This document shows, piece after piece, positions 1-64,000 of a stretch of 64,000 bases of DNA (positions within the stretch are counted from its first letter, which is position 1; the number at the start of each line of letters is the position of its first letter). The DNA is taken from NCBI RefSeq assembly GCF_054482595.1, contig NZ_CM137008.1. One strand, 5' to 3'. The position numbers and the translations under genes are program-made. The notes below the pieces were generated by a model that saw only the letters and a list, made by a program, of their open reading frames with translations, had not been told where the DNA came from and made no database searches.

Positions 1-615
1 GTTGGCGGTTTGCTCGGCAGTAAACCTGGCGTCACCGTGTTCCACATGGGCGACAGTAAAAAGGCGTTACAGCCTATCTATGACCTGCTGGAAAACTGCG
101 ATGTGCCGATCAGCAAGCTGCTGCCGACCCACGTTAACCGCAACGTACCGTTGTTTGAGCAGGCGCTGGAGTTCGCGCGCAAAGGCGGCACCATCGATAT
201 CACCAGCAGCATTGACGAACCGGTCGCCCCTGCCGAAGGTATTGCCCGCGCCGTTCAGGCGGGTATTCCGCTGGCACGCGTCACCCTCAGCTCCGACGGC
301 AACGGTAGCCAGCCGTTCTTCGATGATGAAGGGAATTTAACCCATATCGGCGTTGCAGGTTTTGAAACGTTGCTGGAAACCGTGCAGGTGCTGGTTAAAG
401 ACTATGATTTCAGTATCAGCGATGCCCTGCGCCCGCTCACCAGTAGCGTAGCCGGTTTCCTTAACCTGAGCGGGAAAGGCGAAATTCTGCCAGGCAATGA
501 CGCAGACTTACTGGTCATGACGCCAGAATTGCGCATTGAGCAGGTATACGCTCGCGGCAAACTGATGGTCAAAGACGGCAAAGCCTGCGTGAAAGGAACG
601 TTTGAAACGGCATAA
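1..615 (+). CDS. iadA: Isoaspartyl dipeptidase, C-terminal part (gene truncated by the window start)
   Basis: Translation ...GNLTHIGVAGFETLLETVQVLVKDYDFSISDALRPLTSSVAGFLNL... matches my recollection of the IadA C-terminus; the Met at 10 in the ORF track is internal, not the true start; followed by hypT and iraD as in the E. coli iadA neighbourhood. Confidence 0.8.
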   Translation, partial: VGGLLGSKPGVTVFHMGDSKKALQPIYDLLENCDVPISKLLPTHVNRNVPLFEQALEFARKGGTIDITSSIDEPVAPAEGIARAVQAGIPLARVTLSSDGNGSQPFFDDEGNLTHIGVAGFETLLETVQVLVKDYDFSISDALRPLTSSVAGFLNLSGKGEILPGNDADLLVMTPELRIEQVYARGKLMVKDGKACVKGTFETA

Positions 616-679
616 ACGGTTGTCAGCCGCCCTAATGGACGTAGAATGCCCGCAAGGGCGGCTGACAGAGTAAAACGTA

Positions 680-1591
680 ATGGATGACTGTGGTGCGGTT
701 TTGCATAATATTGAAACTAAATGGCTTTATGATTTTCTGACCCTGGAAAAATGCCGCAATTTTTCCCAGGCGGCAGTTAGTCGCAACGTCTCGCAACCGG
801 CATTCAGCCGCCGCATCCGTGCACTGGAACAGGCGATTGGCGTTGAATTGTTTAACCGCCAGGTGACGCCGCTGCAACTCTCAGAACAAGGGAAAATCTT
901 CCATTCGCAGATCCGCCATCTGTTGCAACAGTTAGAAAGTAACCTTGCAGAGCTGCGTGGCGGCAGCGATTACGCGCAACGTAAAATCAAGATAGCCGCT
1001 GCACACTCTCTTTCCCTCGGTCTGTTACCGTCCATTATCAGCCAGATGCCGCCGCTCTTTACCTGGGCGATTGAAGCTATTGATGTCGATGAAGCAGTCG
1101 ATAAACTGCGCGAAGGGCAAAGTGACTGTATTTTTTCCTTTCACGACGAAGATTTGCTGGAAGCGCCGTTTGACCACATTCGCTTATTTGAATCTCAATT
1201 GTTCCCCGTTTGCGCCAGTGACGAACACGGAGAAGCACTTTTTAACCTCGCGCAGCCACACTTTCCGTTACTGAATTACAGCCGCAACTCCTACATGGGG
1301 CGATTGATTAATCGCACCCTGACGCGCCACAGTGAGTTAAGTTTCAGCACCTTTTTTGTCTCTTCGATGAGCGAGCTTTTAAAGCAGGTTGCCCTCGACG
1401 GCTGTGGGATTGCCTGGCTGCCGGAATACGCCATCCAACAAGAAATTCGCAGCGGGCAGCTCGTTGTACTGAATCGGGACGAACTGGTGATCCCGATTCA
1501 GGCCTATGCATACCGGATGAATACCCGCATGAATCCCGTTGCCGAACGCTTCTGGCGTGAACTGCGCGAGCTGGAGATTGTGCTTAGCTGA
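680..1591 (+). CDS. hypT: LysR-type transcriptional regulator HypT (YjiE)
   Basis: 303-aa ORF with an N-terminal LysR-type HTH ([35 protein letters not shown]) and a C-terminal substrate-binding region; synteny with iadA and iraD. Confidence 0.85.
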
Positions 1592-1976
1592 CATTCTCAA
1601 GCGTCGCACTGCGCCAACCGCCATTATCCCAGACCAGATCAAACGTTAGCGGTTCATCGTCGTGGTACAGCATTATCTCAAGGCTGATCGCCAGCGTGTG
1701 GCAGTACGCTTCTTTCAAATTAACCTGCAACGCCGCAATCCGTGGCTCATGAAATAACAGTGCAGAACGCAGCTGACGGCAATACCAGCTCTGGAGATGT
1801 TTGTCGCTCTGGTTATGCAGTTGCCACTCGGGCATGCCTGAAACAAGTAATGACGGTAATGCCGAATGAGGAGAATTAAAAAGTGTGAGGAGATCGCTGC
1901 ATACCGATTTACGCAGCGATGACGTTTTATTGCCTGAAATTTCAGGTAAAACAGCCTGAAGTGATTGGCGCATCAT
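1584..1976 (-). CDS. iraD: Anti-adaptor protein IraD (RpoS stabiliser)
   Basis: Reverse-strand ORF; sequence from [30 protein letters not shown] onward matches IraD/YjiD as I recall it; start placed at the MMRQ Met rather than the upstream Met of the ORF track. Confidence 0.75.
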
Positions 1977-2648
1977 TTTGCGCACTCCTGACGTTTAGCA
2001 ACATATGCGGCTTGCCCTGAACACCGGGCACCACTGTATTGATGCTCATTTTCCATAGCCATTCCCTTTTGTTCATTACATCCATGTCAGTCTGAGACAG
2101 GCCTGAATCCTGTCAGCAAAGTATAAAACCTTACTTGCCTATGAATATCTACTGACTTTTCAGGAAAAAAGTCATGATTTGATAAAAATCATCAAACTCA
2201 AAAAAAAACCGCTAGTATATTCTGAATATTCCGAATAGTTACGTAGATGAAAATACTTGTCACCGCTGCTACTTAATTCCGGTGGGAAATTATTTATTTC
2301 CGCATAATCATCTATGTATTATTTGAAACAATTAGTTTGTAAATAATATAAATTAATAACATATCAAATACATCAAAAATACCATTCACAGGCATTATTA
2401 ATATAGACCTCAACATAGCAACATCAAATTCCAATTAGTAATAAGATATGCTTTTAAATTGCATGCAAATAATTTTAAATGAGCGTTTTTTGATACTTTA
2501 GAGTGTTTCCCACCCTTTAATATCACTGTGTAGAGTTGATATCACTACAACAGAAACATGCATGTCATTTGTTTACTTCTCTTTTTACTACAGAAAAATT
2601 TATCTATTTTTCTAAACATCAGTGAAATACTCATAAAAGGTAACTATT

Positions 2649-3479
2649 ATGTCTATGCCATTAAGCAATACCCTTCAGAGTCAAATTATTACAGATAATC
2701 ACTTCCTTCATCACCCAAAAGTCGACAATGAGTTAACACGTCGATATGAATATGCACGCCTGGATACGGAAAATATCTATCTTCTGCCTCTTGCTCGTGG
2801 CAATAACCATAATTACGATGGAAAAAGCGTTGTCGAAATTAGAAAACTTAATATTGGCAAACAGTCCTGGCCATTTAATTATGTGACAGATACATGCAGA
2901 GAATTCAATGGTATTACAACAACAGGACGTATGCTCTATCGAAACTTGAAAATCACCTCAGCTTTAGACGAAATATATGGTGGTATATGTAAAAAGGCGC
3001 ATGCTGCTACAGAGTTAGCAGAAGGTTTACGGCTAAATTTATTTATGAAGAGCCCTTTCGATCCTGTTGAGGACTATACAGTTCATGAAATAACATTAGG
3101 CCCTGGTTGCAATGTTCCTGGTTACGCCGGAACCACGATAGGATATATTTCAACCCTTCCAGTTTCTCAGGCAAAAAGATGGACCAATGAGCAGCCAAGA
3201 ATTGATATCTATATTGATCAGATAATAACTGTCTCAGGGGTAGCAAATTCTTCCGGATTCGCCCTTGCCGCATTACTTAATGCTAATATTGAGATGGGAA
3301 ATGACCCAATCATTGGTATAGAAGCCTATCCTGGTACCGCGGAGATCCATGCAAAAATGGGATATAAAGTTATCCCCGGTGATGAAGATGCGCCACTCAA
3401 ACGCATGACTCTGCAACCGTCATCTCTTCCAGAACTGTTTGAATTAAAAAATGGTGAATGGAATTATATTGGTAAATAG
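2649..3479 (+). CDS. yjiC: Uncharacterised protein YjiC
   Basis: 276-aa ORF in the position and size of E. coli yjiC between iraD and uxuR; preceded by a ~660-bp very AT-rich intergenic region; no recognisable domain by eye. Confidence 0.6.
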   Translation: MSMPLSNTLQSQIITDNHFLHHPKVDNELTRRYEYARLDTENIYLLPLARGNNHNYDGKSVVEIRKLNIGKQSWPFNYVTDTCREFNGITTTGRMLYRNLKITSALDEIYGGICKKAHAATELAEGLRLNLFMKSPFDPVEDYTVHEITLGPGCNVPGYAGTTIGYISTLPVSQAKRWTNEQPRIDIYIDQIITVSGVANSSGFALAALLNANIEMGNDPIIGIEAYPGTAEIHAKMGYKVIPGDEDAPLKRMTLQPSSLPELFELKNGEWNYIGK

Positions 3480-3619
3480 CCACTGAGAAGAATGAGTACT
3501 AATATTCAGGTTATATAGATATTTAAACAATACCCTGCAATTTACAAAGTAATACTCATTGCGACTTCTTAATTTAAGAAAGCGCAAGGAACGTTTACCC
3601 TTGCGCTTATTATAATAAG

Positions 3620-4393
3620 TCAGGCGTCGACTTTATCCAGCGGCCATGAATCAAACAGATAGCCGTCAAAATAAATATCGTCAACGTTCGAGAATTCCAG
3701 CAGACGTTGCTTAACGTTTTCCAGATGCTGCCACATTGCCAGCTTCGCCGCTCGGGCATCTTTTTTGATTAACGCGGCGAGGATCTGTTTGTGATCGCCC
3801 AACCACTCTTTGCGATACAGGCTGTCATCCAGATGGCTGTGCAACTGGATCCACATTGGATTGTTTTCCCGCCACTGCCAGGACTGACGGAATAACTCCA
3901 CCAGCATGCTGTTATGCGTTGCTTCGGCAATGGCGAGATGGAACTGCATATCACCGCTTTCGCTGCTACCCGGCGCGCTGGAAGCCAGTTCACGCTCTTC
4001 CAGTTGCAATGCCTGACGCATTTTGACGATATCTTCGCGGGTAGCCTGCAGGGCGGCAAACTCGGCGATGTTACTTTCCAGTAACTGACGCGCCTGTAAC
4101 AGCTCAAAAGGACCCGCATCATTGCAGACGTTGGCATCCGGACTGTCTGTGTTGTGGCTGCCTGAGCTATCAAGAACATAGATACCGGCACCCCGGCGCA
4201 CTTCCACCAGCCCTTTGATCTCCAGCATGATCAGCGCTTCACGTACCACCGTCCGCGTGACATCAAGCATTTCTGCAATTTCACGCTCCGGCGGCAGCCG
4301 TTCGCCAGGATTGTACGGCGTCTTTATGATCAGATCGCGGATCATCGCCCCGACTTCCTGGTAAGGTCTTTGCGCAGAGGTGGCAGATTTCAT
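3620..4393 (-). CDS. uxuR: GntR-family repressor of hexuronate utilisation UxuR
   Basis: 257-aa ORF with an N-terminal GntR-type HTH (ERLPPEREIAEMLDVTRTVVREALIMLEIKGLVEVRRGAGIYV) and an FCD-type C-terminus; adjacent to uxuB-uxuA. Confidence 0.85.
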   Translation of the reverse strand: MKSATSAQRPYQEVGAMIRDLIIKTPYNPGERLPPEREIAEMLDVTRTVVREALIMLEIKGLVEVRRGAGIYVLDSSGSHNTDSPDANVCNDAGPFELLQARQLLESNIAEFAALQATREDIVKMRQALQLEERELASSAPGSSESGDMQFHLAIAEATHNSMLVELFRQSWQWRENNPMWIQLHSHLDDSLYRKEWLGDHKQILAALIKKDARAAKLAMWQHLENVKQRLLEFSNVDDIYFDGYLFDSWPLDKVDA

Positions 4394-4430
4394 GGTGTTG
4401 TGTCCGTTAGGTGCGGTTAATCAAATTTTT

Positions 4431-4464
4431 GCCGGATGCGGCGTGAACGCCTTATCCGGCCTAC
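4431..4464. repeat. REP (repetitive extragenic palindromic) element
   Basis: gccggatgcggcgtgaacgccttatccggcctac is the classic enterobacterial REP motif, in the uxuR-uxuB intergenic region. Confidence 0.6.
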
Positions 4465-4607
4465 AACGGGCAATTTTACGGCCCCCATTAATCTCAAACT
4501 ATACCATTAGCACTGGAAGTTGGCACGTACAGGTGGGCAAAAAAACGAAAACTGGTCAACCAAATATCAGTTTGATTGACCAGTAAGTCTGTAGGGTAAT
4601 CAGTTAG

Positions 4608-6068
4608 TTACAGCGCAGCCACACACTCGCGCGCACCGCGTTCGCACAGCTGCTGATATGCCGCAGTCACCGCGCCAACAAAGTCGGCATTCTGCGGCAG
4701 ATCATCGGCAAAAATACCGCTCAGGCCCAGCAGCGCTTTCACGCGGTCTGCGCCCTGATACTGCGCGTTAATCTTCTGGAACTCGGCCAGCATCGGGTCG
4801 ACCACGTCAATGGCATTACCCTGCTCATCCACGCCCTGGGTGTAACGCATCCAGCCAGCCACGCCCAGCGCCAGGTGACGCCAGCTGCCGCCGTTTTGCA
4901 GGTGCAGACGCACCGGATCCAACAGACGCTGCGGTAACTTCTGGCTGCCGTCCATCGCAATCTGCCAGGTACGGTGACGCAGAGACGGGTTGCTGAAACG
5001 CTCGATCAGCAGCGTCGCATAGGCGTTCAGGTCCGTACCTTCCGGCATCGACAGCGTTGGCGCTTGTTCCTGCATCATCAGGGCAAAGGCCGCTTTGCGA
5101 TAATCCGGGTTAGTCATGGTGTCGGCAATAGTTTCATAGCCGCCGAGGTAACCGAGGTATGCCAGGAAAGAGTGGCTGCCGTTCAGCATACGCAGTTTCA
5201 TCATTTCGAACGGCACAACGTCTGCAACGAACTGTGCGCCCACTTTATCCCAGTCCGGACGACCATTAACGAAGTTATCTTCAATCACCCACTGACGGAA
5301 CGGTTCGCAGGCAATGGCGCACGGGTCGTAAACACCCAGCTGGTCAGCAATTTCCTGTAAGGTTTCTGGCGTCGCCGCCGGAACGATGCGGTCAACCATG
5401 GTGCACGGGAAGGTGACGTTCTCTTCAATCCATGCCGCCAGCTGCGGATCACGCGCCTGAGCCAGCCCCAGAACCGCGACCTTTGCCACATGACCGTTCT
5501 CACGCACGTTGTCGCAGGACATGACAGTAAACGCTTTCAGCCCTTTTTCACGACGCAGACGCAAGGCTTCGACGATGTAACCAATCGCGGACTTCGGCGC
5601 AGTCGGGTTTTCCAGATCGTGCTTGATCAGCGGGTTATTGAGATCCAGTTGACCGCTTGCCGCATCAGCGCAGTAGCCTTTTTCCGTGACCGTTAGAGAG
5701 ACAATCGCCGTTTGCGGACGCGCCATCGCGTTGAGAATACCTTCGCAGCCGTCGATTTCCGGATGCAGCGCTTCTTTCATCGAACCGATAATTTTCAGCT
5801 CGGTGCTTTCCGCGCCTTTTTCCGCCACGGTGTACAGCAGTTGCTGTTTTTTCAGGTTTTCGATCAGCACGCGGTCGTTGCCTGGCATCAGGTTAACTTC
5901 GCAGATGCCCCAGTCGCTGTCGGTGCTTTCCAGCAGATGATGGGTATACAGCGCCTGGTGCGCGCGGTGAAACGCCCCGCAACCGAGATGCACAATGCGT
6001 GATTCCAGACGAGAATGATCCCATGACGGGCGGGCAACCGGCAGATTGCTGTCAACAATAGTAGTCAT
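4608..6068 (-). CDS. uxuB: D-mannonate oxidoreductase
   Basis: 486-aa ORF with an N-terminal Rossmann motif (HLGCGAFHRAHQA) typical of the mannitol/mannonate dehydrogenase family; immediately downstream of uxuA on the same strand. Confidence 0.9.
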   Translation of the reverse strand: MTTIVDSNLPVARPSWDHSRLESRIVHLGCGAFHRAHQALYTHHLLESTDSDWGICEVNLMPGNDRVLIENLKKQQLLYTVAEKGAESTELKIIGSMKEALHPEIDGCEGILNAMARPQTAIVSLTVTEKGYCADAASGQLDLNNPLIKHDLENPTAPKSAIGYIVEALRLRREKGLKAFTVMSCDNVRENGHVAKVAVLGLAQARDPQLAAWIEENVTFPCTMVDRIVPAATPETLQEIADQLGVYDPCAIACEPFRQWVIEDNFVNGRPDWDKVGAQFVADVVPFEMMKLRMLNGSHSFLAYLGYLGGYETIADTMTNPDYRKAAFALMMQEQAPTLSMPEGTDLNAYATLLIERFSNPSLRHRTWQIAMDGSQKLPQRLLDPVRLHLQNGGSWRHLALGVAGWMRYTQGVDEQGNAIDVVDPMLAEFQKINAQYQGADRVKALLGLSGIFADDLPQNADFVGAVTAAYQQLCERGARECVAAL

Positions 6069-6148
6069 CGTAAACTCCAGAATCCGTCTTCAGAGAGTGA
6101 CGGCAAGGAAGAAGGAACCGGCACGGCGCGCAGCCATGCCGGTGGGTA

Positions 6149-7333
6149 TTAACGGCTAAAGAAAGCGCGCTGGATCGCCAGTTCGACACCGCGAACTTCG
6201 GCCAGGCCTTTCAGACGACCAATTGCGGAGTAACCAGGGTTGGTTTTCTTCTTCAGGTCGTCCAGCATCTGATGACCGTGGTCCGGACGCATCGGGATCA
6301 GGTCTTCTTTGCCTTCCGCTTTACGACGGTGTTCTTCTTCAACAATCGCTTTCACCACTTCGTACATATCAACGTCACCGTTCAGGTGCGCCGCTTCGTG
6401 GAAGGTTTTCGGGTTATCTTCACGCATGGTGGAGCGCAGATGGGTGAAATAAATACGCGGACCGAACTGCTTGATCATATCAACCAGATCGTTGTCAGCA
6501 CGCACGCCGTAGGAACCGGTGCACATGGTGAAACCGTTCGCCATGCTGTTTACGGTATCAACCATCCACTGCATATCTTCAATGGTGGAAACAATGCGCG
6601 GCAGGCCGAGGATCGGGCGCGGCGGATCGTCCGGGTGAACCGCCATACGCACGCCAACTTCTTCAGCAACTGGAATAATCGCTTTCAGGAAGACAGCAAA
6701 GTTTTCGCGCAGTTTGGCTTTGTCGATATCTTTGTACAGCTCCAGGTGCTTACGGAACTGGTCGAGGGTATACCCTTCTTCCGCGCCCGGCAGACCGGCA
6801 ATGATGTTACGCGTCAGACGCGCTTTGTCTTCGTCGCTCATAGTGGCGAAGCGTTCAGCTGCCTGAGCAATTTCTTCTTCGGTGTAATCCGCTTCCGCGC
6901 CTGGACGTTTCAGGATATGCATTTCGAATGCAGCGAATTCGATCTGGTCGAAGCGCAGAGCTTTGGAGCCGTCTGGCAGCACGTATTCGAGGTCAGTACG
7001 GGTCCAGTCGAGCACCGGCATGAAGTTGTAGCACACGGTGCGAATGCCGCACTGCGCCAGGTTGCGCAGAGTCTGCTGATAGTTAGCGATCCACTGCTCA
7101 TAGTTGCCAGTGTGGGTTTTGATATCTTCGTGAATTGGTACGCTTTCTACGACAGACCACACCAGGCCTGCGTCTTCAACGATCGCCTTGCGTTTGAGGA
7201 TCTCTTCTACGGACCATACTTCGCCGTTCGGGATATGGTGCAGCGCGGTAACCACGCCAGTTGCGCCCGCCTGACGGACATCAGCTAAAGAAACCGGATC
7301 GTTTGGGCCGTACCAGCGCCAGGTCTGTTCCAT
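6149..7333 (-). CDS. uxuA: Mannonate dehydratase
   Basis: Start placed at [16 protein letters not shown] (internal Met of the 406-aa ORF), giving ~394 aa; sequence matches UxuA as recalled. Confidence 0.9.
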
Positions 7334-7496
7334 GATTTTTCCTCTTTCACATAGTGGGTTCCACAGCAAAGAGACGCGGAACCCTGGAGTTGTTTAGGTA
7401 TCCGGATGAACAACCAGACCGCAGCCGTGGCGTTGCATCGGATGAGATGGCGTATAAGTTCTACCTTTTGGTAAGACATGTCAACCCGAATTCTAA

Positions 7497-7509
7497 AATT
7501 GGTTAACCA
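7497..7509. promoter_or_regulatory. Putative UxuR/ExuR operator (palindrome) upstream of uxuA
   Basis: aaattggttaacca contains the perfect palindrome TGGTTAACCA, resembling GntR-family UxuR/ExuR operators; lies in the divergent uxuA-gntP control region. Confidence 0.4.
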
Positions 7510-7603
7510 CATCACAAGAATTTCACTCTCATGGTTGTTGCTGCAAATTGCAGCAAAGGGTAATCGATGGTTATTGATCAGAGGATGTGACATTCATCGC
7601 AAC

Positions 7604-7618
7604 AATGGTTGACCAATT
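7604..7618. promoter_or_regulatory. Putative UxuR/ExuR operator upstream of gntP
   Basis: aatggttgaccaatt is a near-perfect palindrome of the same type, about 55 bp upstream of the gntP start codon. Confidence 0.4.
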
Positions 7619-7672
7619 TACATAACATGTCGCCCAAAATAACAACGGTTCAACCAGGTAAGGTAAAACGTT

Positions 7673-9016
7673 ATGCATGTGCTTAACATTCTCTGGGTGG
7701 TATTCGGCATTGGTCTGATGCTGGTACTGAATTTGAAGTTCAAAATCAATTCAATGGTGGCTTTGTTGGTGGCGGCGCTGTCCGTCGGGATGCTGGCGGG
7801 CATGGATTTGATGTCGCTGCTGCACACCATGAAAGCGGGCTTCGGCAACACGCTGGGGGAACTGGCTATCATCGTGGTGTTCGGTGCGGTCATCGGTAAA
7901 TTGATGGTCGACTCCGGCGCGGCTCACCAGATAGCGCATACGCTGCTGGCGCGTCTCGGTCTGCGCTATGTACAGCTGTCAGTGATTATCATCGGCCTGA
8001 TTTTTGGTCTGGCGATGTTCTATGAAGTGGCCTTTATCATGTTAGCGCCGCTGGTTATTGTCATTGCCGCCGAAGCTAAAATTCCGTTCCTGAAACTGGC
8101 GATCCCGGCAGTAGCAGCTGCCACTACCGCACATTCACTGTTCCCACCGCAGCCGGGTCCGGTGGCGCTGGTGAATGCTTATGGCGCAGATATGGGGATG
8201 GTTTATATCTATGGCGTACTGGTGACGATCCCAAGTGTAATCTGCGCAGGTCTGATCCTGCCGAAGTTCCTCGGCAATCTTGAGCGCCCAACGCCATCAT
8301 TCCTGAAAGCAGATCAACCGGTAGATATGAACAATCTGCCCTCTTTCGGCGTTTCGATTCTGGTGCCGCTGATCCCGGCGATCATTATGATCTCTACCAC
8401 CATCGCCAATATCTGGCTGGTAAAAGATACCCCTGCCTGGGAAGTGGTTAACTTTATTGGTTCCTCGCCGATTGCGATGTTTATTGCGATGGTGGTTGCA
8501 TTCGTACTCTTTGGCACCGCACGTGGTCATGACATGCAGTGGGTGATGAACGCTTTTGAAAGTGCGGTGAAAAGCATTGCAATGGTGATTCTGATCATCG
8601 GTGCGGGTGGCGTGCTGAAGCAAACTATCATCGACACCGGCATTGGCGACACCATCGGCATGTTGATGTCCCACGGCAATATCTCGCCCTACATTATGGC
8701 ATGGCTGATCACTGTGCTAATTCGTCTGGCGACGGGTCAGGGTGTCGTTTCGGCGATGACCGCCGCCGGGATTATCAGTGCTGCAATCCTTGATCCAGCA
8801 ACTGGTCAGCTGGTTGGCGTGAATCCGGCGTTGCTGGTGCTGGCGACGGCTGCGGGTTCCAACACCCTCACGCACATTAACGATGCATCTTTCTGGTTGT
8901 TCAAAGGTTACTTTGACCTGTCGGTAAAAGACACGTTGAAAACCTGGGGACTGCTGGAGCTGGTCAACTCCGTGGTTGGGCTGATTATTGTGTTGATTAT
9001 TAGCATGGTAGCGTAA
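7673..9016 (+). CDS. gntP: Gluconate/fructuronate permease (GntP family transporter)
   Basis: 447-aa highly hydrophobic ORF with a multi-helix membrane topology, located between uxuA and fimH as in E. coli. Confidence 0.85.
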
Positions 9017-9026
9017 AAGAACACCA

Positions 9027-9048
9027 GAGCCTGCCAATGGCAGGCTCT
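9027..9048 (+). terminator. Possible gntP terminator hairpin
   Basis: agagcctgccaatggcaggctct forms a 9-bp stem immediately after the gntP stop; the downstream T-tract is weak. Confidence 0.35.
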
Positions 9049-9081
9049 GTTCGGATTGTCGGCAAAGTGCGCTTTGTTTAT

Positions 9082-9117
9082 GCCAGATGCGACGCTGACG
9101 CGTCTTATCTGGCCTAC
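9082..9117. repeat. REP element
   Basis: gccagatgcgacgctgacgcgtcttatctggcctac is a REP-type palindrome between gntP and fimH. Confidence 0.55.
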
Positions 9118-9190
9118 AAAGGGCTAACGTGCAGGTTTTTAGCTTCAGGTAATATTTGCGTACCTGCATTAGCAATGCCCTGTGATTTCT

Positions 9191-10093
9191 TTATTGATAA
9201 ACAAAAGTCACGCCAATAATCGATTGCACATTCCCTGCAGTCACCTGCCCTCCGGTACGTGCGTAATTTGCCGTTAATCCCAGACTTACCGCCGAAGTTC
9301 CTACTGCTCCTAACGATACCGTGTTATTCGCTGGAATAATCGTACCGTTGCGCGTCAACTGTACGCCGACGCCCTGCGCTGGTGAAAACGACGCTGTATT
9401 GGTGAAAATCGAGTTGCCCGCATCTGCGGTTGTGCCGGAGAGGTAATACCCCAGGTTTTGGCTTTTCGCACAATAAACGGTAAGAGGAATTGGCACTGAA
9501 CCAGGGTAGTCCGGCAGAGTAACGGTGACATCACGGGCAGAAACATCGCAGCCGCCAGTAGGCACCACCACATCATTATTGGCGTAAATATTCCACACAA
9601 ACTGGAAATCATCGCTGTTATAGTTGTTGGTCTGTCGCAAAATAAGCACGGCAATTAATGAGCCAGCTTTAATCGCCACCCCGCCCGCACTGCTCACAGG
9701 CGTCAAATAAAGCGCCACCGGCCACGGCTTATCCGTTCTCGAATTATAAACAACCCGCGGCGTTTCGCTGGTGGTCGGAAATGGATAGCTACTGCCACTA
9801 TATTTTACGGTCCCGGAAAAATTAGATAACACGCCGCCATAAGCCGAGCCTCGTTGCAGTGTGACATAGTCTGTAATGGTTTCCGGATAATCGTTATGGC
9901 AAAAGATTTGCGTCGAAAGATCTACGACCAGGTTTTGCCCCACATTCACGGCAGGCGCAAGGTTTACATAAACATTAGCGCTGCCACCGCCAATAGGGAT
10001 AGCGGTACCATTGGCGGTTTTACAGGCGAATGACCAGGCATTTACCGACCAGCCCATCAGCAGTACAGCAAACAGGGTAATAACTCGTTTCAT
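9191..10093 (-). CDS. fimH: Type 1 fimbrial adhesin FimH (mannose-binding)
   Basis: Translation MKRVITLFAVLLMGWSVNAWSFACKTANGTAIPIGGGSANVYVNLAPAVNV... matches the FimH lectin domain and pilin domain; start placed at MKRV. Confidence 0.95.
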   Translation of the reverse strand: MKRVITLFAVLLMGWSVNAWSFACKTANGTAIPIGGGSANVYVNLAPAVNVGQNLVVDLSTQIFCHNDYPETITDYVTLQRGSAYGGVLSNFSGTVKYSGSSYPFPTTSETPRVVYNSRTDKPWPVALYLTPVSSAGGVAIKAGSLIAVLILRQTNNYNSDDFQFVWNIYANNDVVVPTGGCDVSARDVTVTLPDYPGSVPIPLTVYCAKSQNLGYYLSGTTADAGNSIFTNTASFSPAQGVGVQLTRNGTIIPANNTVSLGAVGTSAVSLGLTANYARTGGQVTAGNVQSIIGVTFVYQ

Positions 10094-10112
10094 TACAATC
10101 ATCTCTTCGGGT

Positions 10113-10616
10113 TCAGCTGTAGGTATAGGTGATGCTAATCACTGCCTGAATGGTTCCCTGAGTGGCTCCGCCATTTACCGTCAATGCTCTGACCTGTAAC
10201 GGGAAGTGCGCTGATTGTGAGGAATCATCCACCTGAACTGTTTTGGTTGCGCCAGTATTCAATGTGTTGCCACTGTCATCCTGTAGCTCTAACTGGATGT
10301 TTTGCGCGGTCCCCTGGTTTTTATAATATCCGGTACTGTCGGCTGCCCCGCTGAAGCTGGCAGTGACCCTCGACGTTCCCACCGGACAATTAGTCAACTC
10401 AAGCGCAACATCATGCCAGGCCGATGCCGCCCCGGCAGACATCAGACTGAAAGAATAAAGATCGCCGAGATCAACCGTGGCATTGGTGGTGGAAACTGTG
10501 CACGGTTTGGCGACGACCTTACCGTTCACCGTGATGGTGACATCGGCTGCCTGTATCGTCGCACTTGCGAGCGCCAATATTGCCGCCAATAAATACCCAC
10601 GTTTGCGCCATTTCAT
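10113..10616 (-). CDS. fimG: Type 1 fimbrial minor subunit FimG
   Basis: Signal peptide followed by a pilin fold; sequence MKWRKRGYLLAAILALASATIQAADVTITVNGKVVAKPCTV...; position between fimF and fimH. Confidence 0.9.
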   Translation of the reverse strand: MKWRKRGYLLAAILALASATIQAADVTITVNGKVVAKPCTVSTTNATVDLGDLYSFSLMSAGAASAWHDVALELTNCPVGTSRVTASFSGAADSTGYYKNQGTAQNIQLELQDDSGNTLNTGATKTVQVDDSSQSAHFPLQVRALTVNGGATQGTIQAVISITYTYS

Positions 10617-10628
10617 GAGCATCTCCAG

Positions 10629-11159
10629 TTACTGATATTCAAGAGTGAAGGTAGCCGTGGCATTGATATGCCCCGCAGTGACAGGCACCTGTGTCGCCAT
10701 TAGCCGGGCGTAAAAATTCAACGTATTTGGTTTACCCGGCGTCAGGGTCGTCCACGAAATCGCGGACGATGGAGCATTAAGGGGTATTTGATTTTGCTGC
10801 TCATTCAGAAGCTGTATTCCCAATCCCGAAGCCGCTGACACCGTATTTTCAAGTGCAAGCAGGTTGGTATTGTGGCTATCTGCAACGCCGGTAAACCCAA
10901 CCTTTACGGCAGAAACGGCGTTACCACAGGGTGACAGCAAAATACGAAATGGAACGACAGGAGTCGTCGCGCCAATGTTGTTAAATTGCTTCGCCGCGTT
11001 TTCCATCAAATCAACAGTAAAATTGGTTGATTCAGCGGCCACACTACAGCCGTTATCTCTGACATAGCCGCGGATAGTAATCGTGCTATCCGCAGCCAAA
11101 GCGTGACTCACCGCCAGCCACAAAAAAGCGCACAGAAGATAAAAAGGTTTGTTTCTCAT
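10629..11159 (-). CDS. fimF: Type 1 fimbrial minor subunit FimF
   Basis: [22 protein letters not shown] signal peptide followed by a pilin domain ending in ...TFTLEYQ; operon position. Confidence 0.9.
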
Positions 11160-11168
11160 CACGCCCCC

Positions 11169-21470: not shown

Positions 21471-22577
21471 ATGAATAAAACAATAACGGCGCTTGCTATC
21501 ATGATGGCTTCATTTGCCGCAAACGCGTCTGTATTACCGGAAACTCCTGTGCCATTTAAAAGTGGTACCGGAGCAATTGATAACGACACTGTCTACATTG
21601 GTTTAGGTAGCGCAGGTACGGCATGGTACAAGCTGGATACACAGGCCAAAGATAAAAAATGGACAGCGTTAGCTGCATTCCCTGGTGGACCAAGAGATCA
21701 AGCAACCTCTGCATTTATTGATGGCAATCTGTATGTGTTTGGCGGCATTGGCAAAAACAGCGAGGGCTTGACTCAGGTATTTAATGACGTACACAAATAC
21801 AACCCCAAAACCAATAGCTGGGTTAAATTGATGTCGCACGCGCCGATGGGCATGGCGGGCCATGTGACTTTTGTACACAACGGCAAGGCTTATGTTACTG
21901 GCGGTGTTAACCAGAATATCTTCAATGGCTATTTTGAAGATCTCAACGAAACTGGAAAAGATTCAACCGCTATAGATAAAATCAATGCCTACTATTTTGA
22001 CAAAAAAGCAGAAGATTATTTCTTCAATAAGTTTCTGTTGTCTTTTGATCCCTCAACACAGCAATGGAGTTACGCTGGCGAATCGCCCTGGTACGGAACG
22101 GCTGGTGCGGCGGTTGTGAATAAAGGTGATAAAACCTGGCTTATTAATGGCGAAGCCAAACCCGGATTGCGAACGGATGCCGTATTTGAACTTGATTTCA
22201 CCGGTAATAATTTAAAATGGAATAAGCTTGCTCCCGTCTCATCACCAGATGGCGTCGCTGGCGGTTTTGCGGGGATAAGCAATGATTCTCTTATATTTGC
22301 CGGAGGGGCCGGATTCAAAGGTTCACGAGAAAATTACCAGAACGGTAAGAACTATGCGCATGAAGGCCTGAAAAAATCATATAGCACTGATATTCATCTT
22401 TGGCATAACGGGAAATGGGATAAATCTGGTGAATTATCGCAAGGTCGGGCCTACGGAGTATCATTGCCCTGGAATAATAGTCTATTGATTATTGGCGGTG
22501 AATCTGCAGGCGGCAAAGCGGTGACGGATTCAGTTTTGATCTCTGTGAAGGATAATAAAGTTACAGTACAAAACTAA
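21471..22577 (+). CDS. nanM: N-acetylneuraminate mutarotase NanM (Kelch beta-propeller)
   Basis: MNKTITALAIMMASFAANA signal peptide followed by repeated GG/YVxGG Kelch-like motifs; downstream of nanC. Confidence 0.85.
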   Translation: MNKTITALAIMMASFAANASVLPETPVPFKSGTGAIDNDTVYIGLGSAGTAWYKLDTQAKDKKWTALAAFPGGPRDQATSAFIDGNLYVFGGIGKNSEGLTQVFNDVHKYNPKTNSWVKLMSHAPMGMAGHVTFVHNGKAYVTGGVNQNIFNGYFEDLNETGKDSTAIDKINAYYFDKKAEDYFFNKFLLSFDPSTQQWSYAGESPWYGTAGAAVVNKGDKTWLINGEAKPGLRTDAVFELDFTGNNLKWNKLAPVSSPDGVAGGFAGISNDSLIFAGGAGFKGSRENYQNGKNYAHEGLKKSYSTDIHLWHNGKWDKSGELSQGRAYGVSLPWNNSLLIIGGESAGGKAVTDSVLISVKDNKVTVQN

Positions 22578-22640
22578 CGCTTCAGGGCCCCAGTAAAGGG
22601 CCCTGCTATCAATTTATCATTTCAATTACGCGAAAATTAT

Positions 22641-23621
22641 ATGGACGCAATAATATCGCCCGATTATTACTATGTTCTTACCGTTGCTGGTCAGTCTAAT
22701 GCCATGGCGTATGGCGAAGGACTGCCATTACCGGACAGGGAAGATGCGCCTCATCCCAGAATTAAACAATTAGCGAGATTTGCGCATACGCATCCCGGAG
22801 GCCCGTCATGTCACTTTAACGACATTATTCCACTGACTCACTGCCCACACGATGTTCAGGATATGCAGGGTTATCACCATCCTCTGGCAACGAATCATCA
22901 AACACAGTACGGCACCATTGGCCAGGCACTGCATATTGCACGGAAATTACTGCCCTTTATTCCTGATAACGCAGGGGTTCTCATCGTTCCATGTTGCCGT
23001 GGCGGATCGGCTTTTACCGCGGGCAGCGAGGGGACATATTCAGAACGGCACGGAGCCAGCCATGATGCTTGTCGTTGGGGAACGGATACTCCGCTATACC
23101 AGGATTTAGTCAGCAGAACGCGAGCCGCATTGGCAAAAAATCCGCAGAACAAATTCCTCGGCGTATGCTGGATGCAAGGCGAATTTGACTTAATGACCAG
23201 TGACTACGCGTCACACCCTCAACACTTTAATCATATGGTTGAAGCCTTTCGTAGGGATCTAAAACAATACCATTCTCAGCTTAATAATATTACTGATGCG
23301 CCCTGGTTCTGCGGCGATACCACCTGGTACTGGAAAGAAAATTTCCCTCATGCGTATGAAGCTATTTATGGCAATTATCAAAATAATATTTTAGCTAATA
23401 TTATTTTCGTCGACTTCCAGCAACAAGGTGCAAGAGGACTGACGAACGCGCCTGATGAAGATCCGGACGATTTAAGCACGGGATATTACGGTTCAGCGTA
23501 CCGGTCACCGGAGAACTGGACGACGGCACTGCGAAGCAGTCATTTCAGCGCGGCAGCCCGTCGGGGGATTATTTCTGACAAGTTTGTAGAAGCAATTTTG
23601 CAGTTTTGGCGCGAAAGGTGA
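22641..23621 (+). CDS. nanS: 9-O-acetyl-N-acetylneuraminate esterase NanS (SGNH hydrolase)
   Basis: 326-aa ORF with an N-terminal GQSNAMAYGEG SGNH-type motif; last gene of the nanCMS cluster. Confidence 0.85.
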   Translation: MDAIISPDYYYVLTVAGQSNAMAYGEGLPLPDREDAPHPRIKQLARFAHTHPGGPSCHFNDIIPLTHCPHDVQDMQGYHHPLATNHQTQYGTIGQALHIARKLLPFIPDNAGVLIVPCCRGGSAFTAGSEGTYSERHGASHDACRWGTDTPLYQDLVSRTRAALAKNPQNKFLGVCWMQGEFDLMTSDYASHPQHFNHMVEAFRRDLKQYHSQLNNITDAPWFCGDTTWYWKENFPHAYEAIYGNYQNNILANIIFVDFQQQGARGLTNAPDEDPDDLSTGYYGSAYRSPENWTTALRSSHFSAAARRGIISDKFVEAILQFWRER

Positions 23622-23775
23622 GCGTTCATTAATTTGATTTATTCGCATCCATCAGCGCTTTTAACTCCTCCGGCGTAAACGGTGGTTTGCGTAGGTGCAA
23701 CATCGCATGGCAATTAGGGCACACAGGCAGCAAAAAAACAAATGAGATCAAAGTAATATATCTTCACTTGCAGGC

Positions 23776-24705
23776 TTGAACAGCAGAAAATTTGCGAGCA
23801 TGATCGCAATTATTTCACTGCCAGGGATATCAATGGCTTCCAGTAAATCGCTACAGCAGGCAATTGCCAATATAAAAATCTGGCATAAGGGTGAACAGCG
23901 CGCACCGCATAAACCATTGTTATTGCTATACGTATTAGCGGGATACCTGAATGGACATCCACGCCTTTTCGATTATGGATCGGAAATCTACGAACCTCTG
24001 CACAGTTTACTGGAACGTTTTGGGCCACAGCGTTCACAGTACCGACCTGATATGCCGTTCTGGCGATTACAAGGCGACGGATTCTGGCAATTACACAATG
24101 CCGAGCTTTGCTCAACAGCAGGGAGCAGCCGACAACCGCCAGTGAAGGAACTGAACGAATACCACGTTGCAGGCGGTTTCGATGAACAGCACTACGCCTT
24201 GGTAACCGGCAATAAAAAACTCATCAATACTCTGGCGCAACAGATACTCGAAGCGCACTTCACCGAGAGTATTCAGGAAGAAATTGCTGACGAGCTGGGT
24301 TTTGATCTCCAGCAAATCCGTAAACAGTGCGACCCGTTATTTCGCAAAAATGTATTACGCGCTTATAAATACCAGTGCGCGATATGTGGCTTTAATATGC
24401 GCCACGACGACACCACCGTCGCGCTGGAAGCGGCGCATATAAAATGGAAACAGCACGGCGGTCCTTGTGAAATTCCTAATGGCCTGGCGCTTTGCGCAAT
24501 TCACCATAAAGCCTTTGATAAAGGATCGATTGGCCTGGACGAAAATATGCGGGTACTGGTATCAGATGCGGTAAACGGCGGAGGGATCGTTGAGAGATTA
24601 TTCTGGGATTTTGACGGGAAAACTATTGCGTTGCCGCAGGTGCGTAAAAATTACCCTTATGAGGTGTTTGTAGAGTGGCATCGGAAAGAGGTTTTTAGGG
24701 GGTGA
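23776..24705 (+). CDS. HNH-family endonuclease with an N-terminal domain of unknown function
   Basis: C-terminal motif YKYQCAICGFNMRHDDTTVALEAAHIKWKQHGGPCEIPNGLALCAIHHKAFDKG has the C-x2-C ... H ... N ... C-x2-H-H arrangement of HNH nucleases; the N-terminal ~190 aa has no domain I can assign; the true start may be the internal MASSK Met. Confidence 0.6.
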   Translation: MNSRKFASMIAIISLPGISMASSKSLQQAIANIKIWHKGEQRAPHKPLLLLYVLAGYLNGHPRLFDYGSEIYEPLHSLLERFGPQRSQYRPDMPFWRLQGDGFWQLHNAELCSTAGSSRQPPVKELNEYHVAGGFDEQHYALVTGNKKLINTLAQQILEAHFTESIQEEIADELGFDLQQIRKQCDPLFRKNVLRAYKYQCAICGFNMRHDDTTVALEAAHIKWKQHGGPCEIPNGLALCAIHHKAFDKGSIGLDENMRVLVSDAVNGGGIVERLFWDFDGKTIALPQVRKNYPYEVFVEWHRKEVFRG

Positions 24706-25017
24706 GGTAGCCATTATATATCTTTCACCTAGGATTTTAAATGTAATAGATAAAGTATTTTCTGACACCGAAAGTAGTATTTATGAGTACATAGCCACAA
24801 ATCAATTTTAAAATCTCAATATAAAATACGTTTACAAATATTCTAGTCAGAGTAAATATATATTCATTATAAGAGAATCCAATTATTAACCAATCGAAAT
24901 TACAAATTAAAAAACAATTGGCATGTTGAATTGTACACTAATTTATATACATAGTAAATTTACATCTATTCATGATATAATTATCGTGATATCAATTCAT
25001 TAATCAGGAAAATCATA

Positions 25018-25320
25018 ATGGAATTGTTAAATACTTATGATGATAAAGAAACAGCTGAAATATTTTTTGAAAAAATAGACGGAGAGAAAAGATTAGCAAG
25101 TGAGAGAGATGCTACAGAAACAGTCTATAACCTCTTCGGGCAACCAACATGGAAAAACTTTTATCTTCTTGATATGTTTAACCTAAAAGAGTTACAAGGG
25201 ATTATAGAGTGTAGAAAAAATGGACAGCCGTTCGACCAGGAACGACACAGGGAAATAATAAAAATGCTTGAATATGCAGCAAAATCGTTTGACCTAATTA
25301 TTCCTGCACATTGGCGATAA
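25018..25320 (+). CDS. Small hypothetical protein (100 aa), acidic
   Basis: ORF preceded by a good RBS (caggaaaatcataATG); very AT-rich; no recognisable motif. Confidence 0.35.
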   Translation: MELLNTYDDKETAEIFFEKIDGEKRLASERDATETVYNLFGQPTWKNFYLLDMFNLKELQGIIECRKNGQPFDQERHREIIKMLEYAAKSFDLIIPAHWR

Positions 25321-25323
25321 TAT

Positions 25324-25354
25324 CTGTTCCATATCTCACAGAGATATGGAACAG
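25324..25354. terminator. Bidirectional hairpin between the small ORF and the convergent 3-gene operon
   Basis: ctgttccatatct (25324-25336), 5-nt loop, agatatggaacag (25342-25354) is a perfect 13-bp stem, flanked by AT-rich sequence, lying between two convergent stop codons. Confidence 0.5.
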
Positions 25355-25366
25355 AATCATAATTAT

Positions 25367-28300
25367 TTACTCGCTAACCATCTTACTGAATAACTTCTCC
25401 AGATAAACGGGGCCTGTATCCTCAATAAAAAGCACATTTCTGGCTTCCAGATTTTCTTTTGAGTCAGGTACGTTTACTAAGTCAACATAACAAGTTTCAG
25501 AAACAATAAATGCACTTAATGATAAGTTATCATCCGATAATTTATGTTCAAGATTCTTAATTTCTTTATATAATCCGAACTTCGGATCATCAAGATTAAG
25601 ATTGCGAATGCCTTTTGGATCAATAAGACTTAGCCATTGTTTACCACTTTTATCATCGACTAACCACAATAAGAAATCCGGATAAAAATTACCCGCAGTA
25701 GCAAAGCCCAGGCCTTTATTTTTAGAATCCGCATTTCTTAGCAGATATAAACTTTTATCACCAATAATTTTCTGCCCTTTTGTCGAATCAACAAAAGACT
25801 GAAGATCCTGAACAAAAGTAATCTCGCTTGGCGCACCAAGTGCTGCCGGTCGCATTTTTAGCGGTATATTGGCATTTTTTTCAATCGAAAGAAGCGGGTA
25901 ATAGAGATGTTTATCAAAGGTAATAGCAACCATCCCGGATGCACTCCAGGATTTTGCTTTACCGATTTCGCCGTCGATGACCAATTGTTGTAATTGTTCC
26001 AGCCGACTGGCATAAGCCAACCCATCATCAGTTTCTTCGATCTCGAAATGGTACATTTTGATCATACCAGGATCATCTTCTTTCACCTGCGTGACTTCAT
26101 AAAACTGACCTTCATAAGCATTTTTCAAGGTGTTGTAAAAGCGATCAGTATAATCAGTCAGCAGACGAAGCATAATATCTTCCTGCTTAGCAATATCTGC
26201 ATATTGCTTAATCTCAAGCTCTGAAGCTGGAATCAAAAGGGTATACCAACTATTTCCGATCTTTGTCTTACCGGTACAAAAGTCGATCAAACGTTGTTTA
26301 TCCACACGTAAATTTGACCAGCCGCGTTGTAGTTTATAATTCTGAATGGCGAGATAAAGCCGATCAAAATCAAATGCACTAATGATTTTATAATCTAACT
26401 TCGCTTCATTGCGCACGTTAACCGGAGTATTGTCCCCTTTTCTGCTGGTATCAATCGACTCAAGTTTCGGGTATAAGTCCAGCTTAATATGCGGCTGCTT
26501 AATTTTCCCCTGAAAATCAGCAGGAACTTCATACAATTCAGGAAAATAGACACGTTTAAAGCCGAGTCTTTGATTATCTTTATAACCATCTTTAAGCTTA
26601 AGTGTTTTAAGCCTGGTTGCTGGCATATTTGGCCGAGTTTCAAAATTCAGCTCAAGGATCTCGTCACTTGGCGTAATCCCTTCATCTTCCAGGTATTGTT
26701 TAAAGGTTGCCATGTAATCGGCACGTACACCGAATACATTCAGTGTCTCTAATTTTTCCAGATGCAACCCTTTCGGACGCTCACCGGGTGTACTGCGTTT
26801 CAAAGAATAATTGCGACCTTTAAGGCGTACGCCACGACCAAATAACTGAATGATCTGTGAACCTTCTCCACGGCCCATATTGAGCAATCCCATCGTTGAG
26901 ACGCGCCAACTGCTCCAGCCTTCAGTAAATTTTCGCGAGCCGATCAAAATATGTAGTCGCGAGTCTTTGTCATTTAACGTATGAAAGAGTGACTTTGCAA
27001 AATCATCTCTCTGATAATCAAATGTCGTATCCTCTTCACACATTTTGTAAAGAGACGGTGCATCACCAATATTGATAAGGCCAAACGGTTCGGCCTCACC
27101 AACCTGTAATGCCAGTTCACCTTTACTGCCTATTAAATTCAGAACTCGCAGTCGCTGACCAGAGTGAGTGGTGTTAAACAAGCGAGAAAGAATATCTGCG
27201 TAGATATCTTCCGGAGCGTTCATTAGTGCAGTAAAGCGATTTTCAAAAATGTTACGCTCTTTGGTATCGAGGATTCGCGCTTTATTTTTAATGAGATCGT
27301 TAATCCACGCTTTTGCCTGCGTTTCGTGGTTTAAAAACCATGCTAAAAAACGCAATACTGCGTGAATGTCTGAATCTTCACCACTTACCGTATTACCGAC
27401 AAAAACCCACAGCGGTTTTTCGATATTAAATTCACTTAATTTTTCTTTATTCTTATTGAATAAATATTGTTGCTGATAAAAGCTGAGCAAACACGCGGTA
27501 AAATACTCATACCGACGCTCATCTTTTTTATCCTCTTCAGGATTAAGGTTAAGAATCAGTGATTCTTTACCATAACCATCCTCATAGAAGAATTTATAGG
27601 AGTAATCGAACAGAATCGATTTTCCATAGACCTCTCGCGTCGCCTGAATACGCGCATCTCGTTTTTCTTCGCTGGTTAATGCTATTTGCGCTAACTCTTC
27701 TTCGTTCAGTTTACCTAAGGCCGTTGTTTCAAAAAGCAGCTTTGCTTTTTTCTTCTGAATTTCTGTTTCAACTGCCTCAACATTATTGCCACCGGCTACT
27801 GCCTGGCCAAAAGTTGCTGAATATTCAAACGCAAATCCGTCACGTGTTAATTTGTCACGACGGCGCATCCAGGCACCAGCAGCACTTCCGGTGCCTTTAT
27901 GCCCTTCATCAATCAGAACCAGATTGTTGCCTTCAAATGCCTCAACGGCAACAGTTTTGTCACCCATTTCATCGGCAAGTTTATTGATATCAATAACTTC
28001 AATCGTGCCTTTGAAGGGCGCAGATTTACTCTTATCGAATAACTGGTATTGGGTAAATCCTGAGTTTTCCAGCTCATCTAAATGTTGCTTCGACAGGCGT
28101 TCATCCGGAGTAAGCAGGATGATTTTGTCGGGGTAATGGTGGGTATTACCGTTCTGGAAATAATGTAAGTATTGCAAAATATTGACATGCAATAGCAGTG
28201 TCTTACCAGAACCAGTAGCATTCCAGTATGCCAGTTTATTCAAATCATCCAGAATATATGATTTGAACTGATTAGCCCGGTCTTTTGCTGTTTTATCATT

Positions 28301-28747
28301 TTCAGCATTGTATGCTGCCAGCTCGTTATTTAGCCCATCGAGTAATTGCTGTTTACGATTGAAGTACCAGTCCAGGTAGATCTCGGTAAACAAAAGCGAC
28401 AAGTACTGAAAATATTTCATGTTCAGCACAGTGTCTTCTTTGCGATTACGGTGCTCAGTTATCTGCTGCCAGTGCTGCACGATATTGAGATCGTAACGAC
28501 GCAGTTCATCGAGATCGATAAGATCGACCTCGAATAAATAGTTACTCAGCTCATGGAAGAACAAACTTTGGCCATCCTCATGGATGCCTTCAAAGCGATC
28601 TTCACCTAACCGATTCTTCAGACCTTGCAATGTGCCATCTTTAAAAAAATGGAACATAAAGCGGTTCAAAACCAGTTGCTTATGAAAGCTCAGTTTGCTG
28701 TTTGTCTCTTTTTTAACAGCTTTACCGGTGGTCGGTTTTTTAGCCAT
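25367..28747 (-). CDS. SF2 helicase with C-terminal PD-(D/E)xK-like motif (Type III Res-like), third gene of the operon
   Basis: 1126 aa; Walker A NATGSGKT (~aa 177-183), DExH-like VLIDEGHKG (~aa 278-286), SAT-type motif III (YSATFG), motif VI-like QLFGRGVRL, and near the C-terminus YPDFLLWLVDDKSGKQWLSLIDPKG, which fits a PD-(D/E)xK nuclease signature; start overlaps the upstream gene's stop. Confidence 0.65.
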   Translation of the reverse strand: MAKKPTTGKAVKKETNSKLSFHKQLVLNRFMFHFFKDGTLQGLKNRLGEDRFEGIHEDGQSLFFHELSNYLFEVDLIDLDELRRYDLNIVQHWQQITEHRNRKEDTVLNMKYFQYLSLLFTEIYLDWYFNRKQQLLDGLNNELAAYNAENDKTAKDRANQFKSYILDDLNKLAYWNATGSGKTLLLHVNILQYLHYFQNGNTHHYPDKIILLTPDERLSKQHLDELENSGFTQYQLFDKSKSAPFKGTIEVIDINKLADEMGDKTVAVEAFEGNNLVLIDEGHKGTGSAAGAWMRRRDKLTRDGFAFEYSATFGQAVAGGNNVEAVETEIQKKKAKLLFETTALGKLNEEELAQIALTSEEKRDARIQATREVYGKSILFDYSYKFFYEDGYGKESLILNLNPEEDKKDERRYEYFTACLLSFYQQQYLFNKNKEKLSEFNIEKPLWVFVGNTVSGEDSDIHAVLRFLAWFLNHETQAKAWINDLIKNKARILDTKERNIFENRFTALMNAPEDIYADILSRLFNTTHSGQRLRVLNLIGSKGELALQVGEAEPFGLINIGDAPSLYKMCEEDTTFDYQRDDFAKSLFHTLNDKDSRLHILIGSRKFTEGWSSWRVSTMGLLNMGRGEGSQIIQLFGRGVRLKGRNYSLKRSTPGERPKGLHLEKLETLNVFGVRADYMATFKQYLEDEGITPSDEILELNFETRPNMPATRLKTLKLKDGYKDNQRLGFKRVYFPELYEVPADFQGKIKQPHIKLDLYPKLESIDTSRKGDNTPVNVRNEAKLDYKIISAFDFDRLYLAIQNYKLQRGWSNLRVDKQRLIDFCTGKTKIGNSWYTLLIPASELEIKQYADIAKQEDIMLRLLTDYTDRFYNTLKNAYEGQFYEVTQVKEDDPGMIKMYHFEIEETDDGLAYASRLEQLQQLVIDGEIGKAKSWSASGMVAITFDKHLYYPLLSIEKNANIPLKMRPAALGAPSEITFVQDLQSFVDSTKGQKIIGDKSLYLLRNADSKNKGLGFATAGNFYPDFLLWLVDDKSGKQWLSLIDPKGIRNLNLDDPKFGLYKEIKNLEHKLSDDNLSLSAFIVSETCYVDLVNVPDSKENLEARNVLFIEDTGPVYLEKLFSKMVSE

Positions 28748-28749
28748 TC

Positions 28750-31700
28750 TTAAACCTCCTCCGCAAACATCAGGTTCAAGAATTCAGGTTCGATCTGGCG
28801 GATTTTCAGGCTACGAACAATCTCGCCGTCTTCTTCATCAACGGTAAAGGCGGTAGGCAAGTTATGATCGCCATTGATATAGATAACGTCATACGTGTTT
28901 TCTTTTGCATACAAATCAAATCGGTTAGCATATTTATTCAATTCTTCATAACCGATCTTGTCGCAATCGCGCCACAGAATAAGGGTACGCTCGCCTGTTG
29001 GCAGCGTACCTTCAACACGCACATAGCCACGTTCGATATTGGATTCGATGGATTTCACATGTAATCCAATGAGATAGTTGAAAGTTTCAACTAAATCGAT
29101 GTTTTTACGCTCAGTGGCACCGGCGGAATCCGTCGCAATATCCATTTCGTAGTTAAATGGTTTTTTGAAATTATCGATTCCGAGAAAAGAATCTTTACTC
29201 TCATTTTTAATGAGATAATTTAATAGATAATCATTCCTCACATCTGAAGGCAATGTTTCGAAAAGATCTATGGGAGATTTTTTCAGTACTATATTATTTA
29301 AGCAATCTTCATAGCTTTCTAGTTTAATTGTTTTAAGAATATGTGATATACCGTTTTTATCCTGTGGATAACCTTTATTCCACTTATCGCTATAAACGGC
29401 TTTTACAATTCTAGCTTTTATAACTGAATCAGAATGTTCTCCCATTTCAACTAATATATATTTATGATCTTCAGATTTTTCTCTATTTCTATTAATAACA
29501 GCATGTGCGGTGGTTCCACTGCCGCCAAAAAGATCGACTATGGTTTCATTATTAGCACTATGCCATACTGAATCAATAACGCGTTCCATAGTACCTAAGG
29601 ATTTTGGATAAGAAAACAAACCTGCAGAGCCAAACATGGACGTTAATAAATTTGTGCCACCTATGGTAGCATTATATTGTGATCCTTGCCAAATACTAGG
29701 AAGCAGTAACCTTCTTGCGCTATCATGATATAATCTGTTTATGACAAATTTGTTTGAACTTACCAATTCACCTACTTCAATTGCTTTTTTAGCCCCTTCA
29801 TAAGAAAGCGACCAAACTCTTTCTTCCCCATTCTCACCAATGGGATAGACTCTTTTTAAACCTTCTTTGGTTTCACCTACCGGATAATTACCTTTTTCTA
29901 AAGGAACAGGTGGTGGTTCGACTCCTTTAACTTCAAATGTATCAGGGTCAACCAAAACTGCAAAAAAGCTTTCTGGACGACCAGGATTACCAATCCTAAA
30001 ATTATTATCTCCGGTACCAGCTCTTCTAAAACCTCTAGTTCGAATTCCATCCTCCACACTATCCCCTTTGAGAATATCCATTCCTTCTGGTATAGAAAAC
30101 AGACAATATTCATGTGTTCTCGAAACATTTGTTCTACCTGTCCCAGACCCAGGATAGTGCTCAACGATACATTGTAAAACCTCTCTTTCTGGATTGATAC
30201 TTTTTTCCAATTCTTTTAAAAGAGACATTTCTGTATCATCAATAGCATAACAAAAAACACCGTTATTATTTAATAGTTTTTTAGATAAAATGATTCTATC
30301 AGCCATTAATGTAGCCCATGAAGAATCCTTATATCCATTTTTATATAAGATAGGAGTTGCATCAGTATTATATGGTGGATCAAGATATATTATGCTTGTA
30401 CTTTTATCAAACTTAGTCTCAAGGATTTTTAGGGCTTGATAATTTTCAGAGTTGACCAATAGCCCATTAATCTCATTATCAATATTATCAATTGATCGAA
30501 TCAGTTCACATTTAAATTTAGAATCAAAAAAAGTAGTATCAACCATCAGATATGGTGAACTCTTGAGAAATTTCATATCCCGAGAGTTATGCTGTTGAAA
30601 TAGACCTAGCGTACTCCAATGTTTAAATTGTTTATCATTTACTAATATAGTTTGATAAAGAGCATCTGGAATTCTATCTAAAGTAATACAGTATTCCGTA
30701 GAAACAACAAACTTCTTCTTAGTCCAAAGTTTTTTCTGGAAATTCTCAATTTGTGCCAAAAATGTAATGAGTTCCAGTGCAACAGTACGCAAACATTGAA
30801 TCATGCGCAATTGTTTCTCAATATTGGCAAACACTTCTGCATTTTGCACATTATCGAGATTCATTACTTCATTTTTAATATAAAAATCCAGTTCGTTCGT
30901 TAAAAAACCACCGAGATCTTTATGGATAAAGTAGTCTGCTGTATTACGCTGGGTATAAGTTGTAAGGTGACGCTCCAACTCTGTACGTGACGGATTTTTT
31001 TCTGTTGGCGCACGTTTAGCAAGATCAACCCAATGCTGTTGAACTGTTTTATCTGCCAGAATTGTTGAAATAGCGGACTGTACTAAAGCATCCTGCTTAG
31101 TGCCCTTTTTCATTGCCTTATATTCGAAGTGAATAACTAACTCTTCTGTTTCAACGAGTTTACCGTCCACCACAGATGAGTTTTTCACCACTTCTACTGG
31201 CTTATATTCTTGTTCATACTCATCACCTTCTTCATCAATTTTGGTACGAACATGTGGCTCAATAAGTACAAAGCAGCGATCTAATTCATTATCCTTACGG
31301 TTATCTTTTGCTGTGTCCGCTGCGAGCAATTTAAAGCTAACTTTACGACCATCATCTAATTTAAATGAATAATTAGCAAAGTTTTCGCCACTTTTAATGT
31401 AGTACTGGTCCTTATTTGCCCAGTGCAACATCACTTCTTCGCCAGAATAAGGGATGGCGTAGGTATTACCTTTATAACGGCGTTTGCTGATAAAATCGCC
31501 GTTGTCATAATAACGAGAAAAGAAAGTGAGCAGATGGGAAAATACTGCATTTTCATGCTCATTTGCTCCGGATGCCATAGCCGCCAGTTGCTTTTTAAGC
31601 TCCTGTACTTTCGGGCTATCAGCAGGGTCCACACCCGCATCAGTTGCCGCTTTTATTGTCAGTTGCAACTGATGTTCTAATTCTGATTTATTGGCATTTC

Positions 31701-31884
31701 CTGCATCCGCCAGCGCAGACTGGATTTTGGCCTTCAGCTTATTATCCAGATAGTCGTTAATTTCATCAGCACGTGCATTTAAAATACGATAAATACCGAA
31801 ATCCAGTTCTGGTCGATCAATCTGAAAAATTTCTTTTAGCTTCTTAACTAATTCGTTGTACTTACTCATTATTTTCTCTTTCAA
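28750..31884 (-). CDS. Beta-class DNA amino-methyltransferase (N6-adenine or N4-cytosine; Type III Mod-like) with ~480-aa N-terminal extension
   Basis: 1044 aa; catalytic motif IV IIYLDPPYNT (~aa 498-507) lies before the AdoMet motif I DLFGGSGTTAHAV (~aa 784-796), the circular permutation of beta-class MTases; the N-terminal ~480 aa is unassigned. Confidence 0.7.
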   Translation of the reverse strand: MKEKIMSKYNELVKKLKEIFQIDRPELDFGIYRILNARADEINDYLDNKLKAKIQSALADAGNANKSELEHQLQLTIKAATDAGVDPADSPKVQELKKQLAAMASGANEHENAVFSHLLTFFSRYYDNGDFISKRRYKGNTYAIPYSGEEVMLHWANKDQYYIKSGENFANYSFKLDDGRKVSFKLLAADTAKDNRKDNELDRCFVLIEPHVRTKIDEEGDEYEQEYKPVEVVKNSSVVDGKLVETEELVIHFEYKAMKKGTKQDALVQSAISTILADKTVQQHWVDLAKRAPTEKNPSRTELERHLTTYTQRNTADYFIHKDLGGFLTNELDFYIKNEVMNLDNVQNAEVFANIEKQLRMIQCLRTVALELITFLAQIENFQKKLWTKKKFVVSTEYCITLDRIPDALYQTILVNDKQFKHWSTLGLFQQHNSRDMKFLKSSPYLMVDTTFFDSKFKCELIRSIDNIDNEINGLLVNSENYQALKILETKFDKSTSIIYLDPPYNTDATPILYKNGYKDSSWATLMADRIILSKKLLNNNGVFCYAIDDTEMSLLKELEKSINPEREVLQCIVEHYPGSGTGRTNVSRTHEYCLFSIPEGMDILKGDSVEDGIRTRGFRRAGTGDNNFRIGNPGRPESFFAVLVDPDTFEVKGVEPPPVPLEKGNYPVGETKEGLKRVYPIGENGEERVWSLSYEGAKKAIEVGELVSSNKFVINRLYHDSARRLLLPSIWQGSQYNATIGGTNLLTSMFGSAGLFSYPKSLGTMERVIDSVWHSANNETIVDLFGGSGTTAHAVINRNREKSEDHKYILVEMGEHSDSVIKARIVKAVYSDKWNKGYPQDKNGISHILKTIKLESYEDCLNNIVLKKSPIDLFETLPSDVRNDYLLNYLIKNESKDSFLGIDNFKKPFNYEMDIATDSAGATERKNIDLVETFNYLIGLHVKSIESNIERGYVRVEGTLPTGERTLILWRDCDKIGYEELNKYANRFDLYAKENTYDVIYINGDHNLPTAFTVDEEDGEIVRSLKIRQIEPEFLNLMFAEEV

Positions 31885-31889
31885 ATCAA

Positions 31890-34781
31890 TTAAATAACTT
31901 TCCAGCGGATGGAAAAAAGCTCGGTGATATCCGTTTTTTGCTTCATCCGCTCTTCAAGGGCACTGATGAGTTCATCCCGCTTGTCGGCGATCTCATCTTC
32001 AATGTCAAAAATTTCCATACGTTGGCGCTTCTGCTGCCGCTCCAGTAGCTTCAGCTTTTCCTGGTTTTGCTTTTGTTCTTCGATCGATTGTGCCAGTCTG
32101 GCTTCTCGCTTCAACGACTTGATTTGCATTTTGGTATCGCGTAATGCTTCTTCCGCCGCAAAGATCATGTCTTCAGCCCATTTTTCCAGCTTATCTCTTT
32201 CCGCTTCAAAAAGGACATTGTTCTGCTCCAAAACTTCCGCAAGCCTGGCGTCAATTTGCCTGTTCTTGAGTAAGATCAAGTCATCAGGTAATGCATCTAA
32301 ACTTGCCGAATTATCCAGCTTTTCGTTGGTTATTGCAGACAAGTTGAACAGACGTTTACAAGCCTCACCATCTACCACACGGCCGCTGTCAGTTTTCGCG
32401 GTAAAGACTAAAAATTGCTGCCGGTTAAACGCATCAACAGTAAGCAAATTTAGTGTTAACCACCCTGATAGCCCTTTCAGCTGCTCAGCCACCGAGACTT
32501 TCGTTGTGTGGTTACTGTAATCGAAGATGACTTCAGCTGTTTTCGTCTCCTGGGCTTTGGCTCCCTCAATGACGTACTCACCCAGCGGATGATTGATCCG
32601 ATATGCAAAACTGTGGTGATCCTGCATTTGTAACGCACTATTTTGCCTGCCATCTTTGCGCAACAGCTGATACTGCCCCACAGGCAGTTCATTGACTGAC
32701 TCACGTAAAGTAAAACGATGATGCTCATGATCAAAATCAGCATATTGTTTGAGCTGCTGACAGGTAACGGCCCAAAACCAACGACCGACTTTATCCAGAC
32801 GCTCCCGAGCTTCATCAAGCCTTATTTTAAGGATATCGTGAATATCTTCATCAAAATGCTCAAGCAACTGTTCCTGCGTCTTCTGCATCTTGAGATTGAT
32901 TTCATCTTCCAGCTCTTTCTGCAACCTTTCAAAAGCCAGCTCTATCTCCTCGGGGGTACGGCATGACTCATAAATTGACTGGATCCTTTTTTCAAAATCC
33001 ACTCCATTTTCTATGCTGCCAAGCACACTATCCGATGCACCAAACACGCCATCAAACAGGCTGAACTTTTCAGTTAAGAGTTCAAGAACTCGTTGATCGG
33101 CCTGGTTTCGCTGATTGAGGAAGTTAATAACAACCACATCAAACTTTTGCCCGTATCGGTGACAACGCCCAATACGCTGTTCAATGCGTTGTGGATTCCA
33201 GGGTAAATCGTAATTGATCAGTAGCGAACAAAATTGCAGGTTCACCCCTTCAGCTGCAGCTTCTGTAGCTATCATGATTTCAGCATGATCTTTGAAGTGG
33301 TCGATCAAAGCCGAGCGTTTATCAATTTGCGCCGACCCGGTAATACGAGAAGATCCCTGATATTCCTCGCGCCATTGCTGGTAGATCTTGTTTGCCTGCG
33401 GTGTATTGTTTGTGCCACTAAAGGTTACTACTTTCCCCTGGTAGCCATTGTTTTCCAGAAAATGTGCAAGATACTGTTGAGTTCGCATTGACTCCGTGAA
33501 GATGATGACTTTTTTTGCAGCCCCCATTTCGGCAAGCTGTGCAAAACCTTGCTCCAGGCCAGAAAGCAACTCTTTTGATTTGGTATCAGTGCCAATCTGT
33601 TCTGCTTTGACAATGAGTGATTCCAGCTCATTGATTTCTGCCTGAAGCGCGTCTGAATCGACAACTTTGCACTCGGTATCTAAAGCCACTGATTCGGCAT
33701 CTTCCACGATGTCATCTTCAAGATCGTCATCCATTATGATCTGTTGGATGATGTTCATATCATCTTCAACGATACCTTCCAGCTTTAACCTTTCTAAACG
33801 ACTCTTAAGGATCTGCAAGTTATTCAATACAGCTTTCGTACTTGAGGAAAGTAGCTTTCTGAGAATAAGCCCCGTCAGATGCCGGTGTCGTTTTGGTAAG
33901 GCATAGCTATCCTCACGTTCAAGCAATTTTTGTACGCGTTCATAAAGATCCTGCTCCTGTTCGCTCGGATAGAAAGGAATAGTGATCGCTTTACGTTCTG
34001 TATACTTGATGTACTCCAGCACATTCTTGCGTAAAGTTCGTTTGATAAAACGCGACAATCGCCCCTTCAACTCCGCAATATCGCTATCTGCCTGCATATA
34101 TTGCTTTCTGAACGCTTTAACTTCGCCGAAGGTATGTTCATCTATAAGCGTCGACATGCCATACAGTTCCATTAACGAATTCTGTAAAGGCGTTGCGGTC
34201 AGTAGTAATTTTTTCCGCCCATCAAGCGCACGCTTTAACGCTTGCCCCATTTTGTTACTTTCTCGATGAGCATTACGCAGTTTATGGGCTTCGTCGATAA
34301 CAACCAGATCCCACATTTCAGCCACCAATTTTTCTTCTAACCGAGCAGCATAGTGGTATGACATGATAGTGATCGATTTATTATTTAAGGGATTATGGAT
34401 CCCTTCTTTTTGAAGCTGGCTATACGTTTTCGCGTCCAACACCTGAGAAGGTAGATTGAACTTTTCCTGTAACTCGCTCGCCCATTGGCGACGCAGTGAA
34501 GCAGGACAAATGATCAACAGTTTACGTTTTCTTTCAGCCCACAACTGGCAAAGCACTAACCCCGCTTCAATGGTTTTACCTAAACCAACTTCATCGGCAA
34601 GCACAACACCTTTGCTTAGCGGATTTTCAATAGCAAAAAGAGCCGCCTCAATTTGATGAGGATTTAGATCTACGCTTGCATCAAACAGCGATTGAGACAG
34701 ACGGTCCACCCCATTGTTTGAATGGAGAATGGAAAGTTCATGCGCAAAATATTTCGCATGATAAGGTGTTGTACCAATCAT
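31890..34781 (-). CDS. SNF2/RAD54-family helicase, first gene of the operon
   Basis: 963 aa; motif I LADEVGLGKT (~aa 61-70), motif II VVIDEAHKLRN (~aa 160-170), motif III LLLTATPLQN, motif VI QRIGRCHRYGQK; long charged coiled-coil C-terminus. Confidence 0.75.
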   Translation of the reverse strand: MIGTTPYHAKYFAHELSILHSNNGVDRLSQSLFDASVDLNPHQIEAALFAIENPLSKGVVLADEVGLGKTIEAGLVLCQLWAERKRKLLIICPASLRRQWASELQEKFNLPSQVLDAKTYSQLQKEGIHNPLNNKSITIMSYHYAARLEEKLVAEMWDLVVIDEAHKLRNAHRESNKMGQALKRALDGRKKLLLTATPLQNSLMELYGMSTLIDEHTFGEVKAFRKQYMQADSDIAELKGRLSRFIKRTLRKNVLEYIKYTERKAITIPFYPSEQEQDLYERVQKLLEREDSYALPKRHRHLTGLILRKLLSSSTKAVLNNLQILKSRLERLKLEGIVEDDMNIIQQIIMDDDLEDDIVEDAESVALDTECKVVDSDALQAEINELESLIVKAEQIGTDTKSKELLSGLEQGFAQLAEMGAAKKVIIFTESMRTQQYLAHFLENNGYQGKVVTFSGTNNTPQANKIYQQWREEYQGSSRITGSAQIDKRSALIDHFKDHAEIMIATEAAAEGVNLQFCSLLINYDLPWNPQRIEQRIGRCHRYGQKFDVVVINFLNQRNQADQRVLELLTEKFSLFDGVFGASDSVLGSIENGVDFEKRIQSIYESCRTPEEIELAFERLQKELEDEINLKMQKTQEQLLEHFDEDIHDILKIRLDEARERLDKVGRWFWAVTCQQLKQYADFDHEHHRFTLRESVNELPVGQYQLLRKDGRQNSALQMQDHHSFAYRINHPLGEYVIEGAKAQETKTAEVIFDYSNHTTKVSVAEQLKGLSGWLTLNLLTVDAFNRQQFLVFTAKTDSGRVVDGEACKRLFNLSAITNEKLDNSASLDALPDDLILLKNRQIDARLAEVLEQNNVLFEAERDKLEKWAEDMIFAAEEALRDTKMQIKSLKREARLAQSIEEQKQNQEKLKLLERQQKRQRMEIFDIEDEIADKRDELISALEERMKQKTDITELFSIRWKVI

Positions 34782-35170
34782 CTTTTCTCTCTCTTCGCTG
34801 TACTTTTGACGATAACCTGCTGAATTGAATCAAGATAGTAAAAGGATACGCCAATAGTGGTTGATCCTTGAAGTAAGGACATCTCCGGTTGCGGGCCTTT
34901 GACACATAAAATCAGCAATTTTACGCATCGTTTCATGGCTAAACAATGGCACATTAAGAATGCCACTCGCTAAATGCAATCTATTTCCTGAGCCATTAGA
35001 CCAAGGCAATGAAGTTTTATATCTACTTAATTTTCAGGATGATGAATGAACATCATTGATGGGAATGGGGCTTCCGAAGTTCTTAGATTATCAGCGTTAC
35101 ATACAAACAAAGTAGTGAAAACACAGGCACAAAAAAAGCCGCCCTTGAGCGACTCGATTTGCATACGATG

Positions 35171-35193
35171 TGGTGCGAAGGCCGGACTCGAAC
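35171..35193 (-). other. tRNA 3'-end fragment (leuX-like T-arm plus acceptor), probable att-site remnant
   Basis: Reverse complement ggttcgagtccggccttcgcacca has the T-loop GGTTCGAGTCC and a CCA end, closely resembling the 3' end of E. coli tRNA-Leu (leuX) as recalled; the sequence to the right does not continue as a tRNA. Confidence 0.55.
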
Positions 35194-35881
35194 ATGTGAC
35201 TTAACCTCATGATTTAAAATTGTTAATAATAAACAATATCATCTTATACCAACACAGATACCAACACGAAAAATCACTGGTTTTCGGCATCGAACCAGGA
35301 CAATCAGCTCCTGATTGAGATACCGAGCTCTGTTACTCGTCATCTTCCTCGACAGGCTTCATTGCATCAAGTAGTACTCGCACCATCGCGATAGAACCAA
35401 TCCGGATAAAAGCATCTTCTCCATCTATATCTGTTAACTGATATCGCTCACTTGATGCCGGATAAGTGTGTCGATTTGCAGCTGTGTACTCTTTTGTACA
35501 GCCAGAATGTGGCTGACTGAGGTGGAGCAGATAATGTCCCCGTTGACCACTTCCGGACGGGAGGCTGTGATTTCAGACATAATTGATATTCCTTTTTGCA
35601 GATAAATGAAAACGCCAGCCCTGTTCAGGCTGGCGTCAGTGGAATGAAGTATGGTGAGTAATATTTATCGGTTCTGGTGCAGAAGCTGCAGTTGGCGCAG
35701 GGTACGGATACCCTCCCTGGCCTGTTCGATACAGGGCAACAGTGCTGCCGAATCCGTTTTATCCTCATCGTTGTCAAAGATAATTCCCGATTCGCAGTCG
35801 ATATTGTCCTGCAGCCACACAATCAGAATATCCAGCGCCGTTTCTGTGGTTAATGATTTCATCCTGTGTCTTTTGTCCTGG

Positions 35882-36370
35882 TTACCAGTTGAAAGTGGGT
35901 AAATCCTGCAGACATTCAGCACCGGCATCCAGATGAATGAGACTGACGCCATAACGCCGGATGAGTGTGACAACCAGACGGCGGAACGTTCTGGACAGCC
36001 CCAGGCGTTTAAGCCGCAGAACCGGGTATGACCACGCATCGGTACGTAACAGATATCCGCTACCTGTGAAATGAATCCATTCTGATTCGCCGGTGTCATT
36101 CGTCTGATTTGACAGCGAGTACAACCAGGCATTGTCCGTTTCCGTGATATGTGCGGTACTGCAGCGTATGCCGGTAAGGGCCGCAGATGGTGGCGTGCGC
36201 TCTGCTGATGTCCGGTCAGATTCATCAACAACACGAAGGGAGTAACCGTTATCGCAGACCACGTTAATCAGTTCAGCGAGAGTAACACCATCGACGTCAA
36301 CGACAATGCGCCCCATGTTCAGTGCCTGCACGTTAATGCTGTCGGCTTCCAGCGTCAGGGCCAGTTTCAT
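35882..36370 (-). CDS. YeeW-like protein (follows CbtA toxin gene)
   Basis: Position immediately after the cbtA-like gene, overlapping its 3' end, as yeeW does in CP4-44; no domain assignment. Confidence 0.45.
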
Positions 36371-36741
36371 TGTTTCGCCCACGGATGTTTACCCAGGGTA
36401 ATGTTATTTACCGTTCTGTAATTGTCGCGGGCCATCAGGCCGGTTGCCCGGCGGGCCCGGAGGATATCAATACTGTTTATTAACTGAGAACGAGTACAGA
36501 CGCTGAATCCCGGCTGGTCGGTACGCACCAGTGCGTATTTTTCAACGAGAAAGTTCACCGCATCACACAGTGAAATGCCTGCCTCAATATGCTGCTCAAT
36601 CACACGTTCATCAGCGAACGGTGTGTCATTCAGTGTGAGGCCGTAATGCTGGTCCAGCAGTCGGGTGAGCAGTGTCTGCCAGATGGTGACGGGAGACTGG
36701 CAATGCGATGCCTCCCGTACGTGTGTATCGGGTAATGTGTT
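36367..36741 (-). CDS. CbtA/YeeV-family toxin (cytoskeleton-binding toxin)
   Basis: [121 protein letters not shown] matches the CbtA/YkfI/YpjF family; start placed at MNTLP. Confidence 0.8.
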
Positions 36742-36833
36742 CATACTGAAGATTTTCCTGATATGCAGAGATGAAAAATGGAAAAGTGGCGTGGTGAAAG
36801 CACCAGGCCGGAGAAGAAGGTTATTCTGGAGAG

Positions 36834-37202
36834 TTACTTTTTCGTTTCGGGCGTCGGATAAACAGCCATATAAACGTAGCCACAACTGCCGAGGGTGTCG
36901 GCTTCGCAGGTCAGCCTTTTTGCATACAGCGTGACGGTATGCTGATGGCGGGGATTCAGTTCACCGCTGGTGAGCATGAGTTCCAGTTGTTTCATCAGCA
37001 GCGGAAAGGCCTGGTCCAGATGGTACGCATCCGCGTCGCTGAACCGGCCTCTGATACCGGCGCGGTCTGCAAGGTAATGCAACCGGTTACCCTCCTGCAC
37101 CAGACGTGCCCCAAAACAGGGCGTCACGGTGCAGGGCAGTCCCCACCAGGTGCGGTCGTTATTGTCGTCGGGAAGCGTTGTCCCGGGGAGTGTGTCTGAC
37201 AC
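36834..37202 (-). CDS. CbeA/YeeU-family antitoxin
   Basis: 122-aa ORF directly upstream of the toxin gene; [23 protein letters not shown]... matches the YeeU/YfjZ family. Confidence 0.8.
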
Positions 37203-37281
37203 GATAAAATCCTCACAGAAAATTGGTTAAGAATGGTCCGGTGGTGGCGATAATTCTGCTCTTCTGAATGCCCTTCCAGAC

Positions 37282-37503
37282 TCAGTTCAGGGTGACGCTC
37301 ATCAGCCGGACATACGGACCAAAACTGTCCTTACGGCGTTCTGCAAACACAGCCAGCACACCGGGAATATCCTGTACTTCACGGCCGGTATATGTATCCG
37401 TGCTACCGTGCCAGCGGTATTTACCGGTACAGAACGGAAAAAGACGGGATGCAGGATGCTGACGGTGAATACGCATGGCTTCACCACGGGTGATGATTTT
37501 CAT
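37282..37503 (-). CDS. YeeT-like protein (DUF987)
   Basis: 73-aa ORF in the position of yeeT between the radC-like and antitoxin genes. Confidence 0.55.
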   Translation of the reverse strand: MKIITRGEAMRIHRQHPASRLFPFCTGKYRWHGSTDTYTGREVQDIPGVLAVFAERRKDSFGPYVRLMSVTLN

Positions 37504-37589
37504 GAGAATAGTCCTCCTGAATGTGAAAGTAAGAAACAGCTGAGAAAGAGAAACTGAAGTGATATGAAGGTGATTGTGACGGTGACGGG

Positions 37590-38066
37590 TTAAAGCAGAC
37601 CGTGTTCGGCAAAGGAGAATACCTGGCTGCCACCGACTATCAGATGGTCCGGCACCCGGATATCCACCAGGGCCAGCGCCTGTACCAGACGTTCAGTGAT
37701 AAGCCGGTCTGCCTTACTGGGGGTGACTTCACCGGACGGGTGATTGTGCGCCAGCACCACGGCAGCGGCATTGTGGTACAGGGCACGTTTAATCACCTCC
37801 CGGGGATGGACTTCTGTGCGGTTGATGGTGCCTGTGAAGAGGGTTTCACCCGCAATCAGCTGATTCTGGTTGTTCAGATACAGCACCCGGAACTCTTCCC
37901 GCTCCAGTCCTGCCATGTTCAGAATCAGCCATTCCCGTGCCGCATGCGTGGAGGTGAAGGCCACGCCGGGTTCATGAAGATGGCGGTCCAGGGTTTTCAG
38001 GGCCCGCTGAATGAGGCTGCGCTCGCCGGGCGTCATCTCTCCGGGCAGAAAGGAAAGCTGTTGCAT
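37590..38066 (-). CDS. RadC-like JAB/MPN-domain protein (YeeS/YfjY family)
   Basis: 158 aa with the JAMM-type motif VVLAHNHPSGEVTPSKAD. Confidence 0.8.
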   Translation of the reverse strand: MQQLSFLPGEMTPGERSLIQRALKTLDRHLHEPGVAFTSTHAAREWLILNMAGLEREEFRVLYLNNQNQLIAGETLFTGTINRTEVHPREVIKRALYHNAAAVVLAHNHPSGEVTPSKADRLITERLVQALALVDIRVPDHLIVGGSQVFSFAEHGLL

Positions 38067-38080
38067 TGTTCCGGCCCCTT

Positions 38081-38569
38081 TCAGTCAATGATGCGCATAA
38101 TGGCGTTGCATTCCGGATGTTGCAGGGCGTAATCCCGCAACCGATAATAATGGACCGTCATGGCATAACACTCCGTACGACAGGCATGATGACTGTACGT
38201 CATCAGACAGGCAGCAATGCCGGCGGCTTCCGGGCTCATTTCAGCGCGGTTACCGTTCATGGCATTGAACAGTACCCAGGTTTCTCCATCATCTTCATCC
38301 GGTTCGGGCGCCATAAATGCGCCGCCGTTATTCAGGGTGTACAGATTCCAGATACCACCGCAGTAGTCTTCACACAGACGGTCCATCCAGCCGAAGACAC
38401 GGGGCTCCAGGGTCACCCACTGTGGAATGAGGCCAAAGTGCTGCGGCCAGAAGCTGATGCGCTGTTCATCAGGGACGGGAGTGGCAACCAGTTGAGACTG
38501 GTTATTCCCTGATGCAGTAGTTACGGAAACAGAAGGTGTGGTGGAATTATGCGAAGAGGTTGTCATGAG
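38081..38569 (-). CDS. Antirestriction protein, ArdB/KlcA family (YfjX-like)
   Basis: ~160-aa protein in the conserved position upstream of radC in CP4-type elements; family assignment from memory of YfjX/KlcA. Confidence 0.55.
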   Translation of the reverse strand, partial: LMTTSSHNSTTPSVSVTTASGNNQSQLVATPVPDEQRISFWPQHFGLIPQWVTLEPRVFGWMDRLCEDYCGGIWNLYTLNNGGAFMAPEPDEDDGETWVLFNAMNGNRAEMSPEAAGIAACLMTYSHHACRTECYAMTVHYYRLRDYALQHPECNAIMRIID

Positions 38570-38657
38570 ATTATTCCTTATAAAAAGCAAATGAATGGAA
38601 GAATGCCTGGGGACTGGTACAGACGTGAGTCAGGGCTGCACTTTCAGGGAAACAGCA

Positions 38658-39476
38658 TCAGCGCATGCTCTCCAGCAGCGTTTCTGCCATCACCCACAAT
38701 GCGCGGTTGAGCTTAATATCGGTGTCGATGCTGTGAATGGCACGGGTGTGGATACGTTTTCCTCTGGCACTGCGACCGGAAATTCCGCCTTTCAGCATAT
38801 TCTCCTGGATGGTCTGATAAGCACTCCACAGGTCCTTACCGTAATCCTCCCGGCGTCGTGGTGTCAGAATGTCGGCAGTGGTGACTGGCTGATGTTTGTC
38901 ACCATAACGGTAAGTCAGTGCCGCCTGTGCCAGCGCCTGGCGTGCCGGTGGCGGCAGGACCAGCGACTGCATGGCATCACGCTTCTCCTCTATCCGGTCA
39001 AAAACCCCCACCACCTCGTAAGCCCCTTCAATAACTTTCTCCACCACATTTCCCCGGTGCGGAACACGCACTTCCCCCAGAGACTGACCACAGACGCATC
39101 CGTTCTGGCAGACGAACCTGAAGTAACCCGGCAGCATCTGGTAGCTGGAGGTACCGTCATGAGAGTTGAGCAGAATAATTTCAGGGACATGTTCTCCGTT
39201 TATCTCTCCGGCCCGCCGCAGACGCAGCATATGTTTGGTGTATCCCCGGCGGCCCGGGTCGCGCACACGGGTCTGGCAGGCGAAGAACGGCTGAAAGCCT
39301 TCCCGCTGCAGACTTTCCAGCACGGTGATGGTGGGGATATACGTATAGCGTTCACTGCGGGAGGTATGCCGGTCTTCCCCAAAAATACCGGGTACATAGT
39401 GCATCAGTTCTTCGTGTGTCAGCGGACGGTCACGGCGTATCTGATTCGCATAACCAAAACGACTGGCTAATTGCAT
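38658..39476 (-). CDS. DUF932-family protein (YfjQ/YafZ-like)
   Basis: 272-aa ORF; position and size match the DUF932 gene of CP4-type islands. Confidence 0.5.
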   Translation of the reverse strand: MQLASRFGYANQIRRDRPLTHEELMHYVPGIFGEDRHTSRSERYTYIPTITVLESLQREGFQPFFACQTRVRDPGRRGYTKHMLRLRRAGEINGEHVPEIILLNSHDGTSSYQMLPGYFRFVCQNGCVCGQSLGEVRVPHRGNVVEKVIEGAYEVVGVFDRIEEKRDAMQSLVLPPPARQALAQAALTYRYGDKHQPVTTADILTPRRREDYGKDLWSAYQTIQENMLKGGISGRSARGKRIHTRAIHSIDTDIKLNRALWVMAETLLESMR

Positions 39477-39804
39477 ACTTTGCTCCTTATGAATGAATTA
39501 GCGGTATAAACGAAAAGGCCGCGTCTCCCGGAGAAGACGCGGCCTGATGGATGAAATGAAGACGTTTATTGCCTGAGAATTCCCTCACTGGCGAGATACG
39601 AATTTAGCTGTTTTCCGGCATCAGGTTCAAAATTCCAGCACCGCCAGCGTAGCTGCCCTTCGGCATTGCGGATAACCAGCCGGAAATGCGTTCCCTGGTC
39701 ATCTTCAATAAGCACATTGCGGTAAGCTGTTGTGACGGCAACCGCCTGTTCGCGTGAGAAAGGGCCTTCGGGCAATAAAACAGGGTGGCAGTCCTACATA
39801 CCGG

Positions 39805-40482
39805 CTATTTTCCGATAAATTCAACGCTGGCGCCGGTGGCATTACCGTCAGCACCAACCGTGACGGTCACTTTGTCGTACGCACGGTCTTCAGGATTGAA
39901 TACTTCAAACTCAACCTTATTGCCTTTTACTTCGTAAGAGCCAAAATCAGCGGTTTCTGTTGTTTCCTCGTCATATTCCCGGGCGTATGCCTGCCGGGCA
40001 GCCTGCAGGACGGAATCTTTATCAATAGTGGTCGTCTGTTTCGGGGAAAAACCGGCAAGTGATGTGACAAATTTCGGACAGACCTTCAGCATATCACCGC
40101 GGGTGAATTCCATTCGTACACCAAATGCCTGTAAAACGGACACATCACGCTCTGCTATGGAGTGAACGGCTTTTTTGACCATTTCCGGCGCCTGTCCGAT
40201 TTCCACCTCAACAGCCCTGAATCCCGTCTGCTGATTACACATTTGTGATGTGGGGATCAGGTTACCGTTAATACTGATACGGCTGCCCAGGAGCGTCTGT
40301 ACACCATTCGGGCATCCCTGCATCAGGCCGGTAATACCAATCGTGCCATTTTTCAGCATTACCAGCGCCTGACCATCTTCCGTCATGGTCTGACACCAGC
40401 CGTTTTTGACAGCCCAGTTGCCGGCGGAGGCGGAGAATGATGCCACAGTGAACAGCAGGGGAAAAAGAGCTCTGGTATTCAT
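39805..40482 (-). CDS. Exported hypothetical protein (signal peptide)
   Basis: Start placed at MNTRALFPLLFTVASFSASA (signal peptide); the remainder has no recognisable domain. Confidence 0.4.
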   Translation of the reverse strand: MNTRALFPLLFTVASFSASAGNWAVKNGWCQTMTEDGQALVMLKNGTIGITGLMQGCPNGVQTLLGSRISINGNLIPTSQMCNQQTGFRAVEVEIGQAPEMVKKAVHSIAERDVSVLQAFGVRMEFTRGDMLKVCPKFVTSLAGFSPKQTTTIDKDSVLQAARQAYAREYDEETTETADFGSYEVKGNKVEFEVFNPEDRAYDKVTVTVGADGNATGASVEFIGK

Positions 40483-40629
40483 GACTGACCTCTGAAATGA
40501 ACGTACGGTGTTATTGATAATGATGGAAGGTATGCAGTGACTGTTCAGGGAATGACGTAGCCGTATATTTAGTTTTCTGTTCAACATATTGTCTCCATAC
40601 CTGTCGGGACGGCTTTGGCAGGCCGGCAA

Positions 40630-41310
40630 TCACAGGTTAAAGGTGTTGATAAGTTTATGGATGAAAGAGAAATGTGGCAGGGCGGAGATAAAACGCTCTT
40701 CAGCGACCAGACTGTGGATGTGGCCTCTCCGTTCAAACCGTTCTGATGTCAGGCTGACTGATTTGATATCTGCCAGAGGAAAGACCTGCAGTTTTCCCTT
40801 CTGTAACGCGATCAGATACCAGCTACCGCTGTAATAAATGAGCCGGCAGGGCTCCAGTGACGGATACCATCGCTCAGTCATCAGAGAGATGTGGATACAC
40901 TGTCTTATTGCCAGGATGAGTTGCGAGAAACACTCGGGGAACGTTGCAGTGATATCCGGCGCCGGTAGCCAGATAAGGCAGGGAGAGGGCTCCTGGTTGT
41001 CGGTAAGACAGGTTATCAGTCGTCCGTTCCGGAGCGGAAGTATCCGTGCGATCCCGGTATTCTGTATAAAAGAAAGCATTTCAGGGATCGCACCTGGGCT
41101 GCTCTGTCGTCTGAGGCTGTACCTGCCATTTCTGTACTCTAAATCCAGGTGAACCAGACGCTGATGAAAATCGCGCTGTAAAGTACGTTCTGTAACGCCA
41201 AATTCATCTGACAGTGTTTTTAGTGACAGAGATTCTCCGGCCATCAGTCGGCTGATAATGAGTGATAAGCGAACCGCCAGGCGATCATGCCGGGAACGAT
41301 TATCAGACAT
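40630..41310 (-). CDS. WYL-domain transcriptional regulator (YfjR-like, HTH)
   Basis: N-terminal HTH (RHDRLAVRLSLIISRLMAGESLSLKTLSDEFGVTERTLQRDF) followed by a WYL-like region (SGSWYLIA). Confidence 0.65.
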   Translation of the reverse strand: MSDNRSRHDRLAVRLSLIISRLMAGESLSLKTLSDEFGVTERTLQRDFHQRLVHLDLEYRNGRYSLRRQSSPGAIPEMLSFIQNTGIARILPLRNGRLITCLTDNQEPSPCLIWLPAPDITATFPECFSQLILAIRQCIHISLMTERWYPSLEPCRLIYYSGSWYLIALQKGKLQVFPLADIKSVSLTSERFERRGHIHSLVAEERFISALPHFSFIHKLINTFNL

Positions 41311-41512
41311 AGATGTGCACTCCGTAAGAAAACATCTTTTATTTCATGATGTTATTATGCATCATGATGTTGAAAGGATGTGTCGCATCCGGATAATCAG
41401 GAATAAAATGCAGCAGAAAAAATATTCTTTTAATTATCTGATTTTTAAGCATGATTTCATAAAAAGAAGAATGCTCGTTAATCCAGCGACACATCCTGTC
41501 GGCGTGAGTGTG

Positions 41513-42397
41513 TCAGAACAGACGCTCCCACAGTGTGATCAGCAGGTGGATAATGCGGTCCCGGGCTTTACGCAGAAGCTGTAACATCCAGGCCGGAAAA
41601 CTGAAACGGGCAACGGCGACGTCAAAACTTTTCCCGATGGTTTCACCAAAAGTCTGTTGTGCGTGTTTCTGGGCCTGTTCAGAGCGGTTTTCTCCCCGGA
41701 TATGTGAATACACCGCGCTGGTTGCCTGTGGTGGCAGTGCGTGGATCATCAGCGACACAAACGCCGGAAGGTTCCAGCCGACAGGTGCAGCAACGGAGAG
41801 TACCGGAAATGATGAAGGGAACAGGGTTGCCACCCGGGCTGTCACCGTCGCCAGTGAGAGCGCCTGCTGACGGGACGGGCATTTTTCTGTGGCATTCCAT
41901 TCTTCAGCAGGAAACACGCGATCGGCATGGCTGAGAACAAACAGAAAACGCGAGGGATCTGCGCCTTCATTCAGTAAAAACTGATGCATGGTAATGTCGG
42001 CGGCATACGCGCGTTCATCTGCCCGCAGGATCCAGATAATCAAATCCACTTCCGGCAGTAACTGACGGTAAAGCGCCCGGTATTCCTGATCATGTTGCGG
42101 CGTCTCTCCAATGCCGGGCAGATCGACCAGCGTCATTCTGCGTTCACCGATCTGCAGGGTAAGACGATGAGCCTGGCGGGTGCAGCCGTTCAGGGGATGT
42201 GTGGCACAGATATGGGACTGAAAAATAGCATTACACAGGCTACTTTTGCCGGTGCCGGATTTACCCATAATGCCAATCACGGGTTCGTAATGAATAACGC
42301 TGTGGAGATGTTCAAGAATTTTCTGACGAATTTCTTCAGGAAGAAACGTCAGATATGATTTCACTTGTGCGGAGAGGGAAGAATGGCTGAATGACAT
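41513..42397 (-). CDS. GTPase of the YeeP/YfjP/YkfA family
   Basis: P-loop GIMGKSGTGKSSLCNAIF, G3 motif LVDLPGIGET. Confidence 0.75.
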   Translation of the reverse strand: MSFSHSSLSAQVKSYLTFLPEEIRQKILEHLHSVIHYEPVIGIMGKSGTGKSSLCNAIFQSHICATHPLNGCTRQAHRLTLQIGERRMTLVDLPGIGETPQHDQEYRALYRQLLPEVDLIIWILRADERAYAADITMHQFLLNEGADPSRFLFVLSHADRVFPAEEWNATEKCPSRQQALSLATVTARVATLFPSSFPVLSVAAPVGWNLPAFVSLMIHALPPQATSAVYSHIRGENRSEQAQKHAQQTFGETIGKSFDVAVARFSFPAWMLQLLRKARDRIIHLLITLWERLF

Positions 42398-42581
42398 ACC
42401 GGTATCCTGTTGATTTCACTGAACCGGATCACACTAATCCGGTTTATCATTCAGGTAATATGGACGTGAAAAATGATGGAATGTCTGAATTACGGATATT
42501 ATTGTTAAAGTGTAATGGAGTATGAAGTGAGTTTTTCAGAACGGGAACTAATGACATACTGCGGTTTCAGGAGATGAGAGG

Positions 42582-43712
42582 ATGACCGGACGTAAAAACA
42601 AATGCGTCAGAAAAAATTGTAACAATCAGGTTTTCTCAGTAAAAATGGCAGTGGAGAAAAGACTGTGCAGAAAACATTATGAGAGGTTTTGTGAGCTCAA
42701 AAAAAGAAGAGAGCAAAATCCTGTTCACAGATTAAATGAAGCATTGCCAAGAAAGATAAAAGGACCCAAAAGTAAGAAAAAATTAGTAAAAGAAAGAGAA
42801 ATCATTAACAGCAGGAAGAAACATAAACAGGAGCAGGGACCATCGCTGGTTGAACTTAATAAAAAAGTTCGTGAGATACTGAAAACTCCGGCATGGAGAA
42901 CGCTGGAAACGAGAATTCGAAGAAACGGTATCACATTTAAATCAAAAGCAGAGTTAGATGTACTTTCTGAACTTTATGCAATTTATTCATGGGTTTCATA
43001 TTGCAAACGGAGCGATAATTATTCTGTGTGGTTTTTGAATTGTCCGGATGTAAATATAAATCTTCATGTGTGCGAATGCAGGTCTTCTGAAAGCGATTGT
43101 TATCTACCATCCCGTTTTATTATTCTTCCAGCTCCATTAAGGCAAAAAGTAAAAAGAAAATACCCTGCTAATTCGTCTGGAGTGTCAGGATATAGTGATT
43201 CAAAAAGTCTTTATAAGACTGTTTTGTCTGTTTGTGGTGGGAAAAGAGAAACCGAATTGTTCTTTTATTCACTGCCAGTAAAGACTAATCATCATCCTTA
43301 CTGGATTAAAAGTGGTGTGGTTAAAAGATTTCCGCCTATTTTTGGCTTGTTGTTTTATGAACAGGAAAGGTTAACAGGAGGTGTTTTTCGTTATGTGTTG
43401 ATAAAGTTTTATAATGCTTTTAAGGAGAATTTGTTTTTTGTTGAGATTATCTCGTGCTGTTTTCTTGTTGAGTTTTTTCATGATATTGATTCATTTTTTA
43501 TAAATCAACGATTAAGTAAGTTGGAAATTTTTATAGATAAGTGGAGGGAGGGTAAAGAAATCTGGATAAAAGCATATCTACAACTGATACATAATGCATT
43601 GGGAATAACTGAAACAGAAAAACTCGTCAATCTATATAATTCATTTTTTACTGATAAAGTGGTTCTCTGGGATGAATCAGTAAAAAAAGTTAAGTGGATT
43701 TATGAGAAATAG
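42582..43712 (+). CDS. Hypothetical protein, Lys/Arg-rich N-terminus with CxxC pairs, very AT-rich
   Basis: 376-aa ORF; N-terminal KCVRKNCNNQ ... CRKHYERFC and a strongly basic stretch; no homolog recalled. Confidence 0.35.
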   Translation: MTGRKNKCVRKNCNNQVFSVKMAVEKRLCRKHYERFCELKKRREQNPVHRLNEALPRKIKGPKSKKKLVKEREIINSRKKHKQEQGPSLVELNKKVREILKTPAWRTLETRIRRNGITFKSKAELDVLSELYAIYSWVSYCKRSDNYSVWFLNCPDVNINLHVCECRSSESDCYLPSRFIILPAPLRQKVKRKYPANSSGVSGYSDSKSLYKTVLSVCGGKRETELFFYSLPVKTNHHPYWIKSGVVKRFPPIFGLLFYEQERLTGGVFRYVLIKFYNAFKENLFFVEIISCCFLVEFFHDIDSFFINQRLSKLEIFIDKWREGKEIWIKAYLQLIHNALGITETEKLVNLYNSFFTDKVVLWDESVKKVKWIYEK

Positions 43713-44252
43713 CACCATTTAACTGAAAGCTACCATAACGTCTTTTTGATCACACGCATGATAATGCGTCTCATTTAAATTTCGTTTTTTGGGTCATGGA
43801 AATTTTCCGAACATCAGTGATAATGAGGGTTTTGTTGTTTTTGTTTCTGCAATGTTTGAGGGCTGTTCCTGGAGACGATTCGTTGCTTGTGAGCAAGTGG
43901 TGGTCCGCTTTACTGGACGAGTTTTGCATTTGTTGAGTGGTGAAATGGAAGTAAAAAGAGCCCCTTTCTGGCAATGACTGAAAAAGTCAGTAGCGTGTAA
44001 CAGTAAAAACTAACATAAAGTGATTATCGTATGATTATGACAATAACTTATAACTTTTATGAAAAGAACAACAGAAACTACGAAGCCATAACAGATTCCT
44101 GAGACCATGTTTTCTGAGGTAGAGAAAATAATTCAAGAGTAAACCAGTTTGTTTTTTGGTCAGTAAAGAACCATGCCTGATGTGAAAACGGGTAATCAAC
44201 ATTCAGTCTGCATGGATGTTTGGAAGAGTTGAGAATGTCGGTATGATACTAT

Positions 44253-44324
44253 ATACACGTATTTTTACTAAGCATTTCAGTAAGTGTTATACACGTATTT
44301 TTACTAAGCATTTCAGTAAGTGTT
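44253..44324. repeat. 36-bp tandem direct repeat (2 exact copies, then a degenerate third)
   Basis: atacacgtatttttactaagcatttcagtaagtgtt occurs at 44253-44288 and 44289-44324, followed by atacacgtattttcataaacacttctacaagtgtt...; lies in a ~1.25-kb ORF-free stretch. Confidence 0.8.
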
Positions 44325-45228
44325 ATACACGTATTTTCATAAACACTTCTACAAGTGTTTTCGTTAAGCATTGCTATACACATCCAGTTTAGTAAATCTT
44401 TACGTTAACTAAATCAGTTTAATGCTGCTGTAAAACCTTTCTGCTTCAGCAATCAATCTGCTATTCGATTTTACTGATGTTACGTTTAACCTTTCCTGAT
44501 ATTTCGAGTTTCGACGTTAGCATGAGAAAAGTATCTTTACGCTAAATCAACCCGAACTTTCCTGAAGTAATCTGACGTTCTTTTCGATGTGCTTACGACG
44601 ATTCTGTTAAACGACTTTCTGGATGTTTTGATAACAATCAGATTTAGGCATTAACGATTCCTGACGTTTTTCTTTTCCGTGTAAGGTCATTGTTTTCGTC
44701 ATGATGTGACTCTTCTTGCATTGCGAAAGTGTGATGAACGGTTTTGGTGTTTTGATTCAGATGAAGTTTACGTTATCGATGGTTAATCGTTTTTATGGTG
44801 CGTAGTGAAACGTAACGCTTTCAGGAAGGGAAAATCGATTCTGATGGGGATGATCGTGTAACGGCGTTATCTGTAAACAGGTTTTAAACATGTCATTCGC
44901 ATCCGTGATTAAGTTGTGTGATTAAGCTGTAGGTTTTGGCGTTGTTGTTGATTTGCATTACCAGGAAGCGTTCTGGTTGCGTTTCTGGTGTTTTGTTTGA
45001 ATGTTCTGTGGATCCTTTTCCCTTCTGACTTTTCTCGTTGTCCATGTCGTTTTTAAATCCATTCGCTGTTCTTGAGTGTTTTTACCCTGTGTGTAGGATT
45101 ATCTTTTTGTTCCGTTTCAATCACTCTTAATCAGAAAGTTGTAGCATTGCTCAATGCCGGATGCCGTAAAGTTTTACCGCGGTGATTAATGATGTGAAGT
45201 CAATCCAAATCAACGGAGATCTCTCATC

Positions 45229-45960
45229 ATGAATCAACCAATACACAATGCTTACTGGTTATCCCGTTTTGAAAGTATTCTCAACGGTGCCCTGGCGCAA
45301 CACCGTGCCGTCTCGTTAATCCGGGTGGATTTACGTTTCCCTGAGTATATGCCTGCCACCATCATGGATACCGATTTAGATTCAGCGGTGATTTCTCGTT
45401 TTTTTGCATCCCTGAAAGCAAAAATTCAGGCTTACCAGCGGAAAAAACGACGTGCCAACAAGCGTGTGCGTGCAACCACTCTGCGTTATTTCTGGTGTCG
45501 GGAGTTTGGCAAGGAAAAAGGCAGGAAACATTATCACGTGATATTACTGCTCAACAAAGATACCTGGTGCTCGCCAGGGGATTTCACCGTTCCTTCTTCG
45601 CTGGCGACGCTGATCCAACTGGCATGGTGCAGTGCTCTGCATCTTGAGCCCTGGCAGGGTAATGGACTGGTTCACTTTTCCAGGCGGACGCCTTTCCGTA
45701 AACCGACATCATCTGATGCTCGCCCTTCTTCCGATGATACGCCTGTGCCTGGTGGATGTTCTGATACCCGGAAGGATTCTGACAAAAAATCTGGTGGATC
45801 CGCTGTTCTCTGGGTCAAGCGTGGTGATGTGGAAGCGATGCAGAAAGCCATGGAGAGAGCCCGTTATCTCGTGAAGTATGAGACGAAGCAGCATGACGGT
45901 TCTGGTCAACGTAATTATGGTTGCAGTCGTGGGCTGGGGCGTCTACTGGATGGCAGGTGA
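45229..45960 (+). CDS. YagK/YfjJ-family protein (inovirus Gp2-type)
   Basis: 243 aa; region RYFWCREFGKEKGRKHYHVILLLNKD resembles the YagK/YfjJ family of CP4-type elements. Confidence 0.45.
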   Translation: MNQPIHNAYWLSRFESILNGALAQHRAVSLIRVDLRFPEYMPATIMDTDLDSAVISRFFASLKAKIQAYQRKKRRANKRVRATTLRYFWCREFGKEKGRKHYHVILLLNKDTWCSPGDFTVPSSLATLIQLAWCSALHLEPWQGNGLVHFSRRTPFRKPTSSDARPSSDDTPVPGGCSDTRKDSDKKSGGSAVLWVKRGDVEAMQKAMERARYLVKYETKQHDGSGQRNYGCSRGLGRLLDGR

Positions 45961-46287
45961 ACCCTGTAAAACAGCATCCGATGCCTGAGTTTATGCCAAC
46001 GCCCTTAGCTCGCTTTCTGAAAAGTCGTCCTGAAGTAATGCAATGGATTGCCATCTACTTCCGTTCGTGACACATAAGTCGAAAAACCTTTGGTTGTTCT
46101 GGTTATTTGCATTTACTGCCATTCATAGAAATGAACAGATCGATTGGTAGGACTCAAATGTTATAGCGTCTCTCTTCTCATAGTCTGCTTTGTACCAGAC
46201 GCGGAATCCCCTAATGCTGGTGTACAGGTTCTGACTCATTTCCTCCCCCACTTTCATCCCGTTATACTGTGAAAAAAGGAGGTAGGC

Positions 46288-47166
46288 GTGAAACTGAAAA
46301 TGCAGGATTTGAGGCTGTTTAATATTGTGTTCGAGAGCGATCCTGGCTGGATACTGGATTTCTCTAACCGCACCTTGTCTGCTTTTTTCGATGAAGAATT
46401 GAACATTGATATTGATGATGAACGTTATCAGAAAGAGGGGACGTCAAAAGCCAAACGAGTTAGATGCTTGCTGAAACAGGTTGATCGTGAGACCGCTCTG
46501 CGGGTTCTTGGTGCGCTCTGGCAGTATAAAACGGAATCCATGCCTGAACAGGCTGAACAAAGCCGTAATGACTATCTTGCACTGATTTCCCGCTTAGAAA
46601 ACGCTGACACCGATGAAGCCAAAGGCGTTAAGCCTGTCCAGGCATGGCATGGTGTTGACTGGCATTCACTTATCGCTGAAATGAACGAGATGAAATCTCT
46701 GCCGCCACATCCACGTGGTTTTCGGTTTGAAGCCTGGCTTGCTGAACTGTTCAGTATCTTTAAGCTTGCTCCCCGTTCGTCTTTCCGAAATACAGGCGAA
46801 CAGATTGACGGAAGTTTCCGACTGAATGATGAATTTTACCTGATGGAGGCAAAGTGGCATCAGAAAAGAACGTCGGCTGCCGACCTCCATGTATTTGAAG
46901 GAAAGCTCAGTACCAAGGCAACCTGGACACGCGGTGTTTTTATCAGTTGGATGGGCTTTACGCCTGAAGGCCTGACGGCTTTTGGTAAAGGGAAGCGGGT
47001 TATCTGTGTCAGTGGTTATGATCTTTACCACTCACTGAATCATAGGATCCCTTTACCCGACCTTCTGGATGCTAAAACCCGGCACGCGGCTGAAACGGGA
47101 GAGCCCTATGCTGAGTTCGACCGACTATATGCACTGAAAGACAAACAGTTCGGCACGCTGAAATAA
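46288..47166 (+). CDS. Mrr-like restriction-endonuclease-domain protein (PD-(D/E)xK), N-terminal domain unknown
   Basis: 292 aa; C-terminal half contains [27 protein letters not shown], fitting the (D/E)-x-GIDG ... x-A-K-(R/W) pattern of Mrr-type catalytic domains. Confidence 0.45.
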
Positions 47167-47180
47167 CGGGTTGGGAAGCG

Positions 47181-47794
47181 ATGACCTGCTCCCCGTTGTT
47201 TCACACAGAATCGTGTACAGGGTCGAAGTTCTGGCTCAATGTGCTGACTGAACTGAAAAACCGCGGTCTGAACGATATCCTCATCACCTGTGTAGATAGC
47301 CTGAAAGGCTTTCCAGATGCCATCAACACAGTATATCCGGAGGCCAGCATCCAGTTATGCATCGTGCATATGGTGCGCAACAGCCTGCGCTTCGTGTCAT
47401 GGAAGGACTACAAAGCCGTCACTCGCGACCTGAAAGAGATTTAATCAGGCACCCACGGAAGAGACAGGCTAGCAAGCACTAGATAAGTCGGAGCTGGCAG
47501 GCTAACTGACCGAATCTTACCACGTTCTTCGCTTATCTGACGGACATTCGCAAAGTGCGCTATACGACGAATGCCATCGAGTCACTAAACAGTGTGATCC
47601 GCCATGCGATCAAAAAGCGTAAAGTGTTCCCGACAGACGACTCGGTGAAAAAAGTGGTGTGGCTGGCAATCCAGTCTGCGTCCCAGAAATGGACGGTGTC
47701 GTTGAAGGACAGGTGTATGGCAATGAGCCGCTTTATTATCGAGTTCGGTGACTGCCTGTCACTTCTGAAAAAAGGCATTTACACAGAATCCTAA
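47181..47794 (+). pseudogene. IS256-family (mutator-type) transposase, fragmented
   Basis: Two short ORFs (…[47 protein letters not shown]… and …TNAIESLNSVIRHAIKKRKVFPTDDSVKKVVWLAIQSASQKW…) resemble the C-terminal half of IS256-family transposases, broken by stops. Confidence 0.5.
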
Positions 47795-47913
47795 ACAGGT
47801 TCCGACATTCCCCACTCATACTAAACACCTTGTCACTTGACGCAGGGCTGAACATTTTACAACAACGGTATACCAATATGATATTGGTTTACTAAATTTT
47901 TTGGGAATCCCTC

Positions 47914-48796
47914 AGGGAATTTCTCCCTATACTTCCAGACATCTGTTATCATTTAACCCATTACTGATCCGCTGCCGCATATATACCTGCGGCGAGCGAT
48001 AACTTAGAACTATGCTGCATTGTAATGTTCGATTGCTACTGCATGGTTATGCAATGCCGTCATTAACATCTGGCTTGGGCATGAACACGATGTAGTCACG
48101 CTTTATCGTTTTCACGAAGCTCTCTGCTATTCTGTTACTCTCCGGACTCCGCACCGCCGTGTTCTTCGATTCAAGTCCCAACATCCGAGCGAACTGGCGT
48201 GTTTCATTAGCCCGGTAGCATGAACCATTATCTGTCAGCCACTCCACTGGAGACGCCGGAAGCTCGTTGCCGAAGCGGCGTTCCACCGCTCCTGGCATGA
48301 CGTCCTGTACTGTTTCACTGTTGAAGCCGCCGGTAGTGACCGCCCAGTGCATCACCCCGGCAATAAGGGAGCGTGCGCTATCCACTTTTTGCACGTCCAT
48401 ATTCAACGGCTTCTTTAATGAGTTCATTTTCCATCGTTTTGTTCCGGGCAGGCGCTGGCGTTCTTTAATCTGCCTTATGGCAGCAGCAAGTTCAGAGGCA
48501 GGAACGATCTGTTCCCCAGCAGTCACCGCAGTAAGACTTCCCTCCTGGTATTGCTTGCGCCAGAGAAGTAACTGGCTGCTACACCATGTTGCCGGGCAAC
48601 GAGGGAGACCGTCATTCCTGGTTCAAAGCTCTTCTGAACATTAGCGATCTTTTCCTGTGCAGTATGCCGTCTGAGTTTCTCCGGTCCTGAGGCATCAATC
48701 ATCTGTTTTCCAATGACCAGTCTAAAAACTAATATTAAGATTATCACTTATTTAAGTGATATTGGTTGACTGGAGATTCAGGGGGCTAGCCTATCC
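47914..48796 (-). mobile_element. IS2 remnant with internal deletion (pseudo)
   Basis: Ends resemble the IS2 termini (…ccagacatctgttatcatttaaccc… and …ctggagattcagggggctagccta); encodes truncated InsD-like (159 aa) and InsC-like (74 aa) fragments; ~0.88 kb versus 1.33 kb for intact IS2; left boundary approximate. Confidence 0.65.
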
Positions 48797-48922
48797 GGGA
48801 AAGTTCACTCACTTTGAATGAAGTAAATATTAAGTATCACATTTTGTGATGTAGCCATTATTTTTATAAAAAATCACCTGATAGGATTTATCATAAGTTA
48901 ATGATAAGCAGAGTATTGATAG

Positions 48923-49363
48923 ATGAGCAAGAAGAAGTTTTCTGTTGAGAATGAAGATCTCTCTACTGTTCGTACATCACTTCTTAATTCCAACCTTGTC
49001 CGGAAGTTGATCATGGAAATGTCTGATGAAGACTTCAATCAAGTTAAGGATAACCTTGAAAAGGCCATTGAGCAGCGTAATGAGTTGAAGGATTCTTTGG
49101 CAATTATCAAAAAGTACATGGATGACGCAGGTGTAACGGCGGAAGATGTGTATCGTGAATTTGGCAAAAAATTACAGACGGGCAGAAAAAACGATTCAGG
49201 AGAGTCTAATAAGTACAGGTATGAGTATAACGGTCAAATAATGTACTGGAGTGGACAAGGTCGTCGGCCTTCTGTTATTGCAGAAGCAATAAAAGCCGGA
49301 GGTTCTCTTGATGATTTTCTTATATCTCAGGGCACATCATCATCTTGTTCTGATTATGAGTGA
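48923..49363 (+). CDS. H-NS-family nucleoid-associated protein paralog
   Basis: 146 aa; N-terminal coiled-coil-like region and a C-terminal DNA-binding motif YWSGQGRRPSVIAEAIKAGGSLDDFLI, close to the H-NS TWTGQGRTPAVIKKAM...SLDDFLI signature. Confidence 0.65.
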   Translation: MSKKKFSVENEDLSTVRTSLLNSNLVRKLIMEMSDEDFNQVKDNLEKAIEQRNELKDSLAIIKKYMDDAGVTAEDVYREFGKKLQTGRKNDSGESNKYRYEYNGQIMYWSGQGRRPSVIAEAIKAGGSLDDFLISQGTSSSCSDYE

Positions 49364-49631
49364 TACATCTAATCGGTTGAATGTTGCTGTAATGCTCGCT
49401 TTTGATGCTTATATGGCAGCGTTACCGTTTATTGTTTTAGTTACAAATTGGTCGTCATGGACATAACCTGAAATTATAACTATCATCGGGTCTTTCAAGT
49501 TGCTTATGCATATAACGCCAGGGAGGAAAACGAGAGTTAAAAAATTGAACTGTTCTCATAGAGACTGTAATTTAAATTGTGTAATTGCCGGTTTTTGATA
49601 TGTTCACTCCAACAACGTAGACAAGTAGATT

Positions 49632-50139
49632 GTGGACGAAAAGACGCTTAAAGTCCTTGCGGCTGAACTGGCTAAAGGCCTCAAAACCGGGGCCGATCTC
49701 AATCAGTTTTCCCGTATGCTGACGAAATTAACTGTCGAAACGGCGCTTAATGCGGAACTCGGTAACGGCTGCAGATGTTCCTGCTCTGGTGTATGCTCAG
49801 CATCCTGTTTTGGTGCGGCGAAGACATGGAAGCGGCGGGAGAACCCCAGCGTATTAACCGCAAAGTTAACTTTGCACCGTTGCCCGGCAACCTCCACCTC
49901 AACTTCGCCCTAGTCGTGCTGGAGCTGGTATCCAGGCTGAGTTTCGAAGCGAACTGTTCTTTTTGACGGACGCATTTTACGTTTGGGCTGGATGTAGTAA
50001 CGCAGCATGGAACGTCCGCCCGTATAACCCATTGCCTGACCGTTCGTTCAGAGCAACCAATCTGAGTCGCAATATCGACAATGTACGCGCCCTGCTGGCG
50101 CATTTGCTTTATCATGTAAAAGTCCTCTCTGCTCAGCAT
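49632..50139. pseudogene. Transposase fragments (HTH N-terminus on - strand; IS256-like piece on + strand)
   Basis: MLSREDFYMIKQMRQQGAYIVDIATQIGCSERTVRQW on the - strand looks like a transposase HTH; MDEKTLKVLAAELAKGLKTGADLNQFSRMLTKLTVETALNAEL on the + strand resembles an IS256-family internal segment; both are broken. Confidence 0.3.
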
Positions 50140-51171
50140 GTTGATGTCATTTCTGGTGTGAGAACCTTAAGGAAACAACATGTTGGGTGGAGCGGAAAAT
50201 CCAAATGGTGACCGTCTTATTATCGCTGGCGCTGACACCTGAGCGATCACCTTTAATATGGTAGCAATTACACTGAATTACTTACAGATTCGTTATAACG
50301 AACCTCTGTACATAATTATGAAACAGATTTGTATTTACATAAAACATGGATATTTTTAATTTAGGTTTATTACTATTATTATACTCACTCCCTTTTTGAT
50401 ATAATCTCTATTGTTATTTACTTCCTGTCTTTACTCACTCTCTGTTCCTGTTTTCAGTGAAATAATAATTTATTTTAATTTTATCCATCATGAGCTGTAT
50501 TTGCTTAACAATGATTGTTTGCCTGATATGTTTTAACTATTCTGGTGAACATCAATTCTCTGTCATCACTGATTAACTGAATGCTTACGCTTTGATAAGG
50601 TATCCATGATTCCGTCATGTTTAACAGCGCAGAATAAACAATGAAATTAACAGAGTGAATTCCTGATTATGTTTGTTTCGGGTTGTATTGTTTAAGATGC
50701 AGAGTAAAAATCATGCCAGTGGTATTTTTTACTCTGGTAATGTGTGCGGTTAACGTTCATGTCCTTAAGAACAGATTGGATGAGGGCGTATAAGTTTATT
50801 GCGTTGGCCTTGTTCACGTTTTTTTAGAACCACTGAGAGCAAGTTTGTAGTTTATGATTGATTGGTCGAAATATATTTCTTAACCTTCTGGTTGTGGGTT
50901 TTTATCGCGTGTTTTGCAGTATTTCGTGATGTTTATTGATTCTGTATTTTATTCGCTCCTCGTTTATCTCATCTCTTTAGCTAATACCATCAGATAATCC
51001 ATTTATTTCTGCACAACGCTACGTGTCGTTAATAACCGACGTATCCATTCTGTTACAGCATGCCTGATAAATACCGTCTGTAAGTTATTACCGTTTTAGA
51101 TCTGATTATGAGCGAAAGCATTAATTCGTTTACAGCACTTAAAACGTCATTAACTTTCAGGAGTCATCAGC

Positions 51172-51738
51172 ATGCCTAAATCTTACACACCAAACTGGTT
51201 TTTTACCGCTTTACTTGACAATCACATCAATCAAATGATGGCACGCTATTCCTGCCTGCGGGCCTTACGCATGGATTTCTTCTACAGGAAAGATACGCCT
51301 GATTTCTTACAACCTGATCATCGCTGGCTTGAATTGCAGTTGCGTATGCTGCTGGAGCAGGTGGAACAATTTGAAAATATCGTTGGCTTCTTCTGGGTGA
51401 TTGAATGGACGGCTGATCATGGTTTTCATGCGCATGCGGTTTTCTGGATCGATCGTCAGAGGGTTAAAAAAATATATCCCTTTGCGGAGCGGATTACGGA
51501 ATGCTGGCGGTCTATTACGCATAACAGTGGTTCGGCACACCGCTGTACATATCAGCCGCATTATACATACAACATCAACATTCCTGTGCGCCACAACGAT
51601 CCTGAAAGCATCGATAATATTCGCGGTGCCCTGCATTATCTGGCGAAAGAAGAACAAAAAGACGGGCTGTGTGCCTACGGCTGCAATGAAGTTCCTGAAC
51701 GTCCTGCTGCAGGGCGTCCTCGTAAGCCTCACTTCTGA
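51172..51738 (+). CDS. YagK/YfjJ-family protein, second paralog
   Basis: 188 aa; FFWVIEWTADHGFHAHAVFWIDRQ parallels the HYHVILLL region of the 45229 gene. Confidence 0.4.
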   Translation: MPKSYTPNWFFTALLDNHINQMMARYSCLRALRMDFFYRKDTPDFLQPDHRWLELQLRMLLEQVEQFENIVGFFWVIEWTADHGFHAHAVFWIDRQRVKKIYPFAERITECWRSITHNSGSAHRCTYQPHYTYNINIPVRHNDPESIDNIRGALHYLAKEEQKDGLCAYGCNEVPERPAAGRPRKPHF

Positions 51739-51853
51739 AAGTTTGAATCATGAGTTTCCTGGCCCGGAAACACTTAGTCGGTAAAAACTTACCTCGATGA
51801 TTAATGATGTGAACTGAAGTCAACGGAGATCATTCACCCTGAACCTGCATCCG

Positions 51854-64000: not shown

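Follow-up and report, generated by a model that had tools for sequence, protein, structure and literature searches.

Immediately downstream of nanS, on the minus strand, lies a non-functional pseudogene remnant of a 216-amino-acid HNH endonuclease gene, made by a 583-bp deletion; we put the probability of this reading at about 0.95. The stretch of DNA analysed (64,000 nucleotides, hereafter the window) derives from the fim/nan region of E. coli and includes nanC (20726-21451), nanM and nanS. The remnant is already known, since RefSeq flags an identical E. coli sequence as a pseudogene: the remnant sequence of strain XH990 (L002) has 100% identity to that of the window, and PGAP labels its 105 bases 'HNH endonuclease, incomplete, missing N-terminus'. 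The features discussed are the following.

22641-23621, plus strand: nanS (sialate O-acetylesterase), convergent with the remnant
23540-23629, minus strand: 29-codon ORF MNAHLSRQNCKIASTNLSEIIPRRAAALK, antisense to the nanS 3' end and homologous to YthB residues 6-32
23629-23734, minus strand: HNH endonuclease remnant, identified by orthologous DNA; last 34 codons and TAA stop
23723-23734, no strand: deletion junction, sole surviving copy of the repeat ACAGGCAGCAAA, present in two copies in intact strains
23735-23832, no strand: residual intergenic region separating the divergent former HNH and SBD-HNH genes (alignments)
23833-24705, plus strand: intact SBD-HNH phosphorothioate-DNA-binding restriction endonuclease gene, EcoWI family (NF045808)

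Results

The remnant frame and its intact orthologue

The open frame beside nanS comprises 40 codons (window 23629-23751, minus strand) and translates, between two stops, as RYITLISFVFLLPVCPNCHAMLHLRKPPFTPEELKALMDANKSN. Its TAA stop (23629-23631) is seven bases past the nanS stop codon at 23619-23621, which agrees with the sequence-only reading, where the frame was placed directly after nanS. The same reading had put the upstream stop about 20 codons away and had seen no start codon. The stop is in fact a TGA at 23764-23766, 10 codons before LLPV, and the frame does lack ATG and GTG, but it contains a formal TTG at 23751 that gives a 40-aa ORF. No Shine-Dalgarno sequence was found before this TTG in the window sequence. 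The length of the frame is unremarkable, for 87 ORFs of 30 aa or more were counted in or across the 10 kb around it. Pfam and NCBIfam searches with the 40-aa remnant and the 29-aa ORF gave no match, as would be expected of pieces this short, and so the identification had to rest on orthologous DNA.

A full-length parent, which the sequence-only reading had proposed to look for in related genomes, was found at the same locus. In strain 2014C-3050 (L001) it is a 216-aa HNH endonuclease, WP_001037966.1, encoded on the minus strand at L001 3070-3720, with a sequence that ends ...DLLPVYPNCHAMLHRRKPPFTPEQLKALMDANKSN. In intact strains the gene is convergent with nanS and divergent from the SBD-HNH (EcoWI-type) gene. 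The HNH-derived part of the 40-codon frame is its final 34 codons (23632-23733, LLPVCPNCHAMLHLRKPPFTPEELKALMDANKSN), beginning at parent residue 183. This segment is in-register orthologous DNA, with frame and stop codon shared with the intact gene, and it matches the 3' end of the HNH gene at 31-33 of 34 codons in the five intact alleles retrieved for this locus. It is this homology, and not the length of the frame, that places the remnant beyond chance.

All family-invariant residues of the segment are kept (P185, P188, N189, C190, H191, A192, L194 and H195), and the remnant has the second zinc knuckle and terminal His of the nuclease (CPNCH...LH; C187, P188, N189, C190, H191, H195). The earlier suggestion of a C-terminal zinc-ribbon end whose 5' part was lost is thus borne out by the full-length HNH gene at the same locus elsewhere. 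Of the other residues expected of an HNH domain (PF01844), the catalytic His-His pair 163-164 and the first CxxC zinc ligands (C141, C144) are absent and lie in the deleted 583 bp; the N-terminal head-like domain of ScoMcrA_N-HNH proteins is present in the parent and absent from the window. The window therefore has an intact orthologue at the same locus and has lost the start codon and essential residues, which is the pattern of a pseudogene. The remnant retains the ancestral Cys187, but carries R196L at a conserved basic position. Its frame is open in 7/7 deletion alleles compared. Nuclease activity of the remnant should not be possible, and it is very unlikely to be translated.

A 583-bp deletion between direct repeats

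The window lacks exactly the 583 bp between two copies of a 12-bp repeat, ACAGGCAGCAAA, and both sides are collinear with intact strains. The repeat occurs twice in strain 2014C-3050 (L001 3164 and 3747) and once in the window; the intact gene has one copy within codons 182-186 (D-L-L-P-V), and its 5' leader holds the second, 27 nt before the ATG. The deletion took away 182 codons together with the ATG, its AAGGA Shine-Dalgarno sequence and 26 nt of leader; the catalytic His-His pair and the first CxxC went with them. The final 34 codons are now fused to former leader sequence, and the MISFVF codons and upstream TGA of the 'ORF' are that noncoding HNH 5' leader. The structure of the junction suggests that the 583 bp would have been lost by replication slippage or by short-homology illegitimate recombination at the 12-bp direct repeats.

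The junction register is identical in 7/7 deletion alleles (the window, XH990, KO11FL, AR_0069, AR202.2, 2013C-3264 and SMBL), which stand on diverged backgrounds, with 92.5-100% identity to the window within an 80-nt probe. The retained repeat copy is polymorphic, being either ACAGGCAGCAAA or ACAGGAAGTAAA, and the Cys/Tyr187 polymorphism is present among intact and deleted alleles alike. With its junction shared by more than 1,200 genomes on diverged backgrounds, the deletion is likely to be old or recurrent. Given these two polymorphisms, a single origin requires later recombination. Recurrent deletion at the repeats is possible; a single deletion event followed by recombination is more economical, and is preferred here, because the perfect 12/12 repeat pair is found only on some intact backgrounds (2014C-3050, EC28).

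In the residual intergenic region, a candidate -10 element, TATATT, was read by eye at 23755-23760 (minus strand), and a promoter scan gave no consensus sigma-70 promoter at threshold for the remnant. Upstream of the SBD-HNH ATG at 23833 there is a palindrome, TTGCGAGCATGATCGCAA, at 23792-23809, with perfect 6-bp arms (TTGCGA GCATGA TCGCAA), a possible operator or hairpin. K-12 is without this palindrome because of a separate ~60-bp deletion (window ~23793-23852), and the SBD-HNH start codon has also gone there.

The neighbouring gene and the edge of the AT-rich block

The gene divergent from the remnant scores 433 bits against NCBIfam NF045808 (cutoff 180), matches the ScoMcrA SBD at E = 6.5e-8, and contains HNH_2. 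The EcoWI family has been characterised in vitro and in vivo (PMC7461809). Identity of the neighbour with EcoWI itself was considered and dropped, as the EcoWI papers give no accession or sequence, and the assignment is one of family membership only. Beyond this gene lies an AT-rich block with the following content.

24710-34781, -: AT-rich block (PADLOC, GC profile, breakpoint)
25018-25320, plus strand: hypothetical protein, 100 aa
25367-28747: Type III res (PADLOC)
28750-31884: Type III mod (PADLOC)
31890-34781: DrmD-like SNF2 protein (PADLOC)

With a 1.9-kb probe, most genomes, whether with the deletion or the intact allele, match up to query 1149-1151, which is window 24708-24710, just after the SBD-HNH stop at 24705; the AT-rich block is entered by only 51/5,426 genomes. 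The GC content is 46-50% over 23.5-24.5 kb and then 33% past ~24.5 kb. The edge of the block is consequently at ~24.71 kb (about 24,709), and not near 23.74 kb, where the sequence-only reading had drawn the insertion boundary. In intact strains the sequence that corresponds to window 23735 and beyond, with the SBD-HNH gene, is directly upstream of the HNH start, and because of this contiguity the remnant and the SBD-HNH gene belong to one block.

A site lacking the HNH/SBD-HNH pair, the empty site expected from an insertion, was not seen, and even K-12 keeps fragments of both genes: its identity to the window breaks at 23624/23625, and it still has the start codon of the HNH gene, the sequence upstream of that codon and a fragment of the SBD-HNH gene. 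A link between the deletion and acquisition of the adjacent Type III methyltransferase was also considered and rejected, as deletion and intact alleles both occur without the block.

Frequency of the deletion and other states of decay

Of 5,426 complete E. coli genomes searched by megablast with window 23560-23900, 4,926 gave a match. In many of these the match was split in two pieces, with a span of 924 bp instead of 341 bp, and an 'HNH endonuclease' was annotated beneath. The HNH gene interior is present (coverage >=80%) in ~1,237 of the 5,426 genomes. Counted with the 80-nt probe (>=80% matched), of which intact alleles match only 57% and hence are not counted, the 583-bp deletion junction is found in at least 1,214/5,426 genomes, or at least 22%; an upper estimate, from subtraction of the gene-interior result from the megablast result, is ~1,490. 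A different junction, that of K-12 (a ~641-bp deletion), is found in 1,741/5,426 genomes by the same kind of probe (80 nt, >=80% matched). Altogether about three quarters of complete E. coli genomes are without an intact HNH copy, and at least two frequent, different deletions contribute to the loss of this gene.

Other states of decay were seen in individual strains. The remnant of strain VTB96937v is truncated at window 23676, to ~16 codons, by an unrelated island with two large hypothetical proteins (L013 2501-2700). EC974 and O157 strains have lost nanS along with the HNH gene; there a nanM fragment adjoins the sequence upstream of SBD-HNH, next to a Zorya type II system (L014 2258-2574).

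The reference 'intact' allele, WP_001037966.1, has Tyr instead of Cys187, a zinc-ligand position, and 662 genomes match the interior of this Tyr187 allele at >=99% identity. Given Tyr187, some 'intact' copies may also be impaired.

The parent gene and its relatives

The five intact alleles are under purifying selection (dN/dS 0.06-0.35, dS up to 0.17), which is why we regard the parent as a real gene under selection. It has 1,054 homologues (E <= 0.001) in Enterobacteriaceae and beyond, with the precomputed domains PF26345 (ScoMcrA_N) and PF01844 (HNH); the name ScoMcrA_N (PF26345) is taken from the precomputed annotations of the homologues. The E. coli parent is itself under the Pfam HNH cutoff (17.9 vs 21.4 bits), whereas homologues pass. 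In a 66-member alignment C141, C144, H163, H164, N189, C190, H191 and H195 are invariant, and C187 is conserved in >=90% of members.

Sequence searches of the parent against solved structures matched ScoMcrA residues 29-92 (the 'head' region; E = 1e-3) and the HNH of EcoKMcrA (E = 0.018). The AlphaFold model of the parent has a pLDDT of 82, and its top Foldseek match in the PDB is EcoKMcrA 6ghc (E = 1.6e-3). ScoMcrA 5zmm is matched with 28% identity and an rmsd of 2.5 A over 85 columns (probability 1.0), and the matched region would, judging from the sequence match, be the head domain. Foldseek also matches the HNH domains of Cap5 and Cas9. PADLOC mREase_IV matches were weak (E = 1e-4 and 2.5e-4). 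The parent is made up of a ScoMcrA-head-like domain and a McrA-like HNH zinc-finger nuclease, and is probably a Type IV (modification-dependent) restriction enzyme.

The closest relatives of the remnant are the ScoMcrA_N-HNH proteins (PF26345 and PF01844; WP_001037966.1 / WP_001037969.1), a class annotated as 'HNH endonuclease' or '5-methylcytosine-specific restriction enzyme A'. The remnant is their orthologous 3' end at the same locus, with the same frame and stop, but has 34/216 codons; the head, first CxxC, His-His, start and ribosome-binding site are gone. ScoMcrA of Streptomyces coelicolor (5zmm), a Type IV enzyme with the order head-SBD-SRA-HNH, is like the parent in its N-terminal domain by both sequence and fold, and no function is known for its head domain (PMC6224610). 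The ScoMcrA-type SBD is carried by the divergent neighbour, and the gene pair jointly holds the head, SBD and HNH modules. Unlike in ScoMcrA, these modules are divided between two proteins in E. coli, and the SRA domain is missing. With EcoKMcrA (McrA of the e14 prophage, 6ghc) the parent shares the C-terminal HNH zinc-finger type of nuclease (CPNCH..LH), but the N-terminal reader domain differs, and the likeness, one of nuclease, does not in itself point to 5mC recognition by the parent.

Genomic contexts of homologues

A head-HNH gene is divergent from an SBD-HNH_2 gene (289-290 aa) in 4/12 contexts examined, namely the E. coli nanS locus, Citrobacter farmeri, Klebsiella aerogenes and Klebsiella sp. 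R445, and the three pairs outside E. coli have unrelated flanks (L016 2952-4636, L022 2987-4636, L030 1952-3651). The SBD-HNH partner is missing in the other 8/12: two Pantoea, Pseudescherichia, Citrobacter freundii, a metagenomic contig, Sulfurimonadaceae, and two transfer-gene contexts. The latter two, beside conjugative-transfer genes (TraI_2, ArdC), are those of an E. coli paralog and of a close relative from read assemblies; in the Sulfurimonadaceae context an unclassified HNH_2 protein is nearby. Obligatory pairing of head-HNH with SBD-HNH is excluded by these counts. A mobile two-gene cassette exists in one clade, and the pairing is clade-specific. Large AAA_11/AAA_12/PLDc_2 helicase-nucleases adjoin the head-HNH homologues in Pantoea and Pseudescherichia.

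YthB of K-12 as a second scar of the same gene

The small protein YthB of K-12 (32 aa, MNKLPAHLSRQNCKIASTNLSEIIPRRAAVLK; L003 5981-6079) consists of the first five HNH codons (MNKLP, then AHLSRQ...) fused in frame to a short ORF. Its start is the ATG of the HNH gene, with the AAGGA Shine-Dalgarno sequence, and YthB is a scar of the ~641-bp K-12 deletion in the same HNH gene. In the window, the corresponding 29-codon ORF is annotated 'hypothetical protein' by PGAP, and its ATG overlaps the HNH stop (TAATG), as it does in other strains. K-12 ythB and the window thus share the HNH gene, the locus, and a 27-codon ORF antisense to the nanS 3' end. They differ in what was deleted: K-12 keeps the ribosome-binding site, the ATG and five codons of the HNH gene, whereas the 583-bp deletion of the window removes these and keeps the 3' end. 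It is because these elements are fused in frame to the ORF that YthB protein is made in K-12.

YthB has been detected as a tagged protein in K-12 (bioRxiv 10.1101/511675), and a list of convergent excludons includes ythB-nanS (PMC12288877). These two reports indicate that the HNH promoter and translation start are active. An origin of YthB from an HNH gene is absent from the titles and abstracts of the eight papers found to mention YthB. The parent HNH promoter probably survives in the window, and an antisense transcript may run across the remnant into the nanS 3' end, by analogy with the ythB transcript of K-12. K-12 leaves similarity with the window inside the SBD-HNH gene (~window 24100) and runs into the yjhR helicase pseudogene (L003 6645-7885); yjhR has no nucleotide similarity to the Type III res gene over the compared stretch (window 23401-29000).

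Other features of the window

Relative to XH990 the window has a 1.33-kb insertion at 18542-19870, in the fimB-nanC intergenic region. It contains overlapping ORFs with HTH_Tnp_1 (136 aa) and rve (301 aa), and on account of these it is assigned as an IS3-family insertion sequence. Collinearity with XH990 ends ~24 nt into the 3' end of tRNA-Leu (leuX), at window ~35170-35193; ARAGORN finds no intact tRNA, leuX included, anywhere in the window. Past ~35193 comes a CP4-57-like island module (DUF932, antirestriction protein, RadC/JAB, CbtA toxin, DUF5983), a sign that a second island has probably integrated at leuX. In most RefSeq records fetched, PGAP calls nanS as a short pseudogene fragment, 'incomplete, missing C-terminus' (L002 2304-2648; L003 5145-5648). 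The nanS ORF of the window is uninterrupted over 326 codons, and these fragment calls look like an annotation quirk.

Discussion

Three other explanations of the frame beside nanS were weighed. The sequence-only reading attributed the loss of the 5' part to insertion of the AT-rich HNH/defence block, with a boundary near 23.74 kb, and the surroundings lend this some appeal, as the remnant is in the variable interval from leuX to nanS and AT-rich defence genes are ~1 kb away. We reject it as highly improbable, and regard the deletion as unrelated to the insertion of the block. Intact strains are collinear with the window to the left and right of 23723-23734, the sole difference being the 583 bp between the repeats; many genomes without the block have the deletion allele too, and their matches end at window 24708-24710; the GC content stays at 46-50% through 24.5 kb; and the block is in 51 genomes, against at least 1,214 with the deletion. 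That the frame is a chance one with a fortuitous CxxCH motif would fit the abundance of ORFs of such length in all frames, and the sequence-only reading had tied this possibility to the peptide having no homologue anywhere. A homologous HNH gene is found at the same locus, in-register and matching 31-33 of the 34 residues with every family-invariant one kept, which leaves chance with a negligible probability.

It is also conceivable, if very unlikely, that the 40-codon frame (from TTG 23751) or its transcript has been kept for a function, either as a zinc-knuckle micro-protein or as an excludon-like antisense RNA modulating nanS. The allele is frequent, at 22% of genomes or more, the frame is open in all seven alleles, and the counterpart transcript of K-12 is expressed, with ythB-nanS among the listed convergent excludons. 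Inheritance alone, however, predicts openness over 34 codons, and the frame has neither an ATG or GTG start nor a Shine-Dalgarno sequence before the TTG. Its N-terminal 6 codons are former leader, the window carries R196L and other alleles C187Y in a zinc ligand, the remnant alone has no family match, and other lineages delete or truncate the same segment. A pseudogene remnant left by the 583-bp deletion accounts for these observations.

A wider view of the locus is more tentative, and we hold it to be unlikely as a whole: the head-HNH half of a mobile cassette would have been inactivated independently at least four times, the remnant being one case, and the cassette would be a split ScoMcrA whose costly half is lost and whose promoter is kept. 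The four inactivations would be the 583-bp deletion, the ~641-bp in-frame scar of K-12, the island truncation, and the loss together with nanS. Head-HNH and SBD-HNH would act together as a split ScoMcrA, and head-HNH would be lost repeatedly as costly, through self-toxicity or conflict with resident or new methyltransferases. The surviving HNH promoter would keep driving antisense transcription into nanS.

The remnant matters little in itself, and its modest value is that of a worked example of the decay of a defence locus, in which the junction gives a base-exact mechanism, deletion at a 12-bp direct repeat. The true edge of the AT-rich Type III R-M / SNF2 block is moved to ~24.71 kb. The dead HNH gene may also account for how the K-12 small protein YthB arose.

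What the first reader, a model, noticed from the sequence alone, without database searches (positions are those of the whole stretch)
25018..25320. Small acidic ORF with a strong RBS between the HNH gene and the operon
This 100-aa ORF has a canonical Shine-Dalgarno sequence and is followed by a perfect 13-bp hairpin shared with the convergent operon. Small proteins embedded in defence islands are sometimes regulators or accessory factors, but it has no detectable motif and I cannot assert that it is expressed.
Basis: seen in the sequence. Interest (0 to 1): 0.35.

Follow-up and report, generated by a model that had tools for sequence, protein, structure and literature searches.

The report
Small gene flanking swappable restriction-type defence modules
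The 100-codon ORF is a real, strongly conserved gene for a small protein of unknown fold that, in about 70 species of Gammaproteobacteria, sits tail-to-tail against the end of whichever DNA-methyltransferase-based anti-phage system is carried there, so it marks (and may serve) a place where such systems are exchanged.

Summary
ORF 25018-25320 (+) encodes 100 aa (pI 5.0). It has an AGGA Shine-Dalgarno 8 nt upstream and an extended -10-like TGATATAAT 36 nt upstream. A perfect 15-bp (not 13-bp) hairpin fills the 46-nt gap to the convergent operon.

It is a real gene. About 115 protein clusters of ~100 aa exist, from 73 loci in about 70 species, with dN/dS about 0.1. No Pfam, NCBIfam, PADLOC or PHROG family matches. 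The AlphaFold model is confident (pLDDT 96.5) but has no PDB or viral structural neighbour.

The main new result is context. In 56 of 67 species loci the next gene converges on it (median gap 35 nt). A DNA methyltransferase lies within 10 kb downstream in 52 of 62 loci, against 6 of 52 upstream. The cargo varies: SNF2 + type III-like R-M (as here), BREX types 1 and 3, DUF499/DUF1156 (Hma), McrBC+MTase, and type II and III R-M. Upstream neighbours are heterogeneous. Nucleotide similarity between loci often stops within 0-6 nt of its stop codon.

It is tied neither to the HNH gene nor to this particular operon. My best reading is a generic companion and junction gene of methylation-based defence modules. 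Its biochemical role is unknown. Interest is moderate.

The parts
24973..24981 (+). Extended -10-like promoter element TGATATAAT. The TATAAT hexamer (24976-24981) ends 36 nt before the ATG. It overlaps the scan's TTTACA-17-TATCGT candidate at 24959-24987.
   Evidence: Read from the sequence and the promoter scan. A -10-like box lies at a similar distance in Pseudomonas homologues. Not tested experimentally.
25006..25009 (+). Shine-Dalgarno core AGGA, 8 nt before the ATG. A moderate match, not a full consensus.
   Evidence: Many homologues lack an obvious SD.
25018..25320 (+). ORF100: gene for a 100-aa, mildly acidic cytoplasmic protein of an undescribed family. Predicted secondary-structure order is beta-alpha-beta-beta followed by three helices. 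Conserved motifs are GEKRLASERD..T..YNLFGQPTW.NFY and C-terminal IP.HW.
25323..25355 (.). Perfect 15-bp inverted repeat with a 3-nt loop in the 46-nt gap between the convergent stop codons. Probably a bidirectional terminator-like hairpin.
   Evidence: Analogous but unrelated hairpins occur in other loci with gaps of about 29 nt or more; about 20 loci have gaps too short for one.
25367..28747 (-). Last gene of the linked cargo: type III restriction-enzyme-like DEAD/ResIII helicase-nuclease (1126 aa). Its 3' end faces ORF100.
   Evidence: PADLOC REase_III over the full length at 2326 bits; Pfam ResIII/DEAD. In E. coli it is present in 190 genomes, against 192 with full-length ORF100.
28750..31884 (-). 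Type III-like N6/N4 DNA methyltransferase (1044 aa). The central segment 29176-30703 is replaced in another E. coli allele.
31890..34781 (-). SNF2-family helicase (963 aa, DrmD-like but below the NCBIfam cut-off). First gene of the operon.

Best explanation
SHOWN. ORF100 is a genuine protein-coding gene under purifying selection, belonging to a narrow and previously undescribed family in Gammaproteobacteria. It appears to be its own transcription unit: promoter-like elements lie 30-40 nt upstream, the downstream neighbour is convergent, and here a 15-bp hairpin separates the two. Across species its one constant partner is the 3' end of a DNA-methyltransferase-based defence module, usually tail-to-tail with a gap of 0-60 nt. 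The kind of module changes: SNF2 + type III-like R-M as in this window, BREX 1, BREX 3, DUF499/DUF1156 'Hma', McrBC+MTase, type II, type III. The genes upstream of ORF100 also change. Similarity between loci breaks either right at its stop codon (same ORF100 and upstream, different cargo) or right at its start (same ORF100 and cargo, different upstream). ORF100 is therefore the hinge at which these modules are exchanged.

INFERRED. Crossovers within this conserved 300-bp gene are the likely means of module swapping. The protein is most likely a module-generic accessory that acts through protein-protein contacts: it is acidic and has no HTH. It may tune or safeguard restriction-type modules, for example during establishment in a new host or in control of self-damage. 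It is unlikely to be a subunit of any one system. It is not needed for the systems as such. Some loci carry a pseudogenised ORF100 beside cargo that looks intact, and (from general knowledge, not tested here) BREX and R-M systems are far more widespread than this narrow family.
For: Real gene:
- 115 clusters, nearly all about 100 aa, at 50-70% identity across genera.
- An exhaustive profile search finds only this compact family.
- 73 loci in distinct species.
- dN/dS is 0.08 between the E. coli alleles and 0.11 at the median.
- The AlphaFold model has pLDDT 96.5.

Coupling to cargo:
- The downstream neighbour is convergent in 56/67 loci (binomial p = 2e-8), with a median gap of 35 nt.
- An MTase lies downstream in 52/62 loci against upstream in 6/52 (Fisher p = 2e-15).

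Linkage is to the cargo rather than to a backbone:
- Upstream neighbours outside recognisable backbones hit 88 different Pfam families with none dominant.
- Plasmid pYKAM101 has ORF100 facing XcyI/Pac25I R-M, and pYTSY4-VIM has it facing a BglII remnant, both without island genes.
- In this window the ORF100/cargo pair is inverted relative to the CP4-like backbone, compared with Pseudomonas and Aeromonas.
- A divergent subfamily also sits next to an MmeI/Eco57I-type MTase plus ResIII helicase.

Hinge behaviour:
- L023/L035, L048/L052 and L047/L051 share 0.7-4.6 kb upstream and stop 1-21 nt before the stop codon, with different cargo.
- L060/L085, L023/L029, L069/L081 and L021/L030 share kilobases of cargo but fewer than 50 nt upstream.
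- The ORF100 tree follows host taxonomy, with cargo types intermixed.

Own promoter.

Not phage-borne: 0 of 50,697 phage records.
Against: - No experiment or expression data were available; the biochemical role is pure inference.
- The cargo-independent phylogeny and the frequent position right after an integrase or a RadC-ended backbone block (about 24 of 70 loci) fit equally well a passive island 'framework' gene whose function has nothing to do with the cargo.
- The family is rare: 115 clusters, and 7 of 72,556 plasmids. From general knowledge, BREX and R-M systems are much more abundant. It therefore cannot be a general requirement of these systems.
- ORF100 is pseudogenised in L073 and L087 although the BREX-3 ORFs look intact.
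- My gene calls are a crude longest-ORF method. In GC-rich Pseudomonas it sometimes picked shadow ORFs (L068/L072), so the counts are approximate.
- The 10-kb flanks do not reach the far end of most cargo.
Confidence: 0.45

Rival explanations
1. Passive framework gene. ORF100 belongs to the backbone of a family of P4-integrase/CP4-like integrative islands and does something for the element itself. It merely borders the slot where cargo lands. The cargo is mostly R-M-like because those modules are what circulates in this slot.
For: - ORF100 directly follows the integrase in E. coli A29, Pantoea, Kosakonia, Shewanella and Colwellia, or ends the DUF932-YqaJ-Gp3-RadC block in Pseudomonas and Aeromonas.
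- Its tree follows host taxonomy, not cargo type.
- Cargo swaps break exactly at its stop codon while kilobases upstream stay conserved.
- In E. coli A29 the slot also holds a Gabija-like ATPase+UvrD pair.
Against: - Only about a third of loci show a recognisable backbone upstream; the rest are heterogeneous.
- ORF100 occurs with type II R-M on plasmids that have no island genes.
- The ORF100/cargo pair keeps its tail-to-tail geometry even when inverted relative to the backbone, as in this window.
- Many pairs share ORF100 plus cargo but not the upstream region.
- A distant subfamily is again next to an MTase-helicase module.
Confidence: 0.3
2. Establishment or anti-restriction factor. The protein helps a methyltransferase-carrying element survive entry into a new host. 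It could blunt the host's methylation-dependent (type IV) nucleases, or transiently restrain the incoming restriction activity or the damage response.
For: - The only common denominator of the cargo is a DNA methyltransferase.
- The protein is small, acidic and lacks a DNA-binding motif.
- It has its own promoter.
- In island backbones it follows genes typical of anti-restriction or leading regions: KlcA-like, RadC, DUF932.
- Its phylogeny tracks the host, as expected if the target is a host protein.
Against: - There is no homology or fold similarity to any known anti-restriction protein.
- The charge is far from that of a DNA mimic.
- It is absent from phages and nearly absent from conjugative plasmids.
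- In Klebsiella and E. coli A29 it lies directly upstream of McrBC-like genes.
- Nothing was tested.
Confidence: 0.12
3. DNA-binding transcriptional regulator of the neighbouring operon. A functional analogue of C proteins, BrxR or RptR, possibly combined with convergent-transcription interference on the restriction gene.
For: - Small regulators are the commonest kind of conserved single gene beside R-M and BREX loci (PMC9122601, PMC12255303).
- The distant subfamily is divergently oriented from its MTase operon, a typical regulator layout.
- In about 20 loci the gap to the restriction gene is under 16 nt, so the 3' ends of the transcripts must overlap.
Against: - No HTH, RHH or WYL domain was found; the protein is acidic.
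- It lies up to 10 kb from the operon promoter, where separate WYL regulators sit.
- No conserved operator-like motif was found beyond -10-like boxes.
- Strong hairpins between the genes, here and in Aeromonas, argue against read-through interference as a general mechanism.
Confidence: 0.1
4. Toxin, antitoxin or stand-alone mini defence gene that simply clusters in defence islands.
For: - In Aeromonas it occupies the slot after a CbeA-type antitoxin, where CbtA normally sits.
- Its secondary-structure order superficially recalls Phd/YefM.
Against: - It is monocistronic almost everywhere.
- It has no PADLOC model.
- Its position is far too fixed for random clustering in an island.
- Pseudogenised copies sit beside cargo that looks intact.
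Confidence: 0.03

Closest known systems
BrxR/CapW WYL-domain regulators (PMC9122601; bioRxiv 10.1101/2021.12.19.473356; PMC9122588)
   Same: A single conserved gene that co-localises with many different defence systems (BREX, type III-like R-M and others) in Gammaproteobacterial islands, independently of system type.
   Different: BrxR is about 290 aa with wHTH+WYL domains and sits at the 5' end as a repressor. ORF100 is 100 aa with no HTH or WYL domain and sits at the 3' end, convergent. Where visible, WYL genes are present separately at the other end of the same cargo.
RptR, the R-M-proximal small regulator of type I R-M/DarTG islands (PMC12255303)
   Same: [quoted passage not shown]
   Different: RptR is all-helical, heads the operon, binds TAGCTA repeats and is associated with type I R-M. 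ORF100 has a beta-alpha-beta-beta N-terminal half, shows no sequence match to any PDB chain, and was never seen next to type I R-M in my sample.
Controller (C) proteins of type II R-M systems (established knowledge)
   Same: A small protein genetically coupled to the restriction gene. It is a plausible analogy for timing or safeguarding restriction during establishment.
   Different: C proteins are Xre-type HTH dimers encoded upstream of, and co-transcribed with, the R gene. ORF100 has no HTH and is convergent and downstream.
Framework genes flanking cassette-like variable R-M or defence loci. Examples recalled from memory and not checked here: the E. coli immigration control region, P2/P4 hotspots, SXT ICE hotspot 5.
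   Same: A conserved gene borders a slot whose defence content is swapped between strains, and similarity breaks at the gene boundary.
   Different: Those flanks are core or element-backbone genes with a fixed neighbour on the other side. ORF100's other side is itself variable, and the ORF100/cargo pair moves as a unit onto plasmids and in either orientation.
ArdA/Ocr/KlcA anti-restriction proteins of mobile elements (established knowledge)
   Same: Small acidic proteins on mobile elements, functionally connected with restriction systems.
   Different: ORF100 shows no homology or fold match, only a mild negative charge (net -5), and is not found in phages or in plasmid leading regions.

Membership tests
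Controller (C) proteins | Xre-type helix-turn-helix domain | tested here: not met
   No Pfam or NCBIfam hit. The predicted structure begins beta-alpha-beta-beta.
Controller (C) proteins | Encoded upstream of, and co-oriented with, the restriction gene | tested here: not met
   Convergent and downstream in 56/67 loci.
BrxR/CapW | wHTH + WYL (+WCX) domains, about 290 aa | tested here: not met
   100 aa with no WYL hit. A WYL profile built here hits other genes in the loci, not ORF100.
RptR | All-alpha dimeric fold, homology to the solved RptR structure, and association with type I R-M | tested here: not met
ArdA/Ocr DNA-mimic anti-restriction proteins | Extreme negative surface charge mimicking DNA, plus homology to ArdA/Ocr | tested here: not met
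   pI 5.03, net about -5, family median pI 5.75. No family hit. No viral structural neighbour.
ArdA/Ocr DNA-mimic anti-restriction proteins | Inhibits a restriction enzyme | not testable with these tools
   Needs an in vivo restriction assay.
Phd/YefM antitoxins | Sequence or profile similarity, and a co-transcribed toxin gene | tested here: not met
CbtA toxin of CbeA/CbtA type IV TA | Homology to CbtA and a position directly after cbeA | tested here: not met
   No Pfam hit. It follows cbeA only in Aeromonas. In this window cbtA and yeeU lie 10 kb away on the other side of the operon.
Known anti-phage defence proteins (PADLOC-DB 2.0) | Match to any defence-system protein model | tested here: not met
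   0 families.
Hotspot framework gene | Conserved gene bordering variable defence cargo, with similarity breaking at its edge | tested here: met
Hotspot framework gene | Stable neighbour (core or backbone) on the non-cargo side | tested here: inconclusive
   An integrase or RadC-ended backbone is present in about 24/70 loci. The rest are heterogeneous, with 88 Pfam families among 75 neighbours.

The most novel reading that the evidence does not exclude
ORF100 is a new kind of universal 'chaperone' for methyltransferase-based immunity on mobile DNA. It would be a small protein that lets any R-M, BREX or Hma-type module be moved safely between hosts, for example by neutralising resident methylation-dependent nucleases or by transiently restraining restriction and self-damage. 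Its conserved coding sequence would double as the recombination handle for swapping modules.
Probability: 0.15. Interest if true: 0.8.

Novelty: new variant of a known kind. Interest (0 to 1): 0.5.

Why it matters
Single genes that accompany many unrelated defence systems, such as BrxR and RptR, have turned out to be regulators that explain how toxic immunity is kept in check. ORF100 shows the same genomic behaviour but has an unrelated, apparently new fold and sits at the opposite end of the operons.

If the protein acts on the modules, it would point to a system-independent step in controlling or establishing methylation-based immunity.

Even if it is only a junction gene, it is useful in two ways. 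It is a compact 300-bp marker for finding R-M-like cargo, including cargo with no recognisable domains, such as the unannotated large ORFs beside it in some Pseudomonas loci. It is also a marker for tracing how such modules are exchanged by recombination between islands and plasmids.

Tried and rejected
- **Family searches** (Pfam, NCBIfam, PADLOC, PHROGs): nothing. PHROG hits at E of about 0.2 were ignored.
- **Exhaustive profile search of 1.8 billion representatives**: no distant annotated relatives and no fusions. Weak repeated hits to bulb-lectin-like proteins (P0187, P0189) match only the beta-hairpin motif and were judged spurious.
- **Phd/YefM resemblance** from secondary-structure order: rejected by hhalign.
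- **Rfam** on the region: nothing relevant.
- **Hairpin as a conserved recombination site or family feature**: rejected. Other loci have unrelated terminator-like hairpins or no room for one.
- **Conserved upstream non-coding element across genera**: none beyond close relatives. A k-mer search found only -10-like boxes.
- **SGI1 ORF S044 as a possible homologue** (a lead from the plasmid with res/intI1): rejected, because S044 is about 630 nt and unrelated in size and context.
- **WYL remnant upstream of the SNF2 gene in this window**: not detected by tblastn, although the plasmid copy has one.
- **E. coli K-12 yjhR as a remnant of this operon**: rejected. K-12 shares only nanS and about 250 nt of the HNH gene.
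- **Literature searches** for the RefSeq accessions or for a described small gene beside BREX, Hma or R-M found nothing.

Full report
**1. The observation**

The ORF is present exactly as described: ATG at 25018, TAA at 25318-25320, 100 codons. Nothing of 50 aa or more overlaps it on the other strand. The product has pI 5.03 and net charge about -5, so 'acidic' is correct but mild.

The ribosome-binding site is an AGGA core at 25006-25009 with an 8-nt spacer. That is adequate rather than strong.

Thirty-six nucleotides upstream of the ATG lies TGATATAAT (24973-24981), a perfect extended -10. It overlaps the scan's TTTACA-17-TATCGT candidate.

The hairpin is a perfect 15-bp stem (25323-25337 and 25341-25355) with a 3-nt loop. 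Its fold energy is -26.4 kcal/mol, with z = -7.2 against shuffles. It fills the 46-nt gap between the stop codon of the ORF and that of the convergent gene. It lacks a clean U-tract and was not called by the terminator scan.

**2. The surroundings**

The window is E. coli chromosome in the fim / nanCMS region, at the tip of a CP4-like island.

Upstream of the ORF lies a phosphorothioate-DNA-binding HNH restriction endonuclease gene (NCBIfam NF045808, 433 bits).

Downstream and convergent is an intact three-gene operon:
- an SNF2 helicase (DrmD-like, below the curated cut-off);
- a type III-like MTase;
- a type III-like REase/helicase, which matches the PADLOC model over its full length.

Beyond the operon lie DUF957, DUF5983, CbtA, YeeU, YeeT, YeeS, a KlcA-like anti-restriction gene, DUF932 and Ag43. 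All are co-directional with the operon.

**3. Is it a gene?**

Yes, on four grounds.
- The 5.8-billion-protein search returned 115 clusters. Nearly all are 100 aa, at 50-70% identity, in Aeromonas, Vibrio, Shewanella, Pseudoalteromonas, Klebsiella, Salmonella, Marinomonas, Pseudomonas and others. All are annotated 'hypothetical'.
- An exhaustive profile search of 1.8 billion representatives found only this compact family and its fragments, with no fusions and no annotated distant relatives.
- A scan of one genome per species gave 73 loci.
- dN/dS is 0.08 between the two E. coli alleles (dS about 0.2) and 0.11 at the median over 108 unsaturated pairs.

The alignment shows invariant Y7, S28, R30, Y37, L39, F40, W45, L51, L56, P96 and W99. 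It also shows the motifs GEKRLASERD, YNLFGQPTW and IP.HW.

AlphaFold2 gives pLDDT 96.5 and pTM 0.85. The predicted order is beta(2-7), alpha(10-19), beta(24-31), beta(34-41), then helices 45-50, 56-67 and 74-91.

Nothing similar turned up in the libraries I could search:
- Foldseek against PDB gave nothing.
- Foldseek against the viral BFVD library gave nothing.
- A PDB sequence search with the family profile gave nothing.
- No Pfam, NCBIfam, PADLOC or PHROG family matched.
- The AlphaFold database library was unavailable.

**4. Context across species: the main result**

I called ORFs in all loci, clustered the neighbours and annotated cluster representatives with Pfam.

In the species-level set the next gene downstream converges on ORF100 in 56 of 67 loci (binomial p = 2e-8). 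The median gap is 35 nt, and about 20 loci have gaps of 15 nt or less, or overlaps. A DNA methyltransferase lies within the 10 kb downstream in 52 of 62 loci, against 6 of 52 upstream (Fisher p = 2e-15).

Several of the ten 'misses' are artefacts or near-misses:
- shadow-ORF calls in GC-rich Pseudomonas (L068/L072 carry the same type III-like operon);
- PglZ-type cargo that runs off the flank (L045);
- an Hma-type operon lying upstream and co-directional (L061, L065).

The cargo differs from locus to locus.

| Cargo | Approx. no. of species | Source calls |
|---|---|---|
| SNF2 + type III MTase + type III REase-like, as in this window | about 13 | 44, 46-48 |
| A second variant of that architecture | about 6 | 44, 46-48 |
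| BREX type 3 (PglZ, BrxHII-like SNF2, N6_N4 MTase, BrxC) | about 11 | 18, 44, 46-48 |
| BREX type 1 (BrxL, PglZ, PglX) | 6 | 44, 46 |
| DUF499/DUF1156/SNF2 systems ('Hma', called 'BREX-related' in PMC12839542) | about 7-10 | 14, 15, 44 |
| McrBC-like + MTase | Klebsiella, E. coli A29 | 17, 34 |
| Classical type III R-M | 1 | 55 |
| Type II BglII-like and XcyI-like R-M | 3, plus two plasmids | 55, 56, 72, 73 |

The counts are my own approximate classification.

Extra gene pairs are sometimes embedded in the cargo: AAA_15+DUF4276, SMODS+S_4TM, and DprA + helicase-PRTase. Where the flank reaches the head of the cargo, a WYL (BrxR-type) gene is there.

**5. Backbone gene or cargo companion?**

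Evidence for a backbone role:
- ORF100 directly follows a P4-type integrase in about 9 loci. An example is E. coli A29: tRNA-Leu, integrase, ORF100, cargo.
- It ends a DUF932-YqaJ-Gp3-RadC block in about 15 loci.
- Its neighbour-joining tree follows host taxonomy, with cargo types intermixed.

Evidence for linkage to the cargo:
- The remaining upstream neighbours are heterogeneous. Seventy-five proteins hit 88 Pfam families with none dominant; they include gyrB, dUTPase, relaxases, IS elements and NERD-kinases.
- The ORF100/cargo pair appears on plasmids without island genes.
- In this window the pair is inverted relative to the CP4-like backbone, compared with Pseudomonas and Aeromonas.
- Two genomes carry two diverged copies, each beside its own module: P. 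delhiensis (L050, L068) and P. fluvialis (L048, L069).
- A divergent subfamily that lacks the KRLASERD motif again sits beside an MmeI/Eco57I-type MTase plus ResIII helicase, there head-to-head.

Pairwise blastn shows both kinds of breakpoint:
- Same ORF100 and kilobases upstream, with similarity ending 1-21 nt before its stop codon and different cargo beyond: L023/L035, L048/L052, L047/L051.
- Same ORF100 and kilobases of cargo, but fewer than 50 nt upstream: L060/L085, L023/L029, L069/L081, L021/L030.

ORF100 is thus a hinge at which either side is exchanged. That is what crossovers within a short conserved sequence shared by otherwise unrelated elements would produce. This mechanism is an inference, not something shown.

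**6. E. coli population**

ORF100 sequence is found in 375 of 5426 complete genomes, almost always at this locus. It is full length in 192 genomes. In 183 genomes only the first 123 nt match; the one such locus I examined (L016) is cut there by an IS66 insertion, and the operon is gone. The REase gene is present in 190 genomes.

A plasmid carries the partial HNH gene, ORF100, REase, MTase, SNF2 and a partial WYL gene between IS elements. K-12 has only nanS and a fragment of the HNH gene. No phage record encodes a homologue, and only 7 of 72,556 plasmids do.

**7. Transcription signals elsewhere**

In Pseudomonas loci a GGCAGAAT/TACAAT/TATAAT box lies 33-40 nt upstream of the ATG. The 8-mer GGCAGAAT occurs in 13 of 70 upstream regions, against 0.5 expected. 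It is preceded by a stem plus T7 element that looks like the terminator of the upstream unit. This supports an independent transcription unit.

Where the downstream gap allows (about 29 nt or more), hairpins unrelated in sequence occur. Elsewhere there is no room for one. The E. coli hairpin is therefore a local terminator-like feature, not a hallmark of the family.

**8. What it most likely does**

Shown: it is a real gene, it is stably coupled to the 3' end of methyltransferase-based modules, and it behaves as a hinge.

Inferred: the protein is acidic, shows no DNA-binding motif and has a highly conserved beta-hairpin surface. It probably works through protein contacts. The only shared property of its neighbours is methylation-based self/non-self discrimination with a potentially self-damaging effector as the last gene. 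The most economical functional guess is therefore a module-generic accessory that tunes or safeguards such modules, for example during establishment or in limiting self-damage.

It is not essential to the systems. The family is rare, and (from general knowledge, not tested here) BREX and R-M systems are far more widespread. ORF100 is also a pseudogene in L073 and L087 next to BREX-3 genes that look intact.

The main rival is that it is a passive framework gene whose function is unrelated to the cargo. I put about 0.45 on the accessory-plus-hinge reading, 0.30 on the passive-flank reading, and the rest on anti-restriction/establishment, DNA-binding regulator or TA-like roles.

**9. Comparison with known systems**

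In genomic behaviour it resembles BrxR/CapW (PMC9122601), RptR (PMC12255303) and C proteins: small or single genes that accompany restriction-type systems. It fails every membership test for them, having no HTH or WYL domain, a different fold, and the opposite end and orientation. It also resembles the framework genes that flank cassette-like variable R-M loci, but its non-cargo side is not stable.

I found no paper that describes it. A recent comprehensive BREX / BREX-related survey does not mention a small or convergent gene, using the terms I searched for. Accession searches also returned nothing.

**10. Verdict**

The reason is the unusually strict, system-independent synteny and the apparently new fold, not any property visible in this window alone. 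The function remains unknown and untested.

Noticed in passing
window 29176-30703: The central ~1.5 kb of the type III-like MTase gene has no nucleotide similarity to the otherwise ~96% identical allele in strain FORC_031 (L015). This is probably a swap of the target-recognition domain that changes specificity.
   Followed up: partly
L016 10001-12375 (E. coli AR435); window equivalent 25018-25140: In 183 of 375 E. coli genomes that carry ORF100 sequence, only its first 123 nt match. In the one such locus examined (L016), an IS66 element is inserted there and the whole SNF2-MTase-REase operon is missing.
   Followed up: partly
window 23776-24705: The phosphorothioate-DNA-binding HNH endonuclease gene is intact here. 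It is 5'-truncated in many strains (L015, L018), and only a ~250-nt fragment survives in K-12 next to nanS.
   Followed up: partly
window 18956-19861: An IS3-family transposase (rve, HTH_21) lies between the fim cluster and nanC.
   Followed up: no
window ~35600-43700, read from the matching stretch of strain F9792 (L092, L001): A CP4-like island backbone lies right of the operon, co-directional with it: DUF957, DUF5983, CbtA, YeeU, YeeT, YeeS/RadC, KlcA-like anti-restriction, DUF932, Ag43 and a YeeP-like GTPase. The gene identities were not checked on the window itself.
   Followed up: partly
L002-L005 13182-14923; L006 10291-12213; L044/L047/L048 (DprA + helicase-PRTase); L035/L046/L074 (AAA_15/DUF3696 + small ORF): Small two-gene systems are embedded inside the large methyltransferase operons: PARIS-like AAA_15+DUF4276, CBASS-like SMODS+S_4TM, and a DprA-like protein with a helicase-phosphoribosyltransferase.
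   Followed up: no
L068 1597-7922 / L072: My longest-ORF caller picked shadow ORFs on the wrong strand in GC-rich Pseudomonas loci, so two large 'no Pfam' ORFs are probably artefacts of the type III-like operon. Counts based on these calls are approximate.
   Followed up: partly
L097 2463-7590; L096: A divergent ORF100 subfamily (P0145, P0153; KRLASERD motif replaced) lies head-to-head with an MmeI/Eco57I-type MTase plus a ResIII/T5orf172 helicase. The region is rich in small genes and is possibly a prophage or plasmid.
   Followed up: partly
Pseudomonas loci, 33-90 nt upstream of ORF100 (alignment A4): A conserved stem plus T7 terminator-like element is followed by a GGCAGAAT box with no obvious -35. 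It is a possible atypical promoter.
   Followed up: partly
window ORF100 versus L015: The two E. coli ORF100 alleles differ at dS of about 0.2, much more than I would expect for E. coli core genes (from general knowledge, not measured here). This suggests the locus was imported more than once or has recombined.
   Followed up: no

Follow-up and report, generated by a model that had tools for sequence, protein, structure and literature searches.

A predicted SNF2-assisted, Type III-like restriction-modification locus in the leuX hotspot of Escherichia coli

Does an SNF2-family ATPase gene belong to the Type III-like methyltransferase and helicase-nuclease genes that it precedes, or is it only their neighbor? 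The question is raised by three large genes in a stretch of 64,000 nucleotides (contig NZ_CM137008.1 of assembly GCF_054482595.1), called hereafter the window, which an earlier note, made from the letters alone, had described as a candidate atypical defense operon. In our view the locus is likely a three-component, ATP-dependent restriction-modification (R-M) system, consisting of a Type III-like Mod/Res pair and a dedicated SNF2 motor, and carried as cargo in the leuX hotspot. All of its domains are familiar and its function is inferred; what is new is the recurrent linkage of the SNF2 gene to the Mod-Res pair. Full-text searches of the published literature, RefSeq accessions included, returned no paper describing the trio, and the literature searched contained no experimental evidence of methylation, restriction or phage protection for its family. 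The ‘EcoMI’ system of GI-leuX in ST131 proved to be Eco31I, which is unrelated.

The locus is an intact, tightly packed three-gene set (Table 1), 100% identical to genes annotated in E. coli DETEC-C31 as ‘SNF2-related protein’, ‘DNA methyltransferase’ and ‘DEAD/DEAH box helicase family protein’. Calling of open reading frames (ORFs) recovered the three minus-strand genes at the lengths announced in the earlier note (963, 1044 and 1126 aa), the second of these lengths corresponding to an alternative TTG start at 31884 (28750–31884), whereas the PGAP annotation uses the ATG. The claim that stop and start codons overlap was wrong. The TAA of gene 1 (31892–31890) is separated from gene 2 by 5 nt if the TTG is used, or by 20 nt if the ATG is used, and the TAA of gene 2 (28752–28750) is separated by 2 nt from the ATG of gene 3 at 28747. 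A GGAGG is located within the 3′ end of gene 2. The spacing of the three genes fits a single operon.

Table 1. Features of the locus, in window coordinates.
Feature	Position	Strand	Size or extent	Remark
Gene 1, SNF2-family ATPase (DrmD/RapA/BrxHII-like)	31890–34781	minus	963 aa	ORF, intact
Gene 2, predicted N6-adenine DNA methyltransferase (beta class, Mod-like)	28750–31869	minus	1039 aa	ATG start
Gene 3, Res-like SF2 ATPase/translocase with C-terminal nuclease	25367–28747	minus	1126 aa	
Gene 2, target-recognition region	29530–30369	minus	aa 501–780	motif IV to motif I
Gene 3, PD-(D/E)xK nuclease domain	25370–25945	minus	aa 935–1126	
Small convergent ORF	25018–25320	plus	100 aa	directly downstream of gene 3; annotated hypothetical
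Non-coding region upstream of gene 1	34782–35135	minus		presumed operon promoter and leader (inferred)
leuX (tRNA-Leu) 3′-end remnant	35171–35193	minus	23 nt	alignment with intact leuX region

Upstream of gene 1, a consensus promoter scan of the minus strand gave nothing convincing, no better than shuffled sequence, and this region of the window contained no notable ORF and no helix-turn-helix (HTH) or controller gene. A terminator-like hairpin (35155–35136) closes the tRNA remnant just upstream of the leader region. At the other end of the locus, the 100-aa ORF had no match in Pfam, NCBIfam, PADLOC or PHROGs. Salmonella, Serratia, Arsukibacterium, Pseudomonas, Shewanella and two metagenome-assembled genomes have it at the same convergent position, with 53–68% identity, whereas loci further removed do not. 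It is perhaps an accessory confined to this lineage, and its membership of the system is uncertain.

Gene 1 is predicted to encode a DrmD/RapA-like SNF2 ATPase. All motifs that the earlier note listed for the three proteins are present, and for gene 1 they form a full SNF2 set (GLGKT 66, DEAH 163, TATP 195, QRIGRCHRYGQK 535). Pfam places SNF2-rel_dom at aa 42–289 and Helicase_C at aa 437–544, within a motor of approximately aa 30–600; the C-terminal 330 aa matched no family, with one chance-level match in PADLOC. The best PADLOC family was DrmD (PDLC02619, 659 bits, profile positions 25–717 of 872), followed more weakly by the HmaA and BrxHII models, and the best PDB sequence match was RapA. 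Both NCBIfam DrmD scores were under the curated cutoffs (667 bits for DISARM_DrmD_b, cutoff 950; 290 bits for the second, cutoff 610). Over 37 orthologues, GLGKT, TxTP and QRIGR were invariant and the His of DEAH was kept in 36; the SNF2 ATPase motifs are thus invariant or near-invariant, with at most one exception per position.

Gene 2 is predicted to encode a beta-class, Mod-like methyltransferase acting on the N6 of adenine. The earlier note had read it as the class used by Type III Mod subunits, and Pfam, motif order and PDB matches all agree: N6_N4_Mtase (PF01555) covers aa 498–817, DPPY (497) precedes FGGSG (781), so that motif IV comes first and motif I follows the internal target-recognition region, and the PDB sequence matches were Mbo45V, Mod adenine-specific DNA methyltransferase (PDB 6k0w), and EcoP15I Mod. 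DPPY was invariant across the 37 orthologues; in the 37 trios, the motifs of the ATPase and of the methylase alike are invariant or nearly so. The PADLOC model MTase_III PDLC03646 was matched over its full length (1652 bits). The 20 PADLOC matches of the protein were Type III and Type II methyltransferase models and a faint PD-Lambda-5_B, with no DrmMI and no PglX among them. Conserved extensions surround the catalytic core, at the N-terminus (aa 1–460) and at the C-terminus (approximately aa 830–1039); in PADLOC, the N-terminal 425 aa matched two MTase_III clusters only.

Conservation along this protein is very uneven. In windowed comparisons of the E. coli protein with its Salmonella and Shewanella orthologues, identity was 72–100% over aa 1–400 (mostly above 80%) and 88–97% over aa 900–1039, and it fell to 6–26% over aa 550–750. 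The Arsukibacterium orthologue retained 74–86% identity in this last segment. The profile of the 37 orthologues dips there as well, to 28–36% per window, and aa 550–750 approximate the hypervariable core of the target-recognition region. The recognition region is thus exchanged between close relatives while the extensions stay almost identical. Simple-repeat phase variation is typical of Type III mod genes; in contrast, no simple-sequence repeats of this kind were found in the window, nor in the split-gene loci of Haemophilus and Neisseria.

The gene 3 protein, judged by its sequence and a structure model, combines an SF2 motor with a PD-(D/E)xK nuclease. Its helicase motifs (GSGKT 179, DEGH 280, SAT 310, QLFGRGVR 634) are followed by PD at 1023–1024 and DPK at 1043–1045, and among homologues motifs I, II, III and VI vary little or not at all. 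Candidate catalytic residues are E975, D1024, D1043, K1045 and K1056; E975, D1024 and D1043-x-K1045 are conserved among homologues, K1045 being replaced by His in 7 of 43. The full-length structure model (pLDDT 86) has the right topology, and the model of the nuclease domain matches restriction-endonuclease folds. The C-terminal PD...DxK-like segment pointed out in the earlier note is therefore well founded. The ‘Type III Res arrangement’ that the note also proposed stands as architecture, an SF2 ATPase followed by a C-terminal nuclease, and PADLOC REase_III was matched over its full length (2326 bits), but homology to EcoPI Res was undetectable by profile comparison. The hhalign probability was 4%, with nothing detectable beyond helicase motifs II–III, and the motor resembles those of Type I HsdR and SNF2 proteins at least as much as that of EcoP15I Res. 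Gene 3 was therefore not placed in the EcoPI/EcoP15I Res family, and Type III mechanics apply to it by analogy. For gene 3 and 42 homologues, Pfam gave ResIII, DEAD and SWI2_SNF2 only, with no DUF1998/YprA signature, and gene 3 had no DrmA, DrmB or DruE match in PADLOC.

The linkage of the three genes was analyzed in a scan of 100,044 species genomes, using the best 80 of at least 559 matches and a crude ORF calling. SNF2, methyltransferase and Res genes occurred together in 48 of the 56 informative loci of this sample (86%), from Proteobacteria, Chlorobi, Chloroflexi, Planctomycetes, Acidobacteria, Nitrospirae, Actinobacteria, Spirochaetes, Kiritimatiellae and Melainabacteria-like bacteria. 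Two gene orders were observed, SNF2-methyltransferase-Res, and methyltransferase-Res-SNF2 in Pasteurellaceae, Neisseriaceae, Moraxella and Cardiobacterium. Intergenic gaps in the trio are mostly of 2–90 nt, and the SNF2 gene always lies on the same strand as the pair, at a distance of typically 20–90 nt. In many phyla the three genes are passed on as a set. The set is present in approximately 2.7% of complete E. coli genomes, and the gene 3 family comprises 784 clusters at 50% identity (E < 1e-30), also from many phyla. At about 20 loci, unrelated genes (YhcG/DUF1016-like nuclease, RhuM-like, AAA ATPase) are inserted between the methyltransferase and Res genes; genes of these kinds are often embedded in Type I operons.

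Pairwise identities were then compared between the three families by a Mantel-type correlation. It was 0.81 for methyltransferase and Res, 0.39 for SNF2 and Res, and 0.27 for SNF2 and methyltransferase, and none of 500 permutations reached any of the three values. Mod and Res co-evolve tightly; SNF2, the most conserved of the three, does so only moderately and is more loosely coupled. Higher conservation together with loose coupling suggests that the target of the SNF2 protein is DNA or some conserved surface, and not the specificity module.

These figures bear on the simplest alternative, that genes 2 and 3 form a Type III R-M system of the ordinary two-gene kind (Mod and Res) and that the SNF2 protein is functionally independent, for instance a stand-alone defense helicase or a RapA-like factor. 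The earlier note had regarded a known-system model accounting for all three genes as an argument against its own reading. Such coverage was found for two of them: the generic MTase_III and REase_III models of PADLOC span the whole of genes 2 and 3, a pair that already has its place in the catalogue as a putative Type III R-M system, but the SNF2 gene lies outside those models. The weaker correlation of SNF2 with Res is also as expected for an independent gene. Furthermore, eight of the 56 informative loci had intact methyltransferase and Res genes and no SNF2 gene within the sequence covered (at least 5 kb upstream of the methyltransferase gene and at least 4.7 kb downstream of the Res gene), and the pair may therefore work without SNF2. 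The methyltransferase keeps its N-terminal extension at these loci, and the idea that this extension is a docking site for SNF2 is unsupported for that reason.

Against functional independence, the SNF2 gene adjoins the pair in the large majority of informative loci among the best 80 matches, in many phyla, and its two orders, constant strand and short gaps are hard to explain without a functional linkage. It is also the best conserved gene of the three, and it accompanies the pair on IncF plasmids as well. In addition, both subunits are larger than their Type III counterparts and contain conserved additional domains: gene 2 has 1039 aa, versus 644 for EcoP15I Mod, with conserved extensions of 460 aa (N-terminal) and 200 aa (C-terminal), and gene 3 has 1126 aa, versus 970 for EcoPI Res. 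We consider the two-gene interpretation unlikely.

The likely reading remains that of a three-component system, for which the following mechanism can be proposed. The methyltransferase, probably a dimer as in Type III Mod, would read a short asymmetric site and methylate one adenine of it in the host. On unmethylated incoming DNA, it would recruit the helicase-nuclease by means of the conserved extensions, and the latter would, driven by ATP, move or switch along DNA and then cut. The SNF2 motor would be a double-strand DNA translocase. Most likely it would either bring DNA to the Mod-Res complex, by feeding or looping it, or remove bound proteins and stalled complexes from the DNA, much as RapA does in recycling RNA polymerase. 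With either activity, restriction would reach further or proceed faster.

A stronger version, in which SNF2 is a third subunit that the enzyme cannot do without, and the system a distinct R-M class coupling a chromatin-remodeler-type double-strand DNA translocase to a Mod/Res-like pair, is possible but doubtful. If obligatory, SNF2 could pump DNA to the nuclease, so that the two head-to-head sites classically required by Type III enzymes would no longer be needed, or it could make the site readable by removing phage proteins that bind DNA or counteract restriction. Were this true, the locus would offer a bacterial case of the eukaryotic partnership between SNF2 proteins and DNA methyltransferases (DDM1/HELLS with DNMTs, DNMT5), and a widespread defense family would now be mislabelled plain Type III R-M by annotation tools.

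The att remnant of a tRNA gene that the earlier note had placed beside the locus was identified as the 3′ end of leuX; ARAGORN found no intact tRNA anywhere in the 64-kb window. Aligned with the intact leuX region of XH990, the sequence shows no difference up to the remnant other than a 1-nt deletion, and then diverges, and the match to leuX-adjacent strains stops at position 35193. The remnant marks an att-type boundary between an older island, which contains the locus, and a later-integrated CP4-like element. The locus was also said to be markedly AT-rich. This holds relative to most of the window (GC 0.33–0.45, versus approximately 0.50–0.56 in many other 1-kb bins), but the contrast with the nan flank (20–25 kb) is weak, because the GC content of that region is itself 0.37–0.47. 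Within the leuX hotspot, the most occupied defense island of E. coli (PMC12707154; PMC12458937), the locus adjoins a gene for a phosphorothioate-DNA-dependent restriction endonuclease. Matches were also found in 215 plasmid records, 25 of them full length, on conjugative IncF plasmids of Klebsiella and E. coli. On one IncF copy, an HTH gene overlaps the start of the SNF2 gene, in the way of a controller protein. Elsewhere, the system is found in integrase-associated tRNA islands.

R-M systems are known to act as addiction or epigenetic modules. Carriage on conjugative plasmids and in tRNA islands would suit a mainly selfish function, be it post-segregational killing, stabilization of plasmid or island, or methylation-based gene regulation. 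Such a function is compatible with a role in defense. However, the swapping of the recognition region, the hotspot location next to another restriction enzyme and the embedded defense-type genes are signatures of selection from phages and mobile elements, and the repeats that would serve phase variation were not found. We regard a mainly selfish module as quite improbable.

The best reading of the sequence data is thus that of a Type III-like R-M system assisted by an SNF2 motor, widespread and unnamed. Since genes 2 and 3 match Type III models and the SNF2 gene matches DrmD models of DISARM, which the locus does not complete, rule-based annotation would probably label the pair as Type III R-M and leave the SNF2 gene unassigned, and the conserved trio would go unnoticed. 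In Enterobacterales, the system is likely to hinder phage therapy as well as the transfer of plasmids. Pairs of SNF2 protein and methylase recur in DISARM, ARMADA, BREX type 3 and Hma/BR, and a compact, three-protein version with recognizable Mod/Res chemistry would be a tractable model for the role of the motor.

How does the locus compare with these systems? That it is a divergent member of DISARM class 1 or ARMADA, with a helicase-nuclease in place of the YprA-type helicase, is suggested by the similarity of gene 1 to DrmD, by the parallel with ArmA-ArmB-ArmC and by the presence of ARMADA at the leuX hotspot of other E. coli strains, but is highly implausible given a gene 3 family free of DUF1998/YprA signatures, a Mod-type PF01555 methylase, DrmD scores under the cutoffs, and an island with neither PLD nuclease nor GajB-like gene. 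Like DISARM class 1 (DrmD, DrmMI, DrmA, DrmB, optional DrmC), the locus is a methylation-linked, defense-island system with a DrmD-like SNF2 gene directly upstream of an adenine methylase gene. Unlike it, it has no DrmA helicase and no DrmB (DUF1998), the island containing no other candidate ORFs for this core, and its methylase is beta-class rather than of the DrmMI type. ARMADA types I and II consist of the SNF2 protein ArmA, the PglX-like methylase ArmB, the YprA helicase-nuclease ArmC, with an OB/DUF1998 zinc module, and ArmD (Bell et al. 2025, PMC12458937); in other E. coli they occupy the leuX-fim hotspot, in an ‘immobilised’ island beside an att remnant (PMC12458937). The locus shares with ARMADA this hotspot and the combination of SNF2 ATPase, methylase and large helicase with a C-terminal nuclease. 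Of the ARMADA pair of BrxHII/RapA-like SNF2 and PglX-like methylase, it has the first and not the second, and it differs in its helicase family and in having no GajB-like fourth gene. For want of the YprA/DUF1998 signature and of a PglX- or DrmMI-type methylase, membership of DISARM, ARMADA and Druantia was rejected.

Hma/BR comprises an SNF2 helicase-nuclease, a DUF1156 methylase and a DUF499 ATPase, and BREX type 3 has BrxHII (PMC12839542). The locus resembles both in pairing an SNF2 motor with an adenine methylase in an R-M-like module. In contrast to them, the island lacks a DUF499/BrxC ATPase, PglZ and a DUF1156 methylase, which excludes BREX and Hma/BR; HmaB- or HmaC-type PADLOC matches were not found at the locus, and its nuclease is carried by a separate SF2 protein instead of being fused to the SNF2 helicase. 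From Type I R-M it differs by having no HsdS, by a beta-class methylase with its own recognition region and by the place of the nuclease, C-terminal here and N-terminal in HsdR. The earlier note had set the locus apart from both canonical Type III and DISARM, a view that the absence of DrmA, DrmB, DruE and DUF1998 matches, together with the conserved third gene, supports. The closest likeness is nevertheless to EcoPI and EcoP15I: a Mod gene followed by a Res gene with almost no gap, a predicted beta-class adenine methyltransferase whose recognition region lies between motif IV and motif I, and an SF2 motor on the N-terminal side of a C-terminal nuclease. What sets the locus apart from them is its longer subunits, a Mod gene free of the repeats sought and, in most informative loci of the best-80 sample, an SNF2 ATPase as the third gene.

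The locus comprises genes for an SNF2 ATPase resembling DrmD and RapA (gene 1), a Mod-like beta-class DNA methyltransferase (gene 2) and a Res-like SF2 helicase with a C-terminal nuclease domain (gene 3). The host is E. coli; region 25000–35500 is 100% identical to that of strain DETEC-C31, and at least 80% of it was found in 148 of 5,426 complete E. coli genomes. The earlier note had described overlapping stop and start codons between the genes, but gaps were found at both junctions. Gene 1 stops with TAA (31892–31890) and gene 2 starts 5 nt (TTG) or 20 nt (ATG) further; the gene 2 stop TAA (28752–28750) is followed by a 2-nt gap and by the gene 3 start at 28747, ahead of which a GGAGG lies within the end of gene 2. 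The single operon proposed in the note is still indicated by this close spacing, and all the motifs that it quoted were found, in the order it gave.

Coordinates of the features discussed (window positions, or positions within the labelled homologous locus)
Feature	Position	Strand	Remarks
Gene 1	31890–34781	minus	ORF, 963 aa
Gene 2	28750–31884	minus	ORF, 1044 aa from TTG; 1039 aa from ATG at 31869 (PGAP start)
Gene 3	25367–28747	minus	ORF, 1126 aa
Small ORF	25018–25320	plus	100 aa; convergent with gene 3
Phosphorothioate-DNA-binding HNH restriction endonuclease	23833–24705	plus	longest ORF from 23776; NCBIfam NF045808, 433 bits (cutoff 180)
nanS (sialate O-acetylesterase)	~22863–23207		annotated truncated pseudogene; left island edge
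leuX 3'-end remnant	35171–35193		23 nt, 1-nt deletion; sequence beyond it unrelated to other strains' leuX locus
CP4-like element	35300 to at least 47000		after leuX 3'-end remnant
Antirestriction protein	38081–38566		in CP4-like element; ~3.3 kb from R-M operon
Salmonella trio flanks	L003–L005, 13869–17384 and 1–3635
Loci ordered MTase-Res-SNF2	L036, L040, L043, L045, L046, L047, L051, L052
Inserts between MTase and Res	L014 8491–9558; L018 6794–7864; L019 8147–9355		~17 more ORFs in 13 more loci
IncF plasmid trio copy	L088 2611–12363		E. coli IncFIB/IncFII plasmid pEC316_2; gene 3 63% identical

The methyltransferase has the features of a Type III Mod subunit. Pfam N6_N4_Mtase covers residues 498–817, and the motifs stand in beta-class order, with DPPY (497) ahead of FGGSG (781). 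Among solved structures, gene 2 matched three Type III Mod proteins, Mbo45V (5e-20), an adenine-specific DNA methyltransferase (Mod, PDB 6k0w, 3e-15) and EcoP15I Mod (1e-10); PADLOC gave no DrmMI or PglX match. Comparison of the E. coli protein with its Salmonella, Serratia and Shewanella orthologues revealed 72–100% identity, mostly above 80%, over residues 1–400, and at residues 900–1039 88–100% for Salmonella and Shewanella and 72–100% for Serratia. Between motifs IV and I (residues 550–750), identity to the same three was 6–32%, and the Arsukibacterium orthologue was 74–86% identical to E. coli across this segment. Relatives have exchanged the specificity region, and the pattern, judged from the sequences, is a recombinational replacement of the target-recognition domain, such as diversifying selection would be expected to produce in a sequence-specific enzyme. 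The conserved termini of the methylase would be natural docking surfaces for partners.

For gene 3, Pfam returned weak ResIII/DEAD matches alone (residues 167–313), a PDB search gave no sequence match, even when a 43-sequence profile was used, and in a profile comparison with EcoPI Res motifs II–III alone were aligned, with a probability of 4%. Gene 3 is Res-like by architecture, and membership of the classic Res family is not demonstrable. The earlier note had named the lack of a real PD-(D/E)xK fold in this protein among the findings that would count against its reading. The predicted model of the C-terminal domain has the topology alpha-beta-beta-beta-alpha-beta, with E975 on helix 1, D1024 at the start of strand 2 and D1043-P-K1045 at the end of strand 3. 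E975, P1023-D1024-F1025, P1044 and K1056 are invariant in 43 homologues, position 1043 being D in 42 and E in one, and position 1045 K in 36 and H in seven. Together, this topology and these conserved catalytic residues show the nuclease fold to be genuine. PADLOC families MTase_III (PDLC03646, 1652 bits) and REase_III (PDLC03654, 2326 bits) span genes 2 and 3, respectively, from end to end, so that close relatives of the pair are already listed under putative Type III R-M.

Gene 1 matched Pfam SNF2-rel_dom and Helicase_C. Its top PADLOC family was DrmD (659 bits, profile positions 25–717 of 872), with weaker matches to BrxHII, HmaA, DpdE and ZorD; the NCBI curated DrmD models scored under cutoff (667 bits for a cutoff of 950, 290 for 610). 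The nearest solved structure by sequence is RapA, and no specific family match was obtained for the last 330 residues.

The gene 3 family comprises 2,493 cluster representatives (50% identity, E <= 0.001), mostly full length (1,020–1,130 aa), of which 784 have E < 1e-30. Enterobacterial copies, in Salmonella, Yersinia, Serratia, Pectobacterium, Cronobacter, Enterobacter and Klebsiella, are ~89–93% identical, implying a recent horizontal spread. When one genome from each of 100,044 species was scanned, at least 559 confirmed loci were obtained, and neighbours were analysed in the best 80 by a simple ORF map and by tblastn searches with the four E. coli proteins. SNF2, MTase and Res were found together in 48 of these 80, whereas in eight the pair was intact and SNF2 absent, a call made where the sequence extended 5 kb or more upstream of the MTase gene and 4.7 kb or more downstream of Res; the other contigs were too short to score. 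Trios occur in Gamma-, Beta-, Alpha- and Deltaproteobacteria, Chlorobi, Chloroflexi, Planctomycetes, Acidobacteria, Nitrospirae, Actinobacteria, Spirochaetes, Kiritimatiellae and one Gastranaerophilales genome. The order is SNF2-MTase-Res in 40 of the 48 and MTase-Res-SNF2 in eight (Haemophilus, Rodentibacter, Neisseria, Kingella, Moraxella, Cardiobacterium and one further Pasteurellaceae genome), always on the same strand and usually 2–90 nt apart. Linkage maintained across two gene orders is strong functional evidence.

Both Haemophilus loci have SNF2 split in two ORFs, and in one Neisseria locus the methylase is split; no simple-sequence repeats accounting for these splits were found. For 37 complete trios, pairwise-identity matrices were correlated (MTase-Res 0.81, SNF2-Res 0.39, SNF2-MTase 0.27), values attained by none of 500 permutations. 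The three genes are inherited together. The methylase motifs DPPY and FxGSG and the SNF2 motifs GLGKT, DEAH, TATP and QRIGRxxRxGQ show little or no variation across the 37 trios, and the sequences show all three enzymes as intact, with conserved active sites. SNF2 is the best-conserved partner, with 52–55% identity to its E. coli counterpart in cases in which Res has 39–40% and MTase 33–40%.

In about 20 loci from other taxa, MTase and Res are separated by unrelated genes, which encode a YhcG/DUF1016-like PD-(D/E)xK protein in eight, a RhuM-like protein in two, an AAA ATPase in three, and others. Such genes are often embedded in Type I R-M operons, and Hma operons are similar. The gene 3 family also occurs in 215 plasmid records, of which 25 are full length and most are predicted conjugative; the ~190 others, including most of 112 from Escherichia, hold partial matches alone, perhaps remnants. 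On pEC316_2 the trio, flanked by IS30 and IS26, is preceded by an 81-aa HTH regulator gene that overlaps the SNF2 start with its end and so sits where a controller protein would be encoded, and Klebsiella, Raoultella and Citrobacter plasmids share this arrangement. The single phage record is Thermus phage phiLo (MH673673.1, 18036–20477), with 35% identity over 77% of gene 3; its annotation there is a putative type III restriction endonuclease subunit R.

The leuX remnant confirms the tRNA att remnant noted beside the locus; ARAGORN found no intact tRNA in the window, and intact leuX is absent from it. The claim of AT-richness held in part: GC is 0.33–0.45, versus ~0.50–0.56 in many other 1-kb bins, but the flanking nan genes are also low (0.37–0.47). 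The strongly AT-rich stretches 2001–3000, 43001–45000 and 50001–51000 (GC 0.33–0.37) suggest additional horizontally acquired segments. The C-terminus of nanS was removed by island arrival or by later deletion. Some 660 nt from gene 3 lies the HNH endonuclease, which is modification-dependent and Type IV-like; directly upstream of it is a short fragment of an HNH pseudogene. The endonuclease adjoins the R-M operon, which gives the island at least two restriction functions. The small ORF keeps its position, at 53–68% identity, in Salmonella, Serratia, Arsukibacterium, Pseudomonas, Shewanella and two metagenome-assembled genomes; it was not found in more distant loci, had no match in four profile libraries, and could be a lineage-specific regulator or accessory. 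The CP4-like element carries DUF957, DUF5983, CbtA toxin, YeeU antitoxin, a JAB-domain protein, DUF932 and a GTPase. In Salmonella enterica L003–L005 the trio is flanked by a 1171-aa AAA_11/AAA_12 helicase-PLD protein with a CcdAB pair and, on the other side, by a dynamin-like GTPase cluster, which looks like another composite defence island. The operon lies within the leuX–fim hotspot, described in published work as the E. coli defence island with the highest occupancy and as the site of ARMADA, Druantia III and Zorya II in other strains (PMC12707154, PMC12458937).

Apart from the corrections on gene overlap and AT contrast, the interpretation in the earlier note was essentially right, and the system is very probably a methylation-based, R-M-type defence. 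Type III enzymes work through a Mod dimer, hemimethylation and ATP-triggered Res movement. By analogy, the methylase would mark host sites, and unmarked sites in incoming DNA would license the helicase-nuclease to cut. SNF2 proteins are double-strand DNA translocases, and RapA recycles stalled RNA polymerase; gene 1, likely a working part of the system, might deliver or loop DNA to the complex, or clear proteins and stalled complexes off DNA, a tentative assignment. MTase and Res co-evolve tightly, whereas SNF2 is highly conserved yet loosely coupled, which fits a protein whose target is DNA or some conserved surface and not the specificity module. The eight loci lacking SNF2 demonstrate that MTase and Res are at least able to persist alone.

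DISARM class 1 requires DrmA and DrmB (DUF1998) and was ruled out, both being absent from the locus. So were ARMADA, for lack of its YprA-family helicase and PglX-like methylase (PMC12458937), and BREX and Hma/BR, for lack of BrxC and PglZ, and of the DUF499 ATPase and DUF1156 methylase, respectively (PMC12839542). No paper describing or testing the trio was found in the full-text literature, protein accessions included (a search whose coverage excluded most subscription journals and REBASE). The names used in public databases are generic ('SNF2-related protein', 'DNA methyltransferase', 'DEAD/DEAH box helicase family protein'), with 'type III restriction endonuclease subunit R' at times. With DISARM and ARMADA the system shares the design of SNF2 motor, methylase and helicase-nuclease, but it uses another methylase and another effector. 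Like canonical Type III, it has a Mod of the same class placed before a Res of the same architecture; it differs by a conserved third gene, extra Mod domains and a Res with no demonstrable place in the classic sequence family. The most fitting description of the trio is an SNF2-associated, Type III-like R-M family. It is widespread and experimentally tractable, annotation tools overlook it, and its parts are familiar ones.

Follow-up and report, generated by a model that had tools for sequence, protein, structure and literature searches.

The long N-terminal module of an Eco86II-type Type III methyltransferase stays constant across Escherichia coli strains that exchange the catalytic and DNA-recognition core of the enzyme

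The window analysed here is a stretch of 64,000 nucleotides of contig NZ_CM137008.1 (assembly GCF_054482595.1), and it carries on its minus strand an operon of three genes only, flanked on both sides by unrelated neighbours. The first gene (31890..34781) encodes a SNF2-like (DrmD/BrxHII-like) ATPase of 963 aa with the Pfam domains SNF2-rel_dom and Helicase_C, and it ends 20 nt ahead of the ATG of the second, which encodes a Type III Mod methyltransferase (28750..31869, 1039 aa, identified by family matches and alignment). The third gene (25367..28747) starts 2 nt past the mod stop and encodes a Type III Res subunit of 1126 aa that matches Pfam ResIII and, over its full length, the PADLOC model REase_III. 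This protein combines an SF2 helicase with a C-terminal PD...DxK nuclease motif (about 25613-25684), and its conserved motifs are GxGKT, DEGH, SAT, QxxGRGxR and F.PDF...DPKG. The open reading frame of the preliminary description (28750..31884, minus strand) is present; read from an upstream TTG it encodes 1044 aa, and the ATG at 31869, which is the RefSeq start and has a Shine-Dalgarno-like run (AAGAGA) upstream, gives 1039 aa. Residues are numbered below from this ATG unless stated otherwise.

The methyltransferase has the motif order of the beta class: motif IV (DPPY, aa 497-500, 30370-30381) is N-terminal to motif I (FGGSGT, aa 781-786, 29512-29529), with the TRD (about 29620-30102) and a hypervariable stretch (about aa 590-750) between the two. 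Both motifs lie in the C-terminal half of the protein, at the positions first reported for them in the numbering of the longer open reading frame (aa 502-505 and 786-791). The sole Pfam match is to PF01555 (aa 498-817 of the open reading frame). A profile search against the PDB recovers the solved Type III Mods 6k0w (E 8e-59), 7dsu (E 1e-58) and 4zcf (E 8e-58), and the PADLOC model MTase_III PDLC03646 covers the full length of the protein (1652 bits). The methyltransferase belongs, as its Mod subunit, to a Type III restriction-modification system of the Eco86II type that lies in the E. coli leuX defence island.

Eco86II, from E. coli NCTC86, is a Type III m4C restriction-modification system that was characterised in 2021 (Murray et al., PMC8259958), and three-gene systems of its type have been reported from over 500 genomes. 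The locus described here shares the position of Eco86II, between the leuX island and nanC/fim, and, as in the Eco86II/BspHIV subgroup of three-gene Type III systems, a helicase-like ATPase without a nuclease motif is encoded directly 5' of mod. The SNF2-like protein is this 'additional helicase-like ATPase 5' of mod' of Eco86II-type systems: it is identical to the NCTC86 protein at 958 of 963 positions (99%), and Res is identical to that of the Eco86II locus at 1126 of 1126. Mod is also close to its Eco86II counterpart at both ends, with 98% protein identity over aa 1-400 and 83% over aa 841-1039, but the central ~440-480 residues, which hold the MTase core and the TRD, are only 16-40% identical, with 30-40% for the catalytic cassette. 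Judged from these comparisons, the large methyltransferase appears to be a new-specificity allele of a known Type III enzyme, Eco86II. Because the central core and TRD have diverged from those of Eco86II, the recognition sequence of this allele should differ from GAGCC, and so possibly should the methylated base (m4C or m6A).

M.Eco86II alone methylates GAGCC to m4C, and does so fully, while ATP-dependent cleavage by a native preparation of Eco86II Mod and Res falls about 25 bp to the 3' side of the site (PMC8259958). The asymmetric site is hemimethylated, and cleavage needs head-to-head sites; the active preparation contained Mod and Res peptides without peptides of the helicase-like ATPase (PMC8259958). 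Some Type III m4C systems of the same study required Res for methylation, and the N-terminal extension of Mod is not mentioned there (PMC8259958).

A SNF2-family ATPase gene placed directly beside a large DNA methyltransferase gene in a defence island is also the arrangement of DISARM class 1 (DrmD/DrmMI), ARMADA (ArmA/ArmB) and BREX (BrxHII/PglX), and the ATPase described here scores best against DrmD models (659 bits for PADLOC DrmD; 667 bits for NCBIfam DISARM_DrmD_b, under the curated cut-off of 950). However, the methyltransferases of these three systems are PglX-like (pfam13659, NPPW), whereas the Eco86II-type Mod is a beta-class PF01555 protein, and their YprA/DrmAB-type effectors are absent from the Eco86II-type operon. 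The PADLOC DrmMI and PglX models gave no match to Mod. We rejected DISARM class 1 on the lack of a drmA or drmB (DUF1998) match, on the third gene being a REase_III and on the methylase family, and ARMADA type II on the lack of a PglX-like ArmB, a YprA-like ArmC (DUF1998) or a GajB-like ArmD in the operon. The comparison with DISARM DrmMI that had been suggested for the methyltransferase is inapplicable, since DrmMI is itself a pfam13659/PglX-like protein.

Four E. coli alleles of Mod are mosaics of constant ends and replaced middles. Their codons 1-388/405 are 96-98% identical in nucleotide sequence and their last ~150-160 codons 94-97% identical, and the part between, with the MTase core and TRD, is replaced. 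On the 3' side, the natural junctions are at codons ~874-899. In the allele of this window the exchangeable cassette (aa 401-840, 29350..30669, minus strand) is a canonical beta-class Mod core by its profile match to the solved Type III Mods, and its nucleotides have no similarity to those of Eco86II save for a 64-nt stretch, 78% identical, around motif IV. Of 5426 complete E. coli genomes, 157 have the N-terminal DNA, but only 17 the cassette of this allele and 34 that of Eco86II; XH990 and O157:H16 Santai are two strains that carry this allele. Between strains, then, it is the catalytic and DNA-recognition core that is exchanged, and the N-terminal extension remains constant. Target recognition was one of the roles proposed for the extension in the preliminary description. 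The alleles keep the extension at the identity given above and replace the TRD-bearing centre completely, and therefore it is not a target-recognition module. The C-terminal constant region (aa 841-1039, 28753..29349, minus strand) is 83-85% identical in protein sequence among alleles and gave no match in a Pfam search. It makes up a C-terminal extension, conserved and about 150-200 aa long, without an assigned family. The idea that the C-terminus is an internal duplicate of the N-terminus, raised by a weak BLAST self-hit, was rejected (hhalign probability below 1%).

The constant N-terminal module spans aa 1-400 (30670..31869, minus strand), as delimited by the identity among alleles up to codon 388-405. 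The extension was originally given as ~480 aa: the extra module itself stands, and its length does not, since the recombination breakpoints and the structural model place it at about aa 1-400. In the full-length AF2 model, the pLDDT climbs to 92-98 and the MTase fold starts at the recombination junction. In an alignment of 90 sequences, the 20-residue blocks with the highest conservation in all of Mod fall in the N-terminus. The module includes a predicted long antiparallel helical hairpin (aa 34-120, 31510..31770, from the AF2 secondary structure), which shows moderate conservation (0.41-0.59). The most conserved block of the entire protein (aa 113-170, 31360..31533, conservation 0.75-0.87) has the pattern FFxRYYxxGDF...YAIPYxGEEVxLHWANxDQYYIKS, with L113, F116, R119, D125, N152, D154, Q155, Y157 and K159 invariant, and is partly modelled at low confidence by AF2 (pLDDT below 50 at aa 136-153 and 139-148). 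Next come a variable beta-hairpin insert (aa 201-240, 31150..31269), where the same alignment has 35-73% gaps, and a second conserved block (aa 296-400, 30670..30984, conservation 0.71-0.83) that ends at the recombination junction. Its motif is DYFIHKDLGGFL..ELDFYIKNE ... FLAQxENFQKKLWxKKKFV..YCITLDR, its invariants are D312, F314, H316, F322, L323, E326, L327, E375 and K386, and it is also present in PADLOC PDLC03638 and in the alignment of ~820-aa sister Mods (A3). The conservation of the N-terminus is unusually high for a scaffold. The invariant polar residues R119, D125, N152, D154, Q155, K159, D312, H316, E326 and E375 lie in loops that AF2 cannot place; the low-confidence loops of the module are at aa 139-148, 186-193 and 309-311.

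The N-terminal half had been described as lacking any recognisable domain, and our searches agree: residues 1 to ~455 have no match in Pfam, in NCBIfam, among PDB sequences or among PDB/BFVD folds. Residues 1-460 searched alone gave no Pfam match even at E<=10, and the N-terminus alone gave nothing in PADLOC at E<=10 beyond two MTase_III models (PDLC03646, PDLC03638). The structures 7dsu, 6k0w and 4zcf align to Mod only from about residue 445-460 onward, with the single sequence as with the profile, which bears out the claim of an extension beyond the classical Type III Mods of ~650 aa. The module has no similarity to MmeI- or PglX-like N-terminal or helical-spacer folds (Type IIL/IIG, BREX), and the family and fold searches revealed no known ligand-binding fold or motif in it. 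The fold comparison spanned the PDB and BFVD, and it may have missed a remote known fold. Two local readings were discarded: for D125...E145-x-K147 as a PD-(D/E)xK site, K147 is variable (and Met in this Mod), and for 'IHKD' as an HKD/PLD motif the spacing is unsuitable by inspection. Literature searches with the RefSeq protein accessions found nothing. The N-terminal domain is real and very conserved, and we found no earlier description of it. It had been envisaged that the region might prove to be an already-described domain routine in Type III Mods; it is indeed routine in a large clade (PDLC03646/PDLC03638), and we found no published description of such a domain.

This clade has close relatives in a family of 'long Mods' of ~800-900 aa (PADLOC MTase_III PDLC03638; e.g., Athalassotoga pATS2 and Rhodothermus pRHOM17201), which are homologous across the whole N-terminal module and the core. 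For the ~820-aa Mods, the N-terminal modules match with an hhalign probability of 100% (E 1e-86) and have in common the motifs FFxRY(Y/F), W..xxxYY(I/V)K, D(Y/F)FI.K, QxE.. and W.K.KFV..Y.ITLDR. Unlike the Eco86II-type Mods, the ~820-aa family is without the helical hairpin (about aa 58-104, an hhalign gap) and without the variable insert, and it does not keep D125, N152, D154, Q155, H316 and E326. In the one pair of Res proteins compared, that of Rhodothermus is 26-30% identical to the Eco86II-type Res and has the same PDF...DPKG motif. The Res-dependent methylases DthLIII and FnoB1III may belong to the ~820-aa family, as suggested by plasmid sizes and a DPPF motif.

The resemblance to classical Type III Mods (EcoP15I 4zcf, Mbo45V 7dsu, 6k0w) concerns the succession of motif IV, TRD and motif I, the conserved ends and variable middle among alleles, and the partner Res, made of an SF2 motor and a C-terminal PD-(D/E)xK nuclease. 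Yet classical Mods have about 570-650 aa, with only ~90 residues before the core, whereas the Eco86II-type Mod has about 400 (counted to the junction) to 455 (counted by sequence) before it and ~150-200 more after it. The Res of the Eco86II-type clade has no detectable sequence match to PDB chains, EcoP15I Res included. In EcoP15I, helices of the Mod NTD intertwine and contribute to the Mod2 interface, and contact with Res is made by the CTD (PMC4490356).

The N-terminal module is present in at least 551 species genomes, archaeal plasmids included. A domain search at E<=0.001 yielded 2394 clusters (50% identity), and among the best 150 of these the module is always N-terminal, mostly in proteins of ~1000 aa plus shorter fragments. 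One candidate for a stand-alone N-domain gene (P0134) has an MTase ORF 250 nt further on and may be a disrupted gene; the stand-alone question rests on this case, the other contig (P0193) being too short. A homologous Res adjoins the module gene in all 68 loci with enough flanking DNA, a count that leaves out 12 further loci, in which the DNA stops short or, in L019, mod is truncated. Since operon partners co-occur under any mechanism, the association of module and Res is weak evidence.

We propose, with a probability of about one half, that the constant N-terminal module (~1-400) and the C-terminal frame hold a swappable cassette, and that the role of the N-terminus is structural or regulatory, in Mod dimerisation and coupling to Res. 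Residues 1 to ~400 and the C-terminal ~150-200 residues frame an exchangeable MTase core/TRD cassette, and recombination at codon ~390-405 would exchange the specificity while the frame stays matched to near-invariant Res and SNF2-like proteins. The module would be an enlarged counterpart of the helical NTD that builds the Mod2 dimer in classical Type III Mods; it may assemble the Mod dimer or couple it to the distinctive Res of the clade, and would neither read the DNA sequence nor catalyse methyl transfer. The part of this proposal that concerns dimerisation and Res coupling is one that we infer by analogy and from co-occurrence. Because M.Eco86II alone methylates fully, the module does not serve to make methylation Res-dependent.

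The invariant polar residues of the loops might instead belong to a site that binds a ligand or DNA or that is catalytic. It is possible, though we hold it to be unlikely, that the module has a new fold and its own function. It could be an allosteric coupler, relaying the methylation state of the site or the activity of the motor between Mod, the unusual Res of this clade and, where present, the SNF2-like ATPase, or it could sense a ligand or DNA structure through a site formed by its three invariant loops that cannot be modelled. Rather improbable is an additional, sequence-independent domain that binds or clamps DNA beside the recognition site, for example to aid the communication between sites or the positioning of cleavage. 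An invariant basic run (FQKKLWxKKKF, with K379 and K384-386) and the conserved R119, R130, K159, K192 and R198 would fit such a role, as would conserved loops of low confidence, which are expected for induced fit on a ligand, but the module is net acidic (pI 5.95; 57 K+R vs 63 D+E) and many of the polar invariants are not kept in the ~820-aa sister family.

The preliminary description had also suggested that the extension is the interaction surface for the SNF2 helicase, and docking of the upstream-encoded ATPase could bring a second motor to the Mod-Res complex. A co-oriented SNF2 gene adjoins mod in 48 of 55 assessable loci, and is also adjacent in distant metagenomic relatives; SNF2-MTase pairs recur in DISARM I, ARMADA and BREX, and in E. 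coli the N-terminal DNA and the SNF2 gene form one continuous stretch of 98.4% identity across alleles. However, the remaining seven loci have no SNF2 gene despite at least 3.5 kb of DNA on both sides, and the large neighbouring ORFs examined in five of them carry unrelated Pfam domains. All 26 checked N-terminal invariants are intact in the six SNF2-less loci that were aligned and in a SNF2-less haloarchaeal plasmid system, and N-terminal identity is the same with or without SNF2 at matched Res identity. The module also occurs in the ~820-aa sister family, where the two example loci examined are without a SNF2 gene, and the active native preparation of Eco86II was free of ATPase peptides (PMC8259958). 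Since the module is intact where the SNF2 gene is missing, it seems, from these genomic comparisons, not to be primarily a SNF2 docking surface, and we regard docking as improbable.

Also proposed at the outset was a sensor, which in the form of a regulatory domain would gate restriction or methylation on a cue from a phage, on a small molecule or on an anti-restriction protein. We find this quite improbable: the very high conservation of surface loops that AF2 cannot place, the location inside a defence island and the differences in regulation among Type III m4C systems, seen in that some needed Res for methylation, are in its favour, but the searches turned up no known fold or motif for ligand binding, M.Eco86II shows constitutive methylation when it is expressed by itself (PMC8259958), and no sequence data specifically favour sensing. 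A cryptic enzyme, such as a diverged nuclease using D125, E144/E145, D154, K159 or D312/H316, is very improbable: the spacing of invariant acidic, His and Lys residues bears some likeness to D...ExK motifs, and the layout of N-terminal alpha/beta module, helical region, MTase and TRD loosely resembles Type IIL/IIG enzymes, but the Lys of the would-be ExK, K147, is found in only 60 of 90 sequences, D125, N152, D154, Q155, H316 and E326 are not kept in the homologous ~820-aa family, and Res already has a conserved PD...DxK nuclease.

The three-gene Eco86II-type system is common, with the 157 E. coli genomes and at least 551 species representatives counted above, and only one paper characterises it (PMC8259958); about 40% of its Mod, the best-conserved part, has no assigned fold or function. 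For the biology of restriction-modification this is an incremental advance and not a new kind of defence. If the module were such a new fold with its own function, the Type III-like systems that have it, in bacteria and archaea, would make up a 'long-Mod' superfamily apart, with a way of working unlike that of EcoP15I. The recombination junction provides a clean truncation boundary for probing the assembly of long Mods and the extra ATPase, and natural alleles, which exchange the cassette at a fixed junction while the frame is constant, offer specificity engineering a design rule ready for use.

The operon consists of three closely packed genes in the same direction, all on the minus strand: a SNF2-family ATPase (31890-34781, 963 aa), the Type III methyltransferase Mod (maximal open reading frame 28750-31884) and the helicase-nuclease Res (25367-28747, 1126 aa). 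RefSeq places the Mod start at the ATG at 31869, separated by 20 nt from the SNF2 stop codon and preceded a few bases 5' by an AAGAGA run, so that Mod has 1039 aa, five below the maximal frame. With this five-residue offset, the positions of DPPY (aa 497-500) and FGGSGT (aa 781-786) agree with those of the preliminary description. The window is Escherichia coli chromosome and matches strains XH990 and Santai at 100% identity; the operon is located in the leuX defence island, adjoining nanC/fim. The G+C content of the operon (25367-34781) is 37-41%, against ~50% in the flanking core genes, a composition consistent with horizontal acquisition.

The same three genes occupy the same place in the chromosome of E. 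coli NCTC86, the host of Eco86II. The Res proteins are identical (1126/1126 residues), the SNF2-like proteins nearly so (958/963), and Mod is a mosaic; the window thus carries an allele of Eco86II. Type III systems making m4C were described by Murray et al. 2021 (PMC8259958), with an extra ATPase gene found beside them in more than 500 genomes. In that study GAGCC was fully methylated by M.Eco86II on its own, and a partly purified native preparation cleaved ~25 bp 3' of the site; the peptides in this preparation came from Mod and Res and not from the extra ATPase (PMC8259958). The 5.9-kb pRRS clone of that study appears compatible with a mod gene of ~3.1 kb, and its text does not mention the N-terminal extension (0 occurrences of the term 'N-terminal'; PMC8259958). 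The operon is therefore a member of the Eco86II/BspHIV three-gene Type III restriction-modification subgroup, i.e., the system is already known and the window allele is a new member. DISARM class 1 and ARMADA were considered and rejected: their methylases are PglX-like (pfam13659) and their effectors YprA/DrmAB, and the operon encodes neither.

Other genes lie nearby in the island. Upstream of the SNF2 gene (~35333-35580), E. coli genomes, NCTC86 included, have only truncated pseudogenes of helix-turn-helix regulators in RefSeq, and intact small genes of this kind (HTH_17; HTH_31/HTH_3) stand ahead of the SNF2 gene in two distantly related metagenomic operons (L003, 5840-6049; L004, 5718-6020); they may represent a C-protein-like controller that decayed in E. 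coli. At the other end, ~660 nt from the end of res, a gene annotated as a phosphorothioated DNA-binding restriction endonuclease (23833-24705, plus strand), with an HNH remnant just upstream, is conserved in position in XH990, DETEC-C31 and NCTC86, so that an enzyme that is Type IV-like by annotation is paired with the Type III system in one islet. A 100-aa hypothetical frame (WP_000421875.1; 25018-25320, plus strand) lies between this endonuclease gene and res and is shared by all three strains inspected. Farther along the same leuX island, a Kiwa system (kwaA, kwaB; ~54318-55913) is annotated in the matching genome DETEC-C31; the genes between Kiwa and the operon, at ~35.6-42.4 kb, include a CbtA/YeeU toxin-antitoxin pair, one for an antirestriction protein and others of the CP4-type island.

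Full-length PADLOC models exist for two of the operon proteins, Mod (MTase_III PDLC03646, 1652 bits) and Res (REase_III PDLC03654). Res has conserved helicase motifs and a C-terminal nuclease motif (F.PDF...DPKG), and no sequence relative of it was detected in the PDB. The top-scoring PADLOC model for the SNF2 protein is DrmD, and against the NCBI model DrmD_b the protein scores under the cut-off; the C-terminal third of this protein (aa ~650-963) comprises ~300 residues past the helicase core that lack a Pfam match and terminate in a strongly charged, coiled-coil-like stretch.

The only Pfam match of Mod is PF01555, in its C-terminal half; NCBIfam gave nothing useful, and residues 1-460 alone had no Pfam match at E<=10. 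Alignments with the solved Type III Mods (Mbo45V 7dsu, 6k0w and EcoP15I 4zcf) begin only at residue ~445-460, both with the single sequence and with a 90-sequence profile. AlphaFold2 modelled residues 1-476 confidently from an alignment of 82 sequences (mean pLDDT 86.4), and this model matched neither the PDB in Foldseek (best E 0.38) nor predicted viral structures. Hence the large extension without recognisable domain noticed beforehand stands after Pfam, NCBIfam and PDB sequence searches and after the structural comparison proposed for it. The C-terminal ~150-200 residues of Mod are conserved and likewise without domain assignment. An apparent internal repeat between the N- and C-termini was tested and rejected.

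Classical mod alleles keep their ends and vary in the middle. The nucleotide sequences of the window and NCTC86 have 98.4% identity over a stretch that begins with the SNF2 gene and reaches Mod codon ~400; from there to codon ~841-879 they have no nucleotide similarity except for a 64-nt stretch around motif IV, and after this junction they are 97.5% identical to the end of res. We compared three further E. coli alleles and found four classes of middle cassette: that of the window, that shared by Eco86II and NIST0056 (98.5% identical throughout), that of FORC_031 and that of SI-NP020. All comparisons between classes put the 5' junction at codon 388-405 and the 3' junction at codon 874-899, the ends of mod being 94-98% identical and the middle replaced. 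Of the complete E. coli genomes searched (5426), 157 contain the N-terminal 1200 nt of mod, 17 the cassette of the window and 34 that of Eco86II. Constant ends and a replaced middle are also seen, at the protein level, in more distant homologues. In the full-length model (pLDDT 83.4, pTM 0.77), the 5' junction is the point where confidence climbs to 92-98 and the methyltransferase fold starts. This pattern indicates that the exchangeable unit is the whole canonical Mod core, including the target-recognition domain (TRD). Judged from these alleles, the N-terminal ~400 and C-terminal ~150-200 residues are a constant frame travelling with Res and SNF2. The earlier suggestion that the extension is a target-recognition module is thus ruled out, since the extension stays constant while the TRD is exchanged. 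The new cassette of the window makes its specificity unpredictable from Eco86II, and either base may be methylated. The lack of nucleotide similarity between the swapped middles, the motif IV stretch excepted, implies that their donors would lie outside the E. coli allele pool.

The extension is widespread. A HMMER search with residues 1-460 (E<=0.001) retrieved 2394 clusters at 50% identity, and in all of the best 150 the domain is N-terminal, mostly in proteins of ~1000 aa, along with shorter fragments. A scan of species-representative genomes yielded no fewer than 551 relatives, spread over many phyla, and plasmid records add carriers in haloarchaea, Thermotogota and Bacillota. We surveyed the gene partners in 80 loci. 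In each of the 68 with long enough DNA, Mod is followed by a homologous Res; the remaining 12 are cut off before that point or, in L019, have a truncated mod. Fifty-five loci had sufficient flanking sequence at either end for SNF2 to be scored, and 48 of them have the gene, co-oriented, 40 upstream and eight downstream of res. The latter order, mod-res-SNF2, occurs in L038, L039, L041-L043, L046, L049 and L063 (Pasteurellaceae, Cardiobacterium, Moraxella, Neisseria). In many other genomes mod and res are separated by one or two unrelated genes, either a YhcG/DUF1016 PDDEXK nuclease or AAA_21 with DUF4276 (L013, 13117-14217; L022, 13304-15072), and comparable gaps of 1-3 kb exist in L015, L017, L023, L031-L033, L055 and L077; the inserted genes resemble the hitch-hiker genes inside Type I loci. 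A sister family of ~800-900-aa Mods (PDLC03638) is homologous over the entire module, i.e., residues ~1-400, except for a helical hairpin and an insert (hhalign probability 100%, E 1e-86). Both loci examined as examples of it, in Rhodothermus and Athalassotoga, encode a Res, and the one Res compared, from Rhodothermus, is homologous to that of the window.

In the AlphaFold2 model, the module starts with short helices carrying the invariant LDFGIYRI motif. Behind them come a long helical hairpin spanning aa 34-120 and a beta-rich part (aa 121-255) into which a variable hairpin (aa 201-240) is inserted, and then a helical part (aa 256-385) with the terminal basic run FQKKLWxKKKF. Among 90 aligned sequences (33-83% identity), the best conserved 20-residue blocks of the whole protein fall in the module (0.87 at aa 141-160, 0.83 at 321-340, 0.79 at 301-320), compared with 0.65 for the DPPY block (aa 481-500) and 0.75 for the FGGSGT block (aa 781-800). 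Invariants of Mod include R119, D125, N152, D154, Q155, Y157, K159, D312, H316, E326, E375, K386, Q414 and W418. The sole parts that AlphaFold2 fails to place, even in full-length context, are three loops (aa 139-148, 186-193 and 309-311) that rank among the best conserved; this would be expected of a surface that becomes ordered upon partner binding.

In EcoP15I, the intertwined helices of the Mod N-terminal domain (NTD) contribute to a Mod2 interface of ~4000 A^2, and Res is contacted by the C-terminal domain (CTD) of one Mod (PMC4490356). By this analogy, and given the behaviour of the constant frame and the strict co-occurrence with the cognate Res, we give roughly even odds to the N-terminal ~400 residues being an enlarged, clade-specific NTD that would form the Mod dimer and link it to Res, with the role of the CTD falling to the constant region at the C-terminus. 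The module could instead be an extra clamp for non-specific DNA binding, for which it has a basic patch, but it is net acidic (pI 5.95); it could also be a sensor or regulatory site. The docking surface for SNF2 envisaged in the preliminary description is disfavoured. The SNF2 gene is absent from seven of the 55 loci and from both sister-family examples, and the large neighbouring frames checked in five SNF2-less loci have unrelated Pfam domains. All 26 N-terminal invariants checked are intact in six aligned SNF2-less loci and in a SNF2-less haloarchaeal plasmid system, and at equal Res identity the N-terminal identity of such loci is no lower than where SNF2 is present. Together with the sister family and its Res, these loci tie the module to a distinctive Mod-Res clade and not to the SNF2 gene. 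A cryptic nuclease is also disfavoured, as the would-be catalytic Lys147 is variable (Met in the window), the sister family has lost several polar invariants, no nuclease fold was recovered and Res already has a nuclease.

The preliminary interpretation is thus borne out for the unassigned extension and not for target recognition or the docking of SNF2. We found no description of this N-terminal domain, which is a real and widespread feature of a known family. What is new is that the window system is identified with Eco86II, that a fixed recombination junction marks the limit of the domain, and that the domain is shown to be distinct from the TRD and independent of the SNF2 gene.

Follow-up and report, generated by a model that had tools for sequence, protein, structure and literature searches.

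A displaced leuX 3' end as the very probable attR junction of a P4-integrase island beside a variable defence slot in Escherichia coli

Introduction

An intact tDNA and a displaced tDNA fragment mark the two ends of a genomic island, which is the principle underlying Islander (PMC4383910). At the tRNA gene leuX, the best described example is PAI II of the uropathogenic E. coli strain 536, which contains a P4-like integrase and published direct repeats of 18 bp (PMC9686529), and for which both excision and integration at leuX were shown to depend on Int and Xis, with re-integration into a deletion strain restoring a complete leuX (PMC3202238). Displaced tDNA ends are not always faithful copies, as some islands carry a short deletion situated 3 bp before the discriminator (PMC4383910). 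At ssrA, the displaced end of CP4-57 and of other islands with P4-type integrases has the sequence CGCCAGC-CCACCA, and a defective tmRNA was experimentally found to result from excision (PMC10107115). As referred to in PMC4383910 and PMC10107115, the primary description of such damaged fragments is that of Williams (2003; J Bacteriol 185:1059).

The window analysed here, by which we denote the whole stretch of 64,000 nucleotides, covers the fim-nanCMS-leuX region of E. coli. A sequence-only reading had singled out a short tRNA remnant in this window as an attachment site located between a CP4-type element and a defence block. By placing the locus next to its counterparts in related genomes, we find it very probable that the fragment is an attR junction, formed when a genomic island with a P4-type integrase entered the leuX gene, which encodes tRNA-Leu(CAA).

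Results

The fragment, the displaced leuX 3' end that forms the attR core of the island, is located on the minus strand at positions 35171-35193 of the window, as defined by sequence match, alignment to leuX and the annotated core of P4 attP. Its 23 nucleotides read GTTCGAGTCCGGCCTTCGCACCA (TGGTGCGAAGGCCGGACTCGAAC on the plus strand) and correspond to the final 24 nt of E. coli leuX minus one G of the acceptor stem. While the intact gene ends in ...GGTTCGAGTCCGGCCTTCGGCACCA, the fragment lacks one G of the acceptor-strand GG, a single-base difference that is evident upon comparison of …CTTCGGCACCA in leuX with …CTTCGCACCA in the fragment. The unbroken identity to leuX extends over 18 of 18 nt (blastn-short, E = 1.7e-5). 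Of the 20-bp core annotated in P4 attP (GAGTCCGGCCTTCGGCACCA), 19 positions are present, with one G deleted within the core. The fragment comprises most of the T-loop, the 3' strand of the T-stem, the 3' acceptor strand and CCA, and it is preceded by ...CACAT instead of the GCCGG of the 5' T-stem, the 5' half of which is absent. The sequence-only reading had thus placed a 23-bp tRNA 3' end at exactly the right coordinates and strand, but had wrongly counted a whole T-arm, whose 5' stem is replaced by CACAT; the string it quoted contains 24 letters owing to an extra leading G where the actual fragment contains 23, and it did not mention the loss of one G relative to leuX. Its designation as leuX-like was too cautious, since the identity is to leuX itself and goes beyond mere likeness.

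The remainder of the tRNA is absent, as that reading had claimed. ARAGORN detected no tRNA gene, and hence no complete tRNA, in the whole 64-kb window, and Rfam returned nothing at the gathering threshold and no tRNA match around the site (34900-35500) even at a permissive E <= 10. No cloverleaf-forming sequence of either a functional tRNA gene or a tRNA pseudogene was recognised at the fragment by these detectors, and the sole stable structure obtained by folding is the hairpin of a terminator downstream of it. A second leuX copy was not found in the window by blastn-short or mismatch-tolerant pattern searches, the 23-mer is unique in it, and none of 100 dinucleotide-preserving shuffles yielded a match to the fragment even with 3 mismatches allowed. 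The region 34966-35625 contains no open reading frame of at least 60 amino acids and no coding sequence is annotated there in RefSeq relatives, and the fragment overlaps no conserved coding domain, a property that Islander uses in the recognition of such sites.

The fragment is flanked by two arms of distinct character. On its left, the 47 nt at 35124-35170 (minus strand) constitute the leuX-downstream arm, which according to alignment, terminator scan and folding contains a rho-independent terminator (hairpin at 35155-35136 followed by T7), and which also directly follows intact leuX in the genomes of A37 and 13KWH46. On its right, an AT-rich stretch at 35194-35290 (minus strand) forms the island-side (P) arm of attR, where a motif scan revealed two tandem copies of GTTGGTAT. 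These start on the minus strand at 35265 and 35253 (spanning 35247-35265), 12 nt apart from each other and 55-75 nt from the core. By analogy to the paired 12-bp arm repeats of P4 attP, they could be arm-type binding sites of the integrase, a possible assignment for a motif whose count in the whole window (6) does not exceed chance. Related GTTGGTAC motifs are found in the attL arm directly upstream of int, in loci L002 and L005.

The nature of the junction is illustrated by a comparison of occupied and empty sites. A query of 361 bp around the fragment led to strain A37, where an annotated and intact tRNA-Leu directly adjoins the fragment and the left flank of the window, and the genes follow in the order ahr, leuX, terminator, SNF2, methyltransferase, helicase, nanS/nanM/nanC and fim, with neither an integrase nor CP4-type genes at the locus. 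A four-way alignment shows that this attB-like site shares with the window the 3' part of the tRNA and everything downstream, with 2 mismatches in ~165 nt. The similarity of the window to leuX ends exactly upstream of GTTCGAG, and the preceding 60 nt contain no residual similarity to the 5' part of the gene. Downstream of leuX in DETEC-C31 (attL), an arm of another kind, derived from the island, continues into int. The empty site that the earlier reading had suggested to seek by strain comparison was thus found in A37 and 33 other genomes, the resulting 34 genomes being those where a junction-specific query detected leuX joined to the left flank of the window. The occupied junction adjoining the SNF2 flank was found in 103 genomes, and attR at a coverage of at least 80% in about 1000.

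An intact leuX is absent from the window and present in every related genome examined, and its position as well as that of the integrase were read from two near-identical genomes, where both lie beyond the right end of the window. DETEC-C31 is collinear with the window between 12664 and 50442 at 99.9-100% identity, except for one extra IS2-like element in the window and an inverted fim switch; beyond 50442 the identity drops to ~91% and is followed by different sequence. In this genome, a minus-strand leuX is found 41 kb rightward of the fragment and is directly followed by a tyrosine integrase gene. EC052, which is 99.9% identical to the window from 35124 to 64000 and lacks the left block, encodes the same integrase protein beside a leuX that is found 39.8 kb to the right of the fragment and ~11 kb past the right end of the window. 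The earlier prediction of an intact cognate tRNA on the right has thus been borne out, in the genomes that share this sequence, by a gene on the same strand with a P4-type integrase next to it. In both genomes the fragment, a 3' end extending to CCA on the minus strand, has the same orientation as leuX and resides downstream of it. The integrase adjoining leuX, a tyrosine integrase of 421 residues, is 59.5% identical to the Int protein of phage P4 over 97% of its length, and the interval of 39.8-41 kb in the related genomes falls within the range of 2-200 kb used by Islander. Another leuX island, that of SM107, is larger and has been rearranged by IS1.

Within the window, the island body covers 35194-64000 (minus strand; delimited by the 99.9% identity of EC052 to 35124-64000) and runs off the right end. 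As anticipated from the orientation of the fragment, the element extends rightward, with the CP4-type genes beginning directly beside the fragment on that side. Its far end contains two gene remnants at 35333-35580 (minus strand), which encode fragments of an HTH regulator and of a DUF4942-like protein according to the RefSeq annotation of the 99.9% identical DNA in DETEC-C31 (offset 13999). Next to them, the CP4-type distal module at 35625-42397 (minus strand) comprises genes encoding DUF957, DUF5983, the CbtA toxin, the YeeU/CbeA antitoxin, DUF987, RadC/JAB, an antirestriction protein, DUF932, DUF905, a hypothetical protein, a YafY-like regulator and a GTPase, all of which are transcribed toward the fragment. 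Two of 10 proteins of this module, RadC and the GTPase, were also named by NCBIfam, and the remainder were named from the RefSeq annotation of 99.9% identical DNA. Further inside the island, a plus-strand gene at 52627-52860 encodes a small regulator of 77 residues, annotated as AlpA family transcriptional regulator in EC052, which is a candidate excision regulator or excisionase. The cargo of the ~40-kb island includes a phytase-like esterase, ugpB, a porin, dcuC, a malic enzyme and IS elements in EC052, and Kiwa together with a type I restriction-modification (R-M) system in DETEC-C31. At a place corresponding to ~47.37 kb of the window (L001 33331-33396), a gene of the heat-stable enterotoxin EAST1 (astA; 66 nt) is annotated in both DETEC-C31 and EC052, in a transposase remnant of the island. 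A low-GC intergenic stretch at 44252-44337 contains a perfect 36-bp tandem repeat of 2.4 copies, for which overlapping BLAST segments suggest a copy number unlike that of EC052 and DETEC-C31.

On the other side of the fragment, a resident defence block of 10.4 kb at 24709-35123 (minus strand) is located outside the island, as evident from PADLOC assignments, its boundaries relative to EC052 and its direct contact with intact leuX in A37. PADLOC identified three minus-strand genes in it, at 25367-28747 (type III REase-like helicase), 28750-31884 (type III-like methyltransferase) and 31890-34781 (DrmD-like SNF2 protein). The variable slot that holds the block extends from the leuX terminator arm to the gene of a phosphorothioate-dependent endonuclease, and EC052 instead contains 1.3 kb encoding a membrane protein there. 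The boundaries relative to EC052 are sharp, located just past the endonuclease stop codon and just past the leuX terminator, with no direct repeats seen at either of them. Mismatch-tolerant patterns and blastn-short did not reveal a leuX-derived repeat bounding the block in the window or in any of the compared loci, and neither in the window nor in A37 does the left block contain an integrase or a remnant of one. The same slot holds at least four alternative cassettes (window, L005, L009, L013 and L016), three of which are defence systems: the SNF2 and type III-like R-M genes, a lone membrane protein, a type I R-M system with McrBC (in JX21CE8), and an Eco31I-like R-M system with dcm. Everything from ~24100 to leuX is absent from K-12. 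The block varies independently of the island, because it is found without the island in A37 and the island is found without the block in EC052, JX21CE8 and strain 536. The earlier claim that it is no cargo of the CP4-like element is confirmed by this distribution, while its portrayal as a separate insertion is only partly borne out, since neither an own integrase nor an own repeat accompanies the block, and its acquisition by insertion can only be surmised. The notion that the block came to abut the island end by its own arrival has to be reversed, as the block was resident first and the island then entered between it and leuX.

Several further differences were observed on this side. The middle of the methyltransferase gene (29203-30700) gives no blastn match to the A37 copy, with both flanks being 96-97% identical, which looks like a swap of the target-recognition region. 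An open reading frame of 62 residues (34778-34966, minus strand) shares 4 nt with the start of the SNF2 gene, has no PADLOC match and is unannotated in RefSeq relatives. The nanS gene (22641-23621) has an intact frame of 326 residues and is annotated as truncated pseudogene in DETEC-C31, A37, O111 and strain 536. Between fimE and fimA, 322 bp (15902-16223) are inverted compared to DETEC-C31 within flanks of 100% identity, which is the fimS phase switch in opposite orientation. Finally, an IS2-like element between fimB and nanC (18542-19870), 95% identical to IS2K of K-12, is absent from the loci of DETEC-C31, A37 and O111.

The G missing from the fragment corresponds to G70 or G71 of the tRNA and falls within the 20-bp P4 core. 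Every intact leuX examined contains GG, and the lesions seen in the displaced leuX ends examined all begin directly after CTTCG, at a distance of 2-3 nt before the discriminator A73. The form with one G is associated with five island-side arms, namely those of the island described here, of W284, of a retron-carrying P4-like element, of MLI104K1 and of a true P4-like satellite with an arm that hardly differs from P4 attP. In strain 536, 2 nt (GC) are lost (L016 ~3390-3415), and in O111:H11 the single G is accompanied by a threefold repetition of CTTCGCAC, an 8-nt triplication (L007 8990-9020). The proposal that the one-G form is universal in displaced fragments had to be rejected, since a synthetic attR query with two Gs matched JX21CE8 at 100% (L013 ~20045-20070), and two more among the top 60 full-length matches have the undeleted length with intact GG. 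Likewise, a natural scar left after excision, in form of a one-G leuX without island, was not obtained, as both un-annotated candidates (H138 and H134) are attR sites of other P4-like elements. In two pairs of genomes, an empty site with GG (A37 and 13KWH46, respectively) shares its downstream DNA with an occupied site with one G (the window type and WP2-W18-CRE-03). When weighing recurrent damage against a single old lesion that was kept through serial replacement of islands, these two pairs appear to favour recurrence. That the missing G is an instance of a recurrent, position-specific lesion left by P4-type integration in the displaced tRNA end, rather than the product of random decay, is a suggestion that we make tentatively and with considerable doubt.

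Discussion

The assignment of the fragment as attR junction has to be weighed against accounts that involve no recombination at this position. A fortuitous match to a tRNA 3' end, for which only its short length speaks, has a negligible probability, given the failure of all shuffled sequences to reproduce the match, its blastn-short E value, and the fact that the adjoining 47 nt are also identical to leuX-downstream DNA in other genomes, a flank identity that refutes this account. Hardly more probable is the presence of a tRNA gene or duplicate that has decayed in place. The deletion of one nucleotide and the tRNA-type terminator following the fragment would be compatible with a pseudogene, but the similarity to leuX ends abruptly at the T-loop with no residual 5' similarity in the 60 nt upstream, the break coincides with the boundary region of the P4 core and recurs in genomes with five different island-side arms, and both ARAGORN and Rfam were negative.

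Two further accounts concern the DNA on the left. The defence block directly adjoins the fragment and is itself accessory DNA, which would be in line with the fragment belonging to the block as a tRNA-targeting mobile element that extends leftward. However, the tRNA from which a minus-strand 3' fragment derives has to be upstream of it, which places the element between them at higher coordinates (a rule described in PMC4383910), the block of A37 joins intact leuX at its right side and shows no repeat at its left side, and the block contains no integrase, so that we consider this account very unlikely. Of a different kind is the view of a tandem array, which extends our main explanation rather than replacing it, and where the left block would represent an older, degenerate leuX island, with the fragment serving at once as the former tRNA-proximal end of that island and as attR of the CP4-like one. 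It finds support in the absence of the entire region between ~24100 and leuX from K-12, in a further P'-like arm that directly follows the fragment in O111:H11, and in 13KWH46, where the 47-nt arm runs into a P'-type arm homologous to the attL arm of the island and then into an N-terminal remnant of a DUF4102 integrase. The 47-nt arm itself may be a relic of an older P4-type island, because of this continuation in 13KWH46. Conversely, the left block of the window and of A37 lacks an integrase or a remnant thereof, the window contains no second leuX fragment, the similarity to the P' arm stops 47 nt after CCA where the flank of the SNF2 block starts, and the left block provides neither the own integrase nor the own fragment that Islander expects for each member of an array. 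Taken as a whole, we regard a tandem array as possible but rather doubtful.

We return to the junction of a P4-integrase island in leuX, for which the following course of events is very probable. A P4-family tyrosine integrase recombined attP of the island with the 3' part of leuX, at an inferred crossover position. The island brought along a new copy of the tRNA 3' end, and leuX has stayed intact beside the integrase because the island supplied this copy. The original 3' end, now found at 35171-35193, was moved together with its terminator over a distance of ~40 kb to the opposite end of the island, and the SNF2, methylase and helicase genes are the DNA that was located immediately downstream of leuX before integration. 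Should the junction still be active, its precise excision would join leuX to the damaged end and result in a non-functional tRNA, in analogy to CP4-57 and PAI II of strain 536, and the regenerated leuX would probably be defective by lack of one acceptor-stem base. With the lesion located inside the P4 core, the site may by now be a poor substrate for recombination.

Two consequences follow for the annotation of the locus. The exact left boundary of the leuX island is fixed at 35193/35194 of the window, and the block of type III-like R-M and SNF2 genes is part of a defence slot of its own, which is located between leuX and nanS and varies independently. The feature is already known in kind and sequence, as it is an ordinary attR boundary of the kind found in PAI II of strain 536 and CP4 elements, and islands at leuX, 18-bp repeats, P4-type integrases and damaged displaced fragments have all been described in the literature. 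Of mild interest is the observation that the acceptor-stem lesion known from islands at ssrA is also found at leuX, in several length variants and in several different elements, a variety that bears on the question whether such lesions make their hosts dependent on an island. If the tentative suggestion of a recurrent, position-specific lesion were true, loss of the island would leave a defective leuX and the host would depend on carrying some leuX island, and leuX would become a selective trap in which new P4-type elements are captured time and again beside a variable defence slot.

Among the known systems to which the locus can be compared, the KpLE2/intB region of K-12 occupies the same site (ahr-leuX ... 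nanS-nanM-nanC-fim) and also has a P4-type integrase beside leuX, but this intB is pseudogenised, the cargo is different (fec, sgc and yjh genes) and a displaced leuX fragment was not detectable there by pattern search or blastn-short. The satellite phage P4 shares with the island the target leuX, the core that, except for one G, is contained in the fragment, an integrase that is related to that of the island at the level noted above, and an AT-rich island-side arm with paired short repeats as in P4 attP. In contrast to P4, no alpha primase, sid, psu or delta genes are seen in the annotated island, which is not a P4 satellite, the identity to leuX extends 4 nt further in 5' direction (GTTC, where P4 has GTTT), and the arm motif is GTTGGTAY instead of the GGGGGCA of the P4 type.

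With CP4-57, which resides at ssrA in K-12, the island has in common the integrase family, the same kind of distal module with toxin/antitoxin, RadC and antirestriction genes, an AlpA-type regulator, and a displaced fragment that is devoid of one acceptor-stem base ~3 nt upstream of the discriminator (PMC10107115, PMC4383910). Unlike CP4-57, whose target is the tmRNA gene, the island has inserted into a tRNA-Leu gene, for which the consequence of excision would be expected by analogy. The closest correspondence is found with PAI II of the uropathogenic strain 536, which resides in the same target gene following the same orientation logic, with a homologous island-side arm and with a distal order of antirestriction, RadC/JAB, DUF987, YeeU, CbtA, DUF5983 and DUF957 genes that is followed by two gene remnants. 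The unbroken identity to leuX of 18 nt corresponds to the published 18-bp repeat of PAI II, so that repeat, module and arm of its right end are all found here, and both lesions start right after CTTCG. The two islands differ in size and content, since PAI II encompasses ~102 kb with hly, prf and hek compared to ~40 kb with other cargo in our case, in the extent of the lesion, which is a loss of 2 nt (GC) in strain 536 and of 1 nt here, and in the set of genes between attR and nanS. Because they share the same distal gene order, a homologous arm and the same 18 nt of identity, the island described in our study is, as judged from these sequence features, a smaller relative of PAI II of strain 536 with different cargo.

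Follow-up and report, generated by a model that had tools for sequence, protein, structure and literature searches.

A rare, unannotated Enterobacterales protein family with an HNH-derived central domain, and its catalytically degenerate member in the AlpA/Gp2 module of a CP4-57-type island

Introduction

What kind of protein is encoded by the very AT-rich reading frame that lies, annotated only as hypothetical, beside the GTPase gene of a CP4-57-type island? In E. coli, Klebsiella, and Salmonella, the cargo of islands of this type includes virulence, toxin-antitoxin, and defence genes. Excision of CP4-57 is known to be activated by AlpA, and to our knowledge the replication and movement of such islands after AlpA-triggered excision are poorly understood. 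The gene considered here, designated ORF X, occupies positions 42582..43712 on the plus strand of a 64,000-nucleotide stretch of contig NZ_CM137008.1 (RefSeq assembly GCF_054482595.1). That whole stretch is called the window, and its positions 35171-54070 form a CP4-57-type island segment. An earlier note on this DNA recognised no family for the product and suggested that the gene had been acquired separately from its surroundings.

Results

ORF X is a conserved gene

ORF X starts with ATG and encodes a 376-residue protein, X, with an overall pI of 9.7. It is transcribed divergently, as previously described, from a YfjP/YeeP-type GTPase gene (41513..42397, minus strand; Pfam MMR_HSR1, E 2.6e-15) that is the first gene of a leftward backbone run. 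The 184-bp region between the two (42398..42581) holds a GGAG-type ribosome-binding site directly 5' of ORF X. No convincing sigma-70 consensus was found on the plus strand of this region, where a promoter and terminator scan did not exceed the expectation from shuffled sequence.

Identical or near-identical copies of X are present in 462 of 5426 complete E. coli genomes, at several chromosomal sites and with a maximum of two copies per genome. IS1 interrupts at least one copy. The 5' flank travels with the ORF in 457 E. coli records, and a flank that includes the end of the GTPase gene is found in 1832 E. coli genomes, of which just 462 have X. Pairwise comparison of three E. coli alleles (96% and 86% DNA identity) gives dN/dS of 0.25-0.32, and X is under purifying selection. 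Because of this constraint, because 458 of the 462 copies are full-length, and because full-length homologues with 16-38% identity exist in other genera, X must be viewed as a real gene rather than a chance ORF.

The E. coli alleles are all annotated "hypothetical protein" (WP_047928958.1; WP_001339473.1 in CFT073), and X has no match in Pfam, NCBIfam, or PADLOC, its best PHROGs hit reaching only E 0.1. A word-indexed search found 18 relatives, comprising the E. coli alleles, a metagenomic form at 38% identity, and a Klebsiella/Atlantibacter form at 31%. An exhaustive HMMER profile search over 1.84 billion representatives, at a cut-off of E <= 1e-3, returned 38 representative relatives only. 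The named relatives all belong to the Enterobacterales and are annotated as hypothetical; their sources are E. coli, Klebsiella, Salmonella enterica, Lelliottia, Scandinavium, Atlantibacter, Citrobacter, and an unclassified Enterobacterales isolate. A scan of GTDB representatives recovered the family at three loci only, and scans of IMG/VR did not find the subfamily to which X belongs, described below as degenerate. Four family-profile searches of PDB sequences gave nothing significant, the PADLOC-DB defence-protein models matched no family for X and five relatives at E values up to 1, and a literature search found no characterisation of the family. Homology of X to YfjI was considered and rejected (best BLASTP E 0.81).

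A three-part architecture with a zinc-finger-like N-terminus

Members of the family share three parts, namely an N-terminal C-x4-C...C-x2-H zinc finger, a central helical and beta-beta-alpha domain, and a helical C-terminal domain whose end carries the motif LYNSFF. The N-terminal module of X (residues 8-37, 42603..42692, plus strand) reads C8-x4-C13-x15-C29-x2-H32-Y33 and then continues as a helix. C8, C13, C29, and H32 are conserved throughout the family in our alignments, and an AlphaFold2 model of X (AF2; pLDDT 83.9, pTM 0.71 overall) renders the module as a beta-hairpin plus helix at pLDDT 96-97. The four conserved Cys/His ligands thus lie in the knuckle-plus-helix arrangement of zinc-finger and zinc-ribbon DNA-binding modules. 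No curated zinc-finger model in Pfam matches X; the pattern resembles the N-terminal Zn finger of TtuA, at a non-significant E of 4.6 in the profile search of PDB sequences. Residues 1-120 contain 38 Lys and Arg, have a pI of 10.96, and include Cys at positions 8, 13, 29, and 37. Since this end of the protein is both very basic and conserved as a zinc-finger-like Cys/His module, it probably binds nucleic acid, as predicted from the alignment and the model. The suggestion of a zinc ribbon or nucleic-acid-binding region in the earlier note fares well on this evidence. Its description of a Lys/Arg-rich N-terminus with paired cysteines likewise stands, except that the cysteines form no literal CxxC.

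A Lys/Arg-rich linker follows (residues 58-82, 42753..42827), predicted to be disordered at pLDDT below 50; in another subfamily, introduced below, this stretch carries a second Cys-rich motif. The central domain spans residues 89-193 (42846..43160), with its beta-beta-alpha element at residues 161-193 (43062-43160). The C-terminal domain (residues 210-376, 43209..43709) is all-helical with a terminal beta-hairpin, according to both alignment and AF2 model. It contains the family-invariant residues R263 and E288 and the conserved LYNSFF at 351-356, and it yielded no structural match above noise. The richness in Phe, Tyr, and Ile that had been remarked on for the C-terminal half is real, with 54 such residues in 121-376. 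Beyond the zinc-finger pattern, the central block, and LYNSFF, the family alignment shows a conserved W-x-N-x-E helix. P183 is invariant along with R263 and E288, and L161 is nearly so.

The central domain derives from an HNH nuclease fold and has lost the catalytic residues in X

In 15 of 32 aligned members, the central block carries the motif [CS]H-x-[YF]P-N-x2-GG-x-N-x3-N-x-I-I-x-P-x2-I-N, which has the H-N-N spacing of HNH/His-Me finger nucleases. We refer to these members as intact. The intact relatives score below threshold against several nuclease models (HNH_4, E 0.005-0.07; HNH_5, 0.016-0.07; IscB, 0.016; Cas9d, 0.03), and in each case the match falls on the residues of the motif. No family member reaches threshold for any curated HNH sequence model, and X itself has zero matches. 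The scores are weak one by one, yet they are mutually consistent. Structure prediction agrees with them: the AF2 model of X places a beta-beta-alpha unit exactly on the central block, and a model of the central domain of an intact relative (IMG/VR locus L024; pLDDT 87.1) has a beta-beta-alpha unit at the same block. The predicted fold is therefore the beta-beta-alpha-metal fold of the HNH/His-Me finger superfamily. Together, the alignments and predicted structures show the central domain of X to be a remote homologue of the HNH (beta-beta-alpha-metal) nuclease domain. That no family could be recognised remains true for curated families, but remote homology and modelling do supply an origin for the core of the protein.

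The active-site positions of X have been replaced. Where relatives read LE[LV][CS]H-xYPNSxGGxNxxxN-xIIxP-xxIN, X reads LHVCE-CRSSESDCYLPSR-FIILP-APLRQ. All 15 intact members end strand 1 with the general-base His, a position held by E165 in X; SESDCYLPSR stands in place of NSxGGxNxxxN, which supplies the loop Asn, and R187 replaces the Asn of the helix, at the position of the Asn/His metal ligand. Two alignments, anchored on P183 and L161, agree on this degeneracy. Across the degenerate lineages, the His position is occupied by K, T, S, F, W, or E, so the degenerate members share no replacement active site. In the E. coli alleles, H162, C164, C166, and C173 cluster within the degenerate HNH loop (residues 161-174, 43062-43103), and the alignment shows this cluster to be missing from other degenerate members; it may be a lineage-specific structural metal site.

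In a neighbour-joining tree, intact and degenerate members are separated by one bipartition, recovered in 100 of 100 bootstraps, which implies a single loss of the HNH site followed by long retention under selection. The same split coincides with two gene architectures. We rejected the notion that several independent events linked a dead HNH site to a Gp2-like neighbour, because the split is one bipartition.

Two gene architectures across genera

Leftward of X in the window, the genes after the GTPase encode an HTH and WYL regulator similar to YfjR (40630..41310, minus strand; identified by Pfam and by tblastn synteny), a 225-residue protein, DUF905, DUF932, an antirestriction protein, RadC/JAB, DUF987, and CbeA/CbtA. 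The WYL regulator is a constant companion of the X family in both architectures. Rightward, a 1.5-kb spacer separates X from the next gene 3', which encodes a Gp2-like HUH protein (YagK_YfjJ_C / REP_ORF2-G2P; 45229..45960, plus strand; Pfam E 5.5e-37).

In loci of the degenerate subfamily (the window, CFT073, L006, the Klebsiella group, L010-L012, and L026), the GTPase or WYL gene is divergent from X, and X is followed by a Gp2-like gene, in some cases with an AlpA gene between them. All the degenerate-subfamily loci examined have a Gp2-like gene 3' of X. In Klebsiella, Citrobacter, and Atlantibacter, the GTPase gene is divergent from X, which precedes genes for AlpA, REP_ORF2-G2P, DUF7828, and UCP030791, in that order. 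A metagenomic degenerate member has the divergent GTPase gene followed by X, AlpA, and a Gp2-like gene. In Scandinavium, whose homologue is 16% identical to X by alignment, the WYL gene is divergent from X, and the Gp2-like gene precedes AlpA. The Scandinavium loci L010 and L011 also have, at 8609-8737, within the apparent 0.8-kb gap between the X homologue and the Gp2-like gene, a 43-residue tblastn match to AlpA at 46% identity, which from its sequence is a small or decayed AlpA-like ORF uncalled as a gene.

Intact members (L009, L021-L025, and L027) instead occur on a single strand in the order AlpA, X, in some cases GTPase, then WYL, DUF932, and further along RadC/CbeA/CbtA. Integrase genes lie upstream in these loci, and no Gp2-like gene is nearby. 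In the 5130-bp record LR733917.1, a further intact-HNH homologue is flanked by an AlpA-like gene on one side and a ParM/StbA partition ATPase gene on the other, the latter followed, where the contig ends, by a small gene that is truncated. Such a neighbourhood hints at extrachromosomal maintenance of some elements with the X family. We rejected the reading of this record as a complete small plasmid (AlpA-X-ParM) with X as its Rep, as its ends do not overlap and its last gene is cut off.

Judged against the CP4-57-type backbone set of AlpA, GTPase YfjP, DUF932 YfjQ, and WYL YfjR through CbeA-CbtA, the same neighbours recur in at least 13 distinct loci whose homologues are 16-38% identical. Even across deep divergence, these shared neighbours place X consistently at the AlpA/regulatory end of such islands. 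The GTPase gene, whose co-occurrence the earlier note had proposed as a check, does accompany the family across genera (Klebsiella, Citrobacter, and Atlantibacter, and loci L026, L009, L022, and L025), in most contexts if not all. X is not universal in CP4-57-type islands: it occurs in 462 of the 1832 E. coli genomes with the GTPase flank and is absent from the CP4-57 of K-12. There (2761351-2767355), alpA-yfjI-yfjJ is followed by the defence/toxin-antitoxin systems AbpAB and RnlAB before yfjP, in place of X. The junction beside the GTPase gene is by this evidence a point of module exchange.

Composition, and the region 3' of X

The GC content of X is 0.337 (GC3 0.286); the GTPase gene has 0.53, the Gp2-like gene 3' of X 0.505, and the window overall 0.464, so the impression of a very AT-rich gene unlike its surrounding island is correct. 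Every degenerate-subfamily homologue is likewise AT-rich, at GC 0.28-0.36 against 0.45-0.51 for neighbours. Low GC in all of them marks an old, maintained trait of the gene and not a recent import. The claim of separate acquisition is consequently not supported, as homologues only 16-31% identical fill the same slot of the same island type. AT-rich DNA is the kind targeted by H-NS, and the low GC of X would be compatible with H-NS control.

The spacer between X and the Gp2-like gene (43713..45228; 1.5 kb, GC 0.373) is poor in ORFs and contains, at 44252-44337, 2.4 copies of a perfect 36-bp tandem repeat, TATACACGTATTTTTACTAAGCATTTCAGTAAGTGT, which is present as about one copy in CFT073 and locus L006. 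The first 500 bp or so after X are 96-98% identical to CFT073, and 44500-44800 only about 71-74%. No Rfam family was found within 41000-46500, spacer included. The spacer is a candidate cis-acting region and might serve the HUH protein as an origin, iteron, or regulatory element.

Beyond the first Gp2-like gene lie an Mrr_cat (Mrr-type) restriction-endonuclease gene (46288-47166), IS256- and IS3-type transposase remnants (47181-48747), and a gene for an H-NS-family paralogue (48923-49363). Further rightward are a second Gp2-type gene (51172-51735), which shares 57% identity with the Klebsiella REP_ORF2-G2P, a gene for a 191-residue protein (51986-52555), an AlpA-like HTH gene (52627..52857, plus strand; found by tblastn and in the RefSeq annotation of a near-identical region), and a UCP030791 gene (53143-53688). 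The window thus has two distinct Gp2-like genes, one of YagK_YfjJ_C type and one of REP_ORF2 type. Insertion of the Mrr_cat, IS, and H-NS-paralogue genes after the first Gp2-like gene, ahead of the second Gp2/AlpA set, splits a module that is compact (X-AlpA-Gp2) in Klebsiella, so that these genes and the second Gp2-type gene stand between X and the AlpA-like gene of its module.

At the other end, adjoining CbtA, three co-directional minus-strand genes (25367-34781) encode, by Pfam, a 963-residue SNF2/helicase, a 1044-residue N6/N4 DNA methylase, and a 1126-residue ResIII-helicase; together they resemble a defence cluster of the restriction or DISARM kind. Positions 23776-24705 hold an HNH_2 endonuclease gene.

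Discussion

The AlpA/Gp2 module is the integrase-proximal end of CP4-57-type integrative islands, concerned with regulation and DNA processing. Once the island is activated, a gene that comes first after AlpA, or that is paired with AlpA and an HUH Gp2-like protein, is in the best position to act on its DNA. We tentatively favour a reading, largely inferred, of X as a catalytically dead, DNA-binding accessory protein or regulator of island DNA processing within this module. With its HNH catalytic positions replaced, X would no longer cut DNA. It would bind island DNA in a sequence- or structure-specific manner through its zinc finger, basic linker, and dead HNH scaffold, candidate targets being the 184-bp divergent promoter region and the spacer at 43713-45228, which is AT-rich and holds the 36-bp repeats, and would regulate or assist excision, replication, or mobilisation of the island. 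Strand cleavage would be supplied by the adjacent Gp2-like HUH protein, and the C-terminal domain of X would be a retained partner-binding domain. The sister subfamily, with an intact HNH site and no Gp2-like neighbour, probably does the cutting itself, perhaps as an HNH nickase or endonuclease that acts at specific sites when the island replicates or is mobilised. A bolder version, which we think rather improbable, casts the family as the missing DNA-processing enzyme of CP4-57-type islands: under AlpA control, an HNH nickase would initiate replication or transfer of the excised island, and the degenerate subfamily would be the product of a "nuclease swap" in which the HUH protein cuts and the dead HNH protein targets the DNA. 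We know of no precedent for an HNH-type initiator or relaxase.

X might instead be primarily a transcription factor or silencing adaptor that binds the divergent GTPase/X promoter or AT-rich DNA and controls the backbone operon, Gp2/AlpA, or both, without a role in cleavage, replication, or transfer. The divergent arrangement around a common 184-bp control region, the very basic N-terminus with its conserved zinc finger, the regulators (the WYL/HTH protein and AlpA) that are constant neighbours, and the AT-richness of both X and spacer in an island that encodes an H-NS paralogue would all suit such a function. We nevertheless consider it unlikely, since neither Pfam nor NCBIfam finds an HTH or other known regulator domain in X, since 376 residues, a kept nuclease scaffold, and a large conserved C-terminal domain exceed the needs of a simple regulator, and since the intact-subfamily gene is co-directional with the operon rather than divergent. 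More doubtful still is that X remains an active nuclease by way of substitute residues such as H162/E165 together with the E. coli-specific C164/C166/C173. His-Me finger enzymes tolerate varied metal ligands, the beta-beta-alpha scaffold is kept and confidently predicted, and an acidic E165 accompanies H162 on strand 1; against this, the residue at the His position varies by degenerate lineage (K, T, S, F, W, E), the Cys cluster is confined to E. coli alleles, and no alternative catalytic constellation is conserved.

In line with the separate acquisition suggested in the earlier note, X might be cargo, such as a phage-defence, anti-defence, or toxin gene, in a variable slot beside the GTPase gene. 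The yfjJ-yfjP interval of K-12 CP4-57 does carry the AbpAB and RnlAB defence systems, defence genes surround several homologues of X, X is found in only 462 of 1832 genomes that share the GTPase flank, and its GC is well under that of its neighbours. However, neither X nor five relatives match PADLOC, X has no partner gene of its own, its AT-richness is common to the whole degenerate subfamily, and its position relative to AlpA, WYL, and Gp2 is kept across genera down to 16% identity, unlike that of shuffled cargo, so that a cargo role seems quite unlikely. Decaying homing endonucleases typically lose their catalytic residues, and X, whose own are gone and whose gene is occasionally interrupted by IS1, could be regarded as the remnant of a selfish HNH homing endonuclease, functionless at present. 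Purifying selection (dN/dS 0.25-0.32) argues strongly against decay, as do the 458 of 462 copies that are full-length and the retention of full length and of non-catalytic motifs across genera at 16-38% identity; we regard it as highly improbable.

X belongs to a rare unannotated family at the control end of islands. One form of the family has an HNH site that seems active; the other is dead and has an HUH protein as its companion. The family offers a concrete, testable candidate for the DNA-processing step of these islands and a natural example of a nuclease turned non-catalytic partner, and it merits domain annotation in place of "hypothetical protein".

Among known systems, the HNH domains of Cas9/IscB, PacI, DraIII, and EcoKMcrA come closest in structure to the family's central domain and share its beta-beta-alpha topology. 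Their H...N...N signature is common to the intact subfamily, whereas X lacks the catalytic His and both Asn, and the zinc finger and helical C-terminal domain of about 170 residues in X have no counterpart in these enzymes. Zinc-ribbon and zinc-finger HNH nicking endonucleases occur in phages and prophages, and, compared by description, they resemble X in combining a Cys-rich zinc module with an HNH core in a mobile-element protein. X differs from them in domain order and size, its zinc finger being N-terminal with helices between, in its catalytic degeneracy, and in having no detectable sequence similarity to them. YfjI (DUF3987, P4 alpha-like) of K-12 CP4-57 is a positional analogue, encoded by a large gene beside alpA and yfjJ, but it belongs to a different domain family with no sequence similarity to X. 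The Gp2-like HUH proteins (YagK/YfjJ; REP_ORF2-G2P) share the module of X and are the proposed nicking partners where X is dead, although their fold and chemistry, HUH tyrosine transesterification, are unrelated to X.

Follow-up and report, generated by a model that had tools for sequence, protein, structure and literature searches.

A promoter-like module and a long, mostly neutral predicted leader upstream of a yagK/yfjJ-type gene in Escherichia coli genomic islands

RESULTS

A long gene-free gap precedes a YagK/YfjJ-type gene

We analysed a 64,000-nt stretch of DNA (the window; contig NZ_CM137008.1 of RefSeq assembly GCF_054482595.1), in which a sequence-only reading had singled out positions 43977–45228 as free of open reading frames (ORFs) of 60 aa or more. 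This absence was confirmed, the longest complete ORF there having 58 aa (44216–44392) and crossing the tandem repeats described below. Composition-matched shuffles likewise lacked an ORF of at least 60 aa in 33–36% of cases, so the absence is expected for non-coding DNA this AT-rich. What stands out is how far the non-coding stretch extends rather than any avoidance of ORFs. The true gene-free gap runs from 43713, where a Lys-rich gene (42582–43712, + strand) ends, to 45228 and thus spans ~1.5 kb. GC content is 33–42% across the region versus 50–56% in the flanking genes, and from ~44500 onward the + strand has more T than A and more G than C. The region had been described as lying between a divergent Lys-rich gene and a YagK-like gene. 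Its position is as described, but the Lys-rich gene is on the + strand, like the YagK-like gene, and is divergent from a GTPase gene (41513–42397, minus strand) instead.

The gene that follows the gap (45229–45960, + strand) belongs to the YagK/YfjJ ('inovirus Gp2') family (PF11726, YagK_YfjJ_C, E = 5.5e-37), and its product also matches PF23343 (REP_ORF2-G2P). We refer to it as gp2. No sequence-detectable relative of the protein was found among solved structures. The protein carries the HUH motif (H101-Y102-H103) and the catalytic Tyr (Y213) of an HUH-type nuclease, and structure modelling predicts an HUH nickase fold for it.

The stretch is found in thousands of E. coli island copies

By BLAST, the stretch was present in 1877 of 5426 complete E. 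coli genomes, at 3755 places (median two per genome), and in four plasmid records; carrier strains include UPEC 536, ATCC 11775 and O157:H7 86-24. An invariant 20-mer of the block occurred in just 2 of ~100,000 species-representative genomes, and the block is restricted to the E. coli lineage. A phage origin was rejected, as the stretch was in no phage record and had no relative among viral contigs.

The order of elements was constant in every inspected copy: a minus-strand operon (GTPase–WYL–antirestriction–RadC–CbtA), a variable cassette, gene-free DNA of 1.5–1.7 kb, the Gp2-family gene on the + strand and variable cargo. In the window, the WYL regulator gene lies at 40630–41310. The cassette next to the operon is one of several alternative, unannotated ones, and at least three alternatives occupy this position in other strains. 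Searches of these variable cassettes gave no identity as a defence system and no match in NCBIfam. The spacer 3′ of the Lys-rich gene (43713–44127) is allele-specific and unalignable with distant E. coli copies; it is part of the variable cassette and lies outside the shared block. Homology among distant copies extends from about 44120, ~15 bp to the left of a short conserved site that we call motif 1, to the start codon. The same divergent layout surrounds distant Gp2 homologues (36–43% protein identity) in Providencia, Brenneria and other Enterobacterales. The gaps in these distant islands mostly measure only ~400–750 bp and contain no DNA alignable with the window. No homology was found between the long leader of E. 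coli and that of locus L027.

Most of the block drifts neutrally and its middle is replaceable

Divergence was analysed in nine copies (36 pairs), with the 4-fold-degenerate sites of the Gp2 and GTPase genes as the comparison. Mean pairwise identity was 0.876 in the block versus 0.911 (Gp2) and 0.896 (GTPase gene) at the 4-fold-degenerate sites, with a further 23–167 gap columns per pair in the block (none in the single identical pair). Segregating sites made up 33% of the block versus 29.8% of the 4-fold-degenerate sites. Purifying selection on the block as a whole is ruled out, since the block has diverged no more slowly than flanking synonymous sites. As its divergence matches that of synonymous sites, the apparent 'conservation' of the block reflects shared ancestry. 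The islands are young paralogues, and the fact that a non-coding block can be aligned across thousands of their copies gives no evidence here that it is functional.

Only one sub-block is clearly under purifying selection. In the ~70 bp before the ATG (45160–45228, + strand), which include the ribosome-binding site GGAG (45215–45218), there were 1–4 segregating sites per 40 columns versus ~12 expected (P = 1e-5 to 3e-3). The same test gave a marginal dip at 44747–44796 and no significant depletion in the repeat zone. Within E. coli, motif 1 and a second, promoter-like motif (motif 2, see below) were not significantly less variable than neutral sites, a comparison of low power. A 56-bp copy of the proximal block, 77% identical, is present at 51781–51831, upstream of the next operon gene.

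The copies also revealed a modular structure. The middle segment (44765–45088) is dispensable, having been swapped for unrelated DNA in four alleles (L010, L011, L012 and L014), all of which retain 645 bp at the 5′ end and ~140 bp at the other. In L010 and L011 the replacement DNA carries a 531-bp gene on the minus strand.

The block shows neither coding signal nor conserved RNA structure

A missed or decayed gene was rejected because the block has no 3-base periodicity (substitution rates of 0.296, 0.282 and 0.284 in the three phases). Tblastn searches of the block with YfjI (encoded upstream of yfjJ in K-12), AlpA, YfjH and neighbours from distant loci gave only matches at E > 0.3, and the six frames had no Pfam match at E ≤ 1.

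The stretch had also been proposed as a non-coding RNA locus. This found no backing: 43977–45228 had no Rfam match at E ≤ 1 and no stable or conserved fold. Single-sequence folding of 120-nt windows gave background z-scores on both strands (−2.4 to +1.7), and an alifold scan of the nine-copy alignment gave consensus energies near 0, with a best z-score of −2.6 among 70 windows. We observed a weak hairpin at 44964–44986 with one apparently compensatory pair, which comes from two haplotypes only.

The modularity nevertheless bears on this idea. If the 5′ module (44128 to ~44764) were an independent gene for a ~0.5–0.7-kb unstructured, U-rich RNA acting in trans or as a decoy, its retention where the rest of the leader has been replaced by DNA with an opposite-strand gene would be accounted for. 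The strong hairpin that follows the 5′ module in L010 (L010 4737–4763) and the T>A and G>C skew of the + strand would fit as well. However, the hairpin may be the terminator of the inserted gene, the skew is not common to other lineages, and the module drifts neutrally and has no Rfam family, stable fold or covariation. We therefore consider such an RNA gene very unlikely. A composition selected against Rho termination was rejected on similar grounds, as the skew is not common to other leaders, long or short.

A two-part module lies upstream of the gene family in several genera

A 13-nt site, motif 1 (ATAAYTCCAGAGT / ATAATTCAAGAGT; consensus ATAAYTCCAGAST), lies on the + strand at 44128–44140, the window copy having one mismatch. 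Exact matches, one per locus and on the strand of Gp2, came from the other E. coli alleles as well as from L015, L016 (Brenneria) and L017 (Providencia). As the pattern had been derived from L015, L016 and L017, motif 1 was tested on fresh loci. Among these held-out loci it was exact in L025 and L027, present as a 2-mismatch variant in L026 and absent from L022–24. The chance of an exact match in 1.5 kb on one strand is ~9e-5. Motif 1 thus reads as a 13-nt element conserved across genera.

Motif 2 (44229–44257, + strand) resembles a promoter, with a −35 hexamer TTGAGA (44229–44234), a 17-nt spacer and a −10 hexamer TATACA (44252–44257). An extended −10 element, TGATACTAT (44244–44252; TGnTACTAT), overlaps it and is retained in all alleles. 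All lineages examined had motif 2, roughly TGTYKGATWGGTAWTATAT, among them K-12 yfjJ and yagK as well as the Morganellaceae loci. Hexamers with 16–18 nt spacing are thus present on the strand of the gene, as a weak match to −35/−10 consensus elements. A consensus promoter scanner found no excess of sites over shuffles; it listed TTGGAA-16-TATGAT at 44220–44247. The distance from motif 1 to motif 2 is 93–98 bp in distant lineages versus 116–117 bp in E. coli. Helical phasing of the two motifs was rejected, as these spacings span half a turn and no phasing can be claimed.

A profile built from both motifs gave one match per locus, always upstream of the gene. The match in the window is at 44125–44262 (E = 2.6e-6), and across 356 kb no other sequence fell below E = 7. 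The profile missed yfjJ and L022. Window-type alleles (the window, L001, L004 and L007) scored 26–30 bits versus ~50–56 bits in other E. coli alleles. The literature searched made no mention of a two-part cis module upstream of the YagK/YfjJ family. That the stretch is regulatory, as the sequence-only reading had supposed, agrees with these results in so far as the repeats sit exactly on a promoter-like element, one that genes of this family have upstream in more than one genus; that it is an iteron-like array does not.

The closest known counterpart is in K-12, where genomic SELEX with the sigma-70 holoenzyme identified a 'constitutive promoter', TTTAGA-16-TATAAT, in the yagL–yagK spacer, flagged for H-NS (Shimada et al. 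2014, PMC3946193). By its sequence, this site reads as the motif 2 of yagK. The same gene family lies downstream in K-12 and the window, both regions are AT-rich, and TTTAGAtgttggataggtattaTATAAT of K-12 aligns by eye with TTGAGAatgtcggtatgatactaTATACA of the window, with a motif-1-like word (TAATTGCAGAGTAAC) upstream in K-12. The yagK alignment is convincing by eye, but yagK scores no better than a non-significant E = 9.3 against the module profile. The two regions differ in that the K-12 leader has 189 nt versus a predicted ~970 nt in the window, K-12 lacks the tandem repeat and its DNA has no similarity to the block of the window.

The 36-bp tandem repeat is private to this strain or very rare

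Tandem Repeats Finder (TRF) confirmed the 36-bp repeat reported earlier, with 2.4 copies of the unit TATACACGTATTTTTACTAAGCATTTCAGTAAGTGT at 44252–44337 on the + strand (period 36, 100% matches, score 172), which is far beyond chance. With TATACA at 44252, the unit begins with the −10 hexamer of motif 2, and the array covers about −7 to +79 relative to a predicted transcription start near 44259. A degenerate continuation comes next (44334–44383, 64–73% identity to the unit). Degenerate repeat words (TACAAGTGTTTT, GTTAAGCATTGC and TATACACAT) occupy 44338–44392 on the + strand, and the palindrome AAACACTT-CTAC-AAGTGTTT lies at 44341–44360; it is not retained in L004-type alleles.

The earlier suggestion of an iteron-like array fared less well when repeat copy number was compared across related islands, as the tandem was essentially not conserved. 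In relatives that are 99.5% identical the stretch measures 1216 bp versus 1252 bp here, exactly one unit fewer, and the nearest relative has 1.4 units. A query with the two-unit array had no match of at least 99% in the 5426 complete E. coli genomes, the best records all being 36 bp shorter. Hence the duplication is either confined to this strain or very rare, and the 36-bp tandem is not a conserved device. L001 and L002 had no significant repeats (P = 0.69 and 0.74), the former value being that of the nearest relative without the duplication.

Shorter repeated words gave the same picture. Across alleles the repeat zone consists of short words (TACACRTATTTT, ACTAAGYATTT and TAAGTGTT) whose number and order vary, and no word common to eleven lineages exceeded the shuffle null. 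ACACRT, a candidate for a universal iteron word, was not above the null, and a triplicated 7-mer occurred in only 3 of 12 lineages (nominal P = 0.02–0.07). At least three similar direct repeats kept in related elements, as an iteron array would have, were not found; an adjoining gene of replication-initiator type is present by the HUH motifs and modelled fold of Gp2. That the leader grew through old internal duplications was rejected, as self-hits were no better than those of shuffles. The 36-bp tandem probably arose in a recent duplication, when short repeated words slipped or exchanged unequally, and the words of this zone are probably the sort of substrate on which such events act.

A replication or transfer origin is a possible but doubtful reading

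It is common for an HUH initiator to bind direct repeats close to its nick site and at the promoter of its own gene. Examples are the nic locus of pMV158 RepB with its direct repeats, the iterons of geminivirus Rep, and the binding repeats of parvovirus NS1 and AAV Rep. Similarly, the block has a gene for an HUH-fold protein directly downstream, short direct repeats at the promoter and a conserved site ~100 bp away. The block could therefore be a double-strand origin or oriT used by the adjacent HUH protein, with motif 1 as the nick or recognition site and the repeats at 44252–44392 as Rep-binding sites through which the promoter would be autoregulated. Besides the HUH motifs and modelled nickase fold of the downstream protein, the character of motif 1 fits this reading, since the site is asymmetric, 13 nt long, shared across genera and always on the strand of the gene and upstream of it.

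Unlike those initiator origins, the window has repeats that are unconserved in number and sequence and not above chance in most lineages, and its exact tandem is strain-private. No conserved hairpin presents motif 1, the candidate nick site; inverted repeats around it differ in every lineage, and folding z-scores are ~0. The approximately fixed distance between motif 1 and the promoter suits a transcriptional role no less well. The intergenic region of filamentous phages upstream of gene II, the namesake of 'inovirus Gp2', is another comparison, as there too long non-coding DNA lies directly upstream of a Gp2-like gene. Packaging and origin hairpins give the Ff intergenic region a dense structure, whereas folding energy in the block is at background level, no structure in it is conserved, and it is in no phage record.

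The neighbouring genes can be read either way. Typically, an oriT is found in the first intergenic region before the relaxase gene, with the 'leading region' on the other side, and numerous E. coli islands are reported to have an oriT alone ('iOriT'), for example TAI islands, which have oriT_rM6 (Ares-Arroyo et al. 2026 preprint, 10.64898/2026.01.13.699239). Compared by general kind, the islands studied here are similar to iOriT islands in having an integrase, no annotated relaxase, and a non-coding region with defence or anti-defence cargo close by. In the islands studied here the antirestriction/RadC operon and gp2 are on opposite sides of the block, the position of the operon recalling that of a leading region. 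Yet this operon is transcribed away from the block, which we reason is opposite to what gene expression on a transferred single strand would need.

The repeat and hairpin tests thus leave the idea of an origin or oriT live but unsupported, and centred on motif 1 rather than on the repeats. We find it rather doubtful in this general form. It is also unlikely that the YagK/YfjJ HUH nuclease nicks DNA at motif 1 (ATAAYTCCAGAGT), so that a very large class of 'immobile' Enterobacterales islands would have its origin of replication or transfer in the module upstream of gp2. If this were true, CP4-57- and CP4-6-like elements and many pathogenicity islands would replicate by rolling circle after AlpA-driven excision, or be mobilised; they would use a minimal Rep-type relaxase of their own, with the antirestriction operon acting as leading region.

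DISCUSSION

The stretch probably serves as control region and long leader of gp2

At a probability of about 60%, we favour the reading that the stretch is the upstream control region and ~970-nt leader of a gp2–orf–alpA operon, gp2 encoding the yagK/yfjJ-type HUH nuclease, in a P4/CP4-57-like island. Three working parts are proposed. The first would be motif 1 (44128–44140), as a conserved 13-nt site. The second would be a sigma-70-type promoter, TTGAGA-17-TATACA, ~117 bp further downstream, with a predicted transcription start near 44259 and probably silenced by H-NS, like other AT-rich island DNA. The third would be the translation-initiation region in the constrained ~70 bp just before the ATG. 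The ~850 bp between promoter zone and initiation region, which drift neutrally and can be replaced, would then be a leader insertion specific to the E. coli lineage. The DNA would thus probably be transcribed as an mRNA leader (predicted at 44258–45228, + strand), untranslated, T-rich on the + strand and neutral in its body. We infer activity of motif 2 in vivo, extension of its transcript into gp2 and silencing of the region by H-NS. In distant islands alpA lies directly 3′ of Gp2, which suggests that the promoter serves a gp2–alpA module.

Several observations sit uneasily with this promoter-and-leader model. The −10 element, whether TATACA or TACTAT, is weak, the consensus scanner gave no excess of promoter-like sites, the link to yagK is by eye, and within E. 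coli the two motifs are not significantly less variable than neutral sites, though at low power. In addition, L010-type alleles carry a minus-strand gene and a hairpin between the distal promoter and gp2, so that gp2 is evidently expressible without this promoter. In E. coli, the distal promoter might therefore make a separate transcript or be vestigial.

Alternatively, the whole stretch would be functionless filler, decayed or inserted DNA that persists only because the islands are young, with the ancestral promoter module vestigial in E. coli and gp2 driven from elsewhere. Neutral divergence, frequent indels and a replaceable middle are what filler would show, motif 1 is mutated in the window, and window-type alleles score low against the module profile. 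Most E. coli alleles, however, retain motif 2 and an exact motif 1 although other similarity to distant islands has been lost. Full-length copies of the block measure 1066–1239 bp and none has a large deletion, and no gene remnant is detectable. For these reasons we judge filler to be quite improbable.

Under the favoured promoter-and-leader model, the flagged stretch is mostly ordinary, combining a long, AT-rich neutral leader with a strain-private duplication. Two by-products, a modelled HUH fold for the uncharacterised YagK/YfjJ family and a motif pair found across genera, provide a testable handle on these common islands, the pair being a concrete DNA site at which to ask whether they replicate or transfer by their own nuclease. 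As for the duplication itself, it would start within the −10 hexamer and copy positions ~−7 to +29, adding two further TATACA boxes and 36 nt at the 5′ end of the transcript, so that promoter output in this strain may be modulated.

Possible second copies of leader elements in the same island

The ~55 bp 5′ of the ATG of the Gp2 gene, the YagK/YfjJ-family gene that directly follows the gene-free block, are constrained (window 45166–45221, …GTAAAGTTTTACC…TGATTAATGATGTGAA…CAACGGAGATC) and contain a two-codon mini-ORF, ATG-ATG-TGA, at 45190–45198. A copy with 77% identity was present at window 51781–51831, upstream of the next operon gene, a 191-aa ORF preceding alpA, and an equivalent duplication was found at 5874–5924 of L013, one of the compared loci. 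The element common to the Gp2 gene and the 191-aa ORF may represent a shared translational or regulatory signal.

Manual inspection further pointed to a putative degenerate copy of the motif 1 + motif 2 module at window 50644–50744, 5′ of a second Gp2-type gene (51172–51738), from which it is separated by a gene-free leader of ~430 nt. Here, a motif-1-like word, AAATTAACAGAGT (50644–50656; 9 of 13 positions matching motif 1), lies 93 bp from a counterpart of the promoter-like motif 2, GGTAATGT (50737–50744), in line with the module spacing in distant lineages. The module profile search did not detect this copy.

Cargo hot spots on both flanks

Comparison of the window with loci L002–L011 revealed that both flanks of the unit formed by the block and the Gp2 gene (window 42398–44127 and 45961–51171) serve as cargo hot spots. 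The left flank held at least three alternative cassettes, encoding the 376-aa Lys-rich protein, a 407-aa protein or a convergent 316/262-aa pair, and searches of these proteins against Pfam, PADLOC and NCBIfam returned no matches. The right-flank cargo likewise differed by locus, comprising an Mrr-like endonuclease, a TIR protein, ireA or an nSTAND NTPase.

Hairpins and a weak Rfam match

In the variant alleles, in which the middle of the leader is replaced, a perfect hairpin with a 10-bp stem (GAACAGTTTAAAGAGTATAAACTGTTC, 4737–4763 of L010) is located ~90 bp past the end of the retained 5′ module (4644), and the inserted minus-strand gene has its 3′ end right after it. At this hairpin, transcripts started at the distal promoter would probably terminate. 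The window itself carries a weak terminator-like hairpin at 44964–44986, followed by GGTGTTTTGT, for which two haplotypes with G-C or A-T at paired positions constitute a compensatory change, albeit a single event. An alignment-based structure scan yielded nothing significant.

Close to the WYL regulator gene (40630–41310), at its 3′ end, we also observed a weak Rfam match to c4-a1b1, the targets of P1/P4-type C4 antisense RNA, at window 40586–40629. With 18.5 bits and an E-value of 0.48, it fell far under the gathering score and is probably noise, albeit in a P4-like island.

Occurrence of the block and the promoter allele

An E. coli-type block was present in contig JAEYLX010000008.1 (L018; motif 1 at 133–145, invariant 20-mer at 740–759). 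The labeling of this contig as 'Bacillota bacterium' MAG probably reflects mis-binning of Enterobacteriaceae DNA. EHEC O157:H7 86-24 (matches H124 and H125) carries the window-type allele of the promoter and repeat zone with one 36-bp unit.
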